A stretch of DNA of 64,000 nucleotides, taken from positions 160,001 to 224,000 of the forward strand of contig JBPOGI010000005.1 of the NCBI GenBank assembly GCA_051251855.1, in the 5' to 3' direction. Shown piece after piece: positions 1 through 64,000 of the stretch. The stretch comes from Roseibacillus sp. GTDB lineage: Bacteria > Verrucomicrobiota > Verrucomicrobiia > Verrucomicrobiales > Akkermansiaceae. The position numbers were made by a program, and so were the translations under genes. Each line of letters begins with the position of its first letter. Position 1 is the stretch's first letter. The notes below the pieces were generated by a model. It had not been told where the DNA came from. It saw only the letters and a program-made list of their open reading frames with translations, and made no database searches.

Positions 1-712
1 CCCGGCAGAAGTGGCTTTCGGACAGGCCTGCTTGGTGGGCGATGACACCGAGGGGTAGGGGTTCGTCGAGGTTGGCGTGGATGAAGGTGCGGGCTTTGAG
101 GATGGCCGCGGGTTCCTTGCCTTCTTCCATCATGGCGAGTTCTTCGGCGTGTTGGGAAAGTTGATTGCCGAAGGATTCGAGGAGGGCGACCATGGATTCA
201 TAGCGCTTGGGATCGACGGTTTGGGTTTGGAAGTAAGCTTCCTTGAGGGGAGAAAGGTTGGATTCGTCGATGCCATCGGCGACGAGGGTTTTGGCGACGG
301 CGTCGAACTTGCCTTCGGTGGGGAGTTGCCGGAAGACTTGGCCGGTTTTGAGGAAGCCGATGGTGGTGGCACCGATGCGGATGGGAACGGCGGTGGCGCA
401 AAGGCCCGCGAAGCAGCCGCAAGACGAGGGGCCGGCGACTTCTGCCTGCGCCATGAGCTTGTGGTTGACGGCTTTGCATTCGCTACAGGCGGTGCTGCAG
501 CGGTGAAGCATTTCGCAGAAGGGGGATTGGTTTTCGCGATGCTCGTTGAGGCACCATTGCTCGTCGGAGCGCATGAAACGGAGGGGGAGGCCGGTGGCGA
601 GGCGGAAGGCGTCGCAGTAGTTTTTGAAGAGTTCGGACTCTTGGAGACGCAGAAAGAGAGCTTGCTCGAAGCTGGGGAGCTTAGCTGTTTTCTTCTGTGC
701 GTTTGTCTTCAT
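1..712 (-). CDS. PocR ligand-binding domain / AraC-family transcriptional regulator (3' end runs off window)
   Basis: Not in the ORF track; translated by hand from the ATG at 712: MKTNAQKK...AFRLATGLP...NQSPFCEMLHRCSTACSEC...CFAGLCATAVPIRIG...GFLKTGQV (PocR sensor), then KARTFIHANLDEPLPLGVIAHQAGLSESHFCR (start of the AraC HTH). Confidence 0.88.
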   Translation of the reverse strand, partial: MKTNAQKKTAKLPSFEQALFLRLQESELFKNYCDAFRLATGLPLRFMRSDEQWCLNEHRENQSPFCEMLHRCSTACSECKAVNHKLMAQAEVAGPSSCGCFAGLCATAVPIRIGATTIGFLKTGQVFRQLPTEGKFDAVAKTLVADGIDESNLSPLKEAYFQTQTVDPKRYESMVALLESFGNQLSQHAEELAMMEEGKEPAAILKARTFIHANLDEPLPLGVIAHQAGLSESHFCR

Positions 713-807
713 GGCTTCTGGCGGGGATACTGGAGAAACGGGCCCTCTCTTGCAAGTCGAACTCGTTCGTTTTGGCGGGAGAGGTCTCTTTTGTGGAATT
801 TTGTTGG

Positions 808-1746
808 TCAGCTCTTTTGTCGGGGAGATTCCATGGTGACGGTCTTGGAGAGGCGGGTGACAGCGGCGTTGAGGTCGCGGATTTGGTTGGAGAGGGTGGC
901 GACTTGATGGGGGAGGTCGAGGGTGCTGCTAGTACCGTCGAGGGCGGCTTCGGCTCTTTTGATGGCTTCGATTTCGGCATCGACGCGGGCGTCGTCCATG
1001 CCGTTGACGATGACGCCAATGACGAGGTTGAGCATGACCATGGTGCCTAAGAGGACAAAGGAGACGAAGTAGGCGGTGGCGAGGATGGGCTGGGCTTTGG
1101 GCTCGAGAGGGGGATAGTGGGAGGCGAGGCTGGCGGCGCTGATGTTGTAGCCTTCGTAGACGTGGGAGCCGTAGATTTGGAGATACATGACGTCGGTCCA
1201 GTCCTCGAGGGTGACGATGCGGAAGAGGGAGAGGAGGGCGTCGAAGATGTTGCCGAAGTGGACGGGGTCGTTTTTGGCGAAGAACATCACTCCGGCGACG
1301 GCGTAGACGTAGAAGAGTAGGAGGAGAAGAACGGTGACGTAGAGCATGGAGGGGAGGCTCTTGAGGAGTGCGTTGACGAGCAGTTGGAGCTTGGGGACGG
1401 AGGAGAGGAGGCGAAGGACTCGTAGGAGGCGGAAAAGTCGGAGGACGGGGCCGAAGCTTCCGCTGGCAGGAATGAGGCAGACGGCGACGATGATAAAGTC
1501 GAAGACGTTCCAGCCGTCTTTGAAGAAGTCTTGGGGACGGGGGGCGAGGGCGACTATCTTGATGACGATCTCGGCGATGAAGATGAGAAGGACGAGCCAG
1601 TCGAGCGTTTTGAGAAGGGTGTGATATTTCTCGTAGGTGGGCTCGTGGGTTTCGACGCCGACAAGGATGCCGGCGAAGACGATGACCGCGATGATGAAGC
1701 GGTTAAAGAGAGGGGAGTTGACGAGAGCCTGGCAGCGTTCTTTCAC
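808..1746 (-). CDS. Voltage-gated cation channel, BacNav-like (Ion_trans)
   Basis: 6 TM segments, FFKDGWNVFDF (S3), S4 RLFRLLRVLRLL, pore TLEDWTD, S6 MLNLVIGVIV, C-terminal coiled coil. Confidence 0.92.
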   Translation of the reverse strand: MKERCQALVNSPLFNRFIIAVIVFAGILVGVETHEPTYEKYHTLLKTLDWLVLLIFIAEIVIKIVALAPRPQDFFKDGWNVFDFIIVAVCLIPASGSFGPVLRLFRLLRVLRLLSSVPKLQLLVNALLKSLPSMLYVTVLLLLLFYVYAVAGVMFFAKNDPVHFGNIFDALLSLFRIVTLEDWTDVMYLQIYGSHVYEGYNISAASLASHYPPLEPKAQPILATAYFVSFVLLGTMVMLNLVIGVIVNGMDDARVDAEIEAIKRAEAALDGTSSTLDLPHQVATLSNQIRDLNAAVTRLSKTVTMESPRQKS

Positions 1747-1863
1747 AGCGGAAAGGAAAGGTGTTCGTCGCTGGGAGGCAAGTCGAAAGGGAGTCTGGGG
1801 AGGTGGGAGAAGGAATTCGTTTGGCGCAGAGTTGCGGAGGCCCGGTTCCTTTGAATCTGTTCG

Positions 1864-4224
1864 TCAGGGGTTTGTGGGGAGGACTCTTGAGAGTGGAAGG
1901 TCGGGGGCTGTGGGGGAGGTCTTGGCCTTGGGTTGGATTTGGGCGGAGGCGATGGCGAGGGAGGCGAGGCTGCTGAGGGGCATGAAGATGGCGGCGAGGA
2001 GGGGGTTCATGTGACCCATGAGGCAGAAGGTGATGGCGGTGGTGTTGTAGACGATGGTGAAGGCAAGTACTCGGCGAACAATGCGGTGACGCCAGCGAGC
2101 GGTTGCGAGGAGGTGGGGGAGGAAGCTGAGGCCGGGTTGGGTGAAGAGGAAGTCAGCTTTGGTGTCGAGGAGTGAGCGGTCGGCCACTGGGCTGCCGGTG
2201 GCGAGGGCGGTGTCGAAGGCAATGGAGTCGTTAGCCCCGTCGCCGAGGAAGAGGGCGGGGTTGAGCTTGGAAAGGTGGGCGGCTTTGTCGTCGGGGCTAA
2301 GGTCGCCGTGGGCGAGGTCGGGGTCGAGTTGGAGGGAGGTGGCGAGGGCTTTGACGCGTTGGGCTCCATCGCCGGAGAGGATGTGGACGGGGATGTGGGT
2401 GGCGGCGAGGGCGCGGGCGGCGTCGGGGCGTGCGGTTTCGAGGAAGTGGAAGGTGGCGATGGTTTGGTCGTCGCGGGTGAAGGTGGTGGTGGGGCCTTCG
2501 GGTTGTTCGGTGTCAGGAGAGGAAGGAGTGTTGGGCTTGCCGAGGTGGTATCTGGTGCCGTTGATGGTTGTTTCGATTCCTTGGCCTGGGCTTTCATTTA
2601 TTTGCTCCGGTGTGGCAATGCTTCCAAAGGAGTCTGTGGCGAGAGCGGCGTGGAGAGTTCGTGAAAGGGGGTGGAGGGAGGAGGCGGTGAGGTGAAGGAG
2701 AGCTTGGCGGTCGTTGGTAGAGAGGGTTTCTAACAGTTCGGGGTTTTGGAGGGTGGGATGTTCGAGGGTAAGGGTACCTGTCTTGTCAAGGACGAGGGCT
2801 TTGAGGTGCATGAGGCGTTGCCAGAGAAGGGTGTTTTGCACGAAGACACCAAAGGATTGCAGGTGGGTGGCGGCGCGGCGGTCGGCGAGGGGGATGGCAA
2901 CGCCGAGGGCGCAGGGGCAAGAGACGATGAAGATGGAGATGGCGACTTGGAGGGCGTCGACGGGGTTCTTGGCGACGATGAGCCAGGCAAGTCCACCGCC
3001 CACTCCGATGATGAGGACGATGAGGAGATAGATTTTGAGGAGTTTTTGCAGGAGGGGGGAAGATTGGGTGCGGTCGGACGACTGGGTGAGCTTAGCGACG
3101 AGGGAGTCGGGGAAGTCTTCGTCTGCTGTGAGGGTCAGGGATTGCGCGCTGAGGTTGACAGCACCCGAGGGAATGCGTTGTCCGGTCTGGAAGTGGCGGG
3201 GTTCGGGTTCGCCGTTGATCCACGCGAGGGAGAGGGAGGCGTCTTCGTCTTGGAGCATGGCGGTGACGGGGAGGGGTTGGCCGACGGGGAGGAGGAAGCA
3301 GTTGCCGTTGGTGAGGGCGCGGGTGGGGATTTCTTCTTTGCCGTCCTCGGTGATGAGTTCGATGCTTTCGGGGAGGGCGCTGGTGCGGGTGAGGTTGGAG
3401 CGCGCTTTTTCGGAGGCGGCGAGGTGCAGGTAGCGACCGCCGAGCATGAGGGTGGTGAAGATGGCGACGAAATCGAAGTAGAGGAGGCGTTCTTCGCCAA
3501 TGAAGTAGCCGATGAGGGAGCCGATGAAGGCGAGGATGAGTCCGAGGGAAATGGGGAGGTCGATGTGGAGGGTGCCACGGCGGAGGGCGGCGATGGCGCG
3601 GGTGAAGAAGTAGGTGCCACCGATGAGGAGGGCGAAGGTGGCGGAGAGGAGGGTGACGATTTCGAAGATTTGTGCGAAGGCGAAGTCGGGCTTCATCCCG
3701 AGGTAGCGCGGGAGGGTGAAGGCCATCGCGTTGAGGGCGAAGGCGGAGGTGATGCCGAGGCGGGCGAGGAGCTTGGAGGACTCCCTCACAGGTTGTTTGG
3801 TTGTGTCGAGGGCGCTGAGGGTGTAGCCGTAGCGGGGGAGTTCTTGCGCGAGGGTGAGGGTGGGGTTGTTACCTTCAGACCATGTGAAGTTTGCTTGTCC
3901 GGTGTCAGGGAAGATGGCGCAGGTTTGGGCGCCGGGGAGGCGGAGGAAGAGCTTTTCGATGAGCCAGACGCAGCCAATGCAAGTGACACCGTTGACGGCG
4001 ACGGTGAGGGTGGTTTGCTCGTTGGTGGCCTTCTCTAACCAAGCGAGGTCTTGCGGTTGGAAGGGGCGGTCTTTGACGGGGATGCCGGTGTTTTTCCCTT
4101 TGAGGTCGTAGAAACGGTCGAAGCCTTCGGAGGTGAGGGTTTGGTAAACGAAATCGCAGCCAGAGCAGCAGAACTGAGCTTCGGGGCTGGGATTGGGAGT
4201 TCCGCAATGGAGGCAATTGGACAC
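1864..4224 (-). CDS. ccoI: Heavy-metal (Cu) P1B-type ATPase, CcoI/FixI type
   Basis: N-terminal CxHC...FCCxGC, GVTCIGCVWLIE HMA domain, SCPC, DKTGT, HP, GDGAND; adjacent to ccoG. Confidence 0.85.
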   Translation of the reverse strand: MSNCLHCGTPNPSPEAQFCCSGCDFVYQTLTSEGFDRFYDLKGKNTGIPVKDRPFQPQDLAWLEKATNEQTTLTVAVNGVTCIGCVWLIEKLFLRLPGAQTCAIFPDTGQANFTWSEGNNPTLTLAQELPRYGYTLSALDTTKQPVRESSKLLARLGITSAFALNAMAFTLPRYLGMKPDFAFAQIFEIVTLLSATFALLIGGTYFFTRAIAALRRGTLHIDLPISLGLILAFIGSLIGYFIGEERLLYFDFVAIFTTLMLGGRYLHLAASEKARSNLTRTSALPESIELITEDGKEEIPTRALTNGNCFLLPVGQPLPVTAMLQDEDASLSLAWINGEPEPRHFQTGQRIPSGAVNLSAQSLTLTADEDFPDSLVAKLTQSSDRTQSSPLLQKLLKIYLLIVLIIGVGGGLAWLIVAKNPVDALQVAISIFIVSCPCALGVAIPLADRRAATHLQSFGVFVQNTLLWQRLMHLKALVLDKTGTLTLEHPTLQNPELLETLSTNDRQALLHLTASSLHPLSRTLHAALATDSFGSIATPEQINESPGQGIETTINGTRYHLGKPNTPSSPDTEQPEGPTTTFTRDDQTIATFHFLETARPDAARALAATHIPVHILSGDGAQRVKALATSLQLDPDLAHGDLSPDDKAAHLSKLNPALFLGDGANDSIAFDTALATGSPVADRSLLDTKADFLFTQPGLSFLPHLLATARWRHRIVRRVLAFTIVYNTTAITFCLMGHMNPLLAAIFMPLSSLASLAIASAQIQPKAKTSPTAPDLPLSRVLPTNP

Positions 4225-4280
4225 TTTTGGTTGTTTGGGGTCGGTGGATTGTTCGGGGTGGTTCTGCTTATAGAATAGTC

Positions 4281-4398
4281 GGTGAGGCCTTGAAAAACCG
4301 AATATTCAAAAACTCAAAAACCAAAGGATCGTGCTAAAGTGTCGTGGGGTAATCGAGGTCGGAGTTTTGGTTTTTAAGTTTTTGGGATTTCGGTTTTT
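4281..4398. repeat. AT-rich inverted-repeat element, copy 1
   Basis: 33-nt arms AAAAACCGAATATTCAAAAACTCAAAAACCAAA (4293-4325) and TTTGGTTTTTAAGTTTTTGGGATTTCGGTTTTT (4366-4398) around a 40-nt spacer. Confidence 0.85.
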
Positions 4399-4413
4399 AC
4401 GAACGGAGTGGGT

Positions 4414-5130
4414 CTAGTGGCAGCAGCTGGGGAGTTCTTCTGCAGGTTGCTCGGTGGTGGAGGGTGCGGGGGTGAGGAGAGGGACGGTGTCTTGGAGGCG
4501 GAAGAGCATGACGGCGGCGGCGACGACAGCGAGGGTGCGCTGGAGGTGGGTGAAAGTGGTGGCGGGGATGAGTTTTTTAATTTGAGTGAGGGATTGTTGG
4601 GCGGCCCAGAGGAGAGGGATGGTGCCAAGGCCGAAGGCGAGGGCGAATTCGGTGCCGCGCAGGGGGGAGCCAGTGAGGAGGCAGGCGGCGAAGAGGAGGT
4701 AGAGGGGGCCGCAGGGAAGAATGGGGGTGGCGAGGCCGAGGAGAAAGCCGCCGTGGGTGGAGGACATGCGAAAGGCGCGCATGCGTGCTTTGGCAAAGAG
4801 TTTGTCGAAGAACTTGGGGCGCGGGAGTTTTTTCCAGAGGCCAAGGGCGGTGACGAGGAAGACGGCGACCATGAACCAGGGGAGGAGGACGGCGGGGGTG
4901 TTGAAGACCCACTTGAGAGGTTGTTGGCCGAGGTAGCCACAAAGGGCACCGATGCTGCCGTAGGAAATGAGGCGGCCGAGGTGATAGGTGGTGGCTCCGA
5001 TGAGGCGGGAGGTTTCGCTGCCTTTCATGGAGGAGACGGTGCACGCGAGGGGCCCACACATGCCGATGCAGTGCACACTCGTGACGAGGCCTGCGATAAG
5101 GGCAGCGGAGATGGTGGTGACGCTTTCCAT
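4414..5130 (-). CDS. DsbD_2/TauE-like membrane protein of cbb3 maturation clusters
   Basis: SVHCIGMCGP, YHLGRLISY, LPCGPLY, FGLGTIP motifs; C-terminal SCCH. Confidence 0.88.
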   Translation of the reverse strand: MESVTTISAALIAGLVTSVHCIGMCGPLACTVSSMKGSETSRLIGATTYHLGRLISYGSIGALCGYLGQQPLKWVFNTPAVLLPWFMVAVFLVTALGLWKKLPRPKFFDKLFAKARMRAFRMSSTHGGFLLGLATPILPCGPLYLLFAACLLTGSPLRGTEFALAFGLGTIPLLWAAQQSLTQIKKLIPATTFTHLQRTLAVVAAAVMLFRLQDTVPLLTPAPSTTEQPAEELPSCCH

Positions 5131-5146
5131 GAGGGGACGCGCGTAT

Positions 5147-5296
5147 TTAAGGCTGGTGGTTGGTCTGATGGGTCATTTCGACTTTCTCAGGGCGGAATTT
5201 GACCGCGATGGTGATGAGGGAGGACCAGGCGGTGATGAGGATGCCGAAGCAGAGGACGAGCAGTAACCAGGGATGTTTGCAGAGAAGGTTGGTCAT
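5147..5296 (-). CDS. Small single-TM membrane protein (49 aa) at the ccoH position
   Basis: Hand translation: MTNLLCKHPWLLLVLCFGILITAWSSLITIAVKFRPEKVEMTHQTNHQP*; C-ending codons match the neighbours; ends 17 nt before the next gene. Confidence 0.65.
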   Translation of the reverse strand: MTNLLCKHPWLLLVLCFGILITAWSSLITIAVKFRPEKVEMTHQTNHQP

Positions 5297-5404
5297 GACG
5301 GTGTGGAAGATGGGGAAAAAGGAAGATTTTGGCTGCGCGTGGGTTGCGAGAGGATGGGCGGATTTTGCGGGGGGATTCGGGGGGGGCTTTTTTTGGGGAA
5401 AGTG

Positions 5405-5524
5405 GGTGAGGCCTTGAAAAACCGAAAAACCAAAGACTCAAAAACCAAAGTTGCGGCTTGGTGGTCATTTACGCAGGGCAGCGTTATTTTTTGGTTTTTG
5501 AGTTTTTAGCATTCGGTTTTTGAA
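5405..5524. repeat. AT-rich inverted-repeat element, copy 2
   Basis: Same left flank GGTGAGGCCTTG as copy 1; arms 5417-5449 and 5490-5521; different 40-nt spacer. Confidence 0.85.
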
Positions 5525-5537
5525 GTCGAGGGGGACT

Positions 5538-6959
5538 TTAGGGTGTGCGTTCGTTGCCCGATTTGAGGGAGTTGGGATTGGGGCCTATGAAGCGGAGGGT
5601 TTGGGTGAGGACGGTGTTGCCGGGGTTGGCGGTGGCGCGAAGTTGGACTTCGACAGGGCCGGTGAAGTGCTCATAGTCGCAGACGATGATGGCGGGGCGG
5701 TTGAGCTCGCCTTTGGCTTCAATGGTGAGGGTTTTGTTTTCGCCTGAGAGGTTGAAGCCGGGTGGGGGAGAGATGAGGTCGAAGGTGACGGTGGCGGGCT
5801 GGTTGCGCTTGTTGATGAGGGTGACTTCGTAGTGGTTGCGCACCATATTGCCGTCGGTGTAGTGGGGTGGGCCGGCCATGCGAGTGACGGACCAGGTGTA
5901 GGGGCGGGCGCGCTGGAGGATGGTGCCAACCAAGGCGGTGGTGCCGAGGGCGGAAAGGATGAGATAGAGAATGATGCGGGGGCGGATGATGCGGCGCTTT
6001 TTGCCCTCAAGGCCGTTCATGGAGTCGTAGCGAACGAGGCCTTTGGGCTTGTCGATTTTGACCATGATTTCGTCGCAGGCGTCCACGCAGGCGGAGCAGC
6101 CGATGCACTCAATTTGGAGCCCGTTGCGAATATCGATACCGGTGGGGCAGACGTTGACGCAGCGGCGGCAATCGATGCAGTCGCCTTCGGCTTTGCCTTT
6201 GGCTCCGCGGGGTTCGCCACGAACCTCGTCATAGCCAATGATCATGGAGTCGTCGTCGGTGAGGACAGATTGAATACGGCCGTAAGGGCACATGATGATG
6301 CAGAATTGTTCGCGGAAGAAGGCGAAGCAGCCGTAGAGGACGGCGGTAAGGAAAGCGACGACGGCAAAGGGGGTGAAGTGCGCGAGGGGATTCTCATGCA
6401 TGAATCCGTAGAGGCCCTTGAGGGACACGAAGTAGGAGAGGAAGATGTGGGCAAGGAGGGCGGCGGAGAGGATGTAGATGCCGTGTTTGAGGATGCGTTT
6501 CCAAGCTTTTTCAAAAGACCATGGGGCGGCAGCGAGCTTGCGGCGGGCGGGAGCATCGCCGTCGATGAGGCGTTCGACACGGCGGAAGATGTGCTCCAAA
6601 AAGATGGTGTAGGGGCAGGCCCATCCGCACCAGAGACGACCAAGCAGGGAGGTAACGAAAAAGAGGGTGAAGCCGAGGCCCGAGATGAGGAAGAAGAGGA
6701 CCCAGAGGTCTTGGGGAGCGAGGGTGAGGCCGAAGAGGTGAAAGCGGCGTTGGGCGATGTCGAGGAAGACGGCTGGGTTGCCGTTGATTTGAATCCAAGG
6801 AAGGGCGACGTAGACGAAGAGCATCACGGCGGCGACGAGGCGGCGCAGCGTGTTGAATTTCCCGCGGACATCGGCGGGGTGAAGCACGTAGTGGGAGCCG
6901 TCATCGTTGATGGTGGTGACGGTCTCGAGGTTGGGCGCTTTTTTAATTGGCTTGGGCAT
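5538..6959 (-). CDS. ccoG: Cytochrome c oxidase accessory protein CcoG (FixG)
   Basis: GRLWCGWACP, REQFCIIMCPYGRIQS, CIDCRRCVNVCPTGIDIR, CIGCSACVDAC; FixG C-terminal Ig-like domain. Confidence 0.95.
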   Translation of the reverse strand: MPKPIKKAPNLETVTTINDDGSHYVLHPADVRGKFNTLRRLVAAVMLFVYVALPWIQINGNPAVFLDIAQRRFHLFGLTLAPQDLWVLFFLISGLGFTLFFVTSLLGRLWCGWACPYTIFLEHIFRRVERLIDGDAPARRKLAAAPWSFEKAWKRILKHGIYILSAALLAHIFLSYFVSLKGLYGFMHENPLAHFTPFAVVAFLTAVLYGCFAFFREQFCIIMCPYGRIQSVLTDDDSMIIGYDEVRGEPRGAKGKAEGDCIDCRRCVNVCPTGIDIRNGLQIECIGCSACVDACDEIMVKIDKPKGLVRYDSMNGLEGKKRRIIRPRIILYLILSALGTTALVGTILQRARPYTWSVTRMAGPPHYTDGNMVRNHYEVTLINKRNQPATVTFDLISPPPGFNLSGENKTLTIEAKGELNRPAIIVCDYEHFTGPVEVQLRATANPGNTVLTQTLRFIGPNPNSLKSGNERTP

Positions 6960-7200
6960 GGCTGCAGGTGGGACTGAAGGGAAGATGCCTTATGTCCGTT
7001 TACTTTGCCTCGCATCGCTCATTTTTTGCCGCGCATGGATTGCGGTGACCCCTTTGTTGTTTGGGAAAATCGATGACTAGCCAGGGGTGGGTGAGCCCGT
7101 TGGGTCTGCCGGCGCCTAGCCGAGATAGGGCGAACGACTGAAGTCGCCCCTCCGTCCGAACGTGGGATTGGGGCTTGGACGGACCGACGCTCCTAGTGCC

Positions 7201-8361
7201 CTACTCTTCTTCCAAGCGCCAGACTTCGGCGACGATGGCTTTCTTGAGGGCGAGGGGCTCAATTTTGCCGGTGTGGCGGTAGAGGACTTGGCCTTCGTTG
7301 CCTATGAGGAGGGTGTGGGGCATGGCGCCGTTCCACTCGGGGTCGAGGGCTTTGGCGAGGTCTTCGGTGTCGCCGTCAAAGAGGTAGTTGTTGGTGTTGC
7401 GGCTGTCTTTCTTGAGAAGCTGCTTGGTGCGGGATCCGGTGCCGACGTTGTGCTCTTTGAGGAAGTCGGTGACCTTGTCGATGTCCTTGGGTGGGTCGAG
7501 GCTGATGGTGATGAACTCGAGGTTCTGTAGCGAGTATTGCTTGTAGATGGCGGCGAGGTCAGGGAACTCGGCGACGCAGGGTCCGCAGCTGGTGGACCAG
7601 ACGTTGAGGAGGCGGAAGGTGGATTTGGCTTCGTTGGAGACAAGTTTACCGACGGTGGCTGCGTCGATGGTTTCGACGTCGACGGGTTGGGCGTTCCATT
7701 TTTTATCGGACTCGGCGACGGCTCCGGCTTTTTCGAGCCACTTGGTGGTGCAACCTGTGGGGCGGGTTTTGATAATGGCGGGCTCTTTGCCAGCGACGAT
7801 GGCGGTGAGGGCATCACGGGCTTCGTTCTTTTTGGCGGGGCCGAGGCTGCGGCGTCCGTCGTCCATGCGGCCGTTGTATTTGAGCTTGAGGTCGGCGTCG
7901 AAGATGAAGATGTGTGGGGTGGAGACCGCTCCGTAGGCTTTAGCGACTTCTTGGGTTTCGCCATCGTAGAGATAGGGGAGATTGAATTCGGATTCGGCGG
8001 AGACGAGTTTCATGTCTTCGAAGGAGTCGCTGTAGACGGTGAATCTGAGTTCGTCGAGGCGGAGGCCTTTGGGGGAGTTGCTGTTGATGGCGGCGAAGCC
8101 GACTCCTTGGGATTCGAATTGCTCGACGAGGGCTTTCATGCGGCCGATGCAGGCGATGGCATCGGGGCAATGATTAGTGGTGAAGATGATGGCGGTGGCC
8201 TTTTCGCCTTTGACATCGGCGAGGGTGAGGGTTTTGTCGTCTACGTTCACGAGGGCGAAGTCGGGGGCGGTGGCTCCTTGTTCGAGGGGAGTGGGAGTGT
8301 AGGCGAGGGTCATCGCGGCGGTGGACGCGAGCGCGCAGGTGGCGAGGATGAGTGTTTTCAT
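7201..8361 (-). CDS. Secreted two-domain redoxin (AhpC/TSA-like plus TlpA-like)
   Basis: Start reassigned to MKTLILATCALAST (signal peptide); APDFAL, TTNHCPD, YGAVSTPHIF, second Trx fold WSTSCGPC. Confidence 0.85.
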   Translation of the reverse strand: MKTLILATCALASTAAMTLAYTPTPLEQGATAPDFALVNVDDKTLTLADVKGEKATAIIFTTNHCPDAIACIGRMKALVEQFESQGVGFAAINSNSPKGLRLDELRFTVYSDSFEDMKLVSAESEFNLPYLYDGETQEVAKAYGAVSTPHIFIFDADLKLKYNGRMDDGRRSLGPAKKNEARDALTAIVAGKEPAIIKTRPTGCTTKWLEKAGAVAESDKKWNAQPVDVETIDAATVGKLVSNEAKSTFRLLNVWSTSCGPCVAEFPDLAAIYKQYSLQNLEFITISLDPPKDIDKVTDFLKEHNVGTGSRTKQLLKKDSRNTNNYLFDGDTEDLAKALDPEWNGAMPHTLLIGNEGQVLYRHTGKIEPLALKKAIVAEVWRLEEE

Positions 8362-8396
8362 AGCGGTGAGTTTACGGGGTGTGTTCGAGGTTCTAT

Positions 8397-8837
8397 TCAC
8401 TTTTTTGAACGGCTTGCTTTGCGGATTTTTTTGAGAAGGGCGGTGATCAGTTGGCTTTCGCGATCGGTGAGGGTAGCAAAGAGGGGTCCGAAGATTTGGT
8501 CGCGCTCGGCGGTGAGCTGGCGAAGGGTTTGTTTGCCAATTTTGGTGACGTCGACCCAGACTTTGCGGCCGTCTTTTTCGTCGCGGTGGGTGGCGACGAG
8601 GTCGCGGGAGCCGAGACGTTGCACGGCGGAGGTCATGGAACCGCTGGTGAGACCAACTTTGGGGGCGATTTGGTTGACTGGGCGAGGGCCTTTTTTCTGA
8701 AGGTAGGAAAGGATGGCGAGGTCGGAGGCGCAAAGTTTGTGAGAAGAGAGGAGGGAGCGCTCTTGGTCGGCGAGGAGGGACTCGGTCTCGGTGATTAATT
8801 TTCGGGCTTGGAGGGCTTCCGAGTCCTTTTTCTTCAT
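8397..8837 (-). CDS. MarR-family transcriptional regulator
   Basis: IAPKVGLTSGSMTSAVQRL HTH; DGRKVWVDVT..G wing. Confidence 0.9.
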   Translation of the reverse strand: MKKKDSEALQARKLITETESLLADQERSLLSSHKLCASDLAILSYLQKKGPRPVNQIAPKVGLTSGSMTSAVQRLGSRDLVATHRDEKDGRKVWVDVTKIGKQTLRQLTAERDQIFGPLFATLTDRESQLITALLKKIRKASRSKK

Positions 8838-8852
8838 GGGTGGAGTCTGGGC

Positions 8853-8900
8853 AAAAAAGAACTCCGCGAAAAGCTCTCGTTAAAGAACCTTTGGCGGAGT
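8853..8900 (-). terminator. Intrinsic terminator of the TM2 gene
   Basis: ACTCCGC/GCGGAGT stem followed by a T-run on the minus strand. Confidence 0.6.
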
Positions 8901-8924
8901 GAAAGCTAAGTAGGGGTAAGTGAC

Positions 8925-9203
8925 TTAGAACCAGCCTTTATTACCGGTGATGTAGGTGTCGACGAACTCTTGGTCGCTCTTGGTGAGGTAGATAATTCCC
9001 TCGATGAGGCCGATGATGCTACCGGCTCCACACGTCACGAGTGAGACGACGAGTTGGATGATTCCTTCTTTCTGATATCCAAGGTAAAATTTGTGAATAC
9101 CAAGGCTACCAAGGAGGATTCCAAGGATACCTGCGACCATTTTCTTATCGGCTCCGGGGATTTGGGCGCCGCCTGCTGGTGGAGTGCTTTCTTCTGACAT
9201 CAA
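8925..9203 (-). CDS. TM2-domain (NINE) protein
   Basis: KKMVAGILGILLGSLGIHKFYLG; IEGIIYLTKSD. Confidence 0.92.
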   Translation of the reverse strand: MMSEESTPPAGGAQIPGADKKMVAGILGILLGSLGIHKFYLGYQKEGIIQLVVSLVTCGAGSIIGLIEGIIYLTKSDQEFVDTYITGNKGWF

Positions 9204-9296
9204 GACTAGAAAATCAGAAACCGTCGTGTTTTCAAGGATGGAATCACGTTCTCAAGACTTTTCGAGTCTGGAAAGAGGAGTTAGCGTCTCGGCGAG

Positions 9297-9836
9297 ATGG
9301 ACGATGTTTTTGCCGACTTTAGCAGTGATGAATACTTTATGCAGATGGCGCTGCGTGAGGCGCAAAAGGCATTGCGGGCGACCGAGGTGCCGATTGGGGC
9401 CGTGATTGTGCGGGGGATGGAGGTGATTGCGAAGGGCTGGAATCAAGTGGAAACGCTGAAGGATGCCACGGCTCATGCGGAGATGATTGCGCTGACTTCG
9501 GCTCAGGAGGCTTATGGGGATTGGCGTTTGGAGGGGTGCACTCTGTATGTGACGAAGGAGCCCTGCCCGATGTGTGCGGGGGCGATTGTGCATTGTCGTC
9601 CCGATCGGGTGGTCTTTGGGTGCGGGGATCCGAAGGGGGGAGCCGCAGGAGGCTGGATTAATTTATTGGAGTCGAATCCGCCGTTGAATCATCGTTGTGA
9701 GGTGACTTCTGGGGTTTTGGGCGATGAGTGCGGGGGGCTGATTCAAGGTTTTTTTCGCGAAGCGCGGGCAAAGAAGGCGGCGGCGAGGACGTTGGAAAAA
9801 TATGGGGATGAGGGGCCACCACCGGAGCAAAACTGA
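9297..9836 (+). CDS. tadA: tRNA adenosine(34) deaminase
   Basis: EVPIGAVIV, TAHAE, LYVTKEPCPMCAGA, DPKGGA, LNH. Confidence 0.92.
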   Translation: MDDVFADFSSDEYFMQMALREAQKALRATEVPIGAVIVRGMEVIAKGWNQVETLKDATAHAEMIALTSAQEAYGDWRLEGCTLYVTKEPCPMCAGAIVHCRPDRVVFGCGDPKGGAAGGWINLLESNPPLNHRCEVTSGVLGDECGGLIQGFFREARAKKAAARTLEKYGDEGPPPEQN

Positions 9837-9839
9837 GGG

Positions 9840-10253
9840 ATGAAGATGAGAGCAGTTATTTTGTGGTGGATTTTGATGGGGTTTGCGCAGGCGGATTTTG
9901 CGGTGGAGGTTTCGGGAGTGACTGGAAAAGAGGGGTTCGTGCGGGCGCTGGTGTTTGCGACGAAGGAGGGGTTTCCCGAGAGTCGGGGCAAGGCGATGAA
10001 GGGAATTTCGGTCAAGGCTTCAGAGGCAAAGGGTGGTAAGATTATGTTGAGGTTTGTGGGGGTGAAGGTGACGGAGGGGGTGGTGTCGGTTTTTCACGAT
10101 CAAGATGGTAGTGGAACGATGAAGAAGTCGCTGATTGGGGTGCCGAAGGAACCGGTGGCGATCTCGGGTTGGAGCGGAAAGGGGCGACCGAAATTTGAGA
10201 AGTGTTTTGGAAAATTGAGTGGGACGTTGCGAGTGGTTTTGAAGAAGATGTGA
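9840..10253 (+). CDS. DUF2141-family secreted protein
   Basis: Signal peptide; VFHDQDGSG...GVPKE..S; P.FE. Confidence 0.75.
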   Translation: MKMRAVILWWILMGFAQADFAVEVSGVTGKEGFVRALVFATKEGFPESRGKAMKGISVKASEAKGGKIMLRFVGVKVTEGVVSVFHDQDGSGTMKKSLIGVPKEPVAISGWSGKGRPKFEKCFGKLSGTLRVVLKKM

Positions 10254-10346
10254 ATTATCGAGGGTTAGCTTTAGTTGGAAGGGTCAGCTACGGATGGAAA
10301 AACAAGTCGCACGTGGGTAAAGCTGTGGTATTGGTCGTTCGCGAAA

Positions 10347-11870
10347 ATGGCTAAGAAACGTGTGATTGTAATTGGAGCCGGCCCTGGAGGTTTGGCGTCG
10401 GCGATGATTTTAGCCCACCGGGGTTTTGAGGTCACAGTTTTAGAGAAGAAGGAGCGCGTGGGGGGGCGGACTTCTTGTATTGAGCGAAATGGTTTCAAGT
10501 TCGATTTGGGGCCAACTTTCTTGCACCAGAAATTTACGCTGGATGAGATTTTTGCGGAGACGGGGCGGAAGTCGGAGGACTACATCGACTTTGTGGCTTT
10601 GAAGCCAATGTCGAAGTTGACTTGGGGGGACGTGAGCTTGGAAACGACCTCCGACCAGGACCAGATGGCGGAGAATATCGAGGCGGCGTTTCCGGGGCAC
10701 GCGGAGGGCTATCGTCGGTTCATGGAAGACCATGCGGTGAAGTTAAAGACGATTTTTCCGTGCTTACAGAAACCCTACTACAAGCTGACTCATTATTTGC
10801 GGAAAGAGATGCTGCGGGTGATGCCCTATGTCGCGACGCCGAAGAGTGTGGTCGATGTGTTAGAAAATTATTTTGAAGATGATCGGCTGAAGTTGGCGTT
10901 CACCTTTCAGTCGAAGTATCTGGGGATGAGCCCGTGGAAGTGTCCGGGACTCTTTAGTATTCTCAGTTACATCGAGTATCGTTACGGGATTTATCATACT
11001 CAAGGGGGGTTGGCCGCGATTCCGGAGGCGATGGCTAAGGTCGTTGAAGAGGAGGGGGGCACGGTGCGTCTGGGGACTGCCATCAAGGAGGTTCTTTTCT
11101 CAGGAAAGAGGGCGACGGGTGCTCTGTTAGAGAATGGCGAGAAGTTGGAGGCAGACGATGTGGTGATGAATTCGGACTACGCTCGCTCGATGACGACCTT
11201 GATGAATGGGCATTCGAAGAGTGATGAGGAGATGCGTGGTAAGAAGTTCTCGTGCTCAACTTTCATGCTCTATCTGGGGCTGGATAAACTTTATGCTGAG
11301 GAGCCGCATCATCACATTATTTTTGCCGATAACTACCGCAAGAATGTAGAGGAAATCGGAGGCGAGACGACGCCTTCGGAAGACATGTCCATCTACGTGA
11401 GGAATAGTAGCATCACGGATCCAACAGTGGCACCGGAGGGGATGTCGCAGCTCTATATCTTGGTGCCGACGATCAATACGCGTAATGGTCTCGATTGGGA
11501 GGTAACGAAGAAGGAGTATCGAGATAAGGTCTTGGCTCGCATTGAGGAGAAGACGGGGATGAAGGACTTGCGCGACCACATTGTGGAAGAGGTGATTTAT
11601 ACGCCGGAGAGCTGGCGGGATGAGGGGGATATTTTCCTCGGGGCCACTTTCAATCTCGCTCATACCATCGACCAGATGATGTACTTCCGGCCTCATAATC
11701 GTTTGGACGGATTTGAGAATGTCTATCTGGTGGGAGGGGGGACGCACCCGGGGAGTGGGCTACCGACGATTTTCGAGAGCGGGCGCATTTCATCGAACAT
11801 GCTTTGTGATGCGAGGAAGGTGGAGTACGGGAGAGCTGATCTCTCTACAGAGGTTTTGGCTGCGGGGTGA
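10347..11870 (+). CDS. crtI: Phytoene/diapophytoene desaturase (CrtI/CrtN family)
   Basis: Start at MAKKRV; GAGPGG, FDLGPT, YLGMSP, YLVGGGTHPGSGLP; CrtI versus CrtN not resolved. Confidence 0.82.
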   Translation: MAKKRVIVIGAGPGGLASAMILAHRGFEVTVLEKKERVGGRTSCIERNGFKFDLGPTFLHQKFTLDEIFAETGRKSEDYIDFVALKPMSKLTWGDVSLETTSDQDQMAENIEAAFPGHAEGYRRFMEDHAVKLKTIFPCLQKPYYKLTHYLRKEMLRVMPYVATPKSVVDVLENYFEDDRLKLAFTFQSKYLGMSPWKCPGLFSILSYIEYRYGIYHTQGGLAAIPEAMAKVVEEEGGTVRLGTAIKEVLFSGKRATGALLENGEKLEADDVVMNSDYARSMTTLMNGHSKSDEEMRGKKFSCSTFMLYLGLDKLYAEEPHHHIIFADNYRKNVEEIGGETTPSEDMSIYVRNSSITDPTVAPEGMSQLYILVPTINTRNGLDWEVTKKEYRDKVLARIEEKTGMKDLRDHIVEEVIYTPESWRDEGDIFLGATFNLAHTIDQMMYFRPHNRLDGFENVYLVGGGTHPGSGLPTIFESGRISSNMLCDARKVEYGRADLSTEVLAAG

Positions 11871-11957
11871 GTTTTTCGATCGTGTTGAGGAGTAGCAACT
11901 TGAGCGAGGGTTGATTCTTTGAAGTGGCCTTTTGTTGCTTAATGCTGTCTTTAGAGG

Positions 11958-12632
11958 GTGATGAGAACTTTTCTAGCTGCGCTCGTAGCCCCCTTTTTTC
12001 TAAGTAGCTGTGCGCAATTTTTCGTTAAGGAAAAGACTTACGAGACAGCGGGTGGCAGCGAGGTGAACGGTGCTGCGGTGACGAGCGCGGTGAAGGGTAT
12101 GGGTGGAAAGGCAGGAATCTCGGTCTCGGCGATGGTCTACAATGCGGCGACGGGCGAGACTGACGGGCCGTTTCTCTGGCGTATCGAGGCGCGGGGTCAA
12201 GAAGGAGTTCATGAATCGCTTACGGTTCATAGCTTGCGGGTGAAGACTGAGAAGACGAAGCGTAACGAGCCTTTTCCAAGTAAGTGGCTGAACAAGGCGG
12301 CTCCTTTTGAAGAGATGAAGGGGAAAAAGAATGAGGGGGTTGTTTTTGCGAAGTTTCAGCTGCCAGGCAAGTTGGAGGTGTTTCCCGAGGTTGATGGGCA
12401 AATCACGATGGAGGCCGATCTTTCGGTGAAAGCAAATGGGCGAACGGAACGCAAGAAGCTCAGCTTTGTGATGGAACCTCAAGTGGGCCGCAGGAATGAG
12501 ATGATCTTTCTTCCGAAGGAAATTGTAACGAGCTTTGGCAAAAAGGATCCTACGGAATGGACTTGGAATAATACTCCGGGGGCAGATCGCTATGGTGATG
12601 AGTTCTGGGGCGCCGATGGGCGGGGCTATTGA
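11958..12632 (+). CDS. Hypothetical lipoprotein
   Basis: Lipobox FLSSC; coding-like codon usage. Confidence 0.7.
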   Translation: MMRTFLAALVAPFFLSSCAQFFVKEKTYETAGGSEVNGAAVTSAVKGMGGKAGISVSAMVYNAATGETDGPFLWRIEARGQEGVHESLTVHSLRVKTEKTKRNEPFPSKWLNKAAPFEEMKGKKNEGVVFAKFQLPGKLEVFPEVDGQITMEADLSVKANGRTERKKLSFVMEPQVGRRNEMIFLPKEIVTSFGKKDPTEWTWNNTPGADRYGDEFWGADGRGY

Positions 12633-12666
12633 TTTGCACCCTGCAGATTTTTGCCAGGGTTTGGCT

Positions 12667-13605
12667 CTAATCAAGAGCTTCGAAGTCGAGGATGAGTCCC
12701 TTGCTTTTCCAAAAGAGGATAAGCTTTTTTTCAAGGTCGGCGGGGACTTTTTCTAAAGGGTTGGATTGGGTGTTTCGCTTGTCGGTGAGTCTTTGCTGGA
12801 AAAAATCTGACAGTTGTCCTCGGCGTTTTGATCCGCCTTCCAAGTAATAGTGTGCCAGAAGGAGGGCTGCGGCGTAGGAGCGATAGCGGTCTTCGGGGGG
12901 GGCGAGACGATTGGTGCGAATCCATTCTTTCGAGGAAAGGGAAGCGACTTCAGCGAGCCGCGGTAGGACGAGAATTGGGAAACGTTCGTGGGGGTAAAAC
13001 TTGCGAATGTGCTGCTGAATTTTTCGCTGAGTGTCTGTAAAGTCGTAGCGGCCCTTTCCAAGATGGCAGCTCGAAAAATACTCGGCGATTCCTTCGGCTA
13101 ACCACGGGGGGATGGCTCCGTATCGATGCATGGCGAGGTGGCAAAGCTCATGGATCAGGAGGTCGCCATCGGGACTCAGCTGCAAGCTTGTTCCAGTTGC
13201 TTGAGGAGGGTTGAGCAGTAAGTCGCCTCGGACGAGGACGATTGCTTGTCGGCCGTGGTAGTAACCTGCTGCTCCGAGAGGACCTCCTCTTGCGACGAAG
13301 CTGGTTTCGTCTCGGCAGAGCCGGATTTCAACCTTGGAGTCTTGGGGAGGGACCCAAAGTGAAAGCGGGAGGGATTGGAAGAGGCGGGGGACGCTCTCGA
13401 TGACTTGGGTAAAATCAAGAAGCCGCTGCTTGGGGAGTTCGGTCTCGCTGACGAGGATGAAGTGAGGGGTTTCCCAAGCGAGGGCCTCATCTTTATTGGG
13501 TAGTCGTTTGAGTTTAGGCGGGGTGGTCTCAAAGTGAGTGGGCCACTTTTCCTGCGCGGGTAAGGGGAGAATGAGAAGAGCAAAAAGAAGCACTACCGCT
13601 GGCAT
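12667..13605 (-). CDS. Secreted zinc metallopeptidase-like protein (DUF1570/gluzincin type)
   Basis: Signal peptide; HELCH...PPWLAEGIAEYF. Confidence 0.72.
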   Translation of the reverse strand: MPAVVLLFALLILPLPAQEKWPTHFETTPPKLKRLPNKDEALAWETPHFILVSETELPKQRLLDFTQVIESVPRLFQSLPLSLWVPPQDSKVEIRLCRDETSFVARGGPLGAAGYYHGRQAIVLVRGDLLLNPPQATGTSLQLSPDGDLLIHELCHLAMHRYGAIPPWLAEGIAEYFSSCHLGKGRYDFTDTQRKIQQHIRKFYPHERFPILVLPRLAEVASLSSKEWIRTNRLAPPEDRYRSYAAALLLAHYYLEGGSKRRGQLSDFFQQRLTDKRNTQSNPLEKVPADLEKKLILFWKSKGLILDFEALD

Positions 13606-13814
13606 AGAGGAACGATAAGAGGGGATGTTACCGAAAAGAAGCGGACTTTTGTGTGAATTGTTCTGGAAAAGGGGCGTTGTGAGTGTTGAGGGCGACTTTT
13701 CTAGATGAAATGAGAAGAACGTGGCGTTTTATAAAGGGAGAAAGTCCCTCCAAAGGTGTTGCCGTTCTCAGGGCTCGCAAAGACCCAAAAATGATGCATC
13801 GTAGTTGAAATCAA

Positions 13815-16028
13815 ATGAAGCAAATCGCGATAATTTTCCTCGCTTGGGCGACAGTTTTTTGTCCTGCCCAAGAAGAAGCGGCAGCCCAGCCAGAGTTGAG
13901 CCCAGAGGAGTTGGAGCTCCGTGAGCAGGCTTTGATGATTGCCGATTTTGACGGTCAACGGCGTCGTCGACCGGAGGATGCTTCGGTTGAAACGCGTACA
14001 AATGCGCGAGCCATTACTCGTATCGTCCCTGCGCCGCGCGGAATTATCACCGACCGGAAGGGGCGTCCCATGGCGCGCAACAAGGTGGCCTACTATTTTG
14101 GGGTTCAGTTTCCACAGTTCGCTAACGACGTCACGGATGAGGATGTCATTGCGTGGTCTCAGCGGCGCTTGGATCAGGTGGCTGAGTTGGTGGGCAAAGA
14201 GGTGACCGTTAAGGATAAGGATCTTCTTGCGCATTATCGTGAGCGCCGCTGGGTGCCGATGCTTTTACCTCACTTGGCTGATGGGGATCAGAAGTCACGC
14301 TGGGAGCCGAAGTTGATGCGAGGTCTTCAGTTTCAGGGGATTTACTTGCGGGACTATCCTGCCAAGTCAGCAGCGGCACATATTATTGGCTATGTGCGTA
14401 GTTTAGGAAAGTTGCCCAAGGGGCCGATTCTTTCTGATGAGCCTATTTGGGAACAGACTTATGGCGAAGAGGGGCTCGAGAATACCCTTGATGATGAGCT
14501 GACGGGGACGCCCGGGGAATGGACCTTGCTGGTGGATGAAAACGGCGACCGTCTCCAAGACGAGCTGACGAAGGCTCCGGTGATTGGCAATACGGTGGTG
14601 ACTACTTTGGACCTGACATGGCAGGAGCATGCGGAATCAGTGTTAAGGCGTTCTTGTCGCCGAGGTGCCTTCGTCGTGGTCGACATTCAGACGGGTGAGA
14701 TTCTCGTTTTGGCTTCGCGCCCGAGCTACGATATTAATAAGTGGATTCCTTTCATCTCGACCGACGATTACAATGAGCTGCGCGAAGATGAGACGTCACC
14801 GATGTTCGCGCGCGCTTTTCGGGGGGCTTATCCACCGGCTTCAACTTTTAAGCCTGTGGTTGCGGTGGCGGCGCTGACTACAGGTGAGATTTCCGAGTGG
14901 TCGAAGTTCAACTGCCCACCCTTTATTACAATCGGTTCTCGCAAGTTTCATAACCACAGCAGCCGCCATGCGGGGATGGTGGACGTGAAGCTCGCGCTGG
15001 CAATTTCGAACAACCCATGGTTTTACCAAGTGGGAATGAAGGTGGGGCCGACTTCGTTCTTATCAGTGGCTCGGCGAATGGGCTTTGGGGTTCGGACGGG
15101 TGTTCCGCTTTACAATGAGTCCCCTGGAAGAATTCCCACTCAGGAGTATATGATTCAAAAGGAGGGTCGCCCTTTCACCGATGGTGATACCGCTAACTCC
15201 GCGATTGGACAAGGCTATGTGGCGGCGACGCCCTTGCAGGTGGCGCAGGCGATGGCGGCGCTGGGTAATGGTGAAATTCTGCCTCAGATGCGATTGATTC
15301 GTCAGATTCAAGACCACGAAGGAGGAGTGTTGGAGGCCACCGTGCCGACGAAGAGAAATTCTTTAGGTATTACCGCAAGTTCCGCTCGTATTGCACGCAC
15401 GGGTATGATGCAGGTGGTTAATGCAAAATACGGAACAGGTAAAAAAGGGGGAGTGAGTTTTTGCCGGGTGGCCGGTAAGACGGGAACCGCGCAGTGGCGT
15501 GGTAGCGGCCGTAACAAGCAGGAGCTGGCTTGGTTTTCGGGGTTTCTACCCTACGATAATCCACGTTTTGCCTTTGCGGTTTTATACGAAGGTTCTCCTG
15601 GTCAGTCGGTGAGTGGAGGCAACTATGCCGCACCAATGGTGGGTCGTTTCTTCAATCGCTTTTCGGGCGAAATTATGCAGAAAGCGCGCACCAAAATCGC
15701 TTTGCCAACTGATGAGATGGAGGAAGAGGAGGTCGATGATAGTGCAGAGGAGATGGAGCGCGACGAACAGCGCGAGCTCATTCTACGAGCGCTTCCTATC
15801 GACGGTGCGGGAACAATGCCAACGCCACAGCCTGGAGGAGCTGACGAAGGTTCTAATGGAGGGATGCTCAACAATACCCCTACTCTTCGTCCCTTGCAGC
15901 GTGCCCCTGAGAACGAGGGCTTATTGCGAGCGGTGCCTGTGCCCGATGATATCGAAGAAGAGGTGGTCCCTGCACTCGAGCCAACAACCGAGTCGGGTGC
16001 GATTCCTGCCCTGCCGATTGTGGAATAG
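13815..16028 (+). CDS. Class B penicillin-binding protein (PBP2/MrdA-like), paralogue 1
   Basis: PAPRGIITDR, RxYP, STFK, SNN, KTGT; long acidic Pro-rich C-terminal tail. Confidence 0.92.
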   Translation: MKQIAIIFLAWATVFCPAQEEAAAQPELSPEELELREQALMIADFDGQRRRRPEDASVETRTNARAITRIVPAPRGIITDRKGRPMARNKVAYYFGVQFPQFANDVTDEDVIAWSQRRLDQVAELVGKEVTVKDKDLLAHYRERRWVPMLLPHLADGDQKSRWEPKLMRGLQFQGIYLRDYPAKSAAAHIIGYVRSLGKLPKGPILSDEPIWEQTYGEEGLENTLDDELTGTPGEWTLLVDENGDRLQDELTKAPVIGNTVVTTLDLTWQEHAESVLRRSCRRGAFVVVDIQTGEILVLASRPSYDINKWIPFISTDDYNELREDETSPMFARAFRGAYPPASTFKPVVAVAALTTGEISEWSKFNCPPFITIGSRKFHNHSSRHAGMVDVKLALAISNNPWFYQVGMKVGPTSFLSVARRMGFGVRTGVPLYNESPGRIPTQEYMIQKEGRPFTDGDTANSAIGQGYVAATPLQVAQAMAALGNGEILPQMRLIRQIQDHEGGVLEATVPTKRNSLGITASSARIARTGMMQVVNAKYGTGKKGGVSFCRVAGKTGTAQWRGSGRNKQELAWFSGFLPYDNPRFAFAVLYEGSPGQSVSGGNYAAPMVGRFFNRFSGEIMQKARTKIALPTDEMEEEEVDDSAEEMERDEQRELILRALPIDGAGTMPTPQPGGADEGSNGGMLNNTPTLRPLQRAPENEGLLRAVPVPDDIEEEVVPALEPTTESGAIPALPIVE

Positions 16029-16112
16029 GTTTTCGATTTGTTCGGTGGGGAGGTTCGAAACCTTTCTGAGTAGAGTTCTTGCGCTGGGCTAAACGTTTTC
16101 ATTGAATGGAAG

Positions 16113-18032
16113 GTGATGAAAACAAATCAGTCGCTGAACGCGCTTCTCGTAGTGGGAGCTTGGCTTTGTGGGTGCGCCTTCTTGGGGGCTGATGCCAATG
16201 AGGGTGGGGCTGCTTTTCCTGAAAAAAAGAAAGCGCCTGCGGATGCTGTTCGCGTGATTACTCGGAAGATTCCGGCTCCGCGCGGTTCCATTACGGATCG
16301 GAATGGTCGAGTGATGGCTGGTAATCGAGAGGTTTATTACTTTGCTCTGCAATTTCCACAGTTCTCCGCAGAGGTGACGAATGAGGAGGTGTTGAAATGG
16401 TCACGGGAAAGGCTTGAGCAAGTGGTGGAACTGGCAGGGGAAGAGGTCGCCGTCAAAGATGAAGCGCTTATGAGCCACTACCAAGAGCGTCGTTGGGTGC
16501 CGATGCTTCTGCCTTACTTGGCGGAATCAAAGCAAAAAGGGGAGTTGGAGCCCAAGCTAAAGGAGGGGTTAAGATTCCAAAAAGTTGACTTGCGTGACTA
16601 TCCTGCGAAGTCGACAGCGGCCCATGTCATTGGCTATGTGCGCAGTCGAGGGAAGTTGCCAAAGGGACCGATTGAGGAAGGGGAGCCAATGTGGGAGGAA
16701 ACTTTTGGTCAGGAAGGTTTGGAGAGGACTTTGGAGAAGAAGTTGGCGGGGCAGCCGGGGAAGTTGACCTTAAGTGTGAGCGAATCTGGGGAGCGAATCG
16801 CTGAGGAATTGACCCAGTTGCCTGTTACTGGAAATACAGTAGTGACGACTCTGGACCTCACTTGGCAGGAGCACGCAGAGTCGGTGCTGAAGAGGTCCTG
16901 CCGGAGGGGAGCCTTTGTGGTATTGGATATCGAGACGGGAGAGATTCTGGTGCTGGCATCGCGTCCCAGCTACGATATCAACAAGTGGATTCCTGCTATT
17001 TCGTCCGAAGATTTTAACAGGTTACGTGAAGATAAGGCCTCTCCAATGTATGCTAGGGCGTATCAAGGAGCCTATCCTCCGGCTTCAACCTTTAAGCCCG
17101 TGGTGGCGGTGACAGCTTTGACGACAGGGGTTATTACAGAGTGGACGAAGTTCAATTGCCCGCCCTACGTCACGATTGGCTCTCGCAAGTTTCACAACCA
17201 TAGTAAGGAGCACGCTGGAATGGTGGACGTGAAGAAGGCTCTGGCAACTTCGAACAATCCTTGGTTCTATCAAGTAGGGATGAAGGTGGGGCCGACGGCG
17301 TTTCTTTCGGTGGCACGCCGGATGGGTTATGGGGTCCGCACGGGGGTGCCGCTTTACAATGAGGCGCCCGGTCTGATTCCGACTCAGGAGTATATGAAAG
17401 AGAAAGAAGGCCGTCCCTTCACGGATGGTGACACCGCGAACTCGGCGATAGGGCAGGGTTATGTTTCGGCGACGCCATTGCAGGTGGCGCAGTCGATGGC
17501 GGCTCTGGGCGATGGCGAGAATCTGCCGCAATTGCGATTGATTCGAGAGATTCGGGATTCGAAAGGAGCGGTTTTGGAAGCGACGAAGCCAGCGAAGAGA
17601 AATTCTTTAGGTATTACGGATCGTTCGAGTCGAATTGTTCGTAAGGGGATGATGCAGGTGGTGAATGCCAGTTATGGGACGGGTAAGAAGGGTGGAACGA
17701 GCTTCTGTCGGGTGTCTGGTAAGACGGGAACCGCGCAATGGCGGGGTTCAGGGAAGACCAAACAGGAGTTGGCGTGGTTTGCGGGGTTCTTACCCGATGA
17801 GAATCCGCGCTATGCGTTCGCGATTTTGTATGAAGGGACGCCTGGTCAGTCGGTCAGCGGAGGAAGCTATGCGGCACCGATGGTGGGTCGCTTTTTTAAC
17901 AAGTTTAAGGATGAGATTATGGCTAAAATTGGTGCCAAAGCTGAGACTCCGGATGATGATGCCGCGAGAGAGGCTGTTTCTAAGCCTGCTGCTGACCAAG
18001 AAGAAGCGGTCCCGGCTGCGATTGAGGAGTAG
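16113..18032 (+). CDS. Class B penicillin-binding protein (PBP2/MrdA-like), paralogue 2
   Basis: Same motifs (STFK, SNN, KTGT); highly similar to the upstream gene. Confidence 0.92.
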   Translation: MMKTNQSLNALLVVGAWLCGCAFLGADANEGGAAFPEKKKAPADAVRVITRKIPAPRGSITDRNGRVMAGNREVYYFALQFPQFSAEVTNEEVLKWSRERLEQVVELAGEEVAVKDEALMSHYQERRWVPMLLPYLAESKQKGELEPKLKEGLRFQKVDLRDYPAKSTAAHVIGYVRSRGKLPKGPIEEGEPMWEETFGQEGLERTLEKKLAGQPGKLTLSVSESGERIAEELTQLPVTGNTVVTTLDLTWQEHAESVLKRSCRRGAFVVLDIETGEILVLASRPSYDINKWIPAISSEDFNRLREDKASPMYARAYQGAYPPASTFKPVVAVTALTTGVITEWTKFNCPPYVTIGSRKFHNHSKEHAGMVDVKKALATSNNPWFYQVGMKVGPTAFLSVARRMGYGVRTGVPLYNEAPGLIPTQEYMKEKEGRPFTDGDTANSAIGQGYVSATPLQVAQSMAALGDGENLPQLRLIREIRDSKGAVLEATKPAKRNSLGITDRSSRIVRKGMMQVVNASYGTGKKGGTSFCRVSGKTGTAQWRGSGKTKQELAWFAGFLPDENPRYAFAILYEGTPGQSVSGGSYAAPMVGRFFNKFKDEIMAKIGAKAETPDDDAAREAVSKPAADQEEAVPAAIEE

Positions 18033-18118
18033 CTTCAAGAGGTTGAGATGCTATAGGTGAGAGTGATGTTCGTATCGAGGTTATCGATGAGGTTAATGGC
18101 CAGCGTTTTGGTAGTTTC

Positions 18119-18817
18119 TTGCTGATGAACGAAACAAAGTCTTCAGCTCTCGCGTGGCATTACTTGTTGCCTGCTCTTTTGGTCCCCTTGTTGGGGTCCT
18201 TATTTTATTTCGTGTGGTTGCCTGGGAACGCCTTTGCGCAATTGACCTATGGTGCGACCAAAGTCTTTACGCTGGTCTATCCGCTCTGCTTTGTGGGGTG
18301 GAAAGACTTGTTCACGGAGCGTCCGGTAGTGAGTTGGAAGAAGGTGATGGGCTGGGGAATGGGCTCGGGACTTTTGATTTGTGGTGCGGGAGTGTTGTTA
18401 ATGGTTTCGCCGGTTGGGGAGATGATTCGGGCGGGGGCGGGTCCGATTCAGGAGAAGGGTGAGTTGTTGGGCTTTACGGAGCATTTTCTGCTCTTTGCGG
18501 TCTTCATTTCTCTCTTTCACTCAGCCTTGGAGGAATATTACTGGCGTGGTTTTGTTTTTGGAAAATTGCGGGGGCGGGTGGGGGAGATGGCGAGTCACGT
18601 CCTCGCGGCTTTGGCCTTTGCGGCACACCACCTGGTTGTCACTTGGCAGTTTTTTGACCCTCCCTTGGCGATTTTCTTAGCGTTCTGTGTGGCGGTGGGA
18701 GGTTTTCTTTGGACTTTGCTCTATCAAAAACAGGGAACGCTCTTGGGATGTTGGCTGAGCCACCTTTGCGTAGACGTTCTGCTCATGGTGGTGGGGTATC
18801 AATTGATTATGAGCTGA
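18119..18817 (+). CDS. CPBP (CAAX/Abi) intramembrane metalloprotease
   Basis: EEYYWRG, FAAHH, SHxxxD. Confidence 0.88.
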   Translation: MLMNETKSSALAWHYLLPALLVPLLGSLFYFVWLPGNAFAQLTYGATKVFTLVYPLCFVGWKDLFTERPVVSWKKVMGWGMGSGLLICGAGVLLMVSPVGEMIRAGAGPIQEKGELLGFTEHFLLFAVFISLFHSALEEYYWRGFVFGKLRGRVGEMASHVLAALAFAAHHLVVTWQFFDPPLAIFLAFCVAVGGFLWTLLYQKQGTLLGCWLSHLCVDVLLMVVGYQLIMS

Positions 18818-18872
18818 TGCCGTTTTTCGAAATCATTGGACAGGTTGCCGTTTGAGGTGAACTTGCTCGGTT

Positions 18873-19481
18873 ATGAAATGGATACCTTTAGCAATGGCTT
18901 TTGCAACTTCGACATCTTTATTGGCAGACTCAGAAGCAAGTGAATTGGCGAGTGTGAGTTCGCCTGAGTTTGTGTTGCAGTTTGAAGACTCGGAAACGGA
19001 ACCGGAATGGCGTTCCGTCAATGACGGGGTGATGGGTGGGCTTTCGCAAGGGGCCGCAGAAATGAAGGATGGAGTGATGGTTTTTTCTGGGACTCTTTCC
19101 CTGGAAAATAATGGCGGATTTTCGTCGGTGAGAACCAAGAGTGGTCTCTATGATTTTACGGGTGCGGAGGGAATTGCGCTGCGAGTGAAGGGGGATGGCC
19201 GAACCTATCAATTGAGGCTTTCGACGGATGCGAGGCATCGAGGCTCCTTGGTTTCCTATCAACGAAAGTTTGAGACGAAGGCGGGAGAGTGGATTGAAGT
19301 GAGGGTGCCCTTTGAGGAGATGAAGCCTGGTTGGCGTGGTCAGATGCTGAGCGGTCATGTGCTTGATTTCTCTCAAGTGAGCCAATTGGGTATTCTGATA
19401 GGCGATAAGAAGGAGGGGGACTTTCAGATCGAGTTGGATTGGATGAGAACCTATCGCCCGGAATTGGGGGCGGCTTCCTAG
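18873..19481 (+). CDS. CIA30-family protein
   Basis: WRSVNDGVMGGLS, LENNGGFSS, VKGDGRTY. Confidence 0.92.
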   Translation: MKWIPLAMAFATSTSLLADSEASELASVSSPEFVLQFEDSETEPEWRSVNDGVMGGLSQGAAEMKDGVMVFSGTLSLENNGGFSSVRTKSGLYDFTGAEGIALRVKGDGRTYQLRLSTDARHRGSLVSYQRKFETKAGEWIEVRVPFEEMKPGWRGQMLSGHVLDFSQVSQLGILIGDKKEGDFQIELDWMRTYRPELGAAS

Positions 19482-19570
19482 GCCTGCGGCGATTCGAATA
19501 GACCCTCGCAGTAATCTCTGGAAAAAGGGCTGGACCTCAGGGCGCTGGGCAGGCAGTTAAGGGGCCGATT

Positions 19571-19993
19571 ATGGATTTTCAAATTGCCACTCTCTGTGAC
19601 TACGCTGCCGACCACCAAGGAAAAATGACCGTGGTTGCTCCCTTTGACGCTCTCGCTGCTCGTGAGCTTCCTGTTCGTCATCCTTCCTGCGCGCTTGCGA
19701 TGCGAGTTTGTATGACCCCCGAAGACAATGGCGAGCACACCATGCTCATTAGCCTGATTGACGAGGACGGTGCCGCAGTGAACCCACAAATGCCCATCAA
19801 GGCGGATCTTCCCGTGAAGATGCCTGATGATGTTGCTTTCGTAACTCGTAACCTGATCGTAAATTTTCAAGGCCTCGAGTTTAAGAAGACTGGAGTTTAC
19901 TCGGTAGATATCACTCTTGATAATGAACTCGCGGTGCGCATTCCTCTCCGCGTGGTGCAAGTTGACGAAAAAGGTCAGCAGCAGCCTGCATAG
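19571..19993 (+). CDS. Conserved hypothetical protein (DUF6941-like)
   Basis: LCDYAAD.GK N-terminus; GLEF...GVYS C-terminus. Confidence 0.7.
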   Translation: MDFQIATLCDYAADHQGKMTVVAPFDALAARELPVRHPSCALAMRVCMTPEDNGEHTMLISLIDEDGAAVNPQMPIKADLPVKMPDDVAFVTRNLIVNFQGLEFKKTGVYSVDITLDNELAVRIPLRVVQVDEKGQQQPA

Positions 19994-19996
19994 TTC

Positions 19997-20497
19997 TTGT
20001 CCTCACATTTTATGAAAAGCGACGTTGGGTTTATCTTCCTGACGTCGCTTTTTCTTTGGATATTAAGCGGATGTAGTCAGCCATCCTCGAAGTTTACCAA
20101 TCAGGAGGAGACCTCCTTTGAGGCCTTGCCATCTGTTCCGGCGGGGAAAGCGCGCTTGGTCCTCATTTTTGACCAGTCTCCTAAGACTTGGCGTATTTTT
20201 CCGATGGTCTTCTCGGTGGACCATAAGTTGGCACTTGAGATTCGAAGCATTCGCCGCTTTGCAGTGATTGATGTCGAACCTGGAGTTCGGACGATGCATT
20301 TTGGTTGGGGGCCTTATACCGAGCTTCTTAAGCCTCTCGTTTTTGACTTTCGACCCCAAGCGACTGGATACTTTCTGGTGAGTTCGGTTCGAGGCTTGTC
20401 AGAACCTCATGTCATGGGAGGGAGGAGCACGGAGATTGAGGTCACTGAGATCAGCGCCACCGAGGCCGCTCGTTTGATTGGGAATGATTCTCGGTAG
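19997..20497 (+). CDS. Hypothetical lipoprotein (DUF2846-like)
   Basis: Lipobox LSGC; start could be the ATG at 20012. Confidence 0.6.
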   Translation: MSSHFMKSDVGFIFLTSLFLWILSGCSQPSSKFTNQEETSFEALPSVPAGKARLVLIFDQSPKTWRIFPMVFSVDHKLALEIRSIRRFAVIDVEPGVRTMHFGWGPYTELLKPLVFDFRPQATGYFLVSSVRGLSEPHVMGGRSTEIEVTEISATEAARLIGNDSR

Positions 20498-20544
20498 TCA
20501 GCATGGGAGCTTGAAACTTTGAATCCCGCAGCCACCTTTCTCGC

Positions 20545-21357
20545 ATGAGCACGTCATACGAAACAGCCCTCGTCACTGGTGCCTCCGCCGGTCTAGGGGA
20601 GGAGTTTGCCACCCAGCTTGCATCTCGGCTTTCTCGGCTGATTCTGGTTGCTCGTCGCGAAGAACGATTGGAAGAAGTTGCGACGAACCTGCGAGCAAAG
20701 TTCGACGTCGAAGTTCTCGTTTTGACGGCCGATGTTGGTGAGTCCAGTGAGCGGGAGCGGCTTCATCATGAAGTGACCAAAAAGGGTTGGGAGGTGGATG
20801 TGCTCGTAAATAATGCAGGTCTGGGAGATTACGGCGAATTTCAAACCTCTGACTGGCCCCGCAACGAGGCCATGCTGCGGGTGAACTGCGAAGCTCTCAC
20901 TCACCTGTGCCATCTTTTCTTGCCTTCCATGATTGCGCGTGAAGGAGGCGCCTTCGTCAATGTGAGTTCGCTGGCGAGCACTCTACCGATTCCTGATTTT
21001 GCTGTCTACGCGGCGACAAAGGCATATGTGAGCAGCTTTTCGGAGGCACTTCGGATGGAGGTGCGCGACTTGGGGGTGGAGGTCCTCGCGGTTTGTCCTG
21101 GTCCGGTGCAAACGGAGTTCGGAGGCATCGCCGCGCGAGAGGAGGGTGGCCCAGGAATGCCCGGTGGTCGCAAAAATTTCTACGTTTCCAAGCAACAGGT
21201 GGTTGCGGAATCATTGGCCGCTCTCGAGGCTGGTCGGGCAACTGTTTATCCGGGTTGGAAAGTTGCGCTCGCCGCCGCCGGTATTTCTTTACTGCCGATG
21301 GTTGCGATTCGCCTCATGATGAGTTCTCGCCCCCGTCGTCAAAAGCTTCTTGAGTAA
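20545..21357 (+). CDS. SDR-family oxidoreductase
   Basis: TGASAGLG, NNAG, YAATK. Confidence 0.93.
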   Translation: MSTSYETALVTGASAGLGEEFATQLASRLSRLILVARREERLEEVATNLRAKFDVEVLVLTADVGESSERERLHHEVTKKGWEVDVLVNNAGLGDYGEFQTSDWPRNEAMLRVNCEALTHLCHLFLPSMIAREGGAFVNVSSLASTLPIPDFAVYAATKAYVSSFSEALRMEVRDLGVEVLAVCPGPVQTEFGGIAAREEGGPGMPGGRKNFYVSKQQVVAESLAALEAGRATVYPGWKVALAAAGISLLPMVAIRLMMSSRPRRQKLLE

Positions 21358-22738
21358 AATAATGAAATCGTCCCCCAATAAAAATACGATTTGGAAAATC
21401 CTCTGCACGGTTCTCGCGGTGCTGGTGGTAGTTCTTGGTCTGCGTAAGCCTCAGACAGAAACGGTGGAAAAAATCGTGGAAGTTCCTGTTGAGAAAGAAG
21501 TGATCAAGGTGGTGGAAAAAATTGTGGAGGTGGAGAAGCCGCCTGCACCGACCCCCAACCTTGGAGTCTCGAGTGATGCCGACTTGAGGGAAACCTCGAA
21601 GGGTTTTTCGTTTCGTTCTCGGCTAGAGTTGGAGAACGGCGGATTGGCGACCACGGAGAGAAAAGAGAAATCGGCCTATAAGGCAGAGCACGTTCTCACG
21701 GTCCGTGTTCCTCGTGCGGCAACCACTCTTGAAGAGTTGCAAGTGGGCAGTCCAGCCTTGGGCTCTCTCTTACCTGGTCTCGCTCCACTCGTTGAGGATG
21801 CGACCATTTCTAATTTTTTCGAGAAGCTCTACAGCAACAAAACGAGCCGCCTCAAAGACGACTCCGCAAAGTTGGGAAGCTTGCTGACCTCCCATAATTT
21901 TTTCGACTGTCAGACGATGCTAAATTTGACGGCCGATAACGGTCGCAAGGTCTTTTTATTGCAGGGAGACATGGATGTGGTGAGTGACGGTTCCGATGGA
22001 GATCGCTTACCTGAGATGCCTGATGATATCGTAAATTCGACCTACTATCAGCCGACTACGAGTTACGGGTGGGCCAAGGTTGGCAATGTTCCTAATCCCC
22101 TCATCAAAGGCTATGAGCGTCGTCTGGCTGTCGCGAAAAGAGAGCTGGGTGACTCAAGTGTGGATAAGGACCGAAAGGATTGGGTTCGCTCGCGGATCAA
22201 GAGTGTGATTCTGCCACGTATTGAGGAAATGAAACGCCGCAGTTTCCTCATTGCTGACTACGATCCTTTCATCGTGATTCCGATGAACATCATTCTTGAT
22301 AAATTGAATCTCAGCGGGCCGAGGGTAGGGGACAAGTGGGGGCCGAAGGTGGGTGACTACGCGGTTGTTCTCCATGAAGGAATTCTCTATCCTGCGATCG
22401 TGGGGGATGCTGGGCCCACCTTTAAGGTTGGCGAGGCTTCGCTGAGATTGGCCCGCCAGATTGATAGCCGGTCGAGTCCTTATCGTCGTCCTGTGAACGA
22501 CCTTTCAGTTACTTACATTTGCTTCCCTGGAACAGCCGAGAAGCCTCACCGACCCCCGAATTACGACGATATTCGCGAGAGGTGTCAGAGCCTGTTAGGT
22601 GAGATCGGTGGCGTGAAGGAGGGGGTAGAACTCTTCCGTTGGGAGAATACTCTTCCTGTAAGCGAAGAATCTGAGGAGTCCGCTCCTGAACAAGATGGTG
22701 AATCTTCCGAAGAAGATTCCGATCAAGACCCTAATTAG
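21350..22738 (+). CDS. Membrane-anchored GH75 (chitosanase-like) protein
   Basis: GDMDVVSDG and AIVGDAGP..KVGEAS motifs; N-terminal TM followed by VEKIVEV repeats. Confidence 0.72.
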   Translation: MSKIMKSSPNKNTIWKILCTVLAVLVVVLGLRKPQTETVEKIVEVPVEKEVIKVVEKIVEVEKPPAPTPNLGVSSDADLRETSKGFSFRSRLELENGGLATTERKEKSAYKAEHVLTVRVPRAATTLEELQVGSPALGSLLPGLAPLVEDATISNFFEKLYSNKTSRLKDDSAKLGSLLTSHNFFDCQTMLNLTADNGRKVFLLQGDMDVVSDGSDGDRLPEMPDDIVNSTYYQPTTSYGWAKVGNVPNPLIKGYERRLAVAKRELGDSSVDKDRKDWVRSRIKSVILPRIEEMKRRSFLIADYDPFIVIPMNIILDKLNLSGPRVGDKWGPKVGDYAVVLHEGILYPAIVGDAGPTFKVGEASLRLARQIDSRSSPYRRPVNDLSVTYICFPGTAEKPHRPPNYDDIRERCQSLLGEIGGVKEGVELFRWENTLPVSEESEESAPEQDGESSEEDSDQDPN

Positions 22739-22751
22739 AAATAGACCCTCC

Positions 22752-22961
22752 GTGGAAAAACTCGAACAAGGACAAGTCTGGAAAGCAGGCGAAGATTATT
22801 ATCGTATCGTTACCTGGCAGCGGCTGGCCATCGAATACAAGCACATCACGGACTGGGAGACTCGAGAGGGCACAGTGCATAAAGTGACGAAGAAAGAGTT
22901 TTGCCGCTTGATTCGGAGTGCCGAGTTATTCGTTCCTGAGGTGCCAGAGAGTGATGAGTGA
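22752..22961 (+). CDS. Small hypothetical protein
   Basis: Likely GTG start ([11 protein letters not shown]); overlaps the next gene by 8 nt. Confidence 0.6.
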
Positions 22962-23172
22962 GGGGAAGTCCAACGATCCTCTGCACGGTCTTACCTTAGA
23001 GACCATTTTGACCAAGCTGGTGGAAGAATATGGATGGTCTGAGCTGGGCTACCGTATTCGTATCAATTGCTTTCTCGCCGACCCGTCGATTAAATCGAGT
23101 TTGAAGTTTCTCCGCAAGACTCCGTGGGCTCGCAAGAAGGTCGAGGACCTCTATCTGGACAGTTTTTGGTAG
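22954..23172 (+). CDS. VF530/DUF2132-family DNA-binding protein
   Basis: DPLHGLTLE...YGWSEL...[21 protein letters not shown]. Confidence 0.9.
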
Positions 23173-23269
23173 CGATCTGAAGTTCGTCTTCTTTTTGTTT
23201 GAACGGATTGAATAGTCGGGGGTCTTAATTAATTGGAAACGCCGTTCCAGTGTTTCGGTTACCAGTATC

Positions 23270-23476
23270 ATGACTACCATCTATAAGCTCTGTTTCGCTT
23301 TGGGCCTTCTTGCCACGGGAGGGGAAGTTGTGAACCATGGCGATGAGCATGCCGCCACTATCAAGAGGTTGGCGGCTCCGCTCTTGCTTGACCGTCGCCC
23401 CGATAAGGGGATTAGAGAGATTCCCGTCTCCGACTTTGAACAACTCCCTAACGGGATTCAGAGGGTTCAAGACTAA
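23270..23476 (+). CDS. Small hypothetical protein with signal-like N-terminus
   Basis: ATG start, hydrophobic N-terminus, 5 nt upstream of the next gene. Confidence 0.45.
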   Translation: MTTIYKLCFALGLLATGGEVVNHGDEHAATIKRLAAPLLLDRRPDKGIREIPVSDFEQLPNGIQRVQD

Positions 23477-23481
23477 CTTGC

Positions 23482-23694
23482 ATGTTTGGAATCACCGAGG
23501 CAGATATCATCGGTTGGATTCTATTCGGAGGGATAGGAATGATTGCCTGCGCTTGGGGCAAAATGAAGGGCTATTGGCAACCTTGGGTCTTGGGCTTTGC
23601 TTTGATGGTTTATCCTTATTTCGTGGGACAAGGTGTTTGGCTTTGGGTGGTTGGAGTTGTTCTCACAGCTCTGTTACCGTTTGCACGAGACTAA
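23482..23694 (+). CDS. Small conserved membrane protein
   Basis: LFGGIG...GK...ALMVYPYFV pattern; 3 hydrophobic segments. Confidence 0.75.
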   Translation: MFGITEADIIGWILFGGIGMIACAWGKMKGYWQPWVLGFALMVYPYFVGQGVWLWVVGVVLTALLPFARD

Positions 23695-23718
23695 TTTCTT
23701 AGGAGCGGGCCGCAGTTG

Positions 23719-24378
23719 TCAGCGGCGACGGCGGATGGCGAAGCCGAGGAGAGCAATTGTTGAGATGACTGCTACGCTGGGCTCTGGAATGGCCTGGATG
23801 TTGTCGATCCAGAGGGTGGCATCGATTTGGTCGCCGGTGAGATTTCCTCCACCGCCTTCGCCTGGAATGCTGGCTGCTGCGAGGATTTCAAATTCGGTGA
23901 CGTTGGAGAAGGTGTCTGCGTAGATTCCAGTTCCGGAAGAACCTGCTGCTGATACGTCTCCGGGCTCGATTGAAAAGGAGAAGGATTGCAGGTCGGAGAT
24001 GCTCGTAGAATTGGCGAGCAAGGCGCTCGAAGTAATAAACCAACCGCCGGGGCCGTCGAAGGCGAAGCGCAAGTTGAGTGAATCAGTCCCTCCATTGAGG
24101 GCGTCGAGGTTGAAGCCGGTGACGCCGGATGTGAGATAGTCGCCGGTCCATTGTGAGCTGTTGAAAGTGGCTAGACGGGAACCGCGCCCACCTCCTCCTG
24201 AGGAGGTTACTTGAAGGTAAGAACCTCCCGCAAGGCCGGTGTCTTGGACCGAGGTGCTTCCGGCGTTGTTTCCCCAAGCAGCGAGGCCTGAGTCAAAGGT
24301 GTCGATTTGATTGAGAGTGACCGCGCCGGCGTTGCTCGTGAGAATGATGGCTGCAATGGAAAGATTTTGGAGCTTCAT
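23719..24378 (-). CDS. PEP-CTERM sorting-domain protein
   Basis: Start MKLQNLSIAA (signal peptide); C-terminal IPEPS + TM + RRRR. Confidence 0.9.
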   Translation of the reverse strand: MKLQNLSIAAIILTSNAGAVTLNQIDTFDSGLAAWGNNAGSTSVQDTGLAGGSYLQVTSSGGGGRGSRLATFNSSQWTGDYLTSGVTGFNLDALNGGTDSLNLRFAFDGPGGWFITSSALLANSTSISDLQSFSFSIEPGDVSAAGSSGTGIYADTFSNVTEFEILAAASIPGEGGGGNLTGDQIDATLWIDNIQAIPEPSVAVISTIALLGFAIRRRR

Positions 24379-24433
24379 AGGGGGAAGGCTAGGTGATGCT
24401 TCAAGTGGTGTCGAGTTTGGGATTCTTATTGGG

Positions 24434-25867
24434 TTAGCGACCTGCGGCGAGGCGTTTGGCCATTTGAGGAAAGAGGATCCAGTGCGCGGGAAGGACCGAG
24501 AACCAGTAGAGTCTTCCGAGGAGGCCTTGGGGGCGAAAGGTGGCGGTTTGAGAGAGGGTTCCATCTTTCACTTGGAACTCGAGCCAAGCTTCGCCGGGGA
24601 GTTTCATTTCGGCATAGAGCATGAGGCGTCCGGCCTCTCGGTCGGCGACGAGAACGCGCCAGAAATCAAGGGCGTCGCCGGGTCGGAGCTCGGTTGGGTG
24701 GCGGCGTCCTCTGCGGAGGCCAATTCCACCCACAAGACGATCGACCCAGCCTCGGAAGCTCCAAGCCCAGTTCATGGAAGGCCAACCTTTTTCGCCTCCC
24801 AAGGCCCAGATAGCATCGAGGGTGGCTTCTTTTTCGGTAGTGAGAGGGGTCTCTTGGCTATCGTAGTAGATACCGTGCTCAGGGACTTTGATCGCCTTCA
24901 TGAAGCGGGGGTCCATTCGGTCGTCTAACAGGGCGTCGGTCCAGCTGGAGGGAACGCGGTTTTGAGCAATGCGAGAGAGGGCGCGTTCGACGGCGACTTG
25001 GTAGGTGCAGAGCTCATGTGGAATCAGTTTTCGGATCTCGTTTTCACGACAGATGGTCTCGTTCTTCATGGAGGTAACCAGCGCTTGCGCAAGGGAGAAG
25101 CGGGTGGAGGTCATGAGGTAAAGCCACCAGGAGGAGAGATTGGGACTGAAGTAGGGAACGGGGATGAAGTGTCGGGAGAGGCCGCGAACTTTGGCGTAAC
25201 CTGCCAATAGGTCGCGATAACGAAGGACTTCGGGGCCACCAATGTCGAAGACTTTGCTGCGGGTTGCAGGGGTGGAAAGGAGAGTGGTGAGATAGTGAAT
25301 GACATCGCGAATGGCAATGGGCTGGCAGCGGGTGTTGACCCAGCGAGGGCAAATCATGACGGGGAGCTTCTCCGCCAAGTCGCGCACGATCTCGAAGGAG
25401 GCAGAACCTGAACCGACGATGATGGAGGCGCGCAGGACGGTGAGGTCGGCTTTGCCTGCAGCGAGAATATCTTCGACGTTGCGGCGGGACTTGAGGTGTT
25501 TCGAGAGTTCGCTTTCGTCGTCGCCAAGGCCACCGAGATAGATGATGCGCTCGCAGTCTCCGGTTTGAAGCCAGTGAGAGAAGTTATGGGCGGTTTGTTC
25601 TTCGCGTGCAGTAAAGTCGCCGGATGAACCCATGGAGTGGATGAGGTAGTAGGCGGCATCGAGTTTGGGTGGGAGCGGGGGGAGGCTTTCGCTGTCGAGG
25701 AGGTCTCCTTCGATGACTTGGAGTCGGTCTCCGGCATCACCGAATTCTTCCGAGGGGAAACGCCGCTTGTCACGAACGAGGGCGGTGACGGTGTGTCCCG
25801 CCGCGAGGAGTTCGGGCAGGAGGCGCAGGCCAATGTAGCCGTTCGCGCCGGTGAGAAGGAGATTCAT
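24434..25867 (-). CDS. Atypical SDR with DUF2867 (YbjT-like)
   Basis: TGANGYIG, AYYLIHSM, GDALDFWRV, AEMKLPGEAWL. Confidence 0.9.
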   Translation of the reverse strand: MNLLLTGANGYIGLRLLPELLAAGHTVTALVRDKRRFPSEEFGDAGDRLQVIEGDLLDSESLPPLPPKLDAAYYLIHSMGSSGDFTAREEQTAHNFSHWLQTGDCERIIYLGGLGDDESELSKHLKSRRNVEDILAAGKADLTVLRASIIVGSGSASFEIVRDLAEKLPVMICPRWVNTRCQPIAIRDVIHYLTTLLSTPATRSKVFDIGGPEVLRYRDLLAGYAKVRGLSRHFIPVPYFSPNLSSWWLYLMTSTRFSLAQALVTSMKNETICRENEIRKLIPHELCTYQVAVERALSRIAQNRVPSSWTDALLDDRMDPRFMKAIKVPEHGIYYDSQETPLTTEKEATLDAIWALGGEKGWPSMNWAWSFRGWVDRLVGGIGLRRGRRHPTELRPGDALDFWRVLVADREAGRLMLYAEMKLPGEAWLEFQVKDGTLSQTATFRPQGLLGRLYWFSVLPAHWILFPQMAKRLAAGR

Positions 25868-25947
25868 GCGGTATCATCGTCCGTGAATCAGATTTGTCGA
25901 GGCGTCTCCGTATCGACAGCGGCTTGCTTCCGAGATAGGATGAAGCC

Positions 25948-27156
25948 TTGAGCGAACGAGGGAAAAAATTGGCCATCATTGGGGGAGGTCCAGCAGGTCT
26001 GCGCGCGGCGGAGGTTGCTTCTGCGGCGGGATTGTCGGTGACGCTCTATGAGGCGAAGCGGTCGGTGGGGCGGAAATTTTTGGTGGCGGGAAAAGGTGGT
26101 TTCAACATTACTCACGCGGAGGAACTGGAGACCTTTGTGACTCGGTATCGTGGACCGGAGCAACCGGAGGGGTTTTGGGAGCGAGTGGTAGGAAGTTTTG
26201 ATAATGAAAAAATTAGAGGCTGGGCAGCGCGTTTGGAGGTCGGCACTTTTGTGGCGAAGAGCGGGCGGGTTTATCCCAAGGCTTTGAAGGCGGCCCCTCT
26301 TTTGCGTGCTTGGATTAAGCGGTTGAAGGAGCAAGGGGTGACCTTTGCGGTGAAGCATCGTTTGGTGGGCTTGGAGCATGATGGGCGTTATCACTTGCGC
26401 TTCGAGCATGAGGATGGCGAGCAGATGGTGGAGGCTGATGCGGTGGTGCTGGCTTTGGGTGGGGGTTCGTGGCCTCAGACGGGATCGGATGGGGGCTGGG
26501 TGAATTTGTTAGCGGGTTTGGGGGTGGGGGTGAATCCTCTTACCTCGGCGAATTGTGGTTGGGAGGTTTCATGGCCTGAAGAGGTGTTGGCTTTGCATGA
26601 GGGGAGTGCGCTCAAGAATTTGGTTCTTCGGGTGGGCGAGGAAGAGGTGAAGGGGGAGTTAGTGATCACCAAGTATGGCTTGGAGGGCGGGCCCATTTAT
26701 CAGTTGGGACCAGCTTTGAAGGCGATGAAGGAGCCGTCTTTGTTGATTGATTTTAAGCCCACCTTTACGGAGGACAAGTTGGTGGCTAAGATGGAGTCGG
26801 CGCGGCGTGATTTTTTGGGCGAGGCTCGAGTGCGTTGGAAGTTGAGTGCGGAGGCATGCTCGATCTTGGATTGGCAGTATGGGCCATTCGAATCGGCAGT
26901 GGATTTGGCAAAGGTGACGAAAGGGTGTTGCCTTCCGGTGAGTCAGCCGCGGCCGATTGCAGAGGCGATTTCGTCTGCGGGCGGGGTACGATGGGATGCG
27001 CTCGATGAGAGTCTGATGGTGAGGAGTCTCCCCGGTCTCTTTGTTGCGGGAGAGATGATCGATTGGGAAGCCCCTACGGGGGGGTATTTGATGCAGGGGT
27101 GTTTCGCGACAGGGACTTTGGTGGGGGAAGCGGTGATTGGTTTTTTGGGTTCATAA
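25948..27156 (+). CDS. HI0933/BaiN-family flavoprotein
   Basis: GGGPAG, GRKFLVAGKGG, GGGSWPQTGSDG, GEMIDWEAPTGGY. Confidence 0.92.
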   Translation: MSERGKKLAIIGGGPAGLRAAEVASAAGLSVTLYEAKRSVGRKFLVAGKGGFNITHAEELETFVTRYRGPEQPEGFWERVVGSFDNEKIRGWAARLEVGTFVAKSGRVYPKALKAAPLLRAWIKRLKEQGVTFAVKHRLVGLEHDGRYHLRFEHEDGEQMVEADAVVLALGGGSWPQTGSDGGWVNLLAGLGVGVNPLTSANCGWEVSWPEEVLALHEGSALKNLVLRVGEEEVKGELVITKYGLEGGPIYQLGPALKAMKEPSLLIDFKPTFTEDKLVAKMESARRDFLGEARVRWKLSAEACSILDWQYGPFESAVDLAKVTKGCCLPVSQPRPIAEAISSAGGVRWDALDESLMVRSLPGLFVAGEMIDWEAPTGGYLMQGCFATGTLVGEAVIGFLGS

Positions 27157-27347
27157 TTCAGCTTCTTCGGGGTGTTGTTTTTCCAAGAACGAGCCTTTCG
27201 AGCTTCGAAAGGCCCTAAAAGCAGCGTGCTTCGGCAGAAATCAGCTTTCATGAGAGGAGGGTCGGCAGAAGAAATGACGGTGGTGGGGCTTTTTGCGGGA
27301 TTGGAAAGCACGCATTTTAGCGTCGGTGTCGCTGATGCCTTAGACTT

Positions 27348-28148
27348 ATGGAAATTTGGGAAGCTATCGTGGTGGGTATCGTGCAGGGGTTGGCGGAGTT
27401 TTTGCCGATCTCGTCGTCAGGGCATATCGTTCTTACGCAGTTTTTGTTAGGTGTTGAATCAGATGGAATTCTTTTCGAGGTGGTTCTTCATGTAGGGACG
27501 CTCTTGAGTGTCTTGGTTTATTTTCGCAAAAAGCTCTGGGCCCTGACTCGTTCGCTTTGGACCAAAGAGATGGAGGATGAGCGAAAGTGGATTTTCTATC
27601 TCTTTCTGGCGACACTGCCGGCAGTGATTTTGGTGCTGACTCCACTGGGAGATCTTTTTGAATCTGCTTACGAAAATCCGGTGCTGGTGAGCGGCTTGCT
27701 TTTGGTGACGGGTTCTCTTTTGTTGGCTCCCAAGGTGATTAAGGCTAAGAGTAAGGAGCTTTCTTGGAAGACAGCGCTCTTTATGGGCGTGGGTCAGGCC
27801 TTTGCGATTTTGCCGGGGATTTCGCGTAGTGGTTCGTCGATTACGGCGGGTCTCCTGAGTGGAGTGAAGCCGGAGAAGGCGGCTGAGTTTGCTTTCTTGA
27901 TGTCGATTCCAGCGATTGCGGGTGCGGTGGTGAAGGAGAAGGATTCCTTCGCCGAGCTCTCCAATGATTTGGTGTTGCCCTATACTCTGGGTGCGCTGGC
28001 GGCCTTTTTGAGTGGCCTTTTTGCTGTTTATCTCGTGCTGGCGGCTATTCGTCGCGGGAAGTTCGCTTACTTTGCTTACTACTGTTTCGCGGCGGGTATT
28101 TTGGGAATGATTTGGTTCGGGTTCGTGAACACTGGTTGGAAAGTTTGA
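27348..28148 (+). CDS. uppP: Undecaprenyl-diphosphate phosphatase (BacA)
   Basis: QGLAEFLPISSSGH, PGISRSG. Confidence 0.95.
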   Translation: MEIWEAIVVGIVQGLAEFLPISSSGHIVLTQFLLGVESDGILFEVVLHVGTLLSVLVYFRKKLWALTRSLWTKEMEDERKWIFYLFLATLPAVILVLTPLGDLFESAYENPVLVSGLLLVTGSLLLAPKVIKAKSKELSWKTALFMGVGQAFAILPGISRSGSSITAGLLSGVKPEKAAEFAFLMSIPAIAGAVVKEKDSFAELSNDLVLPYTLGALAAFLSGLFAVYLVLAAIRRGKFAYFAYYCFAAGILGMIWFGFVNTGWKV

Positions 28149-28149
28149 T

Positions 28150-28842
28150 ATGAGAAATAAGAAAAGTCTCGGTAGGATTATCATCGGGTTGCTGGTGGCA
28201 GCGGTCGTCTGGTTTTTGCAGGAGAAAGGTCTTCTTGAGAAAGACGGCGGCGGAGGTTCGGGAGCAAGGGTGCCCGTTGGTGATGTTTCAACGGAGAGTT
28301 TTTCGAAGGTTGAGACGCAGGTCGAAGATTGGACACACTTGAAAAATTGTCGCTTGGTCACGGGTCGCAATAGCGATGGCGACAGCTTCCATGTGAAGCA
28401 CGAGAAGGGGGAGACTGAGTTTCGCCTCTACTTTGTCGATACTCCCGAGAGTCAATATAAGACCTATGGCGGAGGAGAGAGCAATGGTAAGCGGATTGCT
28501 GAGCAGGGGGACTACTTTGGAGGGTTGGGTCAAGACGAGACGACCACGGTGGGGAAAGCGGGGAAGAACCTCGTGAAGAAGCTTTTGTCGAAAAACGACT
28601 TTCAGGTTTTGACCAAGTGGGAGGATGTCTATGGCCCAGACCGCAAGTATTGTCTGGTGGTGGTGCCTTGGGAGGGGAAAGAGGTTTATTTGCACGAACT
28701 TTTGGTGGGGAGCGGTCTGGCACGGATTCACACGCGTGGGGCTGATTTACCCAAAGGCCGTGGTTATCGTGACCAAAAGACCTATTTGAAGGCGATGGAG
28801 CAGGCGGCCCGAGAGAAAAAGGTTGGTGCTTGGGGTCTTTAG
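28150..28842 (+). CDS. Thermonuclease (SNase-like), membrane anchored
   Basis: DGDS, RLYFVDTPE, AREKKVGAW. Confidence 0.82.
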   Translation: MRNKKSLGRIIIGLLVAAVVWFLQEKGLLEKDGGGGSGARVPVGDVSTESFSKVETQVEDWTHLKNCRLVTGRNSDGDSFHVKHEKGETEFRLYFVDTPESQYKTYGGGESNGKRIAEQGDYFGGLGQDETTTVGKAGKNLVKKLLSKNDFQVLTKWEDVYGPDRKYCLVVVPWEGKEVYLHELLVGSGLARIHTRGADLPKGRGYRDQKTYLKAMEQAAREKKVGAWGL

Positions 28843-28857
28843 AATCTAATCAGCGCC

Positions 28858-29622
28858 ATGCTTGCCAAACGAATCATCCCTTGTCTCGACGTTACCAATG
28901 GTCGGGTGGTGAAGGGCGTTAACTTTGTGGACCTGATTGATGCCGGTGATCCGGTGGAGTCGGCTGTGGCTTATAACGAGCAGGAGGCGGATGAGATTGT
29001 CTTCCTTGATATCACGGCCTCATCTGATGGTCGGGCGACGATGGTGGATGTCGTTGAGCGCACGGCCGAGCGTTGCTTCGTACCTTTGACGGTGGGGGGC
29101 GGGATTCGTGAAGTGGAGGATATGCGTATCATGCTAGGAGCGGGTGCCGACAAGGTCGGGATTAACACTGCAGCGATTCATCGGCCTCAAGTGATTGATG
29201 AGGGGTCCAGTACTTTCGGAAATCAGGCGATTGTAGTGGCTATCGACGCCAAGCAGCAAGGGCCGGGCAAGTGGGGAGTCTACACGCATGGGGGGCGTAA
29301 CCCGGTCGAAGGCCTCGATGCCATCGAGTGGGCCAAGGAGGTGGCAGACCGAGGCGCTGGCGAGATTTTACTTACAAGCATGGATGCCGATGGTACGAAA
29401 AACGGCTATGATATCGAGCTGACGGCCGCAGTGAGTGATGCGGTTGGGGTGCCGGTCATCGCCAGTGGAGGAGCAGGAAATCTCGACCATTTAGTCGATG
29501 TTCTCAAAGAGGGACGAGCAGATGCTGTTTTGGCTGCGAGTATTTTTCATTTTGGTGATTATACGGTGGCTCAGGCTAAAAACCGGCTGAGAAAGGCAGG
29601 GTTGCCATCACGTCTAACTTAA
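28858..29622 (+). CDS. hisF: Imidazole glycerol phosphate synthase cyclase subunit
   Basis: [42 protein letters not shown]. Confidence 0.97.
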
Positions 29623-29689
29623 AAGTCAATATTTACTTACTTTAAAGAATACGTGATTACCTGATAAAATGATTGAAATTTGGCTCAAG

Positions 29690-29706
29690 TTGGCAGACGA
29701 TATGCT
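29690..29706 (+). promoter_or_regulatory. Putative sigma54 -24/-12 promoter
   Basis: TTGGCAGACGATATGCT = GG-N10-GC, about 85 nt upstream of the porin ATG. Confidence 0.6.
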
Positions 29707-29790
29707 TGTGACTTAAATGACGAGCGGTTATTAAACCGCTGTTCACCGCGCCCCGGGGGGGAGTGGGAAGTCAAAATAACCAGACAGACT

Positions 29791-30483
29791 ATGAAAAAAA
29801 CAATCGCGCTTAGCGCAATCAGTGCAATGGCCCTCACTGGGTTTGCTTATTCGGAAATCGAAAGCTCCTTCAACGTGGGCTACAACTCCACCTACGTATG
29901 GCGTGGACAAGACCTCGGTGACAGCATGTATCAGTACGGTCTCGACTTCGGCGGTTCTTGCGACTGCGGACTCGATTGGAGTGCTGGTATCTGGTACGCG
30001 AACCCTTCTGATGCTGCGCTCAATGACGAACTCGACATCTATGGTGAGATTTCTAAGGACCTTGGAGTTGGAACTGTTGCTCTCGGATTTATCCATTATG
30101 AGTTCGACGAAAACGGAGCGGACAACACTGAAGCTTATGTGAGCCTTAGCACCAGCTATGCTGGCCTTGAGTTGGGAGCTACTTACTACCAAGTGATCGA
30201 CGGTAATATCGGAAACCCTTCTTGGGCTGAGCTCAGCGCTTCTTACGGGTTTGAAATCTCTGACAAGCTTTCTGCTTCTCTCGGATTGGGCCTCGGATCG
30301 ACTGTTGATACCGACGGTGGAGACAGCTACGTGAACTACAATGCTTCTTTAAGCTTCGACTACGCTGTGAGCGAGGACATCTCTTTCTCTCCTTACATCG
30401 CATACAACAGTGCTTCAGGTCTCGATGCACTCACTGACTTTGACGGTCTCTACGGCGGTGCTGTTGTGACCTTCAGCTTCTAA
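29791..30483 (+). CDS. Outer-membrane beta-barrel (TorF/TIGR02001-like putative porin)
   Basis: Start MKKTIALSA; signal peptide, STYVWRG, ELDIY, alternating beta-strands, C-terminal TFSF. Confidence 0.75.
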   Translation: MKKTIALSAISAMALTGFAYSEIESSFNVGYNSTYVWRGQDLGDSMYQYGLDFGGSCDCGLDWSAGIWYANPSDAALNDELDIYGEISKDLGVGTVALGFIHYEFDENGADNTEAYVSLSTSYAGLELGATYYQVIDGNIGNPSWAELSASYGFEISDKLSASLGLGLGSTVDTDGGDSYVNYNASLSFDYAVSEDISFSPYIAYNSASGLDALTDFDGLYGGAVVTFSF

Positions 30484-30509
30484 GCGAATCACTTAATCTG
30501 ATTTTGAAG

Positions 30510-30540
30510 AGCGGCTCCGAGTGATCGGGGCCGCTTTTTT
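30510..30540 (+). terminator. Intrinsic terminator
   Basis: AGCGGCTCCGA-GTGA-TCGGGGCCGCT followed by a T-run. Confidence 0.85.
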
Positions 30541-30553
30541 GTGCCTTGCCGTC

Positions 30554-30826
30554 TTAGTCTCGTTTTACTAAGCGAATGGCGATGGCGTGGCTGGCGAGAG
30601 GAGCGGTGACGAAGATGAGAAGTAGGGTAACGAGGCCGAGAAAGATGACAAAAGGTTCAGGAAAGCGAATCATGGCACCGGTCATCATCAGAACGACACC
30701 AAGGGAGGAGGCTTTCGTTGCGGCATGAAGCCGAGCCAGGGCGTCGGGCATCCGAAACAGTCCAAGGGATGCTATGATGAAGCAAAGGCTTCCTAGTAGA
30801 ATCAGGAGTTCAGCAAGGAGGATCAT
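30554..30826 (-). CDS. mrpG: Mrp/Mnh antiporter subunit G
   Basis: GLFRMPD...RLHAATK; TAPLASH. Confidence 0.92.
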   Translation of the reverse strand: MILLAELLILLGSLCFIIASLGLFRMPDALARLHAATKASSLGVVLMMTGAMIRFPEPFVIFLGLVTLLLIFVTAPLASHAIAIRLVKRD

Positions 30827-31080
30827 GAGGAGGCAATTTTGGTTTTAAAGAGGCGGGAGAGGATCAGGGTAGAGATGAACCCTAACAGAGAAAGAACGAA
30901 GGCAAATTGAAGAGGGAGAGCATTCCGGTCGTGGAAGGCCAACACAATACTGAGGGCAATGAGTTCAAAGCTGAGAACATCAATCGCGATGACCTTGTCG
31001 ACTTCCGTGCGAGCGGTGAGGATGCGAAGGAGGGTCATCACGAGAGAGATGATGAGAAGAGTGGAAGCGATTGCTAGCAT
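30823..31080 (-). CDS. mrpF: Mrp/Mnh antiporter subunit F
   Basis: DKVIAID; LLGFIST; operon position. Confidence 0.88.
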   Translation of the reverse strand: MLAIASTLLIISLVMTLLRILTARTEVDKVIAIDVLSFELIALSIVLAFHDRNALPLQFAFVLSLLGFISTLILSRLFKTKIASS

Positions 31081-31097
31081 ACGAGTAGGGTGAGATT

Positions 31098-31418
31098 CTA
31101 AATTGGGAGGCGAGCGACTAGTTTTTCATAGCGCTCTTTGATTTCCGTCAGGGTGCCCTCGGGGTCGTCGCCACCGTAGAGCGAGTGCACGAGAATGGTG
31201 CGTCCCTCGTCGACCTCATCGACTGCGAGGGTGCCGGGGGTCATTGTGATCAGGCTGGCAAGCAGAAGGCGCTTGCGGGGAGAATCAAGATCGATCGGGA
31301 CTCGTAAGAGAACAGGATTGATACGAGAGCGAGGAGTGAGCACGTCGTAGCCCACGTAGAGCGCGCCGGCGACGATTTCCTTGAGGTAGTAAAAGGGGAA
31401 GATGAGTAGAGCGATCAT
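31098..31418 (-). CDS. mrpE: Mrp/Mnh antiporter subunit E
   Basis: LASLITMTPGT; VH. Confidence 0.92.
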   Translation of the reverse strand: MIALLIFPFYYLKEIVAGALYVGYDVLTPRSRINPVLLRVPIDLDSPRKRLLLASLITMTPGTLAVDEVDEGRTILVHSLYGGDDPEGTLTEIKERYEKLVARLPI

Positions 31419-32932
31419 GGAGAGATGGTAGAGCTGGAAGGCGTTCCTAGCACGGCGTCGAGATAAGCCTGGGGTTCGAGGAGAGACTGGGCGGCTGTAT
31501 GAGCGAGTTCAAAGACGGGACCGGCAGCGACTCCGATAGAGATGGTGACCACTGCGAGGGCTCCGGAAGTGAGAATAAGAACGAGAGGGGCTGGCTTGCG
31601 CACTTCGGAGGCGCCTTCCTCGGCTTCCCCCCAAAAGAGGTTTCGCCAAATCTTCAGCATCGAGAAAATGGTGAGAATTCCAACTAAAGCGACAAAGAGA
31701 GCGGCGAGCCAATCGCTATTGGCAAGAGTTGCCTTTAAGAGACTGAATTTCGCAAAGAATCCTGAGAGGGGAGGAAGGCCTGCTAAGGAGAGAGCAGGCA
31801 CTGCAAAAAGAAGAGCGATAATGGGTGATGAGCGGGCCACTCCGCGAATGGTCTCGAGGTTGGACGAGCCGGCGTGGTGCTCGACGAGAGCAGTCACGAA
31901 GAAGAGATTCGCCTTCACCACGATATGGTGGACGAGGTAGTAGATTCCGGCAGCGATGGCGAGGGGGGTGTAGATCGCAAGGGCGAGAGCCATATAGCCG
32001 ACCTGGCTGATGATATGAAAAGAGAGGATGCGCCGCATATCATTTTGACCCACCGCACCGAGTACGCCACCCACCATGGTGAGGAGGGCCAGCACGAGGA
32101 GTACGGTTTGATGGGGCAAGATACTATCGACCGCAAAGACCATTCCGAAGATGCGGAAAAAGGCGTAAAGACCGACCTTGGTCAGGAGGCCCGCGAACAT
32201 GGCTGAGAGAGCGGGAGGGACGGAGGGGTAGGAGCCCGGCAGCCAGAAGGCGAGGGGAATGAGAGCAGACTTGATTCCAAAAGCGCCCACGAGGAGAGCG
32301 GTAGAGCTGTTGAGAAGGAAGGAGTCGGGCGAGTCTTGCAGACGCAGGTGGAGATCCGCAAAGTTGAGAGTTCCTGTCTTTCCGTAAATGAGTCCCGCAG
32401 CGGCGAGAAAGAGGATGGAAGATACTAAGTTGATGACTACATAGCGCCAAGTTCCTGTTCGGGCGGCCTTGCCGGGAACGATGGCCATCAGCGCGAAGGA
32501 CGAGAGCAGCAGAACCTCGAACCAGACGTAGAGGTTGAACAAGTCACCGGTGAGGAAGGCGCCTGTAGTGCCGAGGCTAAGGGTCAAGATGAGCGCATTG
32601 ACCGACCGACGGCGATAGTGTGCTGGAAGTAGCTTGGCTGAGTAAATTAGGCAGGCAAGGACGACGAGTTGGCAAATTACAAGCATCATGCTGGCAAAGA
32701 CATCTGCAACCATCACGATGCCAAAGGGGGCCTTCCAACCCCCAAGCGCTAGTGCGTGTACCGACCCGTCGGCCGTCGCTTGCAGAAGGCCGATAGAAGC
32801 GAACAAGCCTAGGGAGGCTGCGACGATAGCGCACCCAACGGAGACGCGATTCTTCGTTTGGAAAAAATAGCTCAGCACGGCACCAATGAGAGGCGCGAGA
32901 AGGGCTAAGACGATGAGGTTTTCTGGGGTCAT
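31415..32932 (-). CDS. mrpD: Mrp/Mnh antiporter subunit D
   Basis: LGGWKAPFGI, TGDLFNLYVWFE, WLPGSY, GLPPLSGF. Confidence 0.95.
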   Translation of the reverse strand: MTPENLIVLALLAPLIGAVLSYFFQTKNRVSVGCAIVAASLGLFASIGLLQATADGSVHALALGGWKAPFGIVMVADVFASMMLVICQLVVLACLIYSAKLLPAHYRRRSVNALILTLSLGTTGAFLTGDLFNLYVWFEVLLLSSFALMAIVPGKAARTGTWRYVVINLVSSILFLAAAGLIYGKTGTLNFADLHLRLQDSPDSFLLNSSTALLVGAFGIKSALIPLAFWLPGSYPSVPPALSAMFAGLLTKVGLYAFFRIFGMVFAVDSILPHQTVLLVLALLTMVGGVLGAVGQNDMRRILSFHIISQVGYMALALAIYTPLAIAAGIYYLVHHIVVKANLFFVTALVEHHAGSSNLETIRGVARSSPIIALLFAVPALSLAGLPPLSGFFAKFSLLKATLANSDWLAALFVALVGILTIFSMLKIWRNLFWGEAEEGASEVRKPAPLVLILTSGALAVVTISIGVAAGPVFELAHTAAQSLLEPQAYLDAVLGTPSSSTISP

Positions 32933-33231
32933 TTAGAAGAGCTGCGAATGAGAAGAGTGAGAAGGAAGGCGAGGATGCCGAAGCCAATAACGATGGCAGT
33001 CAGGACAAGGGCTTGGGGTAGGGGATCTGCGTAATCTGCGGCATTGACGGGGCCTTTCCCTACGAAGGCAGCCGCATTGTGTTTCAACCCACCCGAGGAG
33101 AAAATGATGAGGTTGGCCCCTTGGCTGAGAAGAATGAGCCCGATGATAGCGTCGGTCTTACTACCTCCAAGGAGACGATAGATTCCGGCCGCAACGAGGA
33201 CGCCGATGGTGATGGCAACGAGGATTTCCAT
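32929..33231 (-). CDS. mrpC: Mrp/Mnh antiporter subunit C
   Basis: ADPLPQALVLTAIVIGF. Confidence 0.95.
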   Translation of the reverse strand: MEILVAITIGVLVAAGIYRLLGGSKTDAIIGLILLSQGANLIIFSSGGLKHNAAAFVGKGPVNAADYADPLPQALVLTAIVIGFGILAFLLTLLIRSSSK

Positions 33232-33234
33232 GAA

Positions 33235-35937
33235 TTAAAGGGGGCGAGGGATGTAGAAGTGACGGAGGTAATTGAGGGCAAAGCCCAAGACGGACAGCAT
33301 GACCCCTAAGTCGAAAAGGAGAGGGGTTCCAAGATGGAAGTCACCTCGGTGATACCAGAGTCCGGTGAAGAAGGTTTTCCCAATCAAGAGAGGCAAGAGC
33401 GCTGAGATGCAGGAGATGATGAGTCCCGCGACAAGGAGGCCTCGCGAGAGCTTACGTAACTTTGGAGGAGTGAGACGACCACGTTGGAATAGGATGGCGA
33501 GCCCAAAGGCAGAGGCCAGGATGAGAGCGGCGACGAAGCCACCGCCGGAGTAGTTGTGACCACGCCAGAAGAGCCAACCGGCGGTAACGACGAGAATGGA
33601 GATGATGGCGGTGAGTCCGGTGCCGATCCATGGCGTAGACTGGCCGGGGATTTCGGCTCTGGTGCGGGCGGCCCCCAAGGCAGCGTTCGCACCTAAAGCA
33701 GCAATGACGAGGACGGTAAGTTCTCCCAGAGTGTCAAGGGCGCGGAAATCCACGAGGATGACATTGACCACATTCGCTCCGTAGGCTGAGGGCTTACTTT
33801 CGGCGAGGTGGAAGTCGGAGATGGGATGGTCCCAATCGAGAGCAATCGCTTTGAGAATGAGAGCGGTGACGAGCACTCCAGAGGCAGTGGCGATTCCCAC
33901 CCGAAGGAACTTGGAAACACTTTCTTTGGGATGCTGTTCTTGCGCGCTGGTCCGGCTCTTAATGAGAGCTACGGCGAGGAGAAAAAGAGTGAGGGTTTCA
34001 GCTAGGAGCTGGGTGAGAGCGAGGTCGGGGGCGCTGAACCAAAGGAAGAGAAAGGCAACCAGCAAGCCAACGAATCCGAGGGAGACAAGCAAGGGAAGTG
34101 TTTCGCGAGTGCGCGCGGCAACGATGGCTGCACAAGCAATGAGGGGGGCGAGGCAAAGGAAGGCGATAGCGTTGCTATCGGCGCCGAACTGAATTTTGGG
34201 CCAAGTCTGGGGTTGGAGTGAGAGAAAGACGAGCGAGCCAATGGCAACCAGCATGAGGGCGAGGTGACTTTGGAGTGAGCCCTTTTCTAACAGTTTTCCG
34301 ATTTGCTTGGCGAGATTGCGCAGAGCTTCGATACCGAGATTGAAGAGATTCTCGAAGAGGGGGAGAAAGAGGTTGGGCAGAGGCGGGAGATTGGGTCGCG
34401 ACAGAACCTTCGCAACGAAGAGAGAAAGAAGTAGGGCGCTGATACCCAGTCCGAGAGCGGGAGTCCAGCCATGCCATAGCTTGTAGGAGGCTTCTGCTTC
34501 GGCGCCAAGGGCGGTGGCGGCAGGTCCTAAAAAATTATGGCTGGAAAGGGGAAGGGAGAAGGTTAGGAGCAAGGCTCCCAGAGCGGGAAGAATCATTGCG
34601 ATTGCCAAGGGGAGGGGAAGATCGCGTTTGGGTTCGACACGGTCTTGGCGCGAAAGCATGGGAATAACGGTACGGAGACCGAGGCCCAGAACACCGGCTG
34701 CCGCGATTGCAACAGCGATGGCGAGAAGGGGAGAGTGATACCAAGTCGCCTTGAGGAGATATTCTTTGCCAAGGAAGCCAGGAAGCGGAGCCACGCCAAG
34801 AAGAGAGGCAACGGATACGATGATTACGAGACCTGTAATTTTGGCGGTGTGAAAGGCACCTTTCAGCATCGAAAGCCGTCGTGTCCCAAACCGAATTTCT
34901 AGATTTCCTGCTGCGAGGAAGAGAGGGGCTTTGTACAGTGCATGGGCTGTTAGGAAGATAACGAAGCCGAGCTGCGCTGCTGGGGTGCCAATTGCGGCGA
35001 GGATGGTAAGGAAGCCAAGTGCTGCGAGAGTGGTCGAGGCGAGGATCGATTTGAGATCGTCTTCTCTCATTGCACGAGCAACAGCGGTGCCAATCGTCAG
35101 GATTCCCGAAGTGGCGAGGAGAGGAGTCCAGAGGGGGTGCTGGCTCATCATGGGTGCAAGGGTGGCGAGCAAAAAGACACCGGCTTTGACCATGGTTGCG
35201 GAGTGCAGAAAGGCCGAGACGGGAGTGGGGCCAACCATGGCGTTGGGTAGCCAAAAGTGGAACGGCCATTGCGCAGACTTGGTAAGAGCTCCGATCATGA
35301 CGAGGAGCATTCCAGCGGTGACCACTCCTCCCTCGGGTAGGGCTTCTTGGGAAAGAAGTTCGGAGATTTTGGCAGTGCCAAATCCTTGCTGTAGAAGAAT
35401 AAACCCAGCGAGTAGCGCGGCGCCACCACCGAGGGTGATGAGCATCGCCTGCGAGGCGTTCTCACGTGTCTTTTCATGCTGATGGTGAAAGCCCACTAAG
35501 AGAAAAGAGAAAAGAGAGGTCGCTTCCCAGAAAAGAAAGAGAAGGTAAAAGTTATCGGCCCAGATTACCCCTAACATCGCGGAGGTGAAGATGGCGAGGT
35601 AGCTCATTAAGGTGAAGCGCCCCGGCTTTTTCTCGAAATAATAACAGGCGTAAAGTTGGATGCAGGCGCCCAATCCGAGAATGAGTGCACCGAACCAGGC
35701 GGTGAAAGGGGTGAGCCGTAGCGCCCAGTCTATACCGAGCTCAGAAGCCCATGGCTTGTCTACGAGAATACTCTCTCCCTTGAGATCGAAGGCAATGAGC
35801 CATGCCGCCCCGCATCCAAAGATTAGGGCGGTTAGGACTCCGACCAAATTTTGCAATCGTTTGGGGAGACGATTCCCGACCGCAAAAAGCAGGAGGCAGA
35901 GAATCGGAAGGGCGAGAAGAATGAGGGGTGAGGACAT
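33235..35937 (-). CDS. mrpA: Mrp/Mnh antiporter fused subunit A+B (MrpA')
   Basis: Start MSSPLIL; TKSAQWPFHFWLPNAM, HSATMVKAG, APDLALTQ, VDFRALDT.GE, C-terminal MnhB domain RGHN.SGGGF. Confidence 0.93.
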   Translation of the reverse strand: MSSPLILLALPILCLLLFAVGNRLPKRLQNLVGVLTALIFGCGAAWLIAFDLKGESILVDKPWASELGIDWALRLTPFTAWFGALILGLGACIQLYACYYFEKKPGRFTLMSYLAIFTSAMLGVIWADNFYLLFLFWEATSLFSFLLVGFHHQHEKTRENASQAMLITLGGGAALLAGFILLQQGFGTAKISELLSQEALPEGGVVTAGMLLVMIGALTKSAQWPFHFWLPNAMVGPTPVSAFLHSATMVKAGVFLLATLAPMMSQHPLWTPLLATSGILTIGTAVARAMREDDLKSILASTTLAALGFLTILAAIGTPAAQLGFVIFLTAHALYKAPLFLAAGNLEIRFGTRRLSMLKGAFHTAKITGLVIIVSVASLLGVAPLPGFLGKEYLLKATWYHSPLLAIAVAIAAAGVLGLGLRTVIPMLSRQDRVEPKRDLPLPLAIAMILPALGALLLTFSLPLSSHNFLGPAATALGAEAEASYKLWHGWTPALGLGISALLLSLFVAKVLSRPNLPPLPNLFLPLFENLFNLGIEALRNLAKQIGKLLEKGSLQSHLALMLVAIGSLVFLSLQPQTWPKIQFGADSNAIAFLCLAPLIACAAIVAARTRETLPLLVSLGFVGLLVAFLFLWFSAPDLALTQLLAETLTLFLLAVALIKSRTSAQEQHPKESVSKFLRVGIATASGVLVTALILKAIALDWDHPISDFHLAESKPSAYGANVVNVILVDFRALDTLGELTVLVIAALGANAALGAARTRAEIPGQSTPWIGTGLTAIISILVVTAGWLFWRGHNYSGGGFVAALILASAFGLAILFQRGRLTPPKLRKLSRGLLVAGLIISCISALLPLLIGKTFFTGLWYHRGDFHLGTPLLFDLGVMLSVLGFALNYLRHFYIPRPL

Positions 35938-35977
35938 CAACGTGAGATCAGAAATCGGCGAGAAGCAGAGAAGCAGG

Positions 35978-36874
35978 CTATTGGCTAAGTCCCAATAATT
36001 GGCGCAAGAATCCAAGAGACGCGTTCTTTTGTTTCACCACAAGGACGGGGCATTCTGAATTTCGAATGATTTCGGCTGCCTGACTGCCAAGCACTGCAAC
36101 GGAGAGAGCATTCCGGCCTTGGCACCCGATGACTAGGAGATCGCCTTCTGCAGGCTGGCCGAGCTTGGAGATTTCTTTTCCAAAGGAGTAGCCAGTGAGT
36201 AATGTGCGTCTCCACTTGTTAGGTTGTTTGGAGTGTTCTCTCACGAAAGAGGCCAAGTTGTCAGCCTCGGTATCGAGGACTATTTTTTTTAGGGCGTCTG
36301 GGCTGATTGCCATGGTTGCTCGCGCGGTGGAAGGAACTCTGGTCAGGTGTATAGCCTCGAGCTTGCAGTCTCCTGCAGGGTCTAAGGTGGCAAAGGCTTG
36401 GGACCAATCAAGGACGAGCTTGGATAAATCCGAAAAATCGACGGAGGCGAGAATACGGCGCGGGGGCGTCGGTGGCCTACCAGGAATGACTAAAACGCCA
36501 ACCGGGCTTTTTCGCGCGAGTCTCTCTGCGAGAGCGCGGCCGTCGAAGTCATTGGCTGCAATCACCACAAGGTCGTATTCTCCTCCCGCAAGGCGATGAA
36601 GAATCGGCCCTAGTGGGGGCTCGTCGCTGGCATGAATTGAAAAAGGGAGTTCGCCAAGAGAGGCTGTGGCTTCTTGGGCGAAGGTCTTTTTGTCGTTGCT
36701 CACTGTGTTAACGCCTTCTTCGTGGGGATAGACTTCCAGTGGAACGGGTAGGCATTGGAGAATATCGATGCTTTGGGCTTGGGAGGCTACCGCAAGAAGC
36801 TTGGACCAGGCAAGGAGGGGTGCAGCATCATGATCTTGGGGAAGAACGGTGAGAATTTTTTGGAAGCGTTTCAT
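35978..36874 (-). CDS. Universal stress protein (tandem Usp domains)
   Basis: ILASVDFSD, DLLVIG..GR...LGSQAAEIIR...CPVLVV. Confidence 0.9.
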   Translation of the reverse strand: MKRFQKILTVLPQDHDAAPLLAWSKLLAVASQAQSIDILQCLPVPLEVYPHEEGVNTVSNDKKTFAQEATASLGELPFSIHASDEPPLGPILHRLAGGEYDLVVIAANDFDGRALAERLARKSPVGVLVIPGRPPTPPRRILASVDFSDLSKLVLDWSQAFATLDPAGDCKLEAIHLTRVPSTARATMAISPDALKKIVLDTEADNLASFVREHSKQPNKWRRTLLTGYSFGKEISKLGQPAEGDLLVIGCQGRNALSVAVLGSQAAEIIRNSECPVLVVKQKNASLGFLRQLLGLSQ

Positions 36875-36903
36875 TTGGTTAGTTGCGAACTAGGAATATA
36901 AAT

Positions 36904-36951
36904 ACACGAAAAAATTGTCATGTAAACAAATTCGCGACAAAATTCGCGCAA
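36904..36951. promoter_or_regulatory. Putative operator sites in the usp / CNNM divergent promoter region
   Basis: ACACGAAA-AAAT-TGTCATGT (36904-36923) and a weaker TCGCGACA-AAAT-TCGCGCAA (36932-36951); same motif recurs at 39308-39369. Confidence 0.6.
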
Positions 36952-37077
36952 TTTTGGATTATGTGCCGATAATTCGAAAAGAATGCATCATCAGAGAGAT
37001 AATTAGGATGAAAAAGAGCCCCTCTCTGCGGAGTTTCTTGAGTTTGTCTCCCTCCAACGCTTTCCTGTCCCCACTTC

Positions 37078-38112
37078 ATGCATGAACTCTTCACTTGGGC
37101 TCTCATTGTCCTGTGTCTCTCCCAATCCGCGATGTTCTCGGGGCTTAACCTTGCCCTGTTTTCTCTTTCTAAGCTTCAGCTCGAGACCGAGGTCAAAAAG
37201 GGGAGTCAAAGCGCCGTCCAAATTGCTCGGCTAAGGGGGGATGCCAATTTGCTCCTCTGCACTATTCTGTGGGGCAATGTGTCGGTTAACGTATTGCTCA
37301 CTATTTTGGCGGACTCGGTGGTGACGGGGATTTTTGCATTTCTGTTTTCTACGGTAGGAATCACTATTGTGGGTGAAATTATGCCGCAAGCGTATTTCTC
37401 TCGTAACGCGCTTAAGATGGGGGCGAGGCTTTCGCCGATCATTCGCTTCTATCGCATGCTCCTTTTTCCTGTCGCCAAGCCGAGCGCAATGTTGTTAGAC
37501 CGCTGGATTGGTCCGGAGGGAACCCGGTTTTTTAAGGAAGATGAGTTTGAGGTGATGCTTGATCAGCATATCCGTGAGCCATCCTCGGATATTTCTTACG
37601 CGGAGGGCCGGGGAGCATTGAACTTTTTGCGATTAGATGACCTGCGGGTCTCGGGCGAGGGCTCGCAGTTAGATTCTGATAGTGTGGTCGCCTTGCCGCT
37701 GCGGGATGGTAAGGCATATATCCCTGAAGCAGGGAGTGTGGAGGAAGCCATCTTATCCAAAGCGATTTCTGCCACTTCTCATACTTGGGTGGTCTTAGTT
37801 GATGAGAACGAGTATCCCCTCGAGTGCATGAACGTGGACGACTATCTGCGCGCTCTCTATGATGGCAAGATGGAGGTTCCTCTCCTGGAGTATTGTCAAA
37901 AACCCATCGTCACCACTGATTCGGATTTGACGTTGGATAGGGTGCTACCTCAGCTAGACGTCGAGTCCGAGCACCATGGTGACCGAGCTTTGGACCGCGA
38001 AGTGGTTCTCTATTGGGGAGATAGGACCAAGCGTATTATCACCGGAGCCGACCTTCTTGGGCGACTTCTTCATGGAATCGTCATTCGTCGCCAGGCTGAA
38101 AATTTGGATTAG
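37078..38112 (+). CDS. CNNM/DUF21 (CorB-like) membrane protein with degenerate CBS region
   Basis: SAMFSGLNLALFSL, LLCTILWGNV.VN, GEIMPQAY. Confidence 0.88.
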   Translation: MHELFTWALIVLCLSQSAMFSGLNLALFSLSKLQLETEVKKGSQSAVQIARLRGDANLLLCTILWGNVSVNVLLTILADSVVTGIFAFLFSTVGITIVGEIMPQAYFSRNALKMGARLSPIIRFYRMLLFPVAKPSAMLLDRWIGPEGTRFFKEDEFEVMLDQHIREPSSDISYAEGRGALNFLRLDDLRVSGEGSQLDSDSVVALPLRDGKAYIPEAGSVEEAILSKAISATSHTWVVLVDENEYPLECMNVDDYLRALYDGKMEVPLLEYCQKPIVTTDSDLTLDRVLPQLDVESEHHGDRALDREVVLYWGDRTKRIITGADLLGRLLHGIVIRRQAENLD

Positions 38113-38144
38113 AAAAAGGACAGGCCGTTTTCACAGCCTGTCCT
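38113..38144 (-). terminator. Intrinsic terminator between convergent genes
   Basis: AGGACAGGC/GCCTGTCCT stem with an A-run on the left. Confidence 0.7.
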
Positions 38145-38183
38145 CAAGGACGCGTCCTTACCGAATTTTTAAGCGGAACCTCT

Positions 38184-39305
38184 TTAGGCAGCACTGACTT
38201 TGCCTACATGCTTTCCGTAGGGAAAGTAGCGGAGAAGACACCCGACTCCGGTGAGTCGTTCAAGTGCTTCGCTGTCTTTTACGGTCTCGATGGGGATGTC
38301 ATTTCGAGTAGCTAATCGAACAAGTTCTTCTTTGAGTTCAGGCTCATCGAAATCATGGTCGATAATGAGCATATCGGCATATCCCTGCATCAGGGCCTCT
38401 CTGGTAGCACTGACCCCGGCTACTCCGAGGCCTCGACTCATGACTGCAGACTCCAGTTCCTCAACTCGGTCGTGACTCTCGATATGTTCATTGGCGGCAA
38501 AGACTTCCAAAGCCTCAACCACGATGGGATAGATGCCATTACGAGGGTTCGTGGGGAGAGTCGTGAGGAGCTTTTTCTTTAGCCGAGGGGGAAGGGCCTT
38601 AGTAAAGCGGGCGACTGCTTTAGGGCTTCCCGCGACCACGAGGTGATTGTGGCCTCGCTGTTTCATGAGCTCATCGACAATTCCGATCTTCTGCTGAAGG
38701 AACTGGTCATTTCGGTTCTTCTTGTGGTTCTGGTAATGCTCTCGTGTCCACTCGCGTCCGAGTCTCTCACGCAGCTCGGGTCGCTTAGTGAAGATTTCGC
38801 GGGTGACGGCCCCGACCACGGTTTCGACGATACGAGCTTCTTCCTCTGTCACCACCACGATCGCGAATCGATGATAGGTGTCCTTGGTCTCGATGACGGG
38901 ATAGATGTGAGGAAGGGTGTCGACGATCAGCTGGCTGTCGAGAGGGACACTGAACTCGAGAGGAAGGAAAAAGGGCCGCTCTCCCCATCGGGCGTAAATG
39001 GCAGCTCCCTTCGACCCCTTTGCAAGGGATGTTTCGAGATGGTTCTTAATTTCGGCGAAGGCGTCTTCAAAGTCCACCCTTCGCTTTCCGCCGAGGCGAC
39101 GACTCATTTCGAGGGCCTGTCTTTCGAAGGCTTGTAAAGTCATGGCGAGATTTTCCTCCAAGTTGACGAAGCAGCTGATGAGAGGACTCTCGTCGGGAGC
39201 CACGTCGGAAAGACGATTCAGCGCCTTCTTGAGCTGGTAGCTCGGGATGGCTGCGTGAGGAGTCGACGGGCGGCATTCTTCAATTTTCATTGGCATCTTG
39301 TTCAT
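38184..39305 (-). CDS. Bacterial aeRF1/pelota-like (baeRF, Balon-like) protein lacking GGQ
   Basis: ISCFVN and KGAAIY N-domain; middle domain AIVVV...ARI...LVVAG; C-domain G..ATREAL..G...LI...GVGCLLRY; catalytic loop reads GREWTREHYQ. Confidence 0.8.
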   Translation of the reverse strand: MNKMPMKIEECRPSTPHAAIPSYQLKKALNRLSDVAPDESPLISCFVNLEENLAMTLQAFERQALEMSRRLGGKRRVDFEDAFAEIKNHLETSLAKGSKGAAIYARWGERPFFLPLEFSVPLDSQLIVDTLPHIYPVIETKDTYHRFAIVVVTEEEARIVETVVGAVTREIFTKRPELRERLGREWTREHYQNHKKNRNDQFLQQKIGIVDELMKQRGHNHLVVAGSPKAVARFTKALPPRLKKKLLTTLPTNPRNGIYPIVVEALEVFAANEHIESHDRVEELESAVMSRGLGVAGVSATREALMQGYADMLIIDHDFDEPELKEELVRLATRNDIPIETVKDSEALERLTGVGCLLRYFPYGKHVGKVSAA

Positions 39306-39307
39306 AG

Positions 39308-39369
39308 TCTCGTAAACTATGTCACGAAATCAAAAGGGCGCAAATAAAAGCGTGAAAAAAATGTCACCT
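39308..39369. promoter_or_regulatory. Two putative operator sites between baeRF and the HTH gene
   Basis: TCTCGTAA-ACTA-TGTCACGA (39308-39327) and GCGTGAAA-AAAA-TGTCACCT (39350-39369), 42 bp apart. Confidence 0.62.
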
Positions 39370-39380
39370 ATTAACCCGGT

Positions 39381-39719
39381 ATGAGTAATCCTAAGATTGA
39401 ACCCACTAAAAACCAGATAGTTCCAGACCCAGCTTTCCTTGCCGAAAAGTTTTCAGGATGGACGTTTTTGACAAATCATACCCACGTGATTGTCTGCCTC
39501 TCCCGTGATTCGGCACTGACGGTTAGAAGTTTGGCGCTCCAAATTGGTATTACTGAACGTTCGGTGCAGCGAATTTTAGCAGAGCTCGAAGAGGGCGGCG
39601 TGGTGCAGAGAACTAAGGATGGGCGCTGCAATCTCTATAGCATCGACGAGGATTTTCAGCTGCGTCATCCCCTAGAGTCGCATCACACTGTGGCCGATCT
39701 CTTGAAGGCTCTCAAGTAG
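39381..39719 (+). CDS. Small winged-HTH transcriptional regulator (WTFLTNH family)
   Basis: WTFLTNH.HV, LALQIGITERSVQRIL.ELE..G, GRCN.Y, LRHPLE. Confidence 0.88.
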   Translation: MSNPKIEPTKNQIVPDPAFLAEKFSGWTFLTNHTHVIVCLSRDSALTVRSLALQIGITERSVQRILAELEEGGVVQRTKDGRCNLYSIDEDFQLRHPLESHHTVADLLKALK

Positions 39720-39735
39720 GGTTCACGCCTAGAAA

Positions 39736-41022
39736 TTAGCTTTCCTCGATGAGCGGTTTGCGAGGATCCATGAGCATCCAAAGAGCAATCGCCAAAAGGT
39801 TCAAGGTTGCTGCAAGGTAGAAGAAGGGTTCGGTTTCGCGCGAAAATGGTGCGTTGGGTCCAACCCAGGTAGATGCGGCGAACCAAGCCGTGAGGTAGGG
39901 GAAGGCGAGCGAGGTGATCACGGAGCCGACGTTGCCAGCCATATTCATTGTCCCGGAAACAGTGCCCGCATTCTTTCCTCCAATATCGACACAGAAGGAC
40001 CACGAAGGTGACAAGGTCATGTCAGCCCCGAAGACGGCGAGGGTGAGAAAGGCGACCGCACCGACAACATTGTCCATGTGAAGGCTCGCCAAGAGACCAA
40101 TGGCCGCGAGCGAGAAACCGATGATAGCGGGGATACGCCTCGAGAGTTGGAGGTTGCCGCTGCGGAAGAGGCGATCGACGAGAGCGCCTGAGGTCAGGTT
40201 GCCAAGAAAGCCACCGAGCAAGGGAATTGCGGCAGCGAACCCTGCTTTCTCGGGGGTGAGATCGTAGGTTTCTTTGACGTAAGGATAAAGCCAGGTCAGT
40301 GCGAAGAAGAAGGTGAAGTTGCTGCAGAAATACTGCACCATGGTGAGCCACATGTTGCGTGAACCCAAGACGTGGCCAGCAGTAAGGGCGGTGGTTGAGG
40401 TGGAGGGTGGCTGTCGGTTCTCGATAATATGATTTTTCTCATCCTCGGAGATGGACTTGTGATCAGAGGGCTCATCGCGAAACCAAGCATACCAGACAAA
40501 GGCCCATACAAACCCTAACAATCCAAAGACCACAAAGGTCATGCGCCAGCCCATGAGGTGAATCAGGGCTGGCATCGCAAACATGGCAGCGGCGCCACCG
40601 AGTCGGGAGGCGGAAAAGTTGATGCCTGTTACGAGCCCTCGTTCCTTGACTGGAATCCATGAAAAGGTGGCGCGTGCCATGCCGGGGAAGGCTCCAGCCT
40701 CACCAATGCCGAAGAGAAAGCGACAGATGAGAAGTGAGAGGAGGTTGAACGTTGCTCCGGTAAGGGCGGTAAAGAGGGACCAGAAGGAGACCACGGCTGT
40801 GAGGATTTTCCGAGGACCGAGTCGATCGGAGAGAGCTCCGGCGGGAGTTTGTGCAAGGGCGTATCCGATAGCGAAGATGGAGAGGACCCAGCCGAATTGT
40901 TTGTCGCTGAGATTAAACTCGCCAGTGATATCACTCTTGGCAGCCGAGATACAGGCGCGGTCGATGTAAAGAATAAGCGAGAGAACGAAGGTGGCGGCGA
41001 CAAACTTGTGGCGGGTTTTCAT
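39736..41022 (-). CDS. MFS transporter (ACS / sugar-acid type)
   Basis: YIDRACIS, G.LSDRLGPRK, RFLFGIGEAGAFP, SGTMNMAGN. Confidence 0.9.
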   Translation of the reverse strand: MKTRHKFVAATFVLSLILYIDRACISAAKSDITGEFNLSDKQFGWVLSIFAIGYALAQTPAGALSDRLGPRKILTAVVSFWSLFTALTGATFNLLSLLICRFLFGIGEAGAFPGMARATFSWIPVKERGLVTGINFSASRLGGAAAMFAMPALIHLMGWRMTFVVFGLLGFVWAFVWYAWFRDEPSDHKSISEDEKNHIIENRQPPSTSTTALTAGHVLGSRNMWLTMVQYFCSNFTFFFALTWLYPYVKETYDLTPEKAGFAAAIPLLGGFLGNLTSGALVDRLFRSGNLQLSRRIPAIIGFSLAAIGLLASLHMDNVVGAVAFLTLAVFGADMTLSPSWSFCVDIGGKNAGTVSGTMNMAGNVGSVITSLAFPYLTAWFAASTWVGPNAPFSRETEPFFYLAATLNLLAIALWMLMDPRKPLIEES

Positions 41023-42056
41023 GGCGTGATAACGGTGTGAGTGGCGGCGGATTGGTAGGCGAGTTCGACGAGACGAACGGAACGCAGGTAATCATCAGCT
41101 TCGGACTCGAAGGGAGCTTCGGCGAGAAAACGTTTCACAAAATGTTGCTGGGTGGCGTGAACGCAGTTGCCAGCGAAGCCCTCGGATGAGGGTTGATAGG
41201 GGTGAATCGTTGCTTCTTCACCTAGCAGTTGGATTTTGATTTCTCCGCTCTCGTTCAAGGTGAGGTGGCCTTTAGAACCGTCGAGTCGAAGCCGGCCAAA
41301 GGTGTAGCGAGGGTTTTCGATGCTTGCGTCGGCTTCGCCGTAGCGGTTGGCATCGAGAACGGCGCTGCCACCGGCTTCGAAGTGGCAGACGATGAGGGCG
41401 GAGTCCTCGCCTTTGATGACGGGATTGCGCTGAGCGGTGGTTGCGTAGAGGGAAGATACTTCGCCAAAGAGATAGCGGAATGTGTCGAGAAAATGGACGC
41501 CGGTTTCGAAGATGAAGAGGCGCTCGTATTCGCGGAAGAACGGCTGGCGAGCAAGGTAGGCATCGTCACCCCAACCATCACCCATGCGGCATTGAAAGTG
41601 GAGGTGGTGGAAGTCGCCGAGGGTGCCAGCCTTGAGAATGGATTTGATTTCGCGATACCAAGGCTGCCAGCGCCAGTTCTCATGAACCATGAAGCGCACG
41701 TCGGGGAATTGGTGAGCGAGTTCAATGAGTTCTTGGGTTTCTTCCCAAGTAGGAGCCAGCGGCTTTTGACAGATAATGTGGACACCATGCTGGAAGGCGA
41801 TGCGGCAGAATTCCAGGTGGGTCTGGGGTGGGGTGATGATGTCGACGAAGTCAGGCTTTTGCTCGATGAGCATTTTCTCGAAGTCGGAAGCAGAGTAACT
41901 ACTAGGAATCTCGTATTCAGCGGCCATCTCCTCGGCCTTTGCGAGAGTGCGATTGCAGTTGGCGACCACGTTGACTTCGGGGATGTCCTTCCACGATTGG
42001 TATTGAAAGCGGGCGAAGTAGCCAGCGCCGACGATGCAGGCTTTGAGAGAGGTCAT
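41019..42056 (-). CDS. Gfo/Idh/MocA oxidoreductase (resembles D-apiose dehydrogenase type)
   Basis: GAGYF, DIITPP, CQKP, VHENWRWQPWYR, ETGVHFLD. Confidence 0.85.
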   Translation of the reverse strand: MTSLKACIVGAGYFARFQYQSWKDIPEVNVVANCNRTLAKAEEMAAEYEIPSSYSASDFEKMLIEQKPDFVDIITPPQTHLEFCRIAFQHGVHIICQKPLAPTWEETQELIELAHQFPDVRFMVHENWRWQPWYREIKSILKAGTLGDFHHLHFQCRMGDGWGDDAYLARQPFFREYERLFIFETGVHFLDTFRYLFGEVSSLYATTAQRNPVIKGEDSALIVCHFEAGGSAVLDANRYGEADASIENPRYTFGRLRLDGSKGHLTLNESGEIKIQLLGEEATIHPYQPSSEGFAGNCVHATQQHFVKRFLAEAPFESEADDYLRSVRLVELAYQSAATHTVITP

Positions 42057-43417
42057 ACGGTTGTGAGTTTGGTGTAAGCTTCGGTGAGGGATTCGTCAGA
42101 GCCGACGTTGCCGGGGAAGATGACGTAGGCGAGACCGGGAAAGCGGGTTTCGGCGCCGAGAGTCCAAACGGGGATGCCAGGCAGGATTTGGCCAATAACA
42201 AGGGCCTTAGTGATACCAAGCGCGTCGGTGGCGATGGTGGAAGAGGTGATTCCACCTTTGGATAGAAGGAAGCGCGGTCGGAGGGTGATGTTCTTGATGA
42301 GTGAGACAATGGTGTCGGAGATGACTTGAGAGAGCTGAAGGTTTTTCTTCATGCCGTCGGCAACAACGACTTCACGGCTCGTGTAGAGAACCACGTTTTT
42401 ACCAAATGCGAGATAGGCGGTGACCTCATCTGCAAGTTTTGGGATAAGGGAGGCTGGTTGTTCGAGTGCTTCGGGGACGTTGAGCTCGATGGGGACGAGA
42501 TTGGGATCGCTCTTGATGAGGTGGGCGAGCTGGCGGGAGGTTTTTGGGACGTGAGAGCCGATGACGATGAGCCCCCCGTTGGGGTTGGGCTCGAGATCTT
42601 GGAGCTGCCATGGCTCGAGTGGCGGGCGCACGGGGATTCCCGCAAAGGTCTGTACGAAGGAGGCCGCAGTTCGGAAGAGAAAGTCTCGGTCGCTAGCATG
42701 AAGGGCGGTGGCGAGGACTTCGAGGTCGCGGCGCTCGGTGGCATTGATGATGCAGGTGCAGCCGTCGGGCAGGTTGGCGAGTTCTTCAGAAACGTCGCCA
42801 GAACGAAGCTGTTGCAGAGAGATGGACTGGACATCGACGGGGCTGCCGGATTTCTCGGCGAAATAGTCTGGGAGGTAGGAGTGAGAGAAAGGGAAAGCGT
42901 GGTCCTTGGCGAAGGGAGTGAGATGAGCGGGGGTGGCGTCATCGCCTTTGACGATGTAGTGAGTGTCTTCAACGGTGATTCGGCCCCCAGCCTCGAAGTA
43001 GGGGATGAAGAGAGTGGGTGCTTTGGGGAGGTTGAGGGTTTCTCGGAGGATGTTGATTTCGAGAGGAAAGTGGCCCCGAAGAGTGGAGTCGGAGCGCGAA
43101 ATGACCATGATCTCGTCTTTGAACTCTTTTAAAGTCGCTCCGAGTTCTTGGTGAAGCACGGTGGTTTGAGAAACAGTGAGCGCGCGGGAGTTGGTGAGGA
43201 TATAGAGAACGGGAGGAGCCTCTTCGAGAGCGGCGGCGATAGAAGCTTGGTCGAACTGAGTGAGGACGGGGACGTCGAAAACGGTCTGCGTTCCGGTAGG
43301 GTCGTCGTCTAGAACGACGAGAGTCTTGCCCGAGTCGGCGAGTTGCTGGTGAATCTGTGGTAAGAGATCGTGCGCCCAGACGGGTGGGAGATTGGCGGTG
43401 AGGTCAGCGATGTTCAT
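42053..43417 (-). CDS. Four-carbon acid-sugar kinase family protein (DUF1537; SBD_N + NBD_C)
   Basis: Start MNIADL; LDDDPTGTQT, SRSDSTLRGH, GSHV.KT..Q, KGGITSS, FPGNVG. Confidence 0.88.
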   Translation of the reverse strand: MNIADLTANLPPVWAHDLLPQIHQQLADSGKTLVVLDDDPTGTQTVFDVPVLTQFDQASIAAALEEAPPVLYILTNSRALTVSQTTVLHQELGATLKEFKDEIMVISRSDSTLRGHFPLEINILRETLNLPKAPTLFIPYFEAGGRITVEDTHYIVKGDDATPAHLTPFAKDHAFPFSHSYLPDYFAEKSGSPVDVQSISLQQLRSGDVSEELANLPDGCTCIINATERRDLEVLATALHASDRDFLFRTAASFVQTFAGIPVRPPLEPWQLQDLEPNPNGGLIVIGSHVPKTSRQLAHLIKSDPNLVPIELNVPEALEQPASLIPKLADEVTAYLAFGKNVVLYTSREVVVADGMKKNLQLSQVISDTIVSLIKNITLRPRFLLSKGGITSSTIATDALGITKALVIGQILPGIPVWTLGAETRFPGLAYVIFPGNVGSDESLTEAYTKLTTV

Positions 43418-44052
43418 GAAAGTTGGGCAAAGGCGCGACAGGGAGAACCATCGCCATCTTGAATTTTTAGAGGGAAAGCGCCGAAGGTGAAGTCGCGGTC
43501 GGCGGGGAGTTTGTCGAGATTGACGAGGCCTTCGACGATGGCGACTCCTCCGGCGAGGAGGATTTCGTGAATAAGGGTCACTTCGACTAGGTCGTTCACG
43601 TTGGCTACGGAAGGTGGTTCGACTCCGAGGATGCGCACTTGGTGGGTGACGCACCAACGGGCGAATTCTTCCGAGAGGCGGGGGAGTTGGTTGCGGAAGA
43701 GGTCGAGGTTTTCTCTATGTTTGGCCCAGCCAGTATGGAGAAGAAGGGCATGCCCTGAAGGAAAGTTTTGGGAAAGAGTTCCTAGGTGTTGAGGAGTGAG
43801 GACTTCGGATGGATCGGAATTGAGGTGAGCGACGCGAGCGGGACCAAGGAAGGTTTCTAGGGGCAGCTGGTCGATGGTGTTGCCCATGGGGTGAGTGCAA
43901 CCAAAGTGTTTGGGGGCATCCATGTGGGTGCCTGAGTGGGAGTAGAGGTGAAGGTTTCGGGCGTTCCAGCCGTCCTGCTTAAGATCCTTGGCCACGTCCC
44001 AAGAGACCCCTGGTGTTTCAGGGGTAAGCGTGGCGGTGAGGTCGATGAGCAT
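43414..44052 (-). CDS. Cyclase-family metal hydrolase (KynB-like)
   Basis: Start MLIDL; HSGTHMDAP.H, HEILL, VEGL, DGSPCR. Confidence 0.9.
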   Translation of the reverse strand: MLIDLTATLTPETPGVSWDVAKDLKQDGWNARNLHLYSHSGTHMDAPKHFGCTHPMGNTIDQLPLETFLGPARVAHLNSDPSEVLTPQHLGTLSQNFPSGHALLLHTGWAKHRENLDLFRNQLPRLSEEFARWCVTHQVRILGVEPPSVANVNDLVEVTLIHEILLAGGVAIVEGLVNLDKLPADRDFTFGAFPLKIQDGDGSPCRAFAQLS

Positions 44053-44078
44053 TGTGTGAGAGGCAAGAGTCGTTTTTT

Positions 44079-45143
44079 TTAGCACCCTCCGAGGTTTGCA
44101 ATGATTTTTTCGGTGAGCGAGGTGGTGGTTTCGGTGCCGCCCATGTCGGGAGTGCGGTGAGTAGGGTTGGCAAGGGTTTTGCTGACGGCGTCGCGTATAA
44201 GTTTGGATGCCTCGTATTGTTTAAGCCATTCGAGCATGAGGGCGGCCGAGAGAATGGTGCCGACCGGGTTGGCTTTGCCTTGACCGGTGATGTCGGGCGC
44301 GGTGCCGTGCGATGGTTGGAAGACGGCGCAGTTTTCGCCAATGTCGCCTGAAGGAGCCATACCCATCCCGCCTACGAGTCCGGCAGCGAGGTCGGAGAGA
44401 ATGTCGCCAAACATGTTTTCGGTGACGAGGACGTCGAAGGATTCGGGCCTCTGCACAAGGAAAAGGGCTGCGGCGTCGACGTAGATGTGTTCGGTTTCGA
44501 CCTCAGGAAAATCTTTGGCGACTTCGTCGAAGATTTCGCGGAAGAAGACCATGGTGGGGAGGACGTTGGCTTTGTCGACAAGACTACATTTTTTGCGGCG
44601 GCGCATCGCTTCTTCAAAGGCATAGCGACAGATACGTTCGCAGCCTTTCCGCGTCAGATGGAGGACGTCGCTGGCTGAAGAGCGGTCTTCGGGTTGCTGG
44701 GAGCCGCGCGCAGAGAAGAGGCCTTCGGTATTTTCGCGCACGATCACGAAGTCGATCTCTCCGGCTTGATAATTTTTGAGAGGAGAGTCAGCGGAGGAGT
44801 AGAGGTAGATGGGGCGGGGGCCAGCATAGAGGTCGAGTCGCTCACGAATATCGATTTGAGGGGTCATCTCCCGTCCGTCGGGCCAGCGAACACCGGGGAG
44901 GCCCATGGCACCAAGGAGAACGGCATCGGATTGGCGGCAGGCCTCGAAGGCGGAGTCGGGGAGGGGATTACCGGAGCGTATGAATTCGCCAGCTCCCACC
45001 GAATGTTCTTCAAAGGTCAGCGAGAGGCTAGGCTCTTTTTGCATGACTGCTTCTAAAACGGAAACGGCGGCGTTGGTGACCTCGGGTCCAATCCCGTCAC
45101 CGGGTAGGACTGCGATTCGAAATGCTCTATTGCTCACTCCCAT
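44079..45143 (-). CDS. Beta-decarboxylating dehydrogenase (isopropylmalate/tartrate/D-malate family)
   Basis: LPGDGIGPE, VRENTEG, VDKANV, NMFGDILSD, HGTAPDI.G...ANP. Confidence 0.9.
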   Translation of the reverse strand: MGVSNRAFRIAVLPGDGIGPEVTNAAVSVLEAVMQKEPSLSLTFEEHSVGAGEFIRSGNPLPDSAFEACRQSDAVLLGAMGLPGVRWPDGREMTPQIDIRERLDLYAGPRPIYLYSSADSPLKNYQAGEIDFVIVRENTEGLFSARGSQQPEDRSSASDVLHLTRKGCERICRYAFEEAMRRRKKCSLVDKANVLPTMVFFREIFDEVAKDFPEVETEHIYVDAAALFLVQRPESFDVLVTENMFGDILSDLAAGLVGGMGMAPSGDIGENCAVFQPSHGTAPDITGQGKANPVGTILSAALMLEWLKQYEASKLIRDAVSKTLANPTHRTPDMGGTETTTSLTEKIIANLGGC

Positions 45144-45163
45144 GAGTTTGCAATGATGAAGGC

Positions 45164-45565
45164 ATGTTTAACCAGCTTGATCATGTGGCGATTCTCGTAA
45201 AAAACACGGAAGAGGCCCTCACGTTCTATCGCGACACATTGAAGCTCAATGTCCTGTTGAGTGAGGAATTGGCAGAAGTGGGTGTTCGGTTGACTCACCT
45301 CGATGGCGGAAATGTGAAGATTCAGCTCGTTGAGCCTTTGCGCAACGATCATCCTTTGAAAGCGCAGTTACAGGAGCGTGGAGAGCATATTCATCACCTT
45401 TGCTGGGGGGTCGAGGATACGCGGGAGGCGATGGAAAGATTGGGAGATTTTGGTTTGGCAGCGAAGGAGGGAGAACCCCATGCGGCACCTCAGAATGGTG
45501 AAGCTGCCTTTATTGACCCGTCGCAGACACGCGGAATTCTTTGGGAGATGACGGGGAAGAAGTAA
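45164..45565 (+). CDS. VOC-family protein (methylmalonyl-CoA epimerase-like)
   Basis: LDHVAI.V, IQLVEP, IHHLC, FIDP..T.G.L.E. Confidence 0.85.
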   Translation: MFNQLDHVAILVKNTEEALTFYRDTLKLNVLLSEELAEVGVRLTHLDGGNVKIQLVEPLRNDHPLKAQLQERGEHIHHLCWGVEDTREAMERLGDFGLAAKEGEPHAAPQNGEAAFIDPSQTRGILWEMTGKK

Positions 45566-45571
45566 GTAGTA

Positions 45572-46984
45572 TTGATGATGAGAAAAATTGTTTCTGTGCT
45601 CGGAGCGACGCTGGCCATGCTGGCGGCGAAGGAGAGGCCGAATGTGCTCCTGATCTGTGTAGACGATTTGAGGCCGGAGCTAGGCTGCTATGGCAAGGAC
45701 TACATCCATTCGCCGAATATTGATGGTCTCGCGAAGAGGGGGGTGACTTTTGAAAAGCACTATGTGCAAGCGCCCACCTGCGGGGCTTCGCGGTATGCCA
45801 TGCTGACGGGGTGTTATGGACCGGCGGGCAATGGAGCTTTGTTTGAGCGGGCGGGTAAGAAGAACAAAGAAGAGGTTGGGGCAAGTCTTCCAGGTTATTT
45901 TCGTGAAAAGGGATACACGACCGTTTCAGTCGGGAAGGTTTCGCATCATCCCGGTGGACGAGGAGGGGCGGATTGGGATGACGAGACGAAGTTGGAAATG
46001 CCTGAATCGTGGGACCGACATCTTTTGCCGGCTGGGCCTTGGCAGCACCCTCGAGGGTGGATGCATGGATTAGCAAACGGAGAAATCCGGAAGAACCGCT
46101 CGGAGATGGATGTCTTTCAAGCAGCGGAAGGAGATGACTCGATTTACCCCGATGGAGTGATGATTCCAGTGGCGATTGAGCAGCTAGGAGTTTTGGCTAA
46201 AGAGGAAAAGCCTTTCTTTTTGGCTGTGGGGATTTTGAGGCCGCATTTGCCATTCGGTGCACCTAAAAAGTATTTGGATATTTATGAGGGAGCGAAATTA
46301 CCGCCGATTCCTCATCCTGAGAAGCCGGTTGGGAAGACAACATGGCATGGTTCGGGGGAGTTTATGAAATACAATCGGTGGGGAAAGGATCCTAATGAGG
46401 ATGCGGATTTTGCCAATGAGGTGCGTCTCCACTATGCGGCATGTGTGAGCTATGCTGATGCGATGGTGGGACAGGTGTTGACGGCTTTAGAGAACTCGGG
46501 TGAGGCTGAGAATACGATCGTTGTTTTGTGGGGTGACCATGGTTGGCACTTGGGCGAGCATGGAGTTTGGGGAAAGCATACTTTATTCGAGGAGTCGTTG
46601 CGTTCGCCTTTGATTGTTGTCGCTCCAGAGCAAGGAGTTTCGAATCAGGCGGCTGCTGCAATTGTCCAGTCGGTGGACATCTTTCCAACCCTATGCGAGT
46701 TGGCGGGGCTTGCGGTTCCCGATGAGCTGGATGGTCGTTCCTTGAAACCTTTGTTAGAGAATCCGAAGGGGCAAAGCCGAGGGTTTGCTTATGGCATTCA
46801 TACCAAGAAGCGGACAATTCGCACTGAGGATTATCGATACATCGAGCACGACGGTGGACATTGTGAGGTCTATGATCTCAAGAGTTCCCACAAGGAGACT
46901 CTCAATATTGCTGCACTCGACCTCCAACTGATGGAGAAGATGCGCGCGAAGTTGGCAGCGGAAGTTCCGACGAAAGCTAAGTAA
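45572..46984 (+). CDS. Sulfatase (iduronate-2-sulfatase-like, Cys type)
   Basis: PNVL.I.VDDLR, CGASR, GK..H, RPHLP, GDHG.HLGEH. Confidence 0.93.
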
Positions 46985-48734
46985 GGAGTTCGGGGTAGGC
47001 CTTCATGGCCATTTCTCGCGAGGCTTGCATGATGAGGCGGGACTCGGGAAGAACGAGCGCTTCCTCAGCGAGTGCCTTGCAGTCTCCGTAATTGAGAGCG
47101 CGAATGGCGTGCTTGACGGACGGAAGGCGGGGGGTGCCGACGGAGAGTTCGTCGATGCCAAGTCCGACTAAGACTGGGAGGAGGAGAAGGTCGGCTGCCA
47201 TTTCGCCGCAGATACCCGTCCAGATGCCATTTTCGCGGCCGCCATCGATGGTCATTTTAATGAGTCGCATGACGGCTGGGTGCGCTGGCTTGTAAAGTTG
47301 AGCGACCCGCGGGTTCACACGATCGACTGCTACGGTGTATTGGATGAGGTCGTTGGTGCCGATGGAAAGAAAATCGACATGGGCTGCAATCTCGCGGGCC
47401 ATAAGAGCGGCAGAAGGAACTTCAATCATGGCCCCCACTTCGATTTCGTCGGCAAAGGGGATGCCTTTGTCGGAGAGGTCTTCTTTGCATTGCTCCAGGA
47501 CTTCGCGGGCTTCGAGGACTTCGCGAAGACCTGAGACGAGTGGAAACATGATGCCGACTTTACCGTTAACCGAGGAGCGCAGAATGGCTCGGAGTTGGTC
47601 TTTGAAGACGTCGCGACGGTCGAGTGAGTAGCGGATGCCACGCCAGCCGAGAAAGGGGTTGGGTTCGGGGTCGGCAAGGGGTTCTCCTGGGAGCTTGTCG
47701 CCACCAACGTCTAGGGTCCGGATGATAGCTTGGTTGGGGGCTGCTGATTCGACGACCCGTTGATAAAGACGTGCTTGGTGGTGTTCGTCAGGAAACTCAC
47801 CTGACTCGAGCATGAAGAACTCGGTGCGAAAGAGACCGATGCCGTTCGCTCCTGACATGCCGACCTGAGCAAGCTCGTGCTCGAATTCTACATTGGCGGA
47901 GAGAGTGATTCTGCGCTCATCAAGGGTGGCGGTGTCCGAGTCGCGTATCTTATCGAGAGAGTTTCTAAAGACGGCTTTTTCTTCGGCGAGGGTGCGATAG
48001 TGTTCTGTCGTTTCCGGCGAGGGGTTGACAATGATCTTCCCTTCGTAGCCATCGATGATGCACGGGCTGAGGGTGCGAATTCCTAAGACGGCATCTTTGA
48101 GTCCCACTACTGCAGGGATGCCCATGGAACGTGCTAGAATGGCGGTGTGAGAGACCGAAGAACCGCGCTCAGTAGCGAAGCCGAGAGTGCGCTTGGGATC
48201 GAGACTTGCGGTGTCGGAAGGATTGAGGTCATAGGTGACCATGATGTGGCGATGGTCAGGACTCTCGTCTTCTTCGGGAGATGCACCGGAGAAATTTTGG
48301 AGCACGCGCTGGGCAACATCTTCGATGTCGCTGGTGCGTTCGCGAAGGTAAGGGTCGGCGACGCGGCGCATGGCTTCAAGGAAGGTCTGCATGACCGCGT
48401 AGAAGCAGAATTCGGCATTTTGCTCACGGCTGCTGATGGCATCGTTGACTCGGTCGAGTACGGTTTGATCCTGCAGGACCATGAGGTGAGACTCGAAGAT
48501 GCGACCTTCCGCTTCACCTGAAATGGACTCGATTTGGGTGCGTAGGGCGGCGAGCTGATCTTTCGTGCGTTCTAGGGCGCGTCGAAATCGTTCGCGTTCG
48601 TTGGGGACCTGGTGGGCGGGAACAGGGTAGACTTCGGGAGCCGCAAAGCCACGTGCTACGACATGAACGGGTCCGAAGGCAATCCCTTGCGAGACGGCTT
48701 CTCCGTTAAAGACTTGTTCCTTTGGCGGCGGCAT
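46977..48734 (-). CDS. ptsI: PTS enzyme I (PEP-protein phosphotransferase)
   Basis: [40 protein letters not shown]. Confidence 0.95.
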
Positions 48735-48820
48735 CGGAGGTATCTTGGCATTTTTCTGCCTTGTGGGGAAGGGGTGAAAATCAGGGAGGGGGTTCAGGCT
48801 GATGTGACTGGGTCCTACTC

Positions 48821-49035
48821 CTGGAGTGCGGATGGCTGGCCTCCGCTTTGCTCGTGAGTCTCGCTACTCCCTCACTCGTCGAAAGGAGGCGGCTTGCTGC
48901 CTCAACCTTTCAGCGGCCCCAGCTCCATTAATCGCGGCGATAACGTGGTTGAACAAGCAAGCTTTGCTCTTCCCTGTCACGCTAAAGAACAAAGCCGTCC
49001 ACTCCCAAAACGGCAGCAAGCTGCGCGCGCTCCAG
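48821..49035. repeat. Inverted pair of REP-like palindromes (REPIN-like)
   Basis: CTGGAGTGCGGATGGCTGGCCTCCGCTTTG (48821-48850); the reverse complement of 49006-49035 is CTGGAGCGCGCGCAGCTTGCTGCCGTTTTG. Confidence 0.65.
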
Positions 49036-49110
49036 AAGTTCACTCAAGACGCGAAAAAACCCCACCGTTTCGGGAGAGGTTCATTTAAAGTGTATTCCGA
49101 GGAGGTCTTG

Positions 49111-49998
49111 TTAGGCCTTTTTGTATTTAAGGAAGGCTTTGAAGTCGTCGGGAAGAGCTTCGCCACGTCCGAGGGCCGCATTCCACATATCAACAAGGGC
49201 TGCCGCTTCGGTGAGAAGAAGAGCACCGTTAGAGTTGGGGTTTTCGTCAGGTGTCCCGTGCAACTTGCGGGCAAGTTCGATGTCGGGGTGTTTGTTGTAG
49301 ATGCCAAAGCAAGCGAGGGCTGCTTTTCTGACAAGAATCTCAGATGCTGCGTAGTCGGCGACCATCGCTTTGTTGTAAGCAATAAGGGCGTTCTCCAATT
49401 CTCCCTTTCCTTCCAGAGCCATGCCGTAGGCATACTCGAGCTGAGCGCGAATACTACCGGGGACTTTCTTGTCGGCCCACTCCTCACAAAGAATGGCAAG
49501 ACGAGGCCAGTCTTCAGAGCGGATGGCGTTGTAGAGGGGATAGATTTCCAACTGAGTCTTGTGAGTATTAAGCGCAAGAGGGGCGGGCTTGAACTTGCTA
49601 AAGAGCTGCTCCACTTCCTCATACTTACCGAGCTTGCGCGCGCACTCCATCTCGTAGAATCCAGCGAGGGAGGAGAAGTTGGCAGGGACGTCTTCAGTGA
49701 AGGCGTATTTCTCGCGAGCAACTTTAAAGGCGGGCTGGGCTTCCTCGTATTTGCGGTTCTCGAACAAGTCGAGGGCGATGGAATACTCGGGCGGCGTCAA
49801 GAACATGACAGAAACCTTACGAAGGGGAACGTCAATGCGGTTGAGGGACTTTGGGTTTTCGCGGTAGCGAATGGTTTTCTCGGAGGCATCTTCGATCCAG
49901 ATGCGGTCTGCTCCACCATCCTCAATTTTAAAGGCTGGTGCAAGGGTCTGGCCGGGAAGGGCGGCGGCGCAGGCGAGAGAAAGAATAATCGTTTTCAT
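49111..49998 (-). CDS. Secreted TPR-like helical protein
   Basis: Signal peptide; TPR-like helices; last gene of the exbBDD operon. Confidence 0.75.
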   Translation of the reverse strand: MKTIILSLACAAALPGQTLAPAFKIEDGGADRIWIEDASEKTIRYRENPKSLNRIDVPLRKVSVMFLTPPEYSIALDLFENRKYEEAQPAFKVAREKYAFTEDVPANFSSLAGFYEMECARKLGKYEEVEQLFSKFKPAPLALNTHKTQLEIYPLYNAIRSEDWPRLAILCEEWADKKVPGSIRAQLEYAYGMALEGKGELENALIAYNKAMVADYAASEILVRKAALACFGIYNKHPDIELARKLHGTPDENPNSNGALLLTEAAALVDMWNAALGRGEALPDDFKAFLKYKKA

Positions 49999-50019
49999 AT
50001 TTTTAGATGATGAGGGTTA

Positions 50020-53000
50020 TTAGTTTTTTTCTTTTTCTTCGACCATGGCTTCGATGGACGGATTGGCTTCGTAGGTGCGGACGAGGTTCTGAACTTCCTT
50101 CCAGAGGTCCTTCTCATCGTCTGGAACACGAGAACCTGAGATAATTTTTTCGGTTGCGCGAATGAATTTGTAGCCAGTCTCATAGGCAAACTGGCGGTCG
50201 GCTGGAGTCTTGTCTGTTGCGGCTTTATTGCGCTCCCAGAGGAGTTCCATGTAGCGATGCAAGGAAGGCGCCGACACTTTGATCAAGCCTCGATAAGAGG
50301 AGTAGACTTGGAAGTAGGTGATGAGCGCGTTTTCGGTTTCGCCTAGATTGTCGTAGGCTTGGGCGAGGACGAAGCTGACAAAGGGAGCGTATTTGTTGTA
50401 GTTGAGCTCAGGAGCAAGCGACTCTTTGGCGCGCTTCTTGGCTTCTTCCCACTTGCCCAATTTTCCGAGGACTTCCACGGCGCGATAGAGGGCTTGCTCT
50501 TGTTGCTGGTTGTCGGTGGAGTTGGTGAAAACGGCGATCAATTGCTCGACGGCCTTGGTGTTCTCGCTTTCGCTATCGGATCGTCCGTAAACGTCGGCGA
50601 GACCGAAGCGAGCGGCGAAGCGATAGGACTGGTCGGTGCGACTTAGGACTTCCTCATAATAAGGGGTGGCCTGCTTGGGAGAAGCGGTCTTTTCGCGAAG
50701 GTAATCACCGACACTGACGAGAATGAAGTTAGAAAGGCTCTTGAGATCGAAGTCTTGCTTCAAGTCATTGAAGAGAACTTTAATCATTGCGTTAGCCTTG
50801 CTGGCGTCGTCGGTAGCTTGGCCTTTGATGGCTTCCTTGGCTTTGTCCTCAAAGACGCCAATAAGCGCGATTCGGAGAAGAGCTTGGGCGGCTTTGTCCT
50901 CATTATTGATACCGGGGAAATCGTAGTAGACCTCCTTAAGTCCTTCTTCGGTATTGCCAGGGGTGGCGAGGAAGAACTTCGTGTAGGAGTTAATGGCTTC
51001 TTCGAGACCATATGCTCCGGGCATTTTCGCGAGTTGTGCGATGACGCCTTGGAGACGATCGAGGCCTTCTTCCGAACGCTCGGCAGCAATCAAGGCAGGC
51101 ATTCCAGCAACGGCCACTTGTGCCTTGTAAGGTGAGCTGTCTCCGTATTCGGCCCAGAATTTGTCGTAGAACGGGATGGCTTCGCTGAGGGCACCGCCTT
51201 TTTCTTCGCCAAGAAGTCCGACGAGGTAGAAGAGAGATTCGCCGGAGACGATGTCGTTCTGCTTGCGCTCTGCGAGAGTGAGGGCGCGGTTATAGTATTC
51301 TTTGGCTTCCTCCTTCTTGCCTTCGGTTTGGAAGATGTTGCCTTTTAAGTTGAAGACCATCTCGCGGTTGCTGGCATCGGGGAATTCGTTCTCAATACGA
51401 TTCAAATTGTCGAGCGCTTGAGGATATTCTTCTTGGGCGAAGTGGCAATTTGCGCGGTCGTAAAGGGCGAAGGGTAAGTAGCTGTTTTCCTTGGGGTTGG
51501 GGTAGGCTTTCAAGAACTTATCGAGAAGGTTAGCTGCTTTGTCCCAAACCTGAAGTTGCGCCCAGTTAGAGGCTTCGAAGTATTGGGAGGCCACTTTGAA
51601 TTGGCTTTCGGGATACTCCTTCATGTGGCGTTGGAGGGGCTCGATGGCTTTGTCGAACTGCGCGGTGTAGTAGTAGCTGCCGCCGAGAACGTGCAGGCAG
51701 ATGTCGTGCTGCTTAGAGTTCTTGGGGAGCTTGGGCTCCATCTCGGAGGCGACTTCCAAACAGAGGTCATACTCGCCATCAAAGAAAAGGCCGGTCAGCA
51801 TCAAGCTGCGGACGGATTCTTCGTATTGGCTGCCAGGGAAAAGCTTGAGGAATTTTTGACCTTCTTTTTCTGTTTGTAAAACGCGACCAACGAGAGAAGA
51901 GGTGCGAACGAGTTGATAGAGGTAATTCTCACGCTTGTCTTTGGGAGAGTTACTGTGGAATTGTTCCAGCATTTCGTAGGCTCCATAGGCTCCGCGAATG
52001 TTGCCGTTTTGCTCGTGAATGAAGGCGGTCGCAGCGAGGGCTGTGACCTCGGGAAGTTTGCCCTCTTTTTCGCGAGCTTTGCTCATTTCGAGCTGCTTTT
52101 CTAGGGCTGACTTATTGTAGATAGTGGCTCCATCTGGAATGGGACGCTTGAAGTCACCCAAGCCACGAATAGCCGCTTTGAGGCTGTCTTCTGCTTCGAC
52201 AGAGCTGGGCACGAGCGAATAGAGTTCAAAGGCGATCTGAGTAAGGTTAGCGTTCATGGCGTTGGCAGCCAAAGTCATGAAGACGGGGGAGTAGGGCTGG
52301 GATTCCCACGGTAAGAAGGTAATGTCGGAGCGGTGCTTCTTAAGAAAGTCGAGCATGGCGCCTTCGTCTTTTTTGGCGATGGAAGCTTCGCAGAAGGCTT
52401 GGAATCCAGCCATGATCCCAGCGGGTGGGGTAGGGAAGGTGTTCTTGTTCTTGATGGCGATTTGAAGGTTCTCGGTGCCCCCTGCAATCTTACCGCTCTT
52501 GAAGTGGCAGACTGCCATGTTGATGTAGAAGGCACCCTTGGGAAAGGTGTCGCGTTCTGGATCGCGCTCGGCGAGGAACTTCTTATACTGCTTGATGGCT
52601 TCGTCGTAGCTTTCCATCCCTTGGGCAGCTTCGCCCCATTTTAGGAGAGACTTCTTGTGGTAAGTGTTGACGTTTTCGGCGCCTTGATTGTTGGGATACT
52701 TATCGTAGCAGGCTTGGAAGGATTTGGCGGCGTCCTCGTATTTGTTGAGCTTGAGTTCGCAGAATCCTTGGTGATACCAGAACCAGCCGAACTTGGGGCC
52801 AAAGAGCTTTGGGGCGCGGGCGTCAAAGGTCTTGGTGGCTTGGCGCAAGAGGTTGAGTGCTTCGTTCCACTTGGCGGCTCCTTCGGGCATTCCGAGGCGA
52901 CGCGCTTCGTTCATCGCGGTCAACGAATTGGAGTGCAATTGCTCCACGCCTCCTTGGGCGCGGACGGAAGTTGAGCTCACGAAGAGGAGTAAGAGAGCGA

Positions 53001-53031
53001 TGAGTGCTCCGGGGTGATTCCAGTTTTTCAT
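50020..53031 (-). CDS. Large secreted tetratricopeptide-repeat protein (1003 aa)
   Basis: Signal peptide; many TPR/BamD-like repeats (F...YP.S, A...Y). Confidence 0.88.
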   Translation of the reverse strand: MKNWNHPGALIALLLLFVSSTSVRAQGGVEQLHSNSLTAMNEARRLGMPEGAAKWNEALNLLRQATKTFDARAPKLFGPKFGWFWYHQGFCELKLNKYEDAAKSFQACYDKYPNNQGAENVNTYHKKSLLKWGEAAQGMESYDEAIKQYKKFLAERDPERDTFPKGAFYINMAVCHFKSGKIAGGTENLQIAIKNKNTFPTPPAGIMAGFQAFCEASIAKKDEGAMLDFLKKHRSDITFLPWESQPYSPVFMTLAANAMNANLTQIAFELYSLVPSSVEAEDSLKAAIRGLGDFKRPIPDGATIYNKSALEKQLEMSKAREKEGKLPEVTALAATAFIHEQNGNIRGAYGAYEMLEQFHSNSPKDKRENYLYQLVRTSSLVGRVLQTEKEGQKFLKLFPGSQYEESVRSLMLTGLFFDGEYDLCLEVASEMEPKLPKNSKQHDICLHVLGGSYYYTAQFDKAIEPLQRHMKEYPESQFKVASQYFEASNWAQLQVWDKAANLLDKFLKAYPNPKENSYLPFALYDRANCHFAQEEYPQALDNLNRIENEFPDASNREMVFNLKGNIFQTEGKKEEAKEYYNRALTLAERKQNDIVSGESLFYLVGLLGEEKGGALSEAIPFYDKFWAEYGDSSPYKAQVAVAGMPALIAAERSEEGLDRLQGVIAQLAKMPGAYGLEEAINSYTKFFLATPGNTEEGLKEVYYDFPGINNEDKAAQALLRIALIGVFEDKAKEAIKGQATDDASKANAMIKVLFNDLKQDFDLKSLSNFILVSVGDYLREKTASPKQATPYYEEVLSRTDQSYRFAARFGLADVYGRSDSESENTKAVEQLIAVFTNSTDNQQQEQALYRAVEVLGKLGKWEEAKKRAKESLAPELNYNKYAPFVSFVLAQAYDNLGETENALITYFQVYSSYRGLIKVSAPSLHRYMELLWERNKAATDKTPADRQFAYETGYKFIRATEKIISGSRVPDDEKDLWKEVQNLVRTYEANPSIEAMVEEKEKN

Positions 53032-53134
53032 TGTGATAAGTTGGCTTGGATTTGGAAAATTTGCAAAAGAGTTCGGGGACGGCCCATTTGCAATGGCCGC
53101 GGGTGAGGGGGACTTTTAGGGGCGCACCTCTGAC

Positions 53135-53599
53135 CTACTCGTTAACGAGGTCGGTGAAGGTCACTTTGGTGATCTGCTTTGACCGCAAGGTGTCGATGAC
53201 ATCGATGGCCCGTTGGTGCTCGGCATCTCCATCCACATAGACTTGAACGAGGGGGTCTTGGCCAGCAGCGCGCGCTCCGTCAGCATAGGTTCCCAATCGC
53301 TCGGCGAGCATGGGAAGCTTGCGGGACTCGGGGTCCTCGTCGAGACGCTCTTGAGCTGGGCCCGAGTTGATGTAGATCACGCCGTCGTTGTCGACACGGA
53401 TAAACATGGGCTTAATTTCGGGAATATCTTCGGAAGGTGCGGCTGCGGGGAGCTGCATGTTGGTATCCGTCTCACTGCGTACAATGGTCGTGGTGACCAA
53501 GAAGTAGATAAGAAGGAGGAAGCAAATGTCGATGAGAGACGAAATATCCAAGACTGGTTCGTCTTCGTCGAGCGGTTTTCCTTTTTTGTGTCTGGCCAT
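53135..53599 (-). CDS. exbD: ExbD/TolR-family protein
   Basis: ISSLIDICFLLLIYF. Confidence 0.88.
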   Translation of the reverse strand: MARHKKGKPLDEDEPVLDISSLIDICFLLLIYFLVTTTIVRSETDTNMQLPAAAPSEDIPEIKPMFIRVDNDGVIYINSGPAQERLDEDPESRKLPMLAERLGTYADGARAAGQDPLVQVYVDGDAEHQRAIDVIDTLRSKQITKVTFTDLVNE

Positions 53600-53617
53600 G
53601 GAAAGGGGGAGTGAAAA

Positions 53618-54121
53618 TTAGTAGTTAGGATTCTTAGCGTAGCTGGCGAAGATCACCTGATCGACTCCTGCTTCGGCTGCGATACGGATGATGCGGCGAC
53701 AATGCTTGAATTCGACTCCTCGGTGTCCGCGGAGATGAAGCTGTGGCTTCATGGTGCCTTCCATCTTTTCCTTTTGCTCTTTGATGTATTCCAAGATGGC
53801 AGCGTCATCGTCAGCGAAAGGGGTGAAGTTCTGGTCACCCATACTGAAACGCGCGCCTTCGGGATGCTCCAAAGATTCACCACTCTTACTGACGCCCTCG
53901 CCGTAGACGTTTATCACGATACGACCGGTTTTCTTTTCCTGAGGAGTGGAGTTTCCGGCCACAGGGACTTCGACTCTCTTGTCCATCTTCACGACGACCA
54001 AATTGGCGGTAACAATGAAGAAGATGAGAAGAAGGAAAACCATGTCGATCATGGGCGACATGTCGACCGCGAGGCCTTCGCCCTCGTCGGCATTCATTGC
54101 GCGTAGTTTTTTTGATGCCAT
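53618..54121 (-). CDS. exbD: ExbD/TolR-family protein
   Basis: MSPMIDMVFLLLIFF. Confidence 0.9.
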   Translation of the reverse strand: MASKKLRAMNADEGEGLAVDMSPMIDMVFLLLIFFIVTANLVVVKMDKRVEVPVAGNSTPQEKKTGRIVINVYGEGVSKSGESLEHPEGARFSMGDQNFTPFADDDAAILEYIKEQKEKMEGTMKPQLHLRGHRGVEFKHCRRIIRIAAEAGVDQVIFASYAKNPNY

Positions 54122-54190
54122 GGAAGGTTATCTAGGTTCGGAACAATACAAAAATGAAGGAGCGAGCCTGGAGGCGGCTGCTCAAAGGAA

Positions 54191-54973
54191 TTAGACTGCG
54201 ACTCCTTCGGGAATCTTGGTCAAGTATGCGTCTGCATTAACGGTCTGGAGAGAAGCATTGAGCATTTCTTCAGCAGCGTGATGTGCGTCAGCAACAAGTC
54301 CGTTGAGTTTGTTCTTGAAGAAGAAGTAGAAAATGACGGCTGGGATAGCGGTGATAAGACCCCACATGGTGGTGAGAAGGGCGACGGAAATCTGACCGGC
54401 CAACTGGGCGGGCTCAGCTTGTCCCGTTTCGGCAAGAACACCGAAGGCGCTGACCATACCGATGACGGTTCCGAGCAGTCCGAGCATGGGAGCGGCTTGG
54501 GCGACGAGTCCGATATAGTTGACCCAAGTCATATTCTTGCGGTTTTCGTTGATTGAGAAGTCAGCCATAGCGTCCTCCACTTGGTCGCGACCGAGGGTTT
54601 CGGGCTGAGTAGCATCAATGTTAGGAAGAGCATAAGCGGTCATGCGTCCAAGATAGGAGGGATGGGATGCACCAAGCTCGATTGCAGAGCGAACGCGGCA
54701 AGCGGTCATGTGCTCGAGGAGCGCTGCGCGAAGGTCGTCGGGGACGAATTTTGCTTTGGTTAAGTTGATGAAGTTGAAGACGCAGAGCGCGATGAGGGCA
54801 AGGATAGCGATGCCGATGAAGATCATCGTGGGTCCACCATCGAGGATATATTTCTTAAGGGCGTTGCTCTCTGCGGCTAAAAGATTGCCGGAAGAAGCCA
54901 AGAAAAGGATCGTTGAGGTGGTGATGACTCTGGGGAGACGGCTGCTTGTTTTTTCAATCATGACTGTTTTCAA
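54191..54973 (-). CDS. exbB: MotA/TolQ/ExbB proton channel
   Basis: APMLGLLGTVIGM, ISVALLTT..GL..AIP. Confidence 0.9.
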   Translation of the reverse strand: MKTVMIEKTSSRLPRVITTSTILFLASSGNLLAAESNALKKYILDGGPTMIFIGIAILALIALCVFNFINLTKAKFVPDDLRAALLEHMTACRVRSAIELGASHPSYLGRMTAYALPNIDATQPETLGRDQVEDAMADFSINENRKNMTWVNYIGLVAQAAPMLGLLGTVIGMVSAFGVLAETGQAEPAQLAGQISVALLTTMWGLITAIPAVIFYFFFKNKLNGLVADAHHAAEEMLNASLQTVNADAYLTKIPEGVAV

Positions 54974-55493
54974 ATGTGTGAAGCGGATACTGGAGATGCG
55001 TCATACGGAGTAAAGAAAAGAAGTCGTGAAAATTCATTTTCCCCCGTGACACTCATGCTATCAGAACGAAGAACGTTTTGTTTTCTTTGAAAGAATTTTT
55101 GAAATGAGAATGGGGAAGAGGCAAAACCGGCCTTAGCGAGAGATGATCCGTTAGAGGGAGGATATGTTCATGATACCGAGGAGTGATAGGAGGGGCTTCC
55201 TCGCTGCCTAAAATCAAAAATGTGAGAGAGCGTTTATTTCTATCATTTTGTTTCCTTAGGTGAGGCCTCTTTGGTGAGTGAGAGAATCTAAATTTGAGTT
55301 GTGGAGCGCAACTCGCCTCTAATTTCTCTCTCGATTTTACGCGGTATTGAAGACTTCTCGGTGTTGTCGTTTTGATTTTAAATTCTTCAGAATCTCAGTG
55401 GTTCTCTCGATTTGGGCCGGAGCGTGCTTTTCGAAGCGAAATTCTTCTTAATAGACGAAAGAAGGCTTGTTCTTGATGCGTTTCATCCTTTGT

Positions 55494-55514
55494 TGTTGCA
55501 AACGAGTCTCAATA
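55494..55514. promoter_or_regulatory. Putative iron-repressor (Fur-like) box upstream of feoA
   Basis: Imperfect palindrome TGTTGCAAAC-G-AGTCTCAATA, about 20 nt before the feoA ATG. Confidence 0.55.
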
Positions 55515-55535
55515 AGGTCAGAATATCTCCAAGCC

Positions 55536-55790
55536 ATGAAGGTCGCCCCCCACAGCATCGAAATCGATACCACAGTCTCCTTGAATAAGGCGGCTGCAGG
55601 TTGTGATTTACAGGTGGAGCTGGTGGAGGGTGAGCATTGTGGGCAGTTACGTGATTTGGGCTTCTGCGAGCAAATGCGTCTCCGGAAGATCACCAATCGA
55701 GGACGTAACTTGATTTGTACCGTTTGTGGTTCGCGGCTCGCGATTTCGAGTCATTTGGCCGAGCACATTCAAGTGCGTCAAGTTTCCTAA
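55536..55790 (+). CDS. feoA: Ferrous iron transport protein A
   Basis: Start MKVAP; QLRDLGF, GSRLAIS...A..I.V. Confidence 0.85.
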   Translation: MKVAPHSIEIDTTVSLNKAAAGCDLQVELVEGEHCGQLRDLGFCEQMRLRKITNRGRNLICTVCGSRLAISSHLAEHIQVRQVS

Positions 55791-55803
55791 TCATTAGAAA
55801 ATT

Positions 55804-57840
55804 ATGGACGGAGAAGGGGCACCGAGACTGGTGTTGGTGGGACACCCAAATGTAGGGAAGTCAACTTTGTTTAATGCTCTCACGGGTGCGAAGGCCAAGG
55901 TGGGGAATTATCCTGGGGTGACGGTTTCACATACTATGGGAGAGTTTTTCACCCCCCATGGCAAGAAGGTGGAGCTGGTTGATTTGCCGGGCTGTCTCTC
56001 GTTGGTTTCGCGGGCTGCTGATGAGGCGGTTACTCGCGATGTTCTGATGGGGAAGCACCAGCCAGATTTGGTTGTGGTGGTGCTGGATGCTTCGTCGGTC
56101 GAACGGCATTTGCCTCTGGCGCTGCAGGTGGTGGAACTGGGTTTTCCGACCTTGGTGGTGCTCAATAAAATTGATGTTGCGGAGCAGAATGGGACGCGGA
56201 TCAATCATGAACTGTTGGCCGAAGAATTGGGTCTGCCAGTGATTCCAATGCAGGCTGATGAGGGGAAGGGGATTCTCGATTTGAAGCAGGCTTTGCGATT
56301 GCCCTTGCCGATGCCACCTCATCCCGCTTGGCATGAGGGTGGTGCTGTTGCGAAAGCGCGCGAGGAGCTGGCGGAGCGGTTATCTCAGCTCTCGGTATTG
56401 TCGCCTGAGCGCAAGGCTTGGATGCTTTTGTCGGACTCGAGTTATCGCAGTGGGGAGCAAAGCGGGCTTTCTCAGGAGGCCCGGACTGCGGCATGTGAAG
56501 TGGCGGATGCGTTCCAGAAGGACGGAGAAGGGGTAGAAGAGCTTTTTGAAAATGCCCGGCGAGATCGCGTGCGCGTTTTGTCGAGTTTGGTCGTCAGCGA
56601 GTCTTCTGATGAAGGGTCTTCTCTTTCAGATCGCTTGGATAGAGTGTTGTTGCACCCGGTTCTTGGTTGGGTCTGCTTTCTTGGGATTTTCTTTCTCGTG
56701 TTCTGGTCGCTGTTTAGCTGGTCAGGAATTCCCATGGATCTGATCGATGGGGCATTCGCTTCTCTCGGAGAGGCGGTGAGAGGGCTTCTGCCAGCAGGTA
56801 TTTTCACTGACTTGGTGGTTGATGGAATCATTGCAGGAGTAGGAGGAGTGATTATCTTTTTGCCTCAGATTCTCTTTCTCTTTTTCTTTTTAGGGATTCT
56901 AGAGTCGACGGGTTATATGGCGCGGGCGGCCTACCTGATGGATGGCTTGATGAGTAAGGTCGGTCTCAGTGGGCGAAGCTTTTTGCCTCTGCTCAGTGGA
57001 TATGCTTGTGCGATTCCTGGCGTGATGGCAGCTCGTTCCGTTCCGAGTGCGAAAGAGCGATTGTTGACGATATTGATCCTGCCTTGGATGTCGTGCAGCG
57101 CGCGCTTACCGGTCTATCTTTTGCTGATTCCACTTTTAGTGGCGGGGAGTTTTGCGCAAGGCTTAGTGCTATTTGGGCTTTATTTTCTCGGCACTGCGGC
57201 GGCTTTTCTGGCGGCATTTTTACTGCGAGGTCGGGTAGGGATTGCTAAGGACCATCAGCCGAGTTTCTTGATGGAAATGCCTCGATATAAGGCCCCAGAT
57301 TGGGGATTCATTTTTCGGCATTTGTGGGACCGCGCAGGAGCCTTTTTGAAGAAGGCAGGTACTGTGATTCTGGCTCTTTCCATTCTACTTTGGGCCTTGG
57401 CCACTTTCCCCAAGGCTCCTTCGGGGGAGGAGCAAGACCAGTTTGGCTATTCTGCGATGGGTCAAATCGGTAAGGCCATTGAGCCGGTGGTTAAGCCTTT
57501 GGGCTGGGACCATCGACTAGGAACCGCGATGTTGGCCTCGTTTGCTGCTAGGGAGGTCTTCAATTCGCAGGTCGCGATTTCTTACGCCATTGAGGAAGAG
57601 GATGATGAGGAGGAGACGCGTGAGAGTATCCGTGAAGAATTCCGCAGTGCTTACTCGATAGCCACGGTGCTTTCGCTATTGGTCTTCTATGTTTTTGCGC
57701 TGCAGTGCCTCCCGACGACGGCGGTAGTGGGGCGGGAAACCAAGTCTTGGAAATGGGCGTTGGGACAATTGGTAGGGATGTCTCTATTTGCCTATTTGGC
57801 GGCCCTGATTACCTTCCAAGTGGTGGGTTTGTTCACATGA
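55804..57840 (+). CDS. feoB: Ferrous iron transporter B
   Basis: GHPNVGKS, GNYPGVT, DLPG, NKID, GYMARAA, SCSARLP. Confidence 0.96.
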   Translation: MDGEGAPRLVLVGHPNVGKSTLFNALTGAKAKVGNYPGVTVSHTMGEFFTPHGKKVELVDLPGCLSLVSRAADEAVTRDVLMGKHQPDLVVVVLDASSVERHLPLALQVVELGFPTLVVLNKIDVAEQNGTRINHELLAEELGLPVIPMQADEGKGILDLKQALRLPLPMPPHPAWHEGGAVAKAREELAERLSQLSVLSPERKAWMLLSDSSYRSGEQSGLSQEARTAACEVADAFQKDGEGVEELFENARRDRVRVLSSLVVSESSDEGSSLSDRLDRVLLHPVLGWVCFLGIFFLVFWSLFSWSGIPMDLIDGAFASLGEAVRGLLPAGIFTDLVVDGIIAGVGGVIIFLPQILFLFFFLGILESTGYMARAAYLMDGLMSKVGLSGRSFLPLLSGYACAIPGVMAARSVPSAKERLLTILILPWMSCSARLPVYLLLIPLLVAGSFAQGLVLFGLYFLGTAAAFLAAFLLRGRVGIAKDHQPSFLMEMPRYKAPDWGFIFRHLWDRAGAFLKKAGTVILALSILLWALATFPKAPSGEEQDQFGYSAMGQIGKAIEPVVKPLGWDHRLGTAMLASFAAREVFNSQVAISYAIEEEDDEEETRESIREEFRSAYSIATVLSLLVFYVFALQCLPTTAVVGRETKSWKWALGQLVGMSLFAYLAALITFQVVGLFT

Positions 57841-57995
57841 TAACTTTGAGTCAGATAGGGTGGTTTGATTGGCAAGGGGCGGCCGTGGTTTTGGCTGTTT
57901 CGGGAGCACTTTGCTATTTGGTTAGTCGAAACCGCCGTAAGAAGGCGAAGTCTTGTGGAAGTAGCTCCTGTAGTTGTGTCAAAAAGAAGGCGTAA
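57837..57995 (+). CDS. FeoB-associated Cys-rich membrane peptide
   Basis: ATGA overlap with the feoB stop; TM segment then KSCGSSSCSC. Confidence 0.8.
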   Translation: MITLSQIGWFDWQGAAVVLAVSGALCYLVSRNRRKKAKSCGSSSCSCVKKKA

Positions 57996-58100
57996 TCATC
58001 GCCTTGTAAATACAACTGTTAGACGACAGCATGATGTCTTATGAAGGAGTGAGGCGGAGACGGTTCTTCTGATTAACGATGTAGATGGGAGAGCCGCTGT

Positions 58101-58208
58101 AAAAAAAAGCGGCCGGCAGCGCCCAAGAGCAACTGCCGACCGGCTACGCACACACCAAGTGATTATTGAGGAAGCTGCTAGGGCTTTGAAAAAGCTAAAA
58201 ACCTCCGA
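58101..58208 (-). ncRNA. Candidate small RNA (about 108 nt)
   Basis: Orphan GC-rich terminator with T8 (58101-58145); upstream ATGACA-N18-TAGATT; no ORF between them. Confidence 0.5.
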
Positions 58209-58468
58209 GATCTGAATCTAATACGGGAAGAGGCACATTGTCATTACAGAAAAAAGGTGAGATGCCTCATTTTTTATGGTTTTCCCGGATGGATGCTGCA
58301 AAAAAGAGCTCTAACGAAGCTGCAGGTGCCCAACTTTGAGCTCACTCTTGTGAATAAGATTCGAGTGCTAAAGGAGCGCACGACATTCGTAAGTGAGAGG
58401 TCGATTCTACTTTCTTTCCGTCTTTCCCATTGCTGAAAGGAGCTTCAAAGGGTAGGCATTGTGAAGTT

Positions 58469-60790
58469 ATGAAGAATACGACTTTTTGTCAGATATTTAC
58501 CGTTGGAGCCTTATCTTTGGGAGGCTTTTCCCAGTCTCTGCTTGCGGACGGACCCACTGATTTAGAAGCTCTGGCCGAGAAGGCTAAGCAGGCGGCTGGA
58601 GATGCTGTGGAGGCTACTGAAAAGGCCAAGCAGGCAATGGAAGGAGCTGAGACGGCGGTAGAAGAGGCTGTTGAAAGTGGTGCGGAGGTCGTGAAAGAGG
58701 TCGCTGGCGAGGCTGCAAAAGAGTTGGTTGATCCAGCCGAGAGAGCGGAGAAGCTGGGCTTGTTATCGAACCTGAGCAAAGACGTCGCAGCGGTGACAAC
58801 CTTGAATAACGGGAAGCGTGTTTGGGGAGAGGTTACAGAGTCAAAAATTGGAGGGATTCTTCTGGAGACCTTGGCTGAGAATGATGTTGATTTGAAAGAT
58901 CCCGAGAGCCCCGCAGCACAAGTGGGAGCCTTGTTCCAAGAGGAGTTTCTCATCGCAACAGGAAAGGGAACGCCCAAGCAATTCGACAACCTGATCGCGC
59001 TCAGTGGCCTAAGTGATAAGTATCAGACTGCGCTCATGGTCCGCTTGTGGACGATGGGGATGAATGATGAAGAGGCTGTTTTTGATGCGAACCCTTTCGG
59101 TTCTCTTGTGGAGGCAATCAGCGACAATCCTGATTTTTTGGTGAATTTGATTTCGGCGGCTGAAATGCCTCCCATCTTGTTGGCGGCTCGTGTCTCGGAT
59201 GATGAGCAGCGTGACGAGTTTGCGGCTGGTTTGGAAATGGGAGCGGGAATGGCGCTGCAGATGGGGGCGGAGGAGATGCCCTTCTTAAAGAGTGCCGAGG
59301 CCGAAGTCGCGGGAGTGGCCTTCAATGGTCTTTCTGTAGACGGTGCGTTGCTGGTTGAGGCGTTGGAGGAGGAAATGGGTTTGGCGGGGATGCTGGAAAA
59401 TTTCTTGGATCCTGCTAGCGCCAAAGACTTGGTGAAATCACTTTCGGAGAAAAGCCTCGTCCTTCTTGCGGGAGTTTCTGATGAGGCTGTCTATTTGTAT
59501 CTCGGAACAAATGCTGAAGGGATTCCTCTGGTTGATGATGCCGCTGAAGGGTTGGCTTCGTCAGCTCACTTTGAGTTCGCTGATCCTTACTTGGACGAGA
59601 ACTTAGTGAGCCTCTTTTGGATGGAAGAGGAGATGGTTCAAGTGGGGGCAACCGCGCAGGGGATTTTCGGTAACTATATCGAAGGCATTCGTCTTGGTCT
59701 GCAGGGCAATAATGCCGTTGGCGATACTAAGAATCTGAAAGCCTTATTGGAGAAGTTAGAAAAGTTAGAGAAGGGTTACCTCGCAACAGGTCAGAGCCAG
59801 ACGGCATCTGCGGTTTCATTTTTGAGAGCTGACGGTCTCTATACCGAGGGATTCGGGGGCTACCTTGATGGGGTCTATGACTATGAGACGCCTCATCAAA
59901 TGGGAACAGCGGCAGGGGATACCTTCCTGACCATTCAGAGCGTAATGGACCCTGAGGTGAATGAACTGAGCACTAAGTATATCGAGACTGCAATGGAGAC
60001 GGTCTATGAGATGGCCTCCTTGGTTGCCGAGATGGAAGATGTGCCTGCGGACTTTGAGAAGTTTTTGGACGGATTTCAGATGTTCGATACTAAGATGAAG
60101 GAAGATGCGCTTGCGCTTTGGCAAGGACTAGAGGCATCGGGAGCAGGGTTGGGTAACGAGTTCATCTACGAGGTCGATTTGGCGGGTAGCTGGCCTACCG
60201 TCCCAGGAGTTCCCGAGCAGATTATCGAGAAGGGTCTCGCCCCTCGATTGAGCTATGTGATGCCCGTGACGGATCGGGCGGAGTTGGCGACTTCTTGGAA
60301 AGAATTGGAGGGTGCCGCGACGAAAATTCTGAAAACGGTGAGCGAAATGGTTGGGGAAGAAATCCCCATGCAAAAGCCGATGAGTTCTCAGAACGATGGC
60401 TTGAAAACTTGGTTCTTTGCGATTCCTACCATGACCGATGACTTCATTCCTTCCATTACCCTCGATGATGAGGTCATGGTGATGGGGACGTCAAAGGAGC
60501 GCGCGGTGGAGTTAGCTCAGTCAGCTAAACAAGAAGGAGCGGGAATCTCTGGTGTGGTAGTCGAAATGAACTTCGAGCCTTTGCAGACGTTTCTTTCCGG
60601 CTGGTTGGCTTTGGTGGAAGAAAATCCTGAGGAGATTCTCACTGATGAAGATGCCCTCGACTTTTTCGAAGAGAATCAGGAGCTCTTGAAGGAGGTTGTG
60701 GAGGCAATGGAAGAATTTGATTCCGTTCGCACTCACACTCGCCTTGAGAATGGAGTCTTGAGGTCGAGCTCCCACCTCAAGACGAAGTAG
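58469..60790 (+). CDS. Large acidic secreted hypothetical protein
   Basis: Start MKNTTF; signal peptide; EKAKQA repeats; no recognisable catalytic motif. Confidence 0.8.
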   Translation: MKNTTFCQIFTVGALSLGGFSQSLLADGPTDLEALAEKAKQAAGDAVEATEKAKQAMEGAETAVEEAVESGAEVVKEVAGEAAKELVDPAERAEKLGLLSNLSKDVAAVTTLNNGKRVWGEVTESKIGGILLETLAENDVDLKDPESPAAQVGALFQEEFLIATGKGTPKQFDNLIALSGLSDKYQTALMVRLWTMGMNDEEAVFDANPFGSLVEAISDNPDFLVNLISAAEMPPILLAARVSDDEQRDEFAAGLEMGAGMALQMGAEEMPFLKSAEAEVAGVAFNGLSVDGALLVEALEEEMGLAGMLENFLDPASAKDLVKSLSEKSLVLLAGVSDEAVYLYLGTNAEGIPLVDDAAEGLASSAHFEFADPYLDENLVSLFWMEEEMVQVGATAQGIFGNYIEGIRLGLQGNNAVGDTKNLKALLEKLEKLEKGYLATGQSQTASAVSFLRADGLYTEGFGGYLDGVYDYETPHQMGTAAGDTFLTIQSVMDPEVNELSTKYIETAMETVYEMASLVAEMEDVPADFEKFLDGFQMFDTKMKEDALALWQGLEASGAGLGNEFIYEVDLAGSWPTVPGVPEQIIEKGLAPRLSYVMPVTDRAELATSWKELEGAATKILKTVSEMVGEEIPMQKPMSSQNDGLKTWFFAIPTMTDDFIPSITLDDEVMVMGTSKERAVELAQSAKQEGAGISGVVVEMNFEPLQTFLSGWLALVEENPEEILTDEDALDFFEENQELLKEVVEAMEEFDSVRTHTRLENGVLRSSSHLKTK

Positions 60791-60814
60791 AGTCTCTAAT
60801 ACAGAGATTTCCTC

Positions 60815-60842
60815 AAAAGCCGGGCCTCAGGGTCCGGCTTTT
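60815..60842. terminator. Bidirectional intrinsic terminator
   Basis: AAAAGCCGGGCC-TCAG-GGTCCGGCTTTT between convergent genes. Confidence 0.85.
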
Positions 60843-60862
60843 CTTGTTCGCCTTCGTGGAGG

Positions 60863-61504
60863 CTAAGAGGAGTGTCCTAAGTATTTAACGACTGCTTCGG
60901 TGCGAGTGCGGACGTGCAGTTTGGCATAAATATTACGGAGATGGGTGCGGACCGTTTCGACACCAATTCCAAGTTCGGTTGCAATCTCTTTGTAAAGTGA
61001 GCCTTTGACGAGTTGCTCAAGAATTTGCATCTCGCGCGGAGTCAGGTCATGGTCGCCAAGATTTGCGTCAGGTGACTTTTGGAAGTGTTGAACGACCTTG
61101 CGAGCGATGGCACTCGACATGGGCGAGCCGCCGACATGGAGGTCGTCGAGGGATTCTAACAGCTTCTCTGGAACATCGCGCTTCAGGAGGTAGCCAGACG
61201 CTCCTGCTGCGAGGGCGTCGAAAATGCGGTCGTTGTTGTCGTAGACGGTGACCATGAGGACTTGGGTGTTGGGGCAGGCGATTTTTAATTTGGCGACACA
61301 TTCAATGCCGGAAATCCCTGGAAGTTGGATATCCATCAGAACGACTTCGGGAGGCTCGTTGACAAGGGACTCCAGCGCTTCTTCGGCTGAGGCGAAGACG
61401 GCGGTGAGCTGCCACTTCGAGGAACTGATAATCATTTTGGAGAGTGTTTCTCGGAGTGAAGGGTCGTCTTCGACGAGGGCAAGTGAGAAGGGGTGAGGAG
61501 TCAT
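60863..61504 (-). CDS. NarL/LuxR-family response regulator
   Basis: Start MTPHP; VEDD, MDIQLP, GYLLK, LTPRE...LYKEIA...IYAKLHV. Confidence 0.93.
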   Translation of the reverse strand: MTPHPFSLALVEDDPSLRETLSKMIISSSKWQLTAVFASAEEALESLVNEPPEVVLMDIQLPGISGIECVAKLKIACPNTQVLMVTVYDNNDRIFDALAAGASGYLLKRDVPEKLLESLDDLHVGGSPMSSAIARKVVQHFQKSPDANLGDHDLTPREMQILEQLVKGSLYKEIATELGIGVETVRTHLRNIYAKLHVRTRTEAVVKYLGHSS

Positions 61505-63222
61505 GAGTTCATTGGCGTGGTGTGTTCGGAGAGAGGGCAGATGAAGTCGATAGTGGTCCCTTCTCCAAGGGTGGAGGTGATGGTGCATGTGCCCCCAATA
61601 TCCTCGAGGCGCTGCTGGAGGTTGGAAAGCCCGTGACGAGGGCTTTTAGGATCAGGTTTGAAACCGCAGCCGGTGTCATTGATTCGAATGAGGAGGCGTT
61701 CGTCCTCGGTTTTCAAGGAGAGGGTGACTTCCGATTGGCCGGCGTGACGAAGGACATTGTGAAGGGCTTCTTTCACCGCGAGCGCCAGTTGATAACGGAA
61801 GTCTGAGCCGAGGGGGAGAGGGGGGACTTGGGCCGGGATGTCGAGTCGGTAACGGATGGAGCTTTCGCGAAAAATTTCCTCAGCCATGCGCGTGAGGTGA
61901 GAGGCGAAGTGGTCGAGGTTGTCGTAGGCAGGATCGACGGCCCAGACGAGGTCGTCCATGGCGACGATCATCTCGCGACTCGAGGACTTCATGAGGGTGA
62001 GTAATCGGCGCGTGTTTTCGGGCTCTTGATCCAAGTCTTGGAGCGCCATGGCTCCGTTGAGGCTGAGGACGCTCATGCGGGTGCCAAGGTCGTCGTGCAT
62101 ATCGCGGGCGATGCGAGCCCGGTCGCGTTCGAGATCATTTTGAAAGCGTTGTTCGCGTAGACGTCGGTTCTCTCGGCGGCGGGCGTTGAGGATGATGCCA
62201 CCGGCAAGAAGGGCGACACAACTGGTGGCGATTAAGGGCAGGAACCAAGGGCGCTCCCAAAACGGTGGCGTGATGCGAATCGCAAGCTCGAGACTCGCAG
62301 TGGCAGGGGTGCCGTCGTTTGTCATTCCGATCGCATGGAAGGTGTAGTCTCCCGGAGGGACATTGAGGTATGAGGCTCGATGGACGCTTCCCCCAACGAC
62401 GTTGTAAGTTTCCTGCCAAGAGATGACTACGGTGCGGCCGGCGAAAATATTGGCGTCGAACGGCCGTAGCGACGCCCATGCCGCTTTGAGCTCCTTGTTC
62501 TGATCGATGAGAGTGAGAGTGGTCTGATCAGAGGTTCTGGTGAGGCGTGCGATGCTGGGGTCGGAACCGATGCGACTCCATCGGTGTGGAGTGCCCTCAG
62601 GAGTGTGGAGGTCTTTGCCCCTGGCGAAATCGCCGTCTGACCAAAGGATGGGGAAGTCGGTCTTTGGGAGCGTGATATGGAGTTCCTTGATGGCGAAAGT
62701 ACCGGTGGCATCTGGCGAGCCAGAGTTCATTTCTAAGTAGAGGGAGCGCCCTTCTTTAGGAATGAAGAAGGGTTCGGAGTGTGAGGTGAATTTTGATTCC
62801 GCAAGAGTGTGGTTCCAGCCTTCACTTTTTCCGTTGGCATCAAATTTCACCTCGGAGATGACTTCGTTGTTTCGGTCTCGGACCTGGCATTTCAAGGCCA
62901 TCCCATTGGTGCTGGTGAGCCATTTGACATCTTTCCCTTCCAAGCGGTAGCGCAGTTGAGTGAGATCGGGAGCCTCGCAGTCAGGATAAGAGAAGTCGAA
63001 ATCGAAGCGATGGCGTCCGGGTCCAATGACAAGCGGGCGAGAGTTGTCAGGTGATAAGGTGACGACAGTCTGATTCACCTGTATCCGTTCGAGAAGGAGG
63101 GAGGGGTCCTGACGGCTAGCACCGTCGAAAGGGCGGCTTACCCTGAGAGGAGAAGGCTTCTCTTGCCCGGAGGAGGCTCCGCCTGTCACCAGAAGAATGA
63201 ATAGAAGAAGACTGCGGCGCAC
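61501..63222 (-). CDS. Sensor histidine kinase (HisKA_3) with an interrupted Y_Y_Y domain
   Basis: RIARDMHDDLG, EALHNVLRHA, DTGCGF, GL.N...R, G.GT; signal peptide, YRLEG...W, PPGDYTF, PPFWERPWF TM. Confidence 0.92.
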   Translation of the reverse strand: MRRSLLLFILLVTGGASSGQEKPSPLRVSRPFDGASRQDPSLLLERIQVNQTVVTLSPDNSRPLVIGPGRHRFDFDFSYPDCEAPDLTQLRYRLEGKDVKWLTSTNGMALKCQVRDRNNEVISEVKFDANGKSEGWNHTLAESKFTSHSEPFFIPKEGRSLYLEMNSGSPDATGTFAIKELHITLPKTDFPILWSDGDFARGKDLHTPEGTPHRWSRIGSDPSIARLTRTSDQTTLTLIDQNKELKAAWASLRPFDANIFAGRTVVISWQETYNVVGGSVHRASYLNVPPGDYTFHAIGMTNDGTPATASLELAIRITPPFWERPWFLPLIATSCVALLAGGIILNARRRENRRLREQRFQNDLERDRARIARDMHDDLGTRMSVLSLNGAMALQDLDQEPENTRRLLTLMKSSSREMIVAMDDLVWAVDPAYDNLDHFASHLTRMAEEIFRESSIRYRLDIPAQVPPLPLGSDFRYQLALAVKEALHNVLRHAGQSEVTLSLKTEDERLLIRINDTGCGFKPDPKSPRHGLSNLQQRLEDIGGTCTITSTLGEGTTIDFICPLSEHTTPMNS

Positions 63223-63348
63223 GGCCTCAATTGAAGCAGAGTGCTTCTAACAATGCGAGAATGAGAATCATGAAGAGTTTTCCCCTTTTTAATTTCGAGG
63301 GAAGAGCTGTATACACGGTATCTCGTTGGCTGTTTTCCCTCGTGAATT

Positions 63349-64000
63349 ATGAAATTTTTTACCTTGTTTGTTGGTGCGGTTCTTCTTTTTTGGCTGGCGC
63401 CATTACAGGCTGATGAGGAGCGTCCTCGAGTGGTTTGTTTTGGGGATAGTATTACCAATCGTGGCTATTTTGAGTTATTGAGTCCTTTGGTGGGTGCTGA
63501 GACGGTGAACGCGGGGGTGGCAGGGCACAATTCTCGCCAAGGTTTACATCGCATTGAGAAGGATGTCCTCGCTAAGGAACCTGACCTCGTGGTGGTCTTT
63601 TTTGGGACGAATGATTTGAGGGTCGATAGCGAGCGAGCCCATGTTCCAGTATTGAAATATAGTGAGAACCTGAAAGAGATGATTACTCGCATTCGCGGGG
63701 TCAATGCCAAGGTCGTCCTCTGCACGTTACCTCCGATTGCGGAAGAGGTTTATTTCGGAAGACATGATGTGGCGGTCTACGAGGCAAAGGGTGGTCTTGA
63801 TTCTCTGGTCCAAAGCTATCGCAAGGCGGCTATCGAGGTGGCGAAGGAGAACGAGGTGCCGTTGGTGGATCTTAATCAACTTCTTGCGGCCACTCCAGAG
63901 TGGCTCAGTAAGGACGGAGTGCATCCCAGTAAAGCGGGCAATGCTCTCATTGCAGAGCATGTCGCCAAGGTTGTGGGTCCTCTTTTAAACAAAGAGGCCT
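63349..64000 (+). CDS. SGNH/GDSL hydrolase (runs off window end)
   Basis: Hand translation: MKFFTL...VCFGDSIT, NAGVAG, FGTND, DGVHP. Confidence 0.9.
   Translation, partial: MKFFTLFVGAVLLFWLAPLQADEERPRVVCFGDSITNRGYFELLSPLVGAETVNAGVAGHNSRQGLHRIEKDVLAKEPDLVVVFFGTNDLRVDSERAHVPVLKYSENLKEMITRIRGVNAKVVLCTLPPIAEEVYFGRHDVAVYEAKGGLDSLVQSYRKAAIEVAKENEVPLVDLNQLLAATPEWLSKDGVHPSKAGNALIAEHVAKVVGPLLNKEA

Follow-up and report, generated by a model that had tools for sequence, protein, structure and literature searches.

A Gln-less baeRF-type protein with a conserved replaced loop and a Na+/pH/CO2 gene context in Roseibacillus, a possible Balon-like ribosome-binding factor

A 373-aa baeRF-type (aeRF1-fold) protein was found to carry a conserved loop without Gln in place of the GGQ/GGxSQ loop of its relatives. 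It is encoded at 38184..39305 on the reverse strand of the analysed DNA, a 64,000-nucleotide stretch of a Roseibacillus sp. contig (the window). The protein belongs to a clade, called here the GREWT clade after its loop, whose genes often lie beside genes for Na+, pH and bicarbonate homeostasis. We put the probability at roughly 55% that it is a non-hydrolytic ribosome-binding factor of the baeRF group, Balon-like in action, which arose separately from a GGWSQ-bearing ancestor. As a member of a Na+/pH/CO2 regulon it would be induced during Na+, alkaline or CO2 stress and would enter the ribosomal A site. There its basic, Trp-containing loop would dock beside the peptidyl-transferase centre, and ribosomes would be paused without hydrolysis and without Balon's HP contact or EF-Tu hairpin. 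Solved Gln-less relatives occupy the A site and inhibit translation (PMC10901736), and a translational shut-down role of baeRF proteins was predicted from their association with HPF (PMC6514570).

Fold and replaced middle-domain loop

The reading frame is uninterrupted, and PF18854 (baeRF_family10) was the top Pfam family of its product, with 59.9 bits against a cut-off of 27.1. An AlphaFold model based on a 117-row alignment (mean pLDDT 82) indicates the three-domain aeRF1 fold that the first-pass annotation had described from the sequence. A codon-recognition domain, an RNase H-like middle domain and a Pelota/L7Ae domain are predicted, which places the protein in the aeRF1 superfamily and its baeRF clade. 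When the model was compared with solved structures (Foldseek, VIA-align), the Balon Msmeg1130 came first (Z 28.4, rmsd 3.5 Å, 334 aligned residues), followed by the Balon of P. urativorans (Z 22.7), Rv2629 (21.6) and eRF1/aRF1 (about 20.8). Msmeg1130 was also the best PDB sequence match, at E 1e-9. The strings GGQ and NIKS are absent from the translation, as had been noted, and the YxCxxxF motif of aRF1/eRF1 was not found in the protein. The motif GVGCLLRY, described earlier as the end of the protein, lies at residues 353-360 and is followed by 13 more residues.

The loop and the start of the next helix occupy residues 175-194 (RPELRERLGREWTREHYQNH; 38724..38783, reverse strand), with GREWTREHYQ at residues 183-192 (window 38730-38759). 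The loop region 161-190 was modelled at a pLDDT of only 50-63. For the loop alignment the query was combined with 116 of 120 listed homologues (466 were found), after exclusion of four rows, three of them short and one a database copy of the query itself. The consensus of these 117 aligned homologues was ELRxRxGREWT[RK]EHYxNH. R179 and W186 were present in all of them (117/117 each), G183 and E185 in 115/117 each and H194 in 108/117; residue 188 was R in 83, K in 23, Q in 6, H in 4 and V in 1. Mean column identity was 0.81 in the loop and 0.82 in the 131-145 linker, as compared to 0.48 in the N-domain and 0.60 in the C-domain. Loop length was constant in 28 core clade rows, and the loop varies in some more distant members of the list of representatives described next.

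A profile search of representatives at 50% identity gave 4075 proteins at E up to 0.001, of which 150 were listed. Low among these were the four nearest GGxSQ proteins, in which GGWSQARYQ falls exactly over GREWTREHYQ. As this register is exact and the loop length is identical in the GREWT clade and the GGWSQ proteins, R188 takes the Gln position of GGxSQ, in agreement with the Arg assigned there earlier. Gln occurs at position 188 in 10/151 representatives, 4 of them being this GGWSQ outgroup. In an ungapped alignment to classical aRF1, GGWSQARY lies over GGQSAQRF and the catalytic Gln falls on the Trp that corresponds to the invariant W186, so that Gln is found at neither candidate position, 188 in the GGxSQ register or 186 in the classical one.

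According to PMC6514570, the loops of most Gln-less baeRF families vary freely in length and are poorly conserved, and those of the Gln-bearing families are constrained. Judged by its alignments, the GREWT clade is unusual in being Gln-less and yet constrained in the loop. The high conservation and constant length, unlike the variable loops of Gln-less baeRF families, suggest that the loop is under selection for something. The loss of Gln is not unique to this clade, since other PF18854 proteins from Chloroflexota likewise lack it. Altered or Gln-less loops (GGWSA or long and Gly-rich) were seen in five Chloroflexota PF18854 proteins (loci L168, L210, L217, L221, L231), and at L212, L216, L223, L224 and L226 the loop is 3 residues longer with the Gln kept; from these sets we conclude that loop remodelling occurred several times among PF18854 proteins. 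L245, L248 and L257 encode 263-aa PF18854 proteins that end before the C-domain and carry GGWAA. A His-based pH sensor was not supported, with 10.6 vs 11.6 His per protein in the two groups compared.

Relatives and comparison with Balon

Trees were built without the loop, N-loop and insert columns, a quick one with 62 rows (17 of 79 candidates were thinned out) and a careful one with 36 of these rows. In both, the GREWT proteins formed a single clade (100/98) and the close GGWSQ proteins were its sister group (100/100); the distinct subfamily suspected in the first-pass annotation thus has its own branch. The two groups together were nested in other PF18854 proteins, apart from baeRF family 3, whose rows include members over the AOC03_06830 cut-off. 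A union of the GREWT clade with the Balon-type rows was rejected (AU p 0.034, LG+G4), in trees where the GGWSQ rows had been picked as nearest, Msmeg1130 and Rv2629 are absent and the root is the family 3 outgroup only, with no archaeal root. Because Gln-bearing PF18854 proteins are still the sister group when the trait columns are dropped, the clade's loss of Gln looks independent of that in the P. urativorans-type Balon.

GREWT and GGWSQ proteins have W186, Y191, H194 and the PHxYPL linker in common, as well as PF18854 as best Pfam family over its cut-off; the GGWSQ proteins, like the GREWT proteins, carry Trp at the classical Gln register. They differ in the loop, where Gly-Gly is replaced by Arg-Glu and Gln by Arg/Lys in the GREWT clade, in the shorter N-loop of the GREWT proteins and in PF18854 score (about 56-86 bits, as compared to 98-158 for core members). 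This profile is broad, being over cut-off in 7/14 control genomes, four of them archaea. Hydrolysis by GGWSQ proteins is only predicted, and our literature searches found no experiment demonstrating it. Family 10 of PMC6514570 is described by a well-conserved catalytic-loop Gln and a two-beta-strand insert in the Pelota domain, and the protein studied here has R188 and no Pelota-domain insert. The family 10 list in the supplement of that paper is all actinobacterial, so 'family 10' refers here to the Pfam profile only. Matches to PF18859 or NF041024 at E up to 1 and the GGxSQ motif were both absent, which sets the protein apart from acVLRF1/VLRF1.

The protein resembles aRF1/eRF1 in fold and domain order. 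Many clade members also have a zinc ribbon, in the place where PMC6514570 locates that of aeRF1. It differs from aRF1/eRF1 in having no NIKS, YxCxxxF or GGQ and in scoring 32.9 bits with TIGR03676 against a cut-off of 234.7. With Pelota/Dom34 it shares a catalytically inactive middle domain, as predicted here from the loop, and an insert-free C-domain of similar sequence (E 4e-5). The N-domain, in contrast, is aeRF1-type, and the structural alignments with Pelota/Dom34 cover about 190-215 of 373 residues.

The suggestion of a Balon-like factor was upheld in part. Fold, loss of Gln, a stress context, HPF neighbours at some loci and a Balon as the closest solved structure are on its side, and strict Balon membership did not stand. 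Balon, Msmeg1130 and Rv2629 have three traits in common, namely an extended decoding-centre loop (HP motif) with no NIKS, the absence of GGQ, and a C-domain insertion that is a beta-hairpin or larger in the EF-Tu-binding domain (PMC10901736, Suppl. Fig. 5). NIKS and GGQ are missing here too, but the extended N-loop and the C-domain insertion are not found. The N-domain loop that follows the first strand (residues 48-56; 39138..39164, reverse strand) has no HP and is not conserved, and Balon-type and GGWSQ proteins have about 3 residues more in it. At sequence level its length is 9 residues in this protein and 6-10 in the clade as a whole, vs 10-12 in the Balon-type rows and 12-13 in those of close GGWSQ proteins, the difference in length to Msmeg1130 being small. 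In the P. urativorans Balon (8rd8_B) an HP follows the first strand, and we infer from the sequence that this is the HP motif of the paper. YP135-136 was rejected as a counterpart, because GGWSQ proteins have it too and its alignment partner in Msmeg1130 is another HP, located in the N/M linker.

The C-domain insertion site (residues 316-325; 38331..38360, reverse strand) spans 10 residues and holds no insert; Balon-type rows have 29-31 residues there, and Msmeg1130 and Rv2629 are longer by about 26-27. In the model, strand 310-316 leads straight to helix 322-334 with no hairpin between. A CxxC..CxxC zinc ribbon occupies this site in 34/79 clade members, and 32/33 Verrucomicrobiota are without it.

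In profile searches PF18854 was over its cut-off and all three NCBIfam Balon models stayed far below theirs (NF052287 21.2/330, NF052288 54.9/480 and NF052289 43/320 bits, score/cut-off). The E-value of 1e-9 to Msmeg1130 compares with 1.7e-4 to the AOC03_06830 model, and identity to the Balons is 13-20%. The Msmeg1130 model gave up to 113 bits with Chloroflexota PF18854 proteins and 29-56 with GREWT clade members. The top structural match would therefore reflect which structures have been solved rather than special kinship. The loop of Balon is a variable lasso and that of the GREWT proteins is fixed and conserved, and the GREWT branch is separate from that of the P. urativorans type (baeRF family 3). 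By the structural traits of its authors, read at sequence level, the GREWT protein is not a Balon. As the features that bind the decoding centre and EF-Tu are absent, less can be inferred from the Balon structure than the fold match would lead one to expect.

Gene neighbourhood and candidate operator

In 185,579 species genomes, relatives were encoded at 244/297 pattern matches. The GREWT clade is patchy and occurs in at least 12 named phyla; in the sample of the window's phylum 4/401 genomes match, the window genome included, which has one copy of the gene. As for second copies in 50 of the 80 source genomes, two GGWSQ proteins and one core PF18854 protein with GGWSA were seen, and co-occurrence with a GGWSQ paralogue is uncommon. 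PLSDB, searched for a plasmid location, gave no match for the window protein or a GGWSQ relative. Among the literature matches listed, mostly open texts, we found no paper on the GREWT clade, although Balon datasets could include members. Searches of the PMC6514570 supplement, whose examined parts give accessions rather than sequences, did not find GREWT.

The neighbourhood set consisted of the best 80 of the 244 loci and includes kin (33/79 Verrucomicrobiota). Neighbour clusters were named from one representative each, three for HPF. NhaR, Alx/TerC, NhaA, HtpX and carbonic anhydrase were over the NCBIfam cut-off, with MrpD just under, and SbtA, P-II, an ion channel, an M50 protease and HPF (2/3 seeds) were assigned by Pfam. 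NhaR is a Na+-responsive activator of nhaA, Mrp is a Na+/H+ antiporter, SbtA/SbtB is a bicarbonate uptake pair and Alx is associated with alkaline pH. Within flanks of up to 6 kb, a winged-HTH gene was found at 23 loci, NhaR at 22, Alx at 15, Mrp at 14, Usp at 13, NhaA at 12 (the next gene on the same strand at 10/80), HPF at 11, SbtA at 8 and carbonic anhydrase at 5. HtpX occurred at 5/80 loci, M50 proteases at 8/80 and the ion channel at 7/80. At least one core marker (NhaR, NhaA, Mrp, SbtA, carbonic anhydrase or Alx) was present at 56/80 loci, in 11/12 named phyla; the NtrC marker, which also matches plain receiver domains, was excluded from this core set.

Two control sets were used. In the best 80 of 477 GGWSQ metagenome loci, which are closely interrelated and have less flank (297 vs 758 kb), core markers were found at 0/80. 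When only loci of 4 kb or more were counted, the figures were 54/75 for the clade vs 0/35 for GGWSQ. With matched 1.5 kb flanks, core markers or the HTH gene were found at 45/79 clade loci vs 0/40 other baeRF loci. No p value is given, because we derived the markers from the test loci themselves, the control sets are narrower and related loci do not count independently. These counts bear out the stress locus that had been proposed for Balon-like genes, and the specific Na+/pH/bicarbonate context is new relative to that annotation. Among the matches listed, no publication was found that links Balon-like factors to NhaR, NhaA, Mrp or SbtA.

The HPF count of 11/80, with no such neighbour detected at 69/80 loci, is a lower bound, since the HPF profiles missed the window genome's own HPF genes; no test-versus-control comparison was drawn for it. 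Short HPF/RaiA-type genes adjoin the clade gene at L043:2192-2575, L056:7131-7484 and nine further loci, in most cases along with NhaR and frequently also with Alx. As their profile misses the HPF genes of the window genome, they may be a distinct subtype. The window genome has a long HPF on contig C6 and a second, weak HPF-family match at C7:210275-210526 (L167; 24.9 bits, just over the cut-off).

In the window, the gene is divergent from a winged-HTH regulator of the TFLTNHTH type (39381..39719, forward strand), a type present in 23/80 related loci. It is convergent with a gene for a CNNM-domain membrane protein (37078..38112, forward strand; PF01595), which has the membrane domain and no Pfam CBS match. 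An intrinsic-terminator-like hairpin of 13 pairs, a consensus match only, lies right after the stop codon (38116..38145, reverse strand), so the gene is probably monocistronic here. Beyond the CNNM gene lies an operon for an Mrp-type cation/H+ antiporter (30554..36015, reverse strand), with a universal stress protein as first gene (35978..36874, reverse strand; PF00582), then a fused A/B subunit and five smaller subunit genes. The large subunit was named by Pfam, A, C and D by marker profiles, and E, F and G from size, order and hydrophobic sequence only. Elsewhere in the window, 811-1863 (reverse strand) is an ion-transport (channel-like) gene of the family that adjoins the clade gene at the seven ion-channel loci; no operator site was found before it. 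Positions 1-8000 show a strong positive GC skew (0.27-0.45) and a GC content above the rest of the window.

Upstream of winged-HTH genes we found an 18-bp palindrome, which in a leave-one-out test beat all 40 base shuffles in 20/24 regions. A matrix trained on 23 other genomes, with the window excluded, was scanned over the 4.96 Mb window genome. Its first rank was window position 36905, 31 bp before the Usp-Mrp operon and 173 bp before the CNNM gene, and together with a site at 36919 it forms a candidate operator pair in this intergenic region (36905..36936), so that the best site of the genome is common to the operon and the CNNM gene. Rank 2 lies before a carbonic anhydrase gene (C10:49761) and rank 6 before sbtA of an sbtA-P-II pair (C1:88972), and the candidate operator thus connects unlinked genes on two other contigs. 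Between the 38184..39305 gene and the regulator, a candidate site at 39351..39368 scored 14.8 (genome rank 20), a score as high being found in only 0.33% of 3319 background upstream regions. A weaker candidate lies at 39309-39326. Site 39351 could serve autoregulation of the HTH gene only.

Most other matches in the top 20 were unrelated or a dispersed repeat. About five of them have flanking sequence in common and look like such a repeat rather than operators (about 30 bp or more, at C6:738065, C1:464611, C1:1299075, C10:7660 and C1:270800), and may be insertion-sequence ends. C1:861327, near the second carbonic anhydrase gene, was rejected as an operator because it sits at the start of another gene. 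In the window genome, no site was found before the second carbonic anhydrase, the ion-channel gene, the second CNNM gene, both HPF genes or the adjacent MFS gene. A palindrome common to the NhaR-adjacent copies did not stand out in 12 upstream regions, one of them mis-anchored. No riboswitch or known RNA motif reached the gathering threshold in window 28000-48000 or at 14/80 loci, apart from one tRNA. From the pattern of these sites, the winged HTH and the operator possibly define a CO2/bicarbonate/pH regulon of Verrucomicrobiota. Our literature searches found nothing on the TFLTNHTH-type regulator or this candidate regulon.

Proposed function and alternatives

The reading of a non-hydrolytic, Balon-like factor was weighed against four others. 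It is unlikely that the protein works in a Pelota-like way in rescue or quality control, clearing or splitting ribosomes that have stalled, for instance during synthesis of the neighbouring membrane proteins, or binding 50S-peptidyl-tRNA instead of parking ribosomes. Such a role would suit the insert-free C-domain, which resembles archaeal pelota (the second PDB sequence match), the weak conservation of the N-domain and the neighbours, mostly membrane proteins and including HtpX and M50 proteases; non-catalytic baeRF rescue was itself proposed in PMC6514570. The whole fold, however, matches the Balons much better (Z 28.4 vs 13 or less for pelota), no recurrent GTPase or splitting ATPase was seen among the neighbour clusters listed, and the HPF neighbours also speak against it.

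We regard as rather improbable a ribosome-independent role as an RNA/tRNA-binding or sensing protein in a pH/Na+/CO2 regulon, with the loop serving another ligand. Both Balon-type contact elements are lost, the spread of the gene is patchy even within the phylum, and it is repeatedly the first gene beside a regulator, just before a transporter such as NhaA. Every solved relative with the aeRF1 fold nevertheless acts in the ribosomal A site, and in different lineages the clade gene is paired with at least two unrelated regulators. Such pairing is more easily explained by membership of a regulon than by a dedicated partnership. Nor is a cis role required, since in the window a terminator-like hairpin follows the gene and the Mrp operon has its own candidate operator.

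Quite improbable is an active factor with another chemistry, in which the conserved Arg, Glu, His and Trp would release the peptide or cut tRNA without Gln. Gln-independent activity has been proposed for some Vms1-type proteins. Descent from a Gln-bearing group and the invariant R179 and W186 with the nearly constant H194 would agree with activity, and a fixed loop length with high conservation is the pattern tied to catalytic families in PMC6514570. On the other hand, neither register holds Gln or small residues, Arg-Glu having replaced Gly-Gly. Rv2629, a shown inhibitor, also has Gly-Trp at the loop position, and the variation of the loop in some distant members does not suit a catalytic role.

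Least probable is an ordinary general-stress Balon homologue with neighbours merely co-located in mobile stress islands: stress operons are the typical setting of Balon genes, the broad search of PMC10901736 would probably recover a GREWT protein, and Usp genes are nearby at some loci, but the markers form a narrow set that neither control contains, the Na+/pH/CO2 context is kept across phyla despite different regulators and transporters, the candidate operator reaches unlinked genes on two other contigs, and the Balon neighbours given in that paper (Hsp20, OsmC/OsmY, HdeD, MarC, EmrB, RtcB) differ from the set found here.

Within the preferred reading of a separately arisen, non-hydrolytic ribosome-binding factor, a more specific and doubtful proposal is that the protein is a second, independently evolved aeRF1-derived pausing factor, wired to Na+, alkaline and CO2 stress, with no EF-Tu hairpin and with an Arg/Trp loop that shields the peptidyl-tRNA ester. 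Base-catalysed hydrolysis of the ester would be held off during the recovery of the cytoplasmic pH through antiporters and bicarbonate uptake. Such shielding at high pH is hypothetical and draws on general chemistry and on the nascent-chain protection proposed for Balon (PMC10901736).

Neither the superfamily nor its general role is new; in the literature searched we found no account of the independent origin, of the conserved non-catalytic loop or of the link to a Na+/pH/CO2 regulon. Although Balon is handled as a single family, its homologues come from a loose search, iterative HMMER from Balon or aRF1 with at least 300 aa (PMC10901736). The GREWT clade points to a repeated origin of Gln-less aeRF1 derivatives and to their specialisation by stress. 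Sister proteins with loops of equal length, GGWSQ and GREWT, offer a natural pair for asking whether GGWSQ proteins release peptide and what the replaced loop does, and clade members with and without the C-domain insert bear on the need for EF-Tu in such hibernation. Should the regulon link prove false, the gene adds another homologue to the Balon-like ones; if it is true, a connection that we did not find in the literature searched would tie Na+/pH/CO2 homeostasis to the control of ribosomes.
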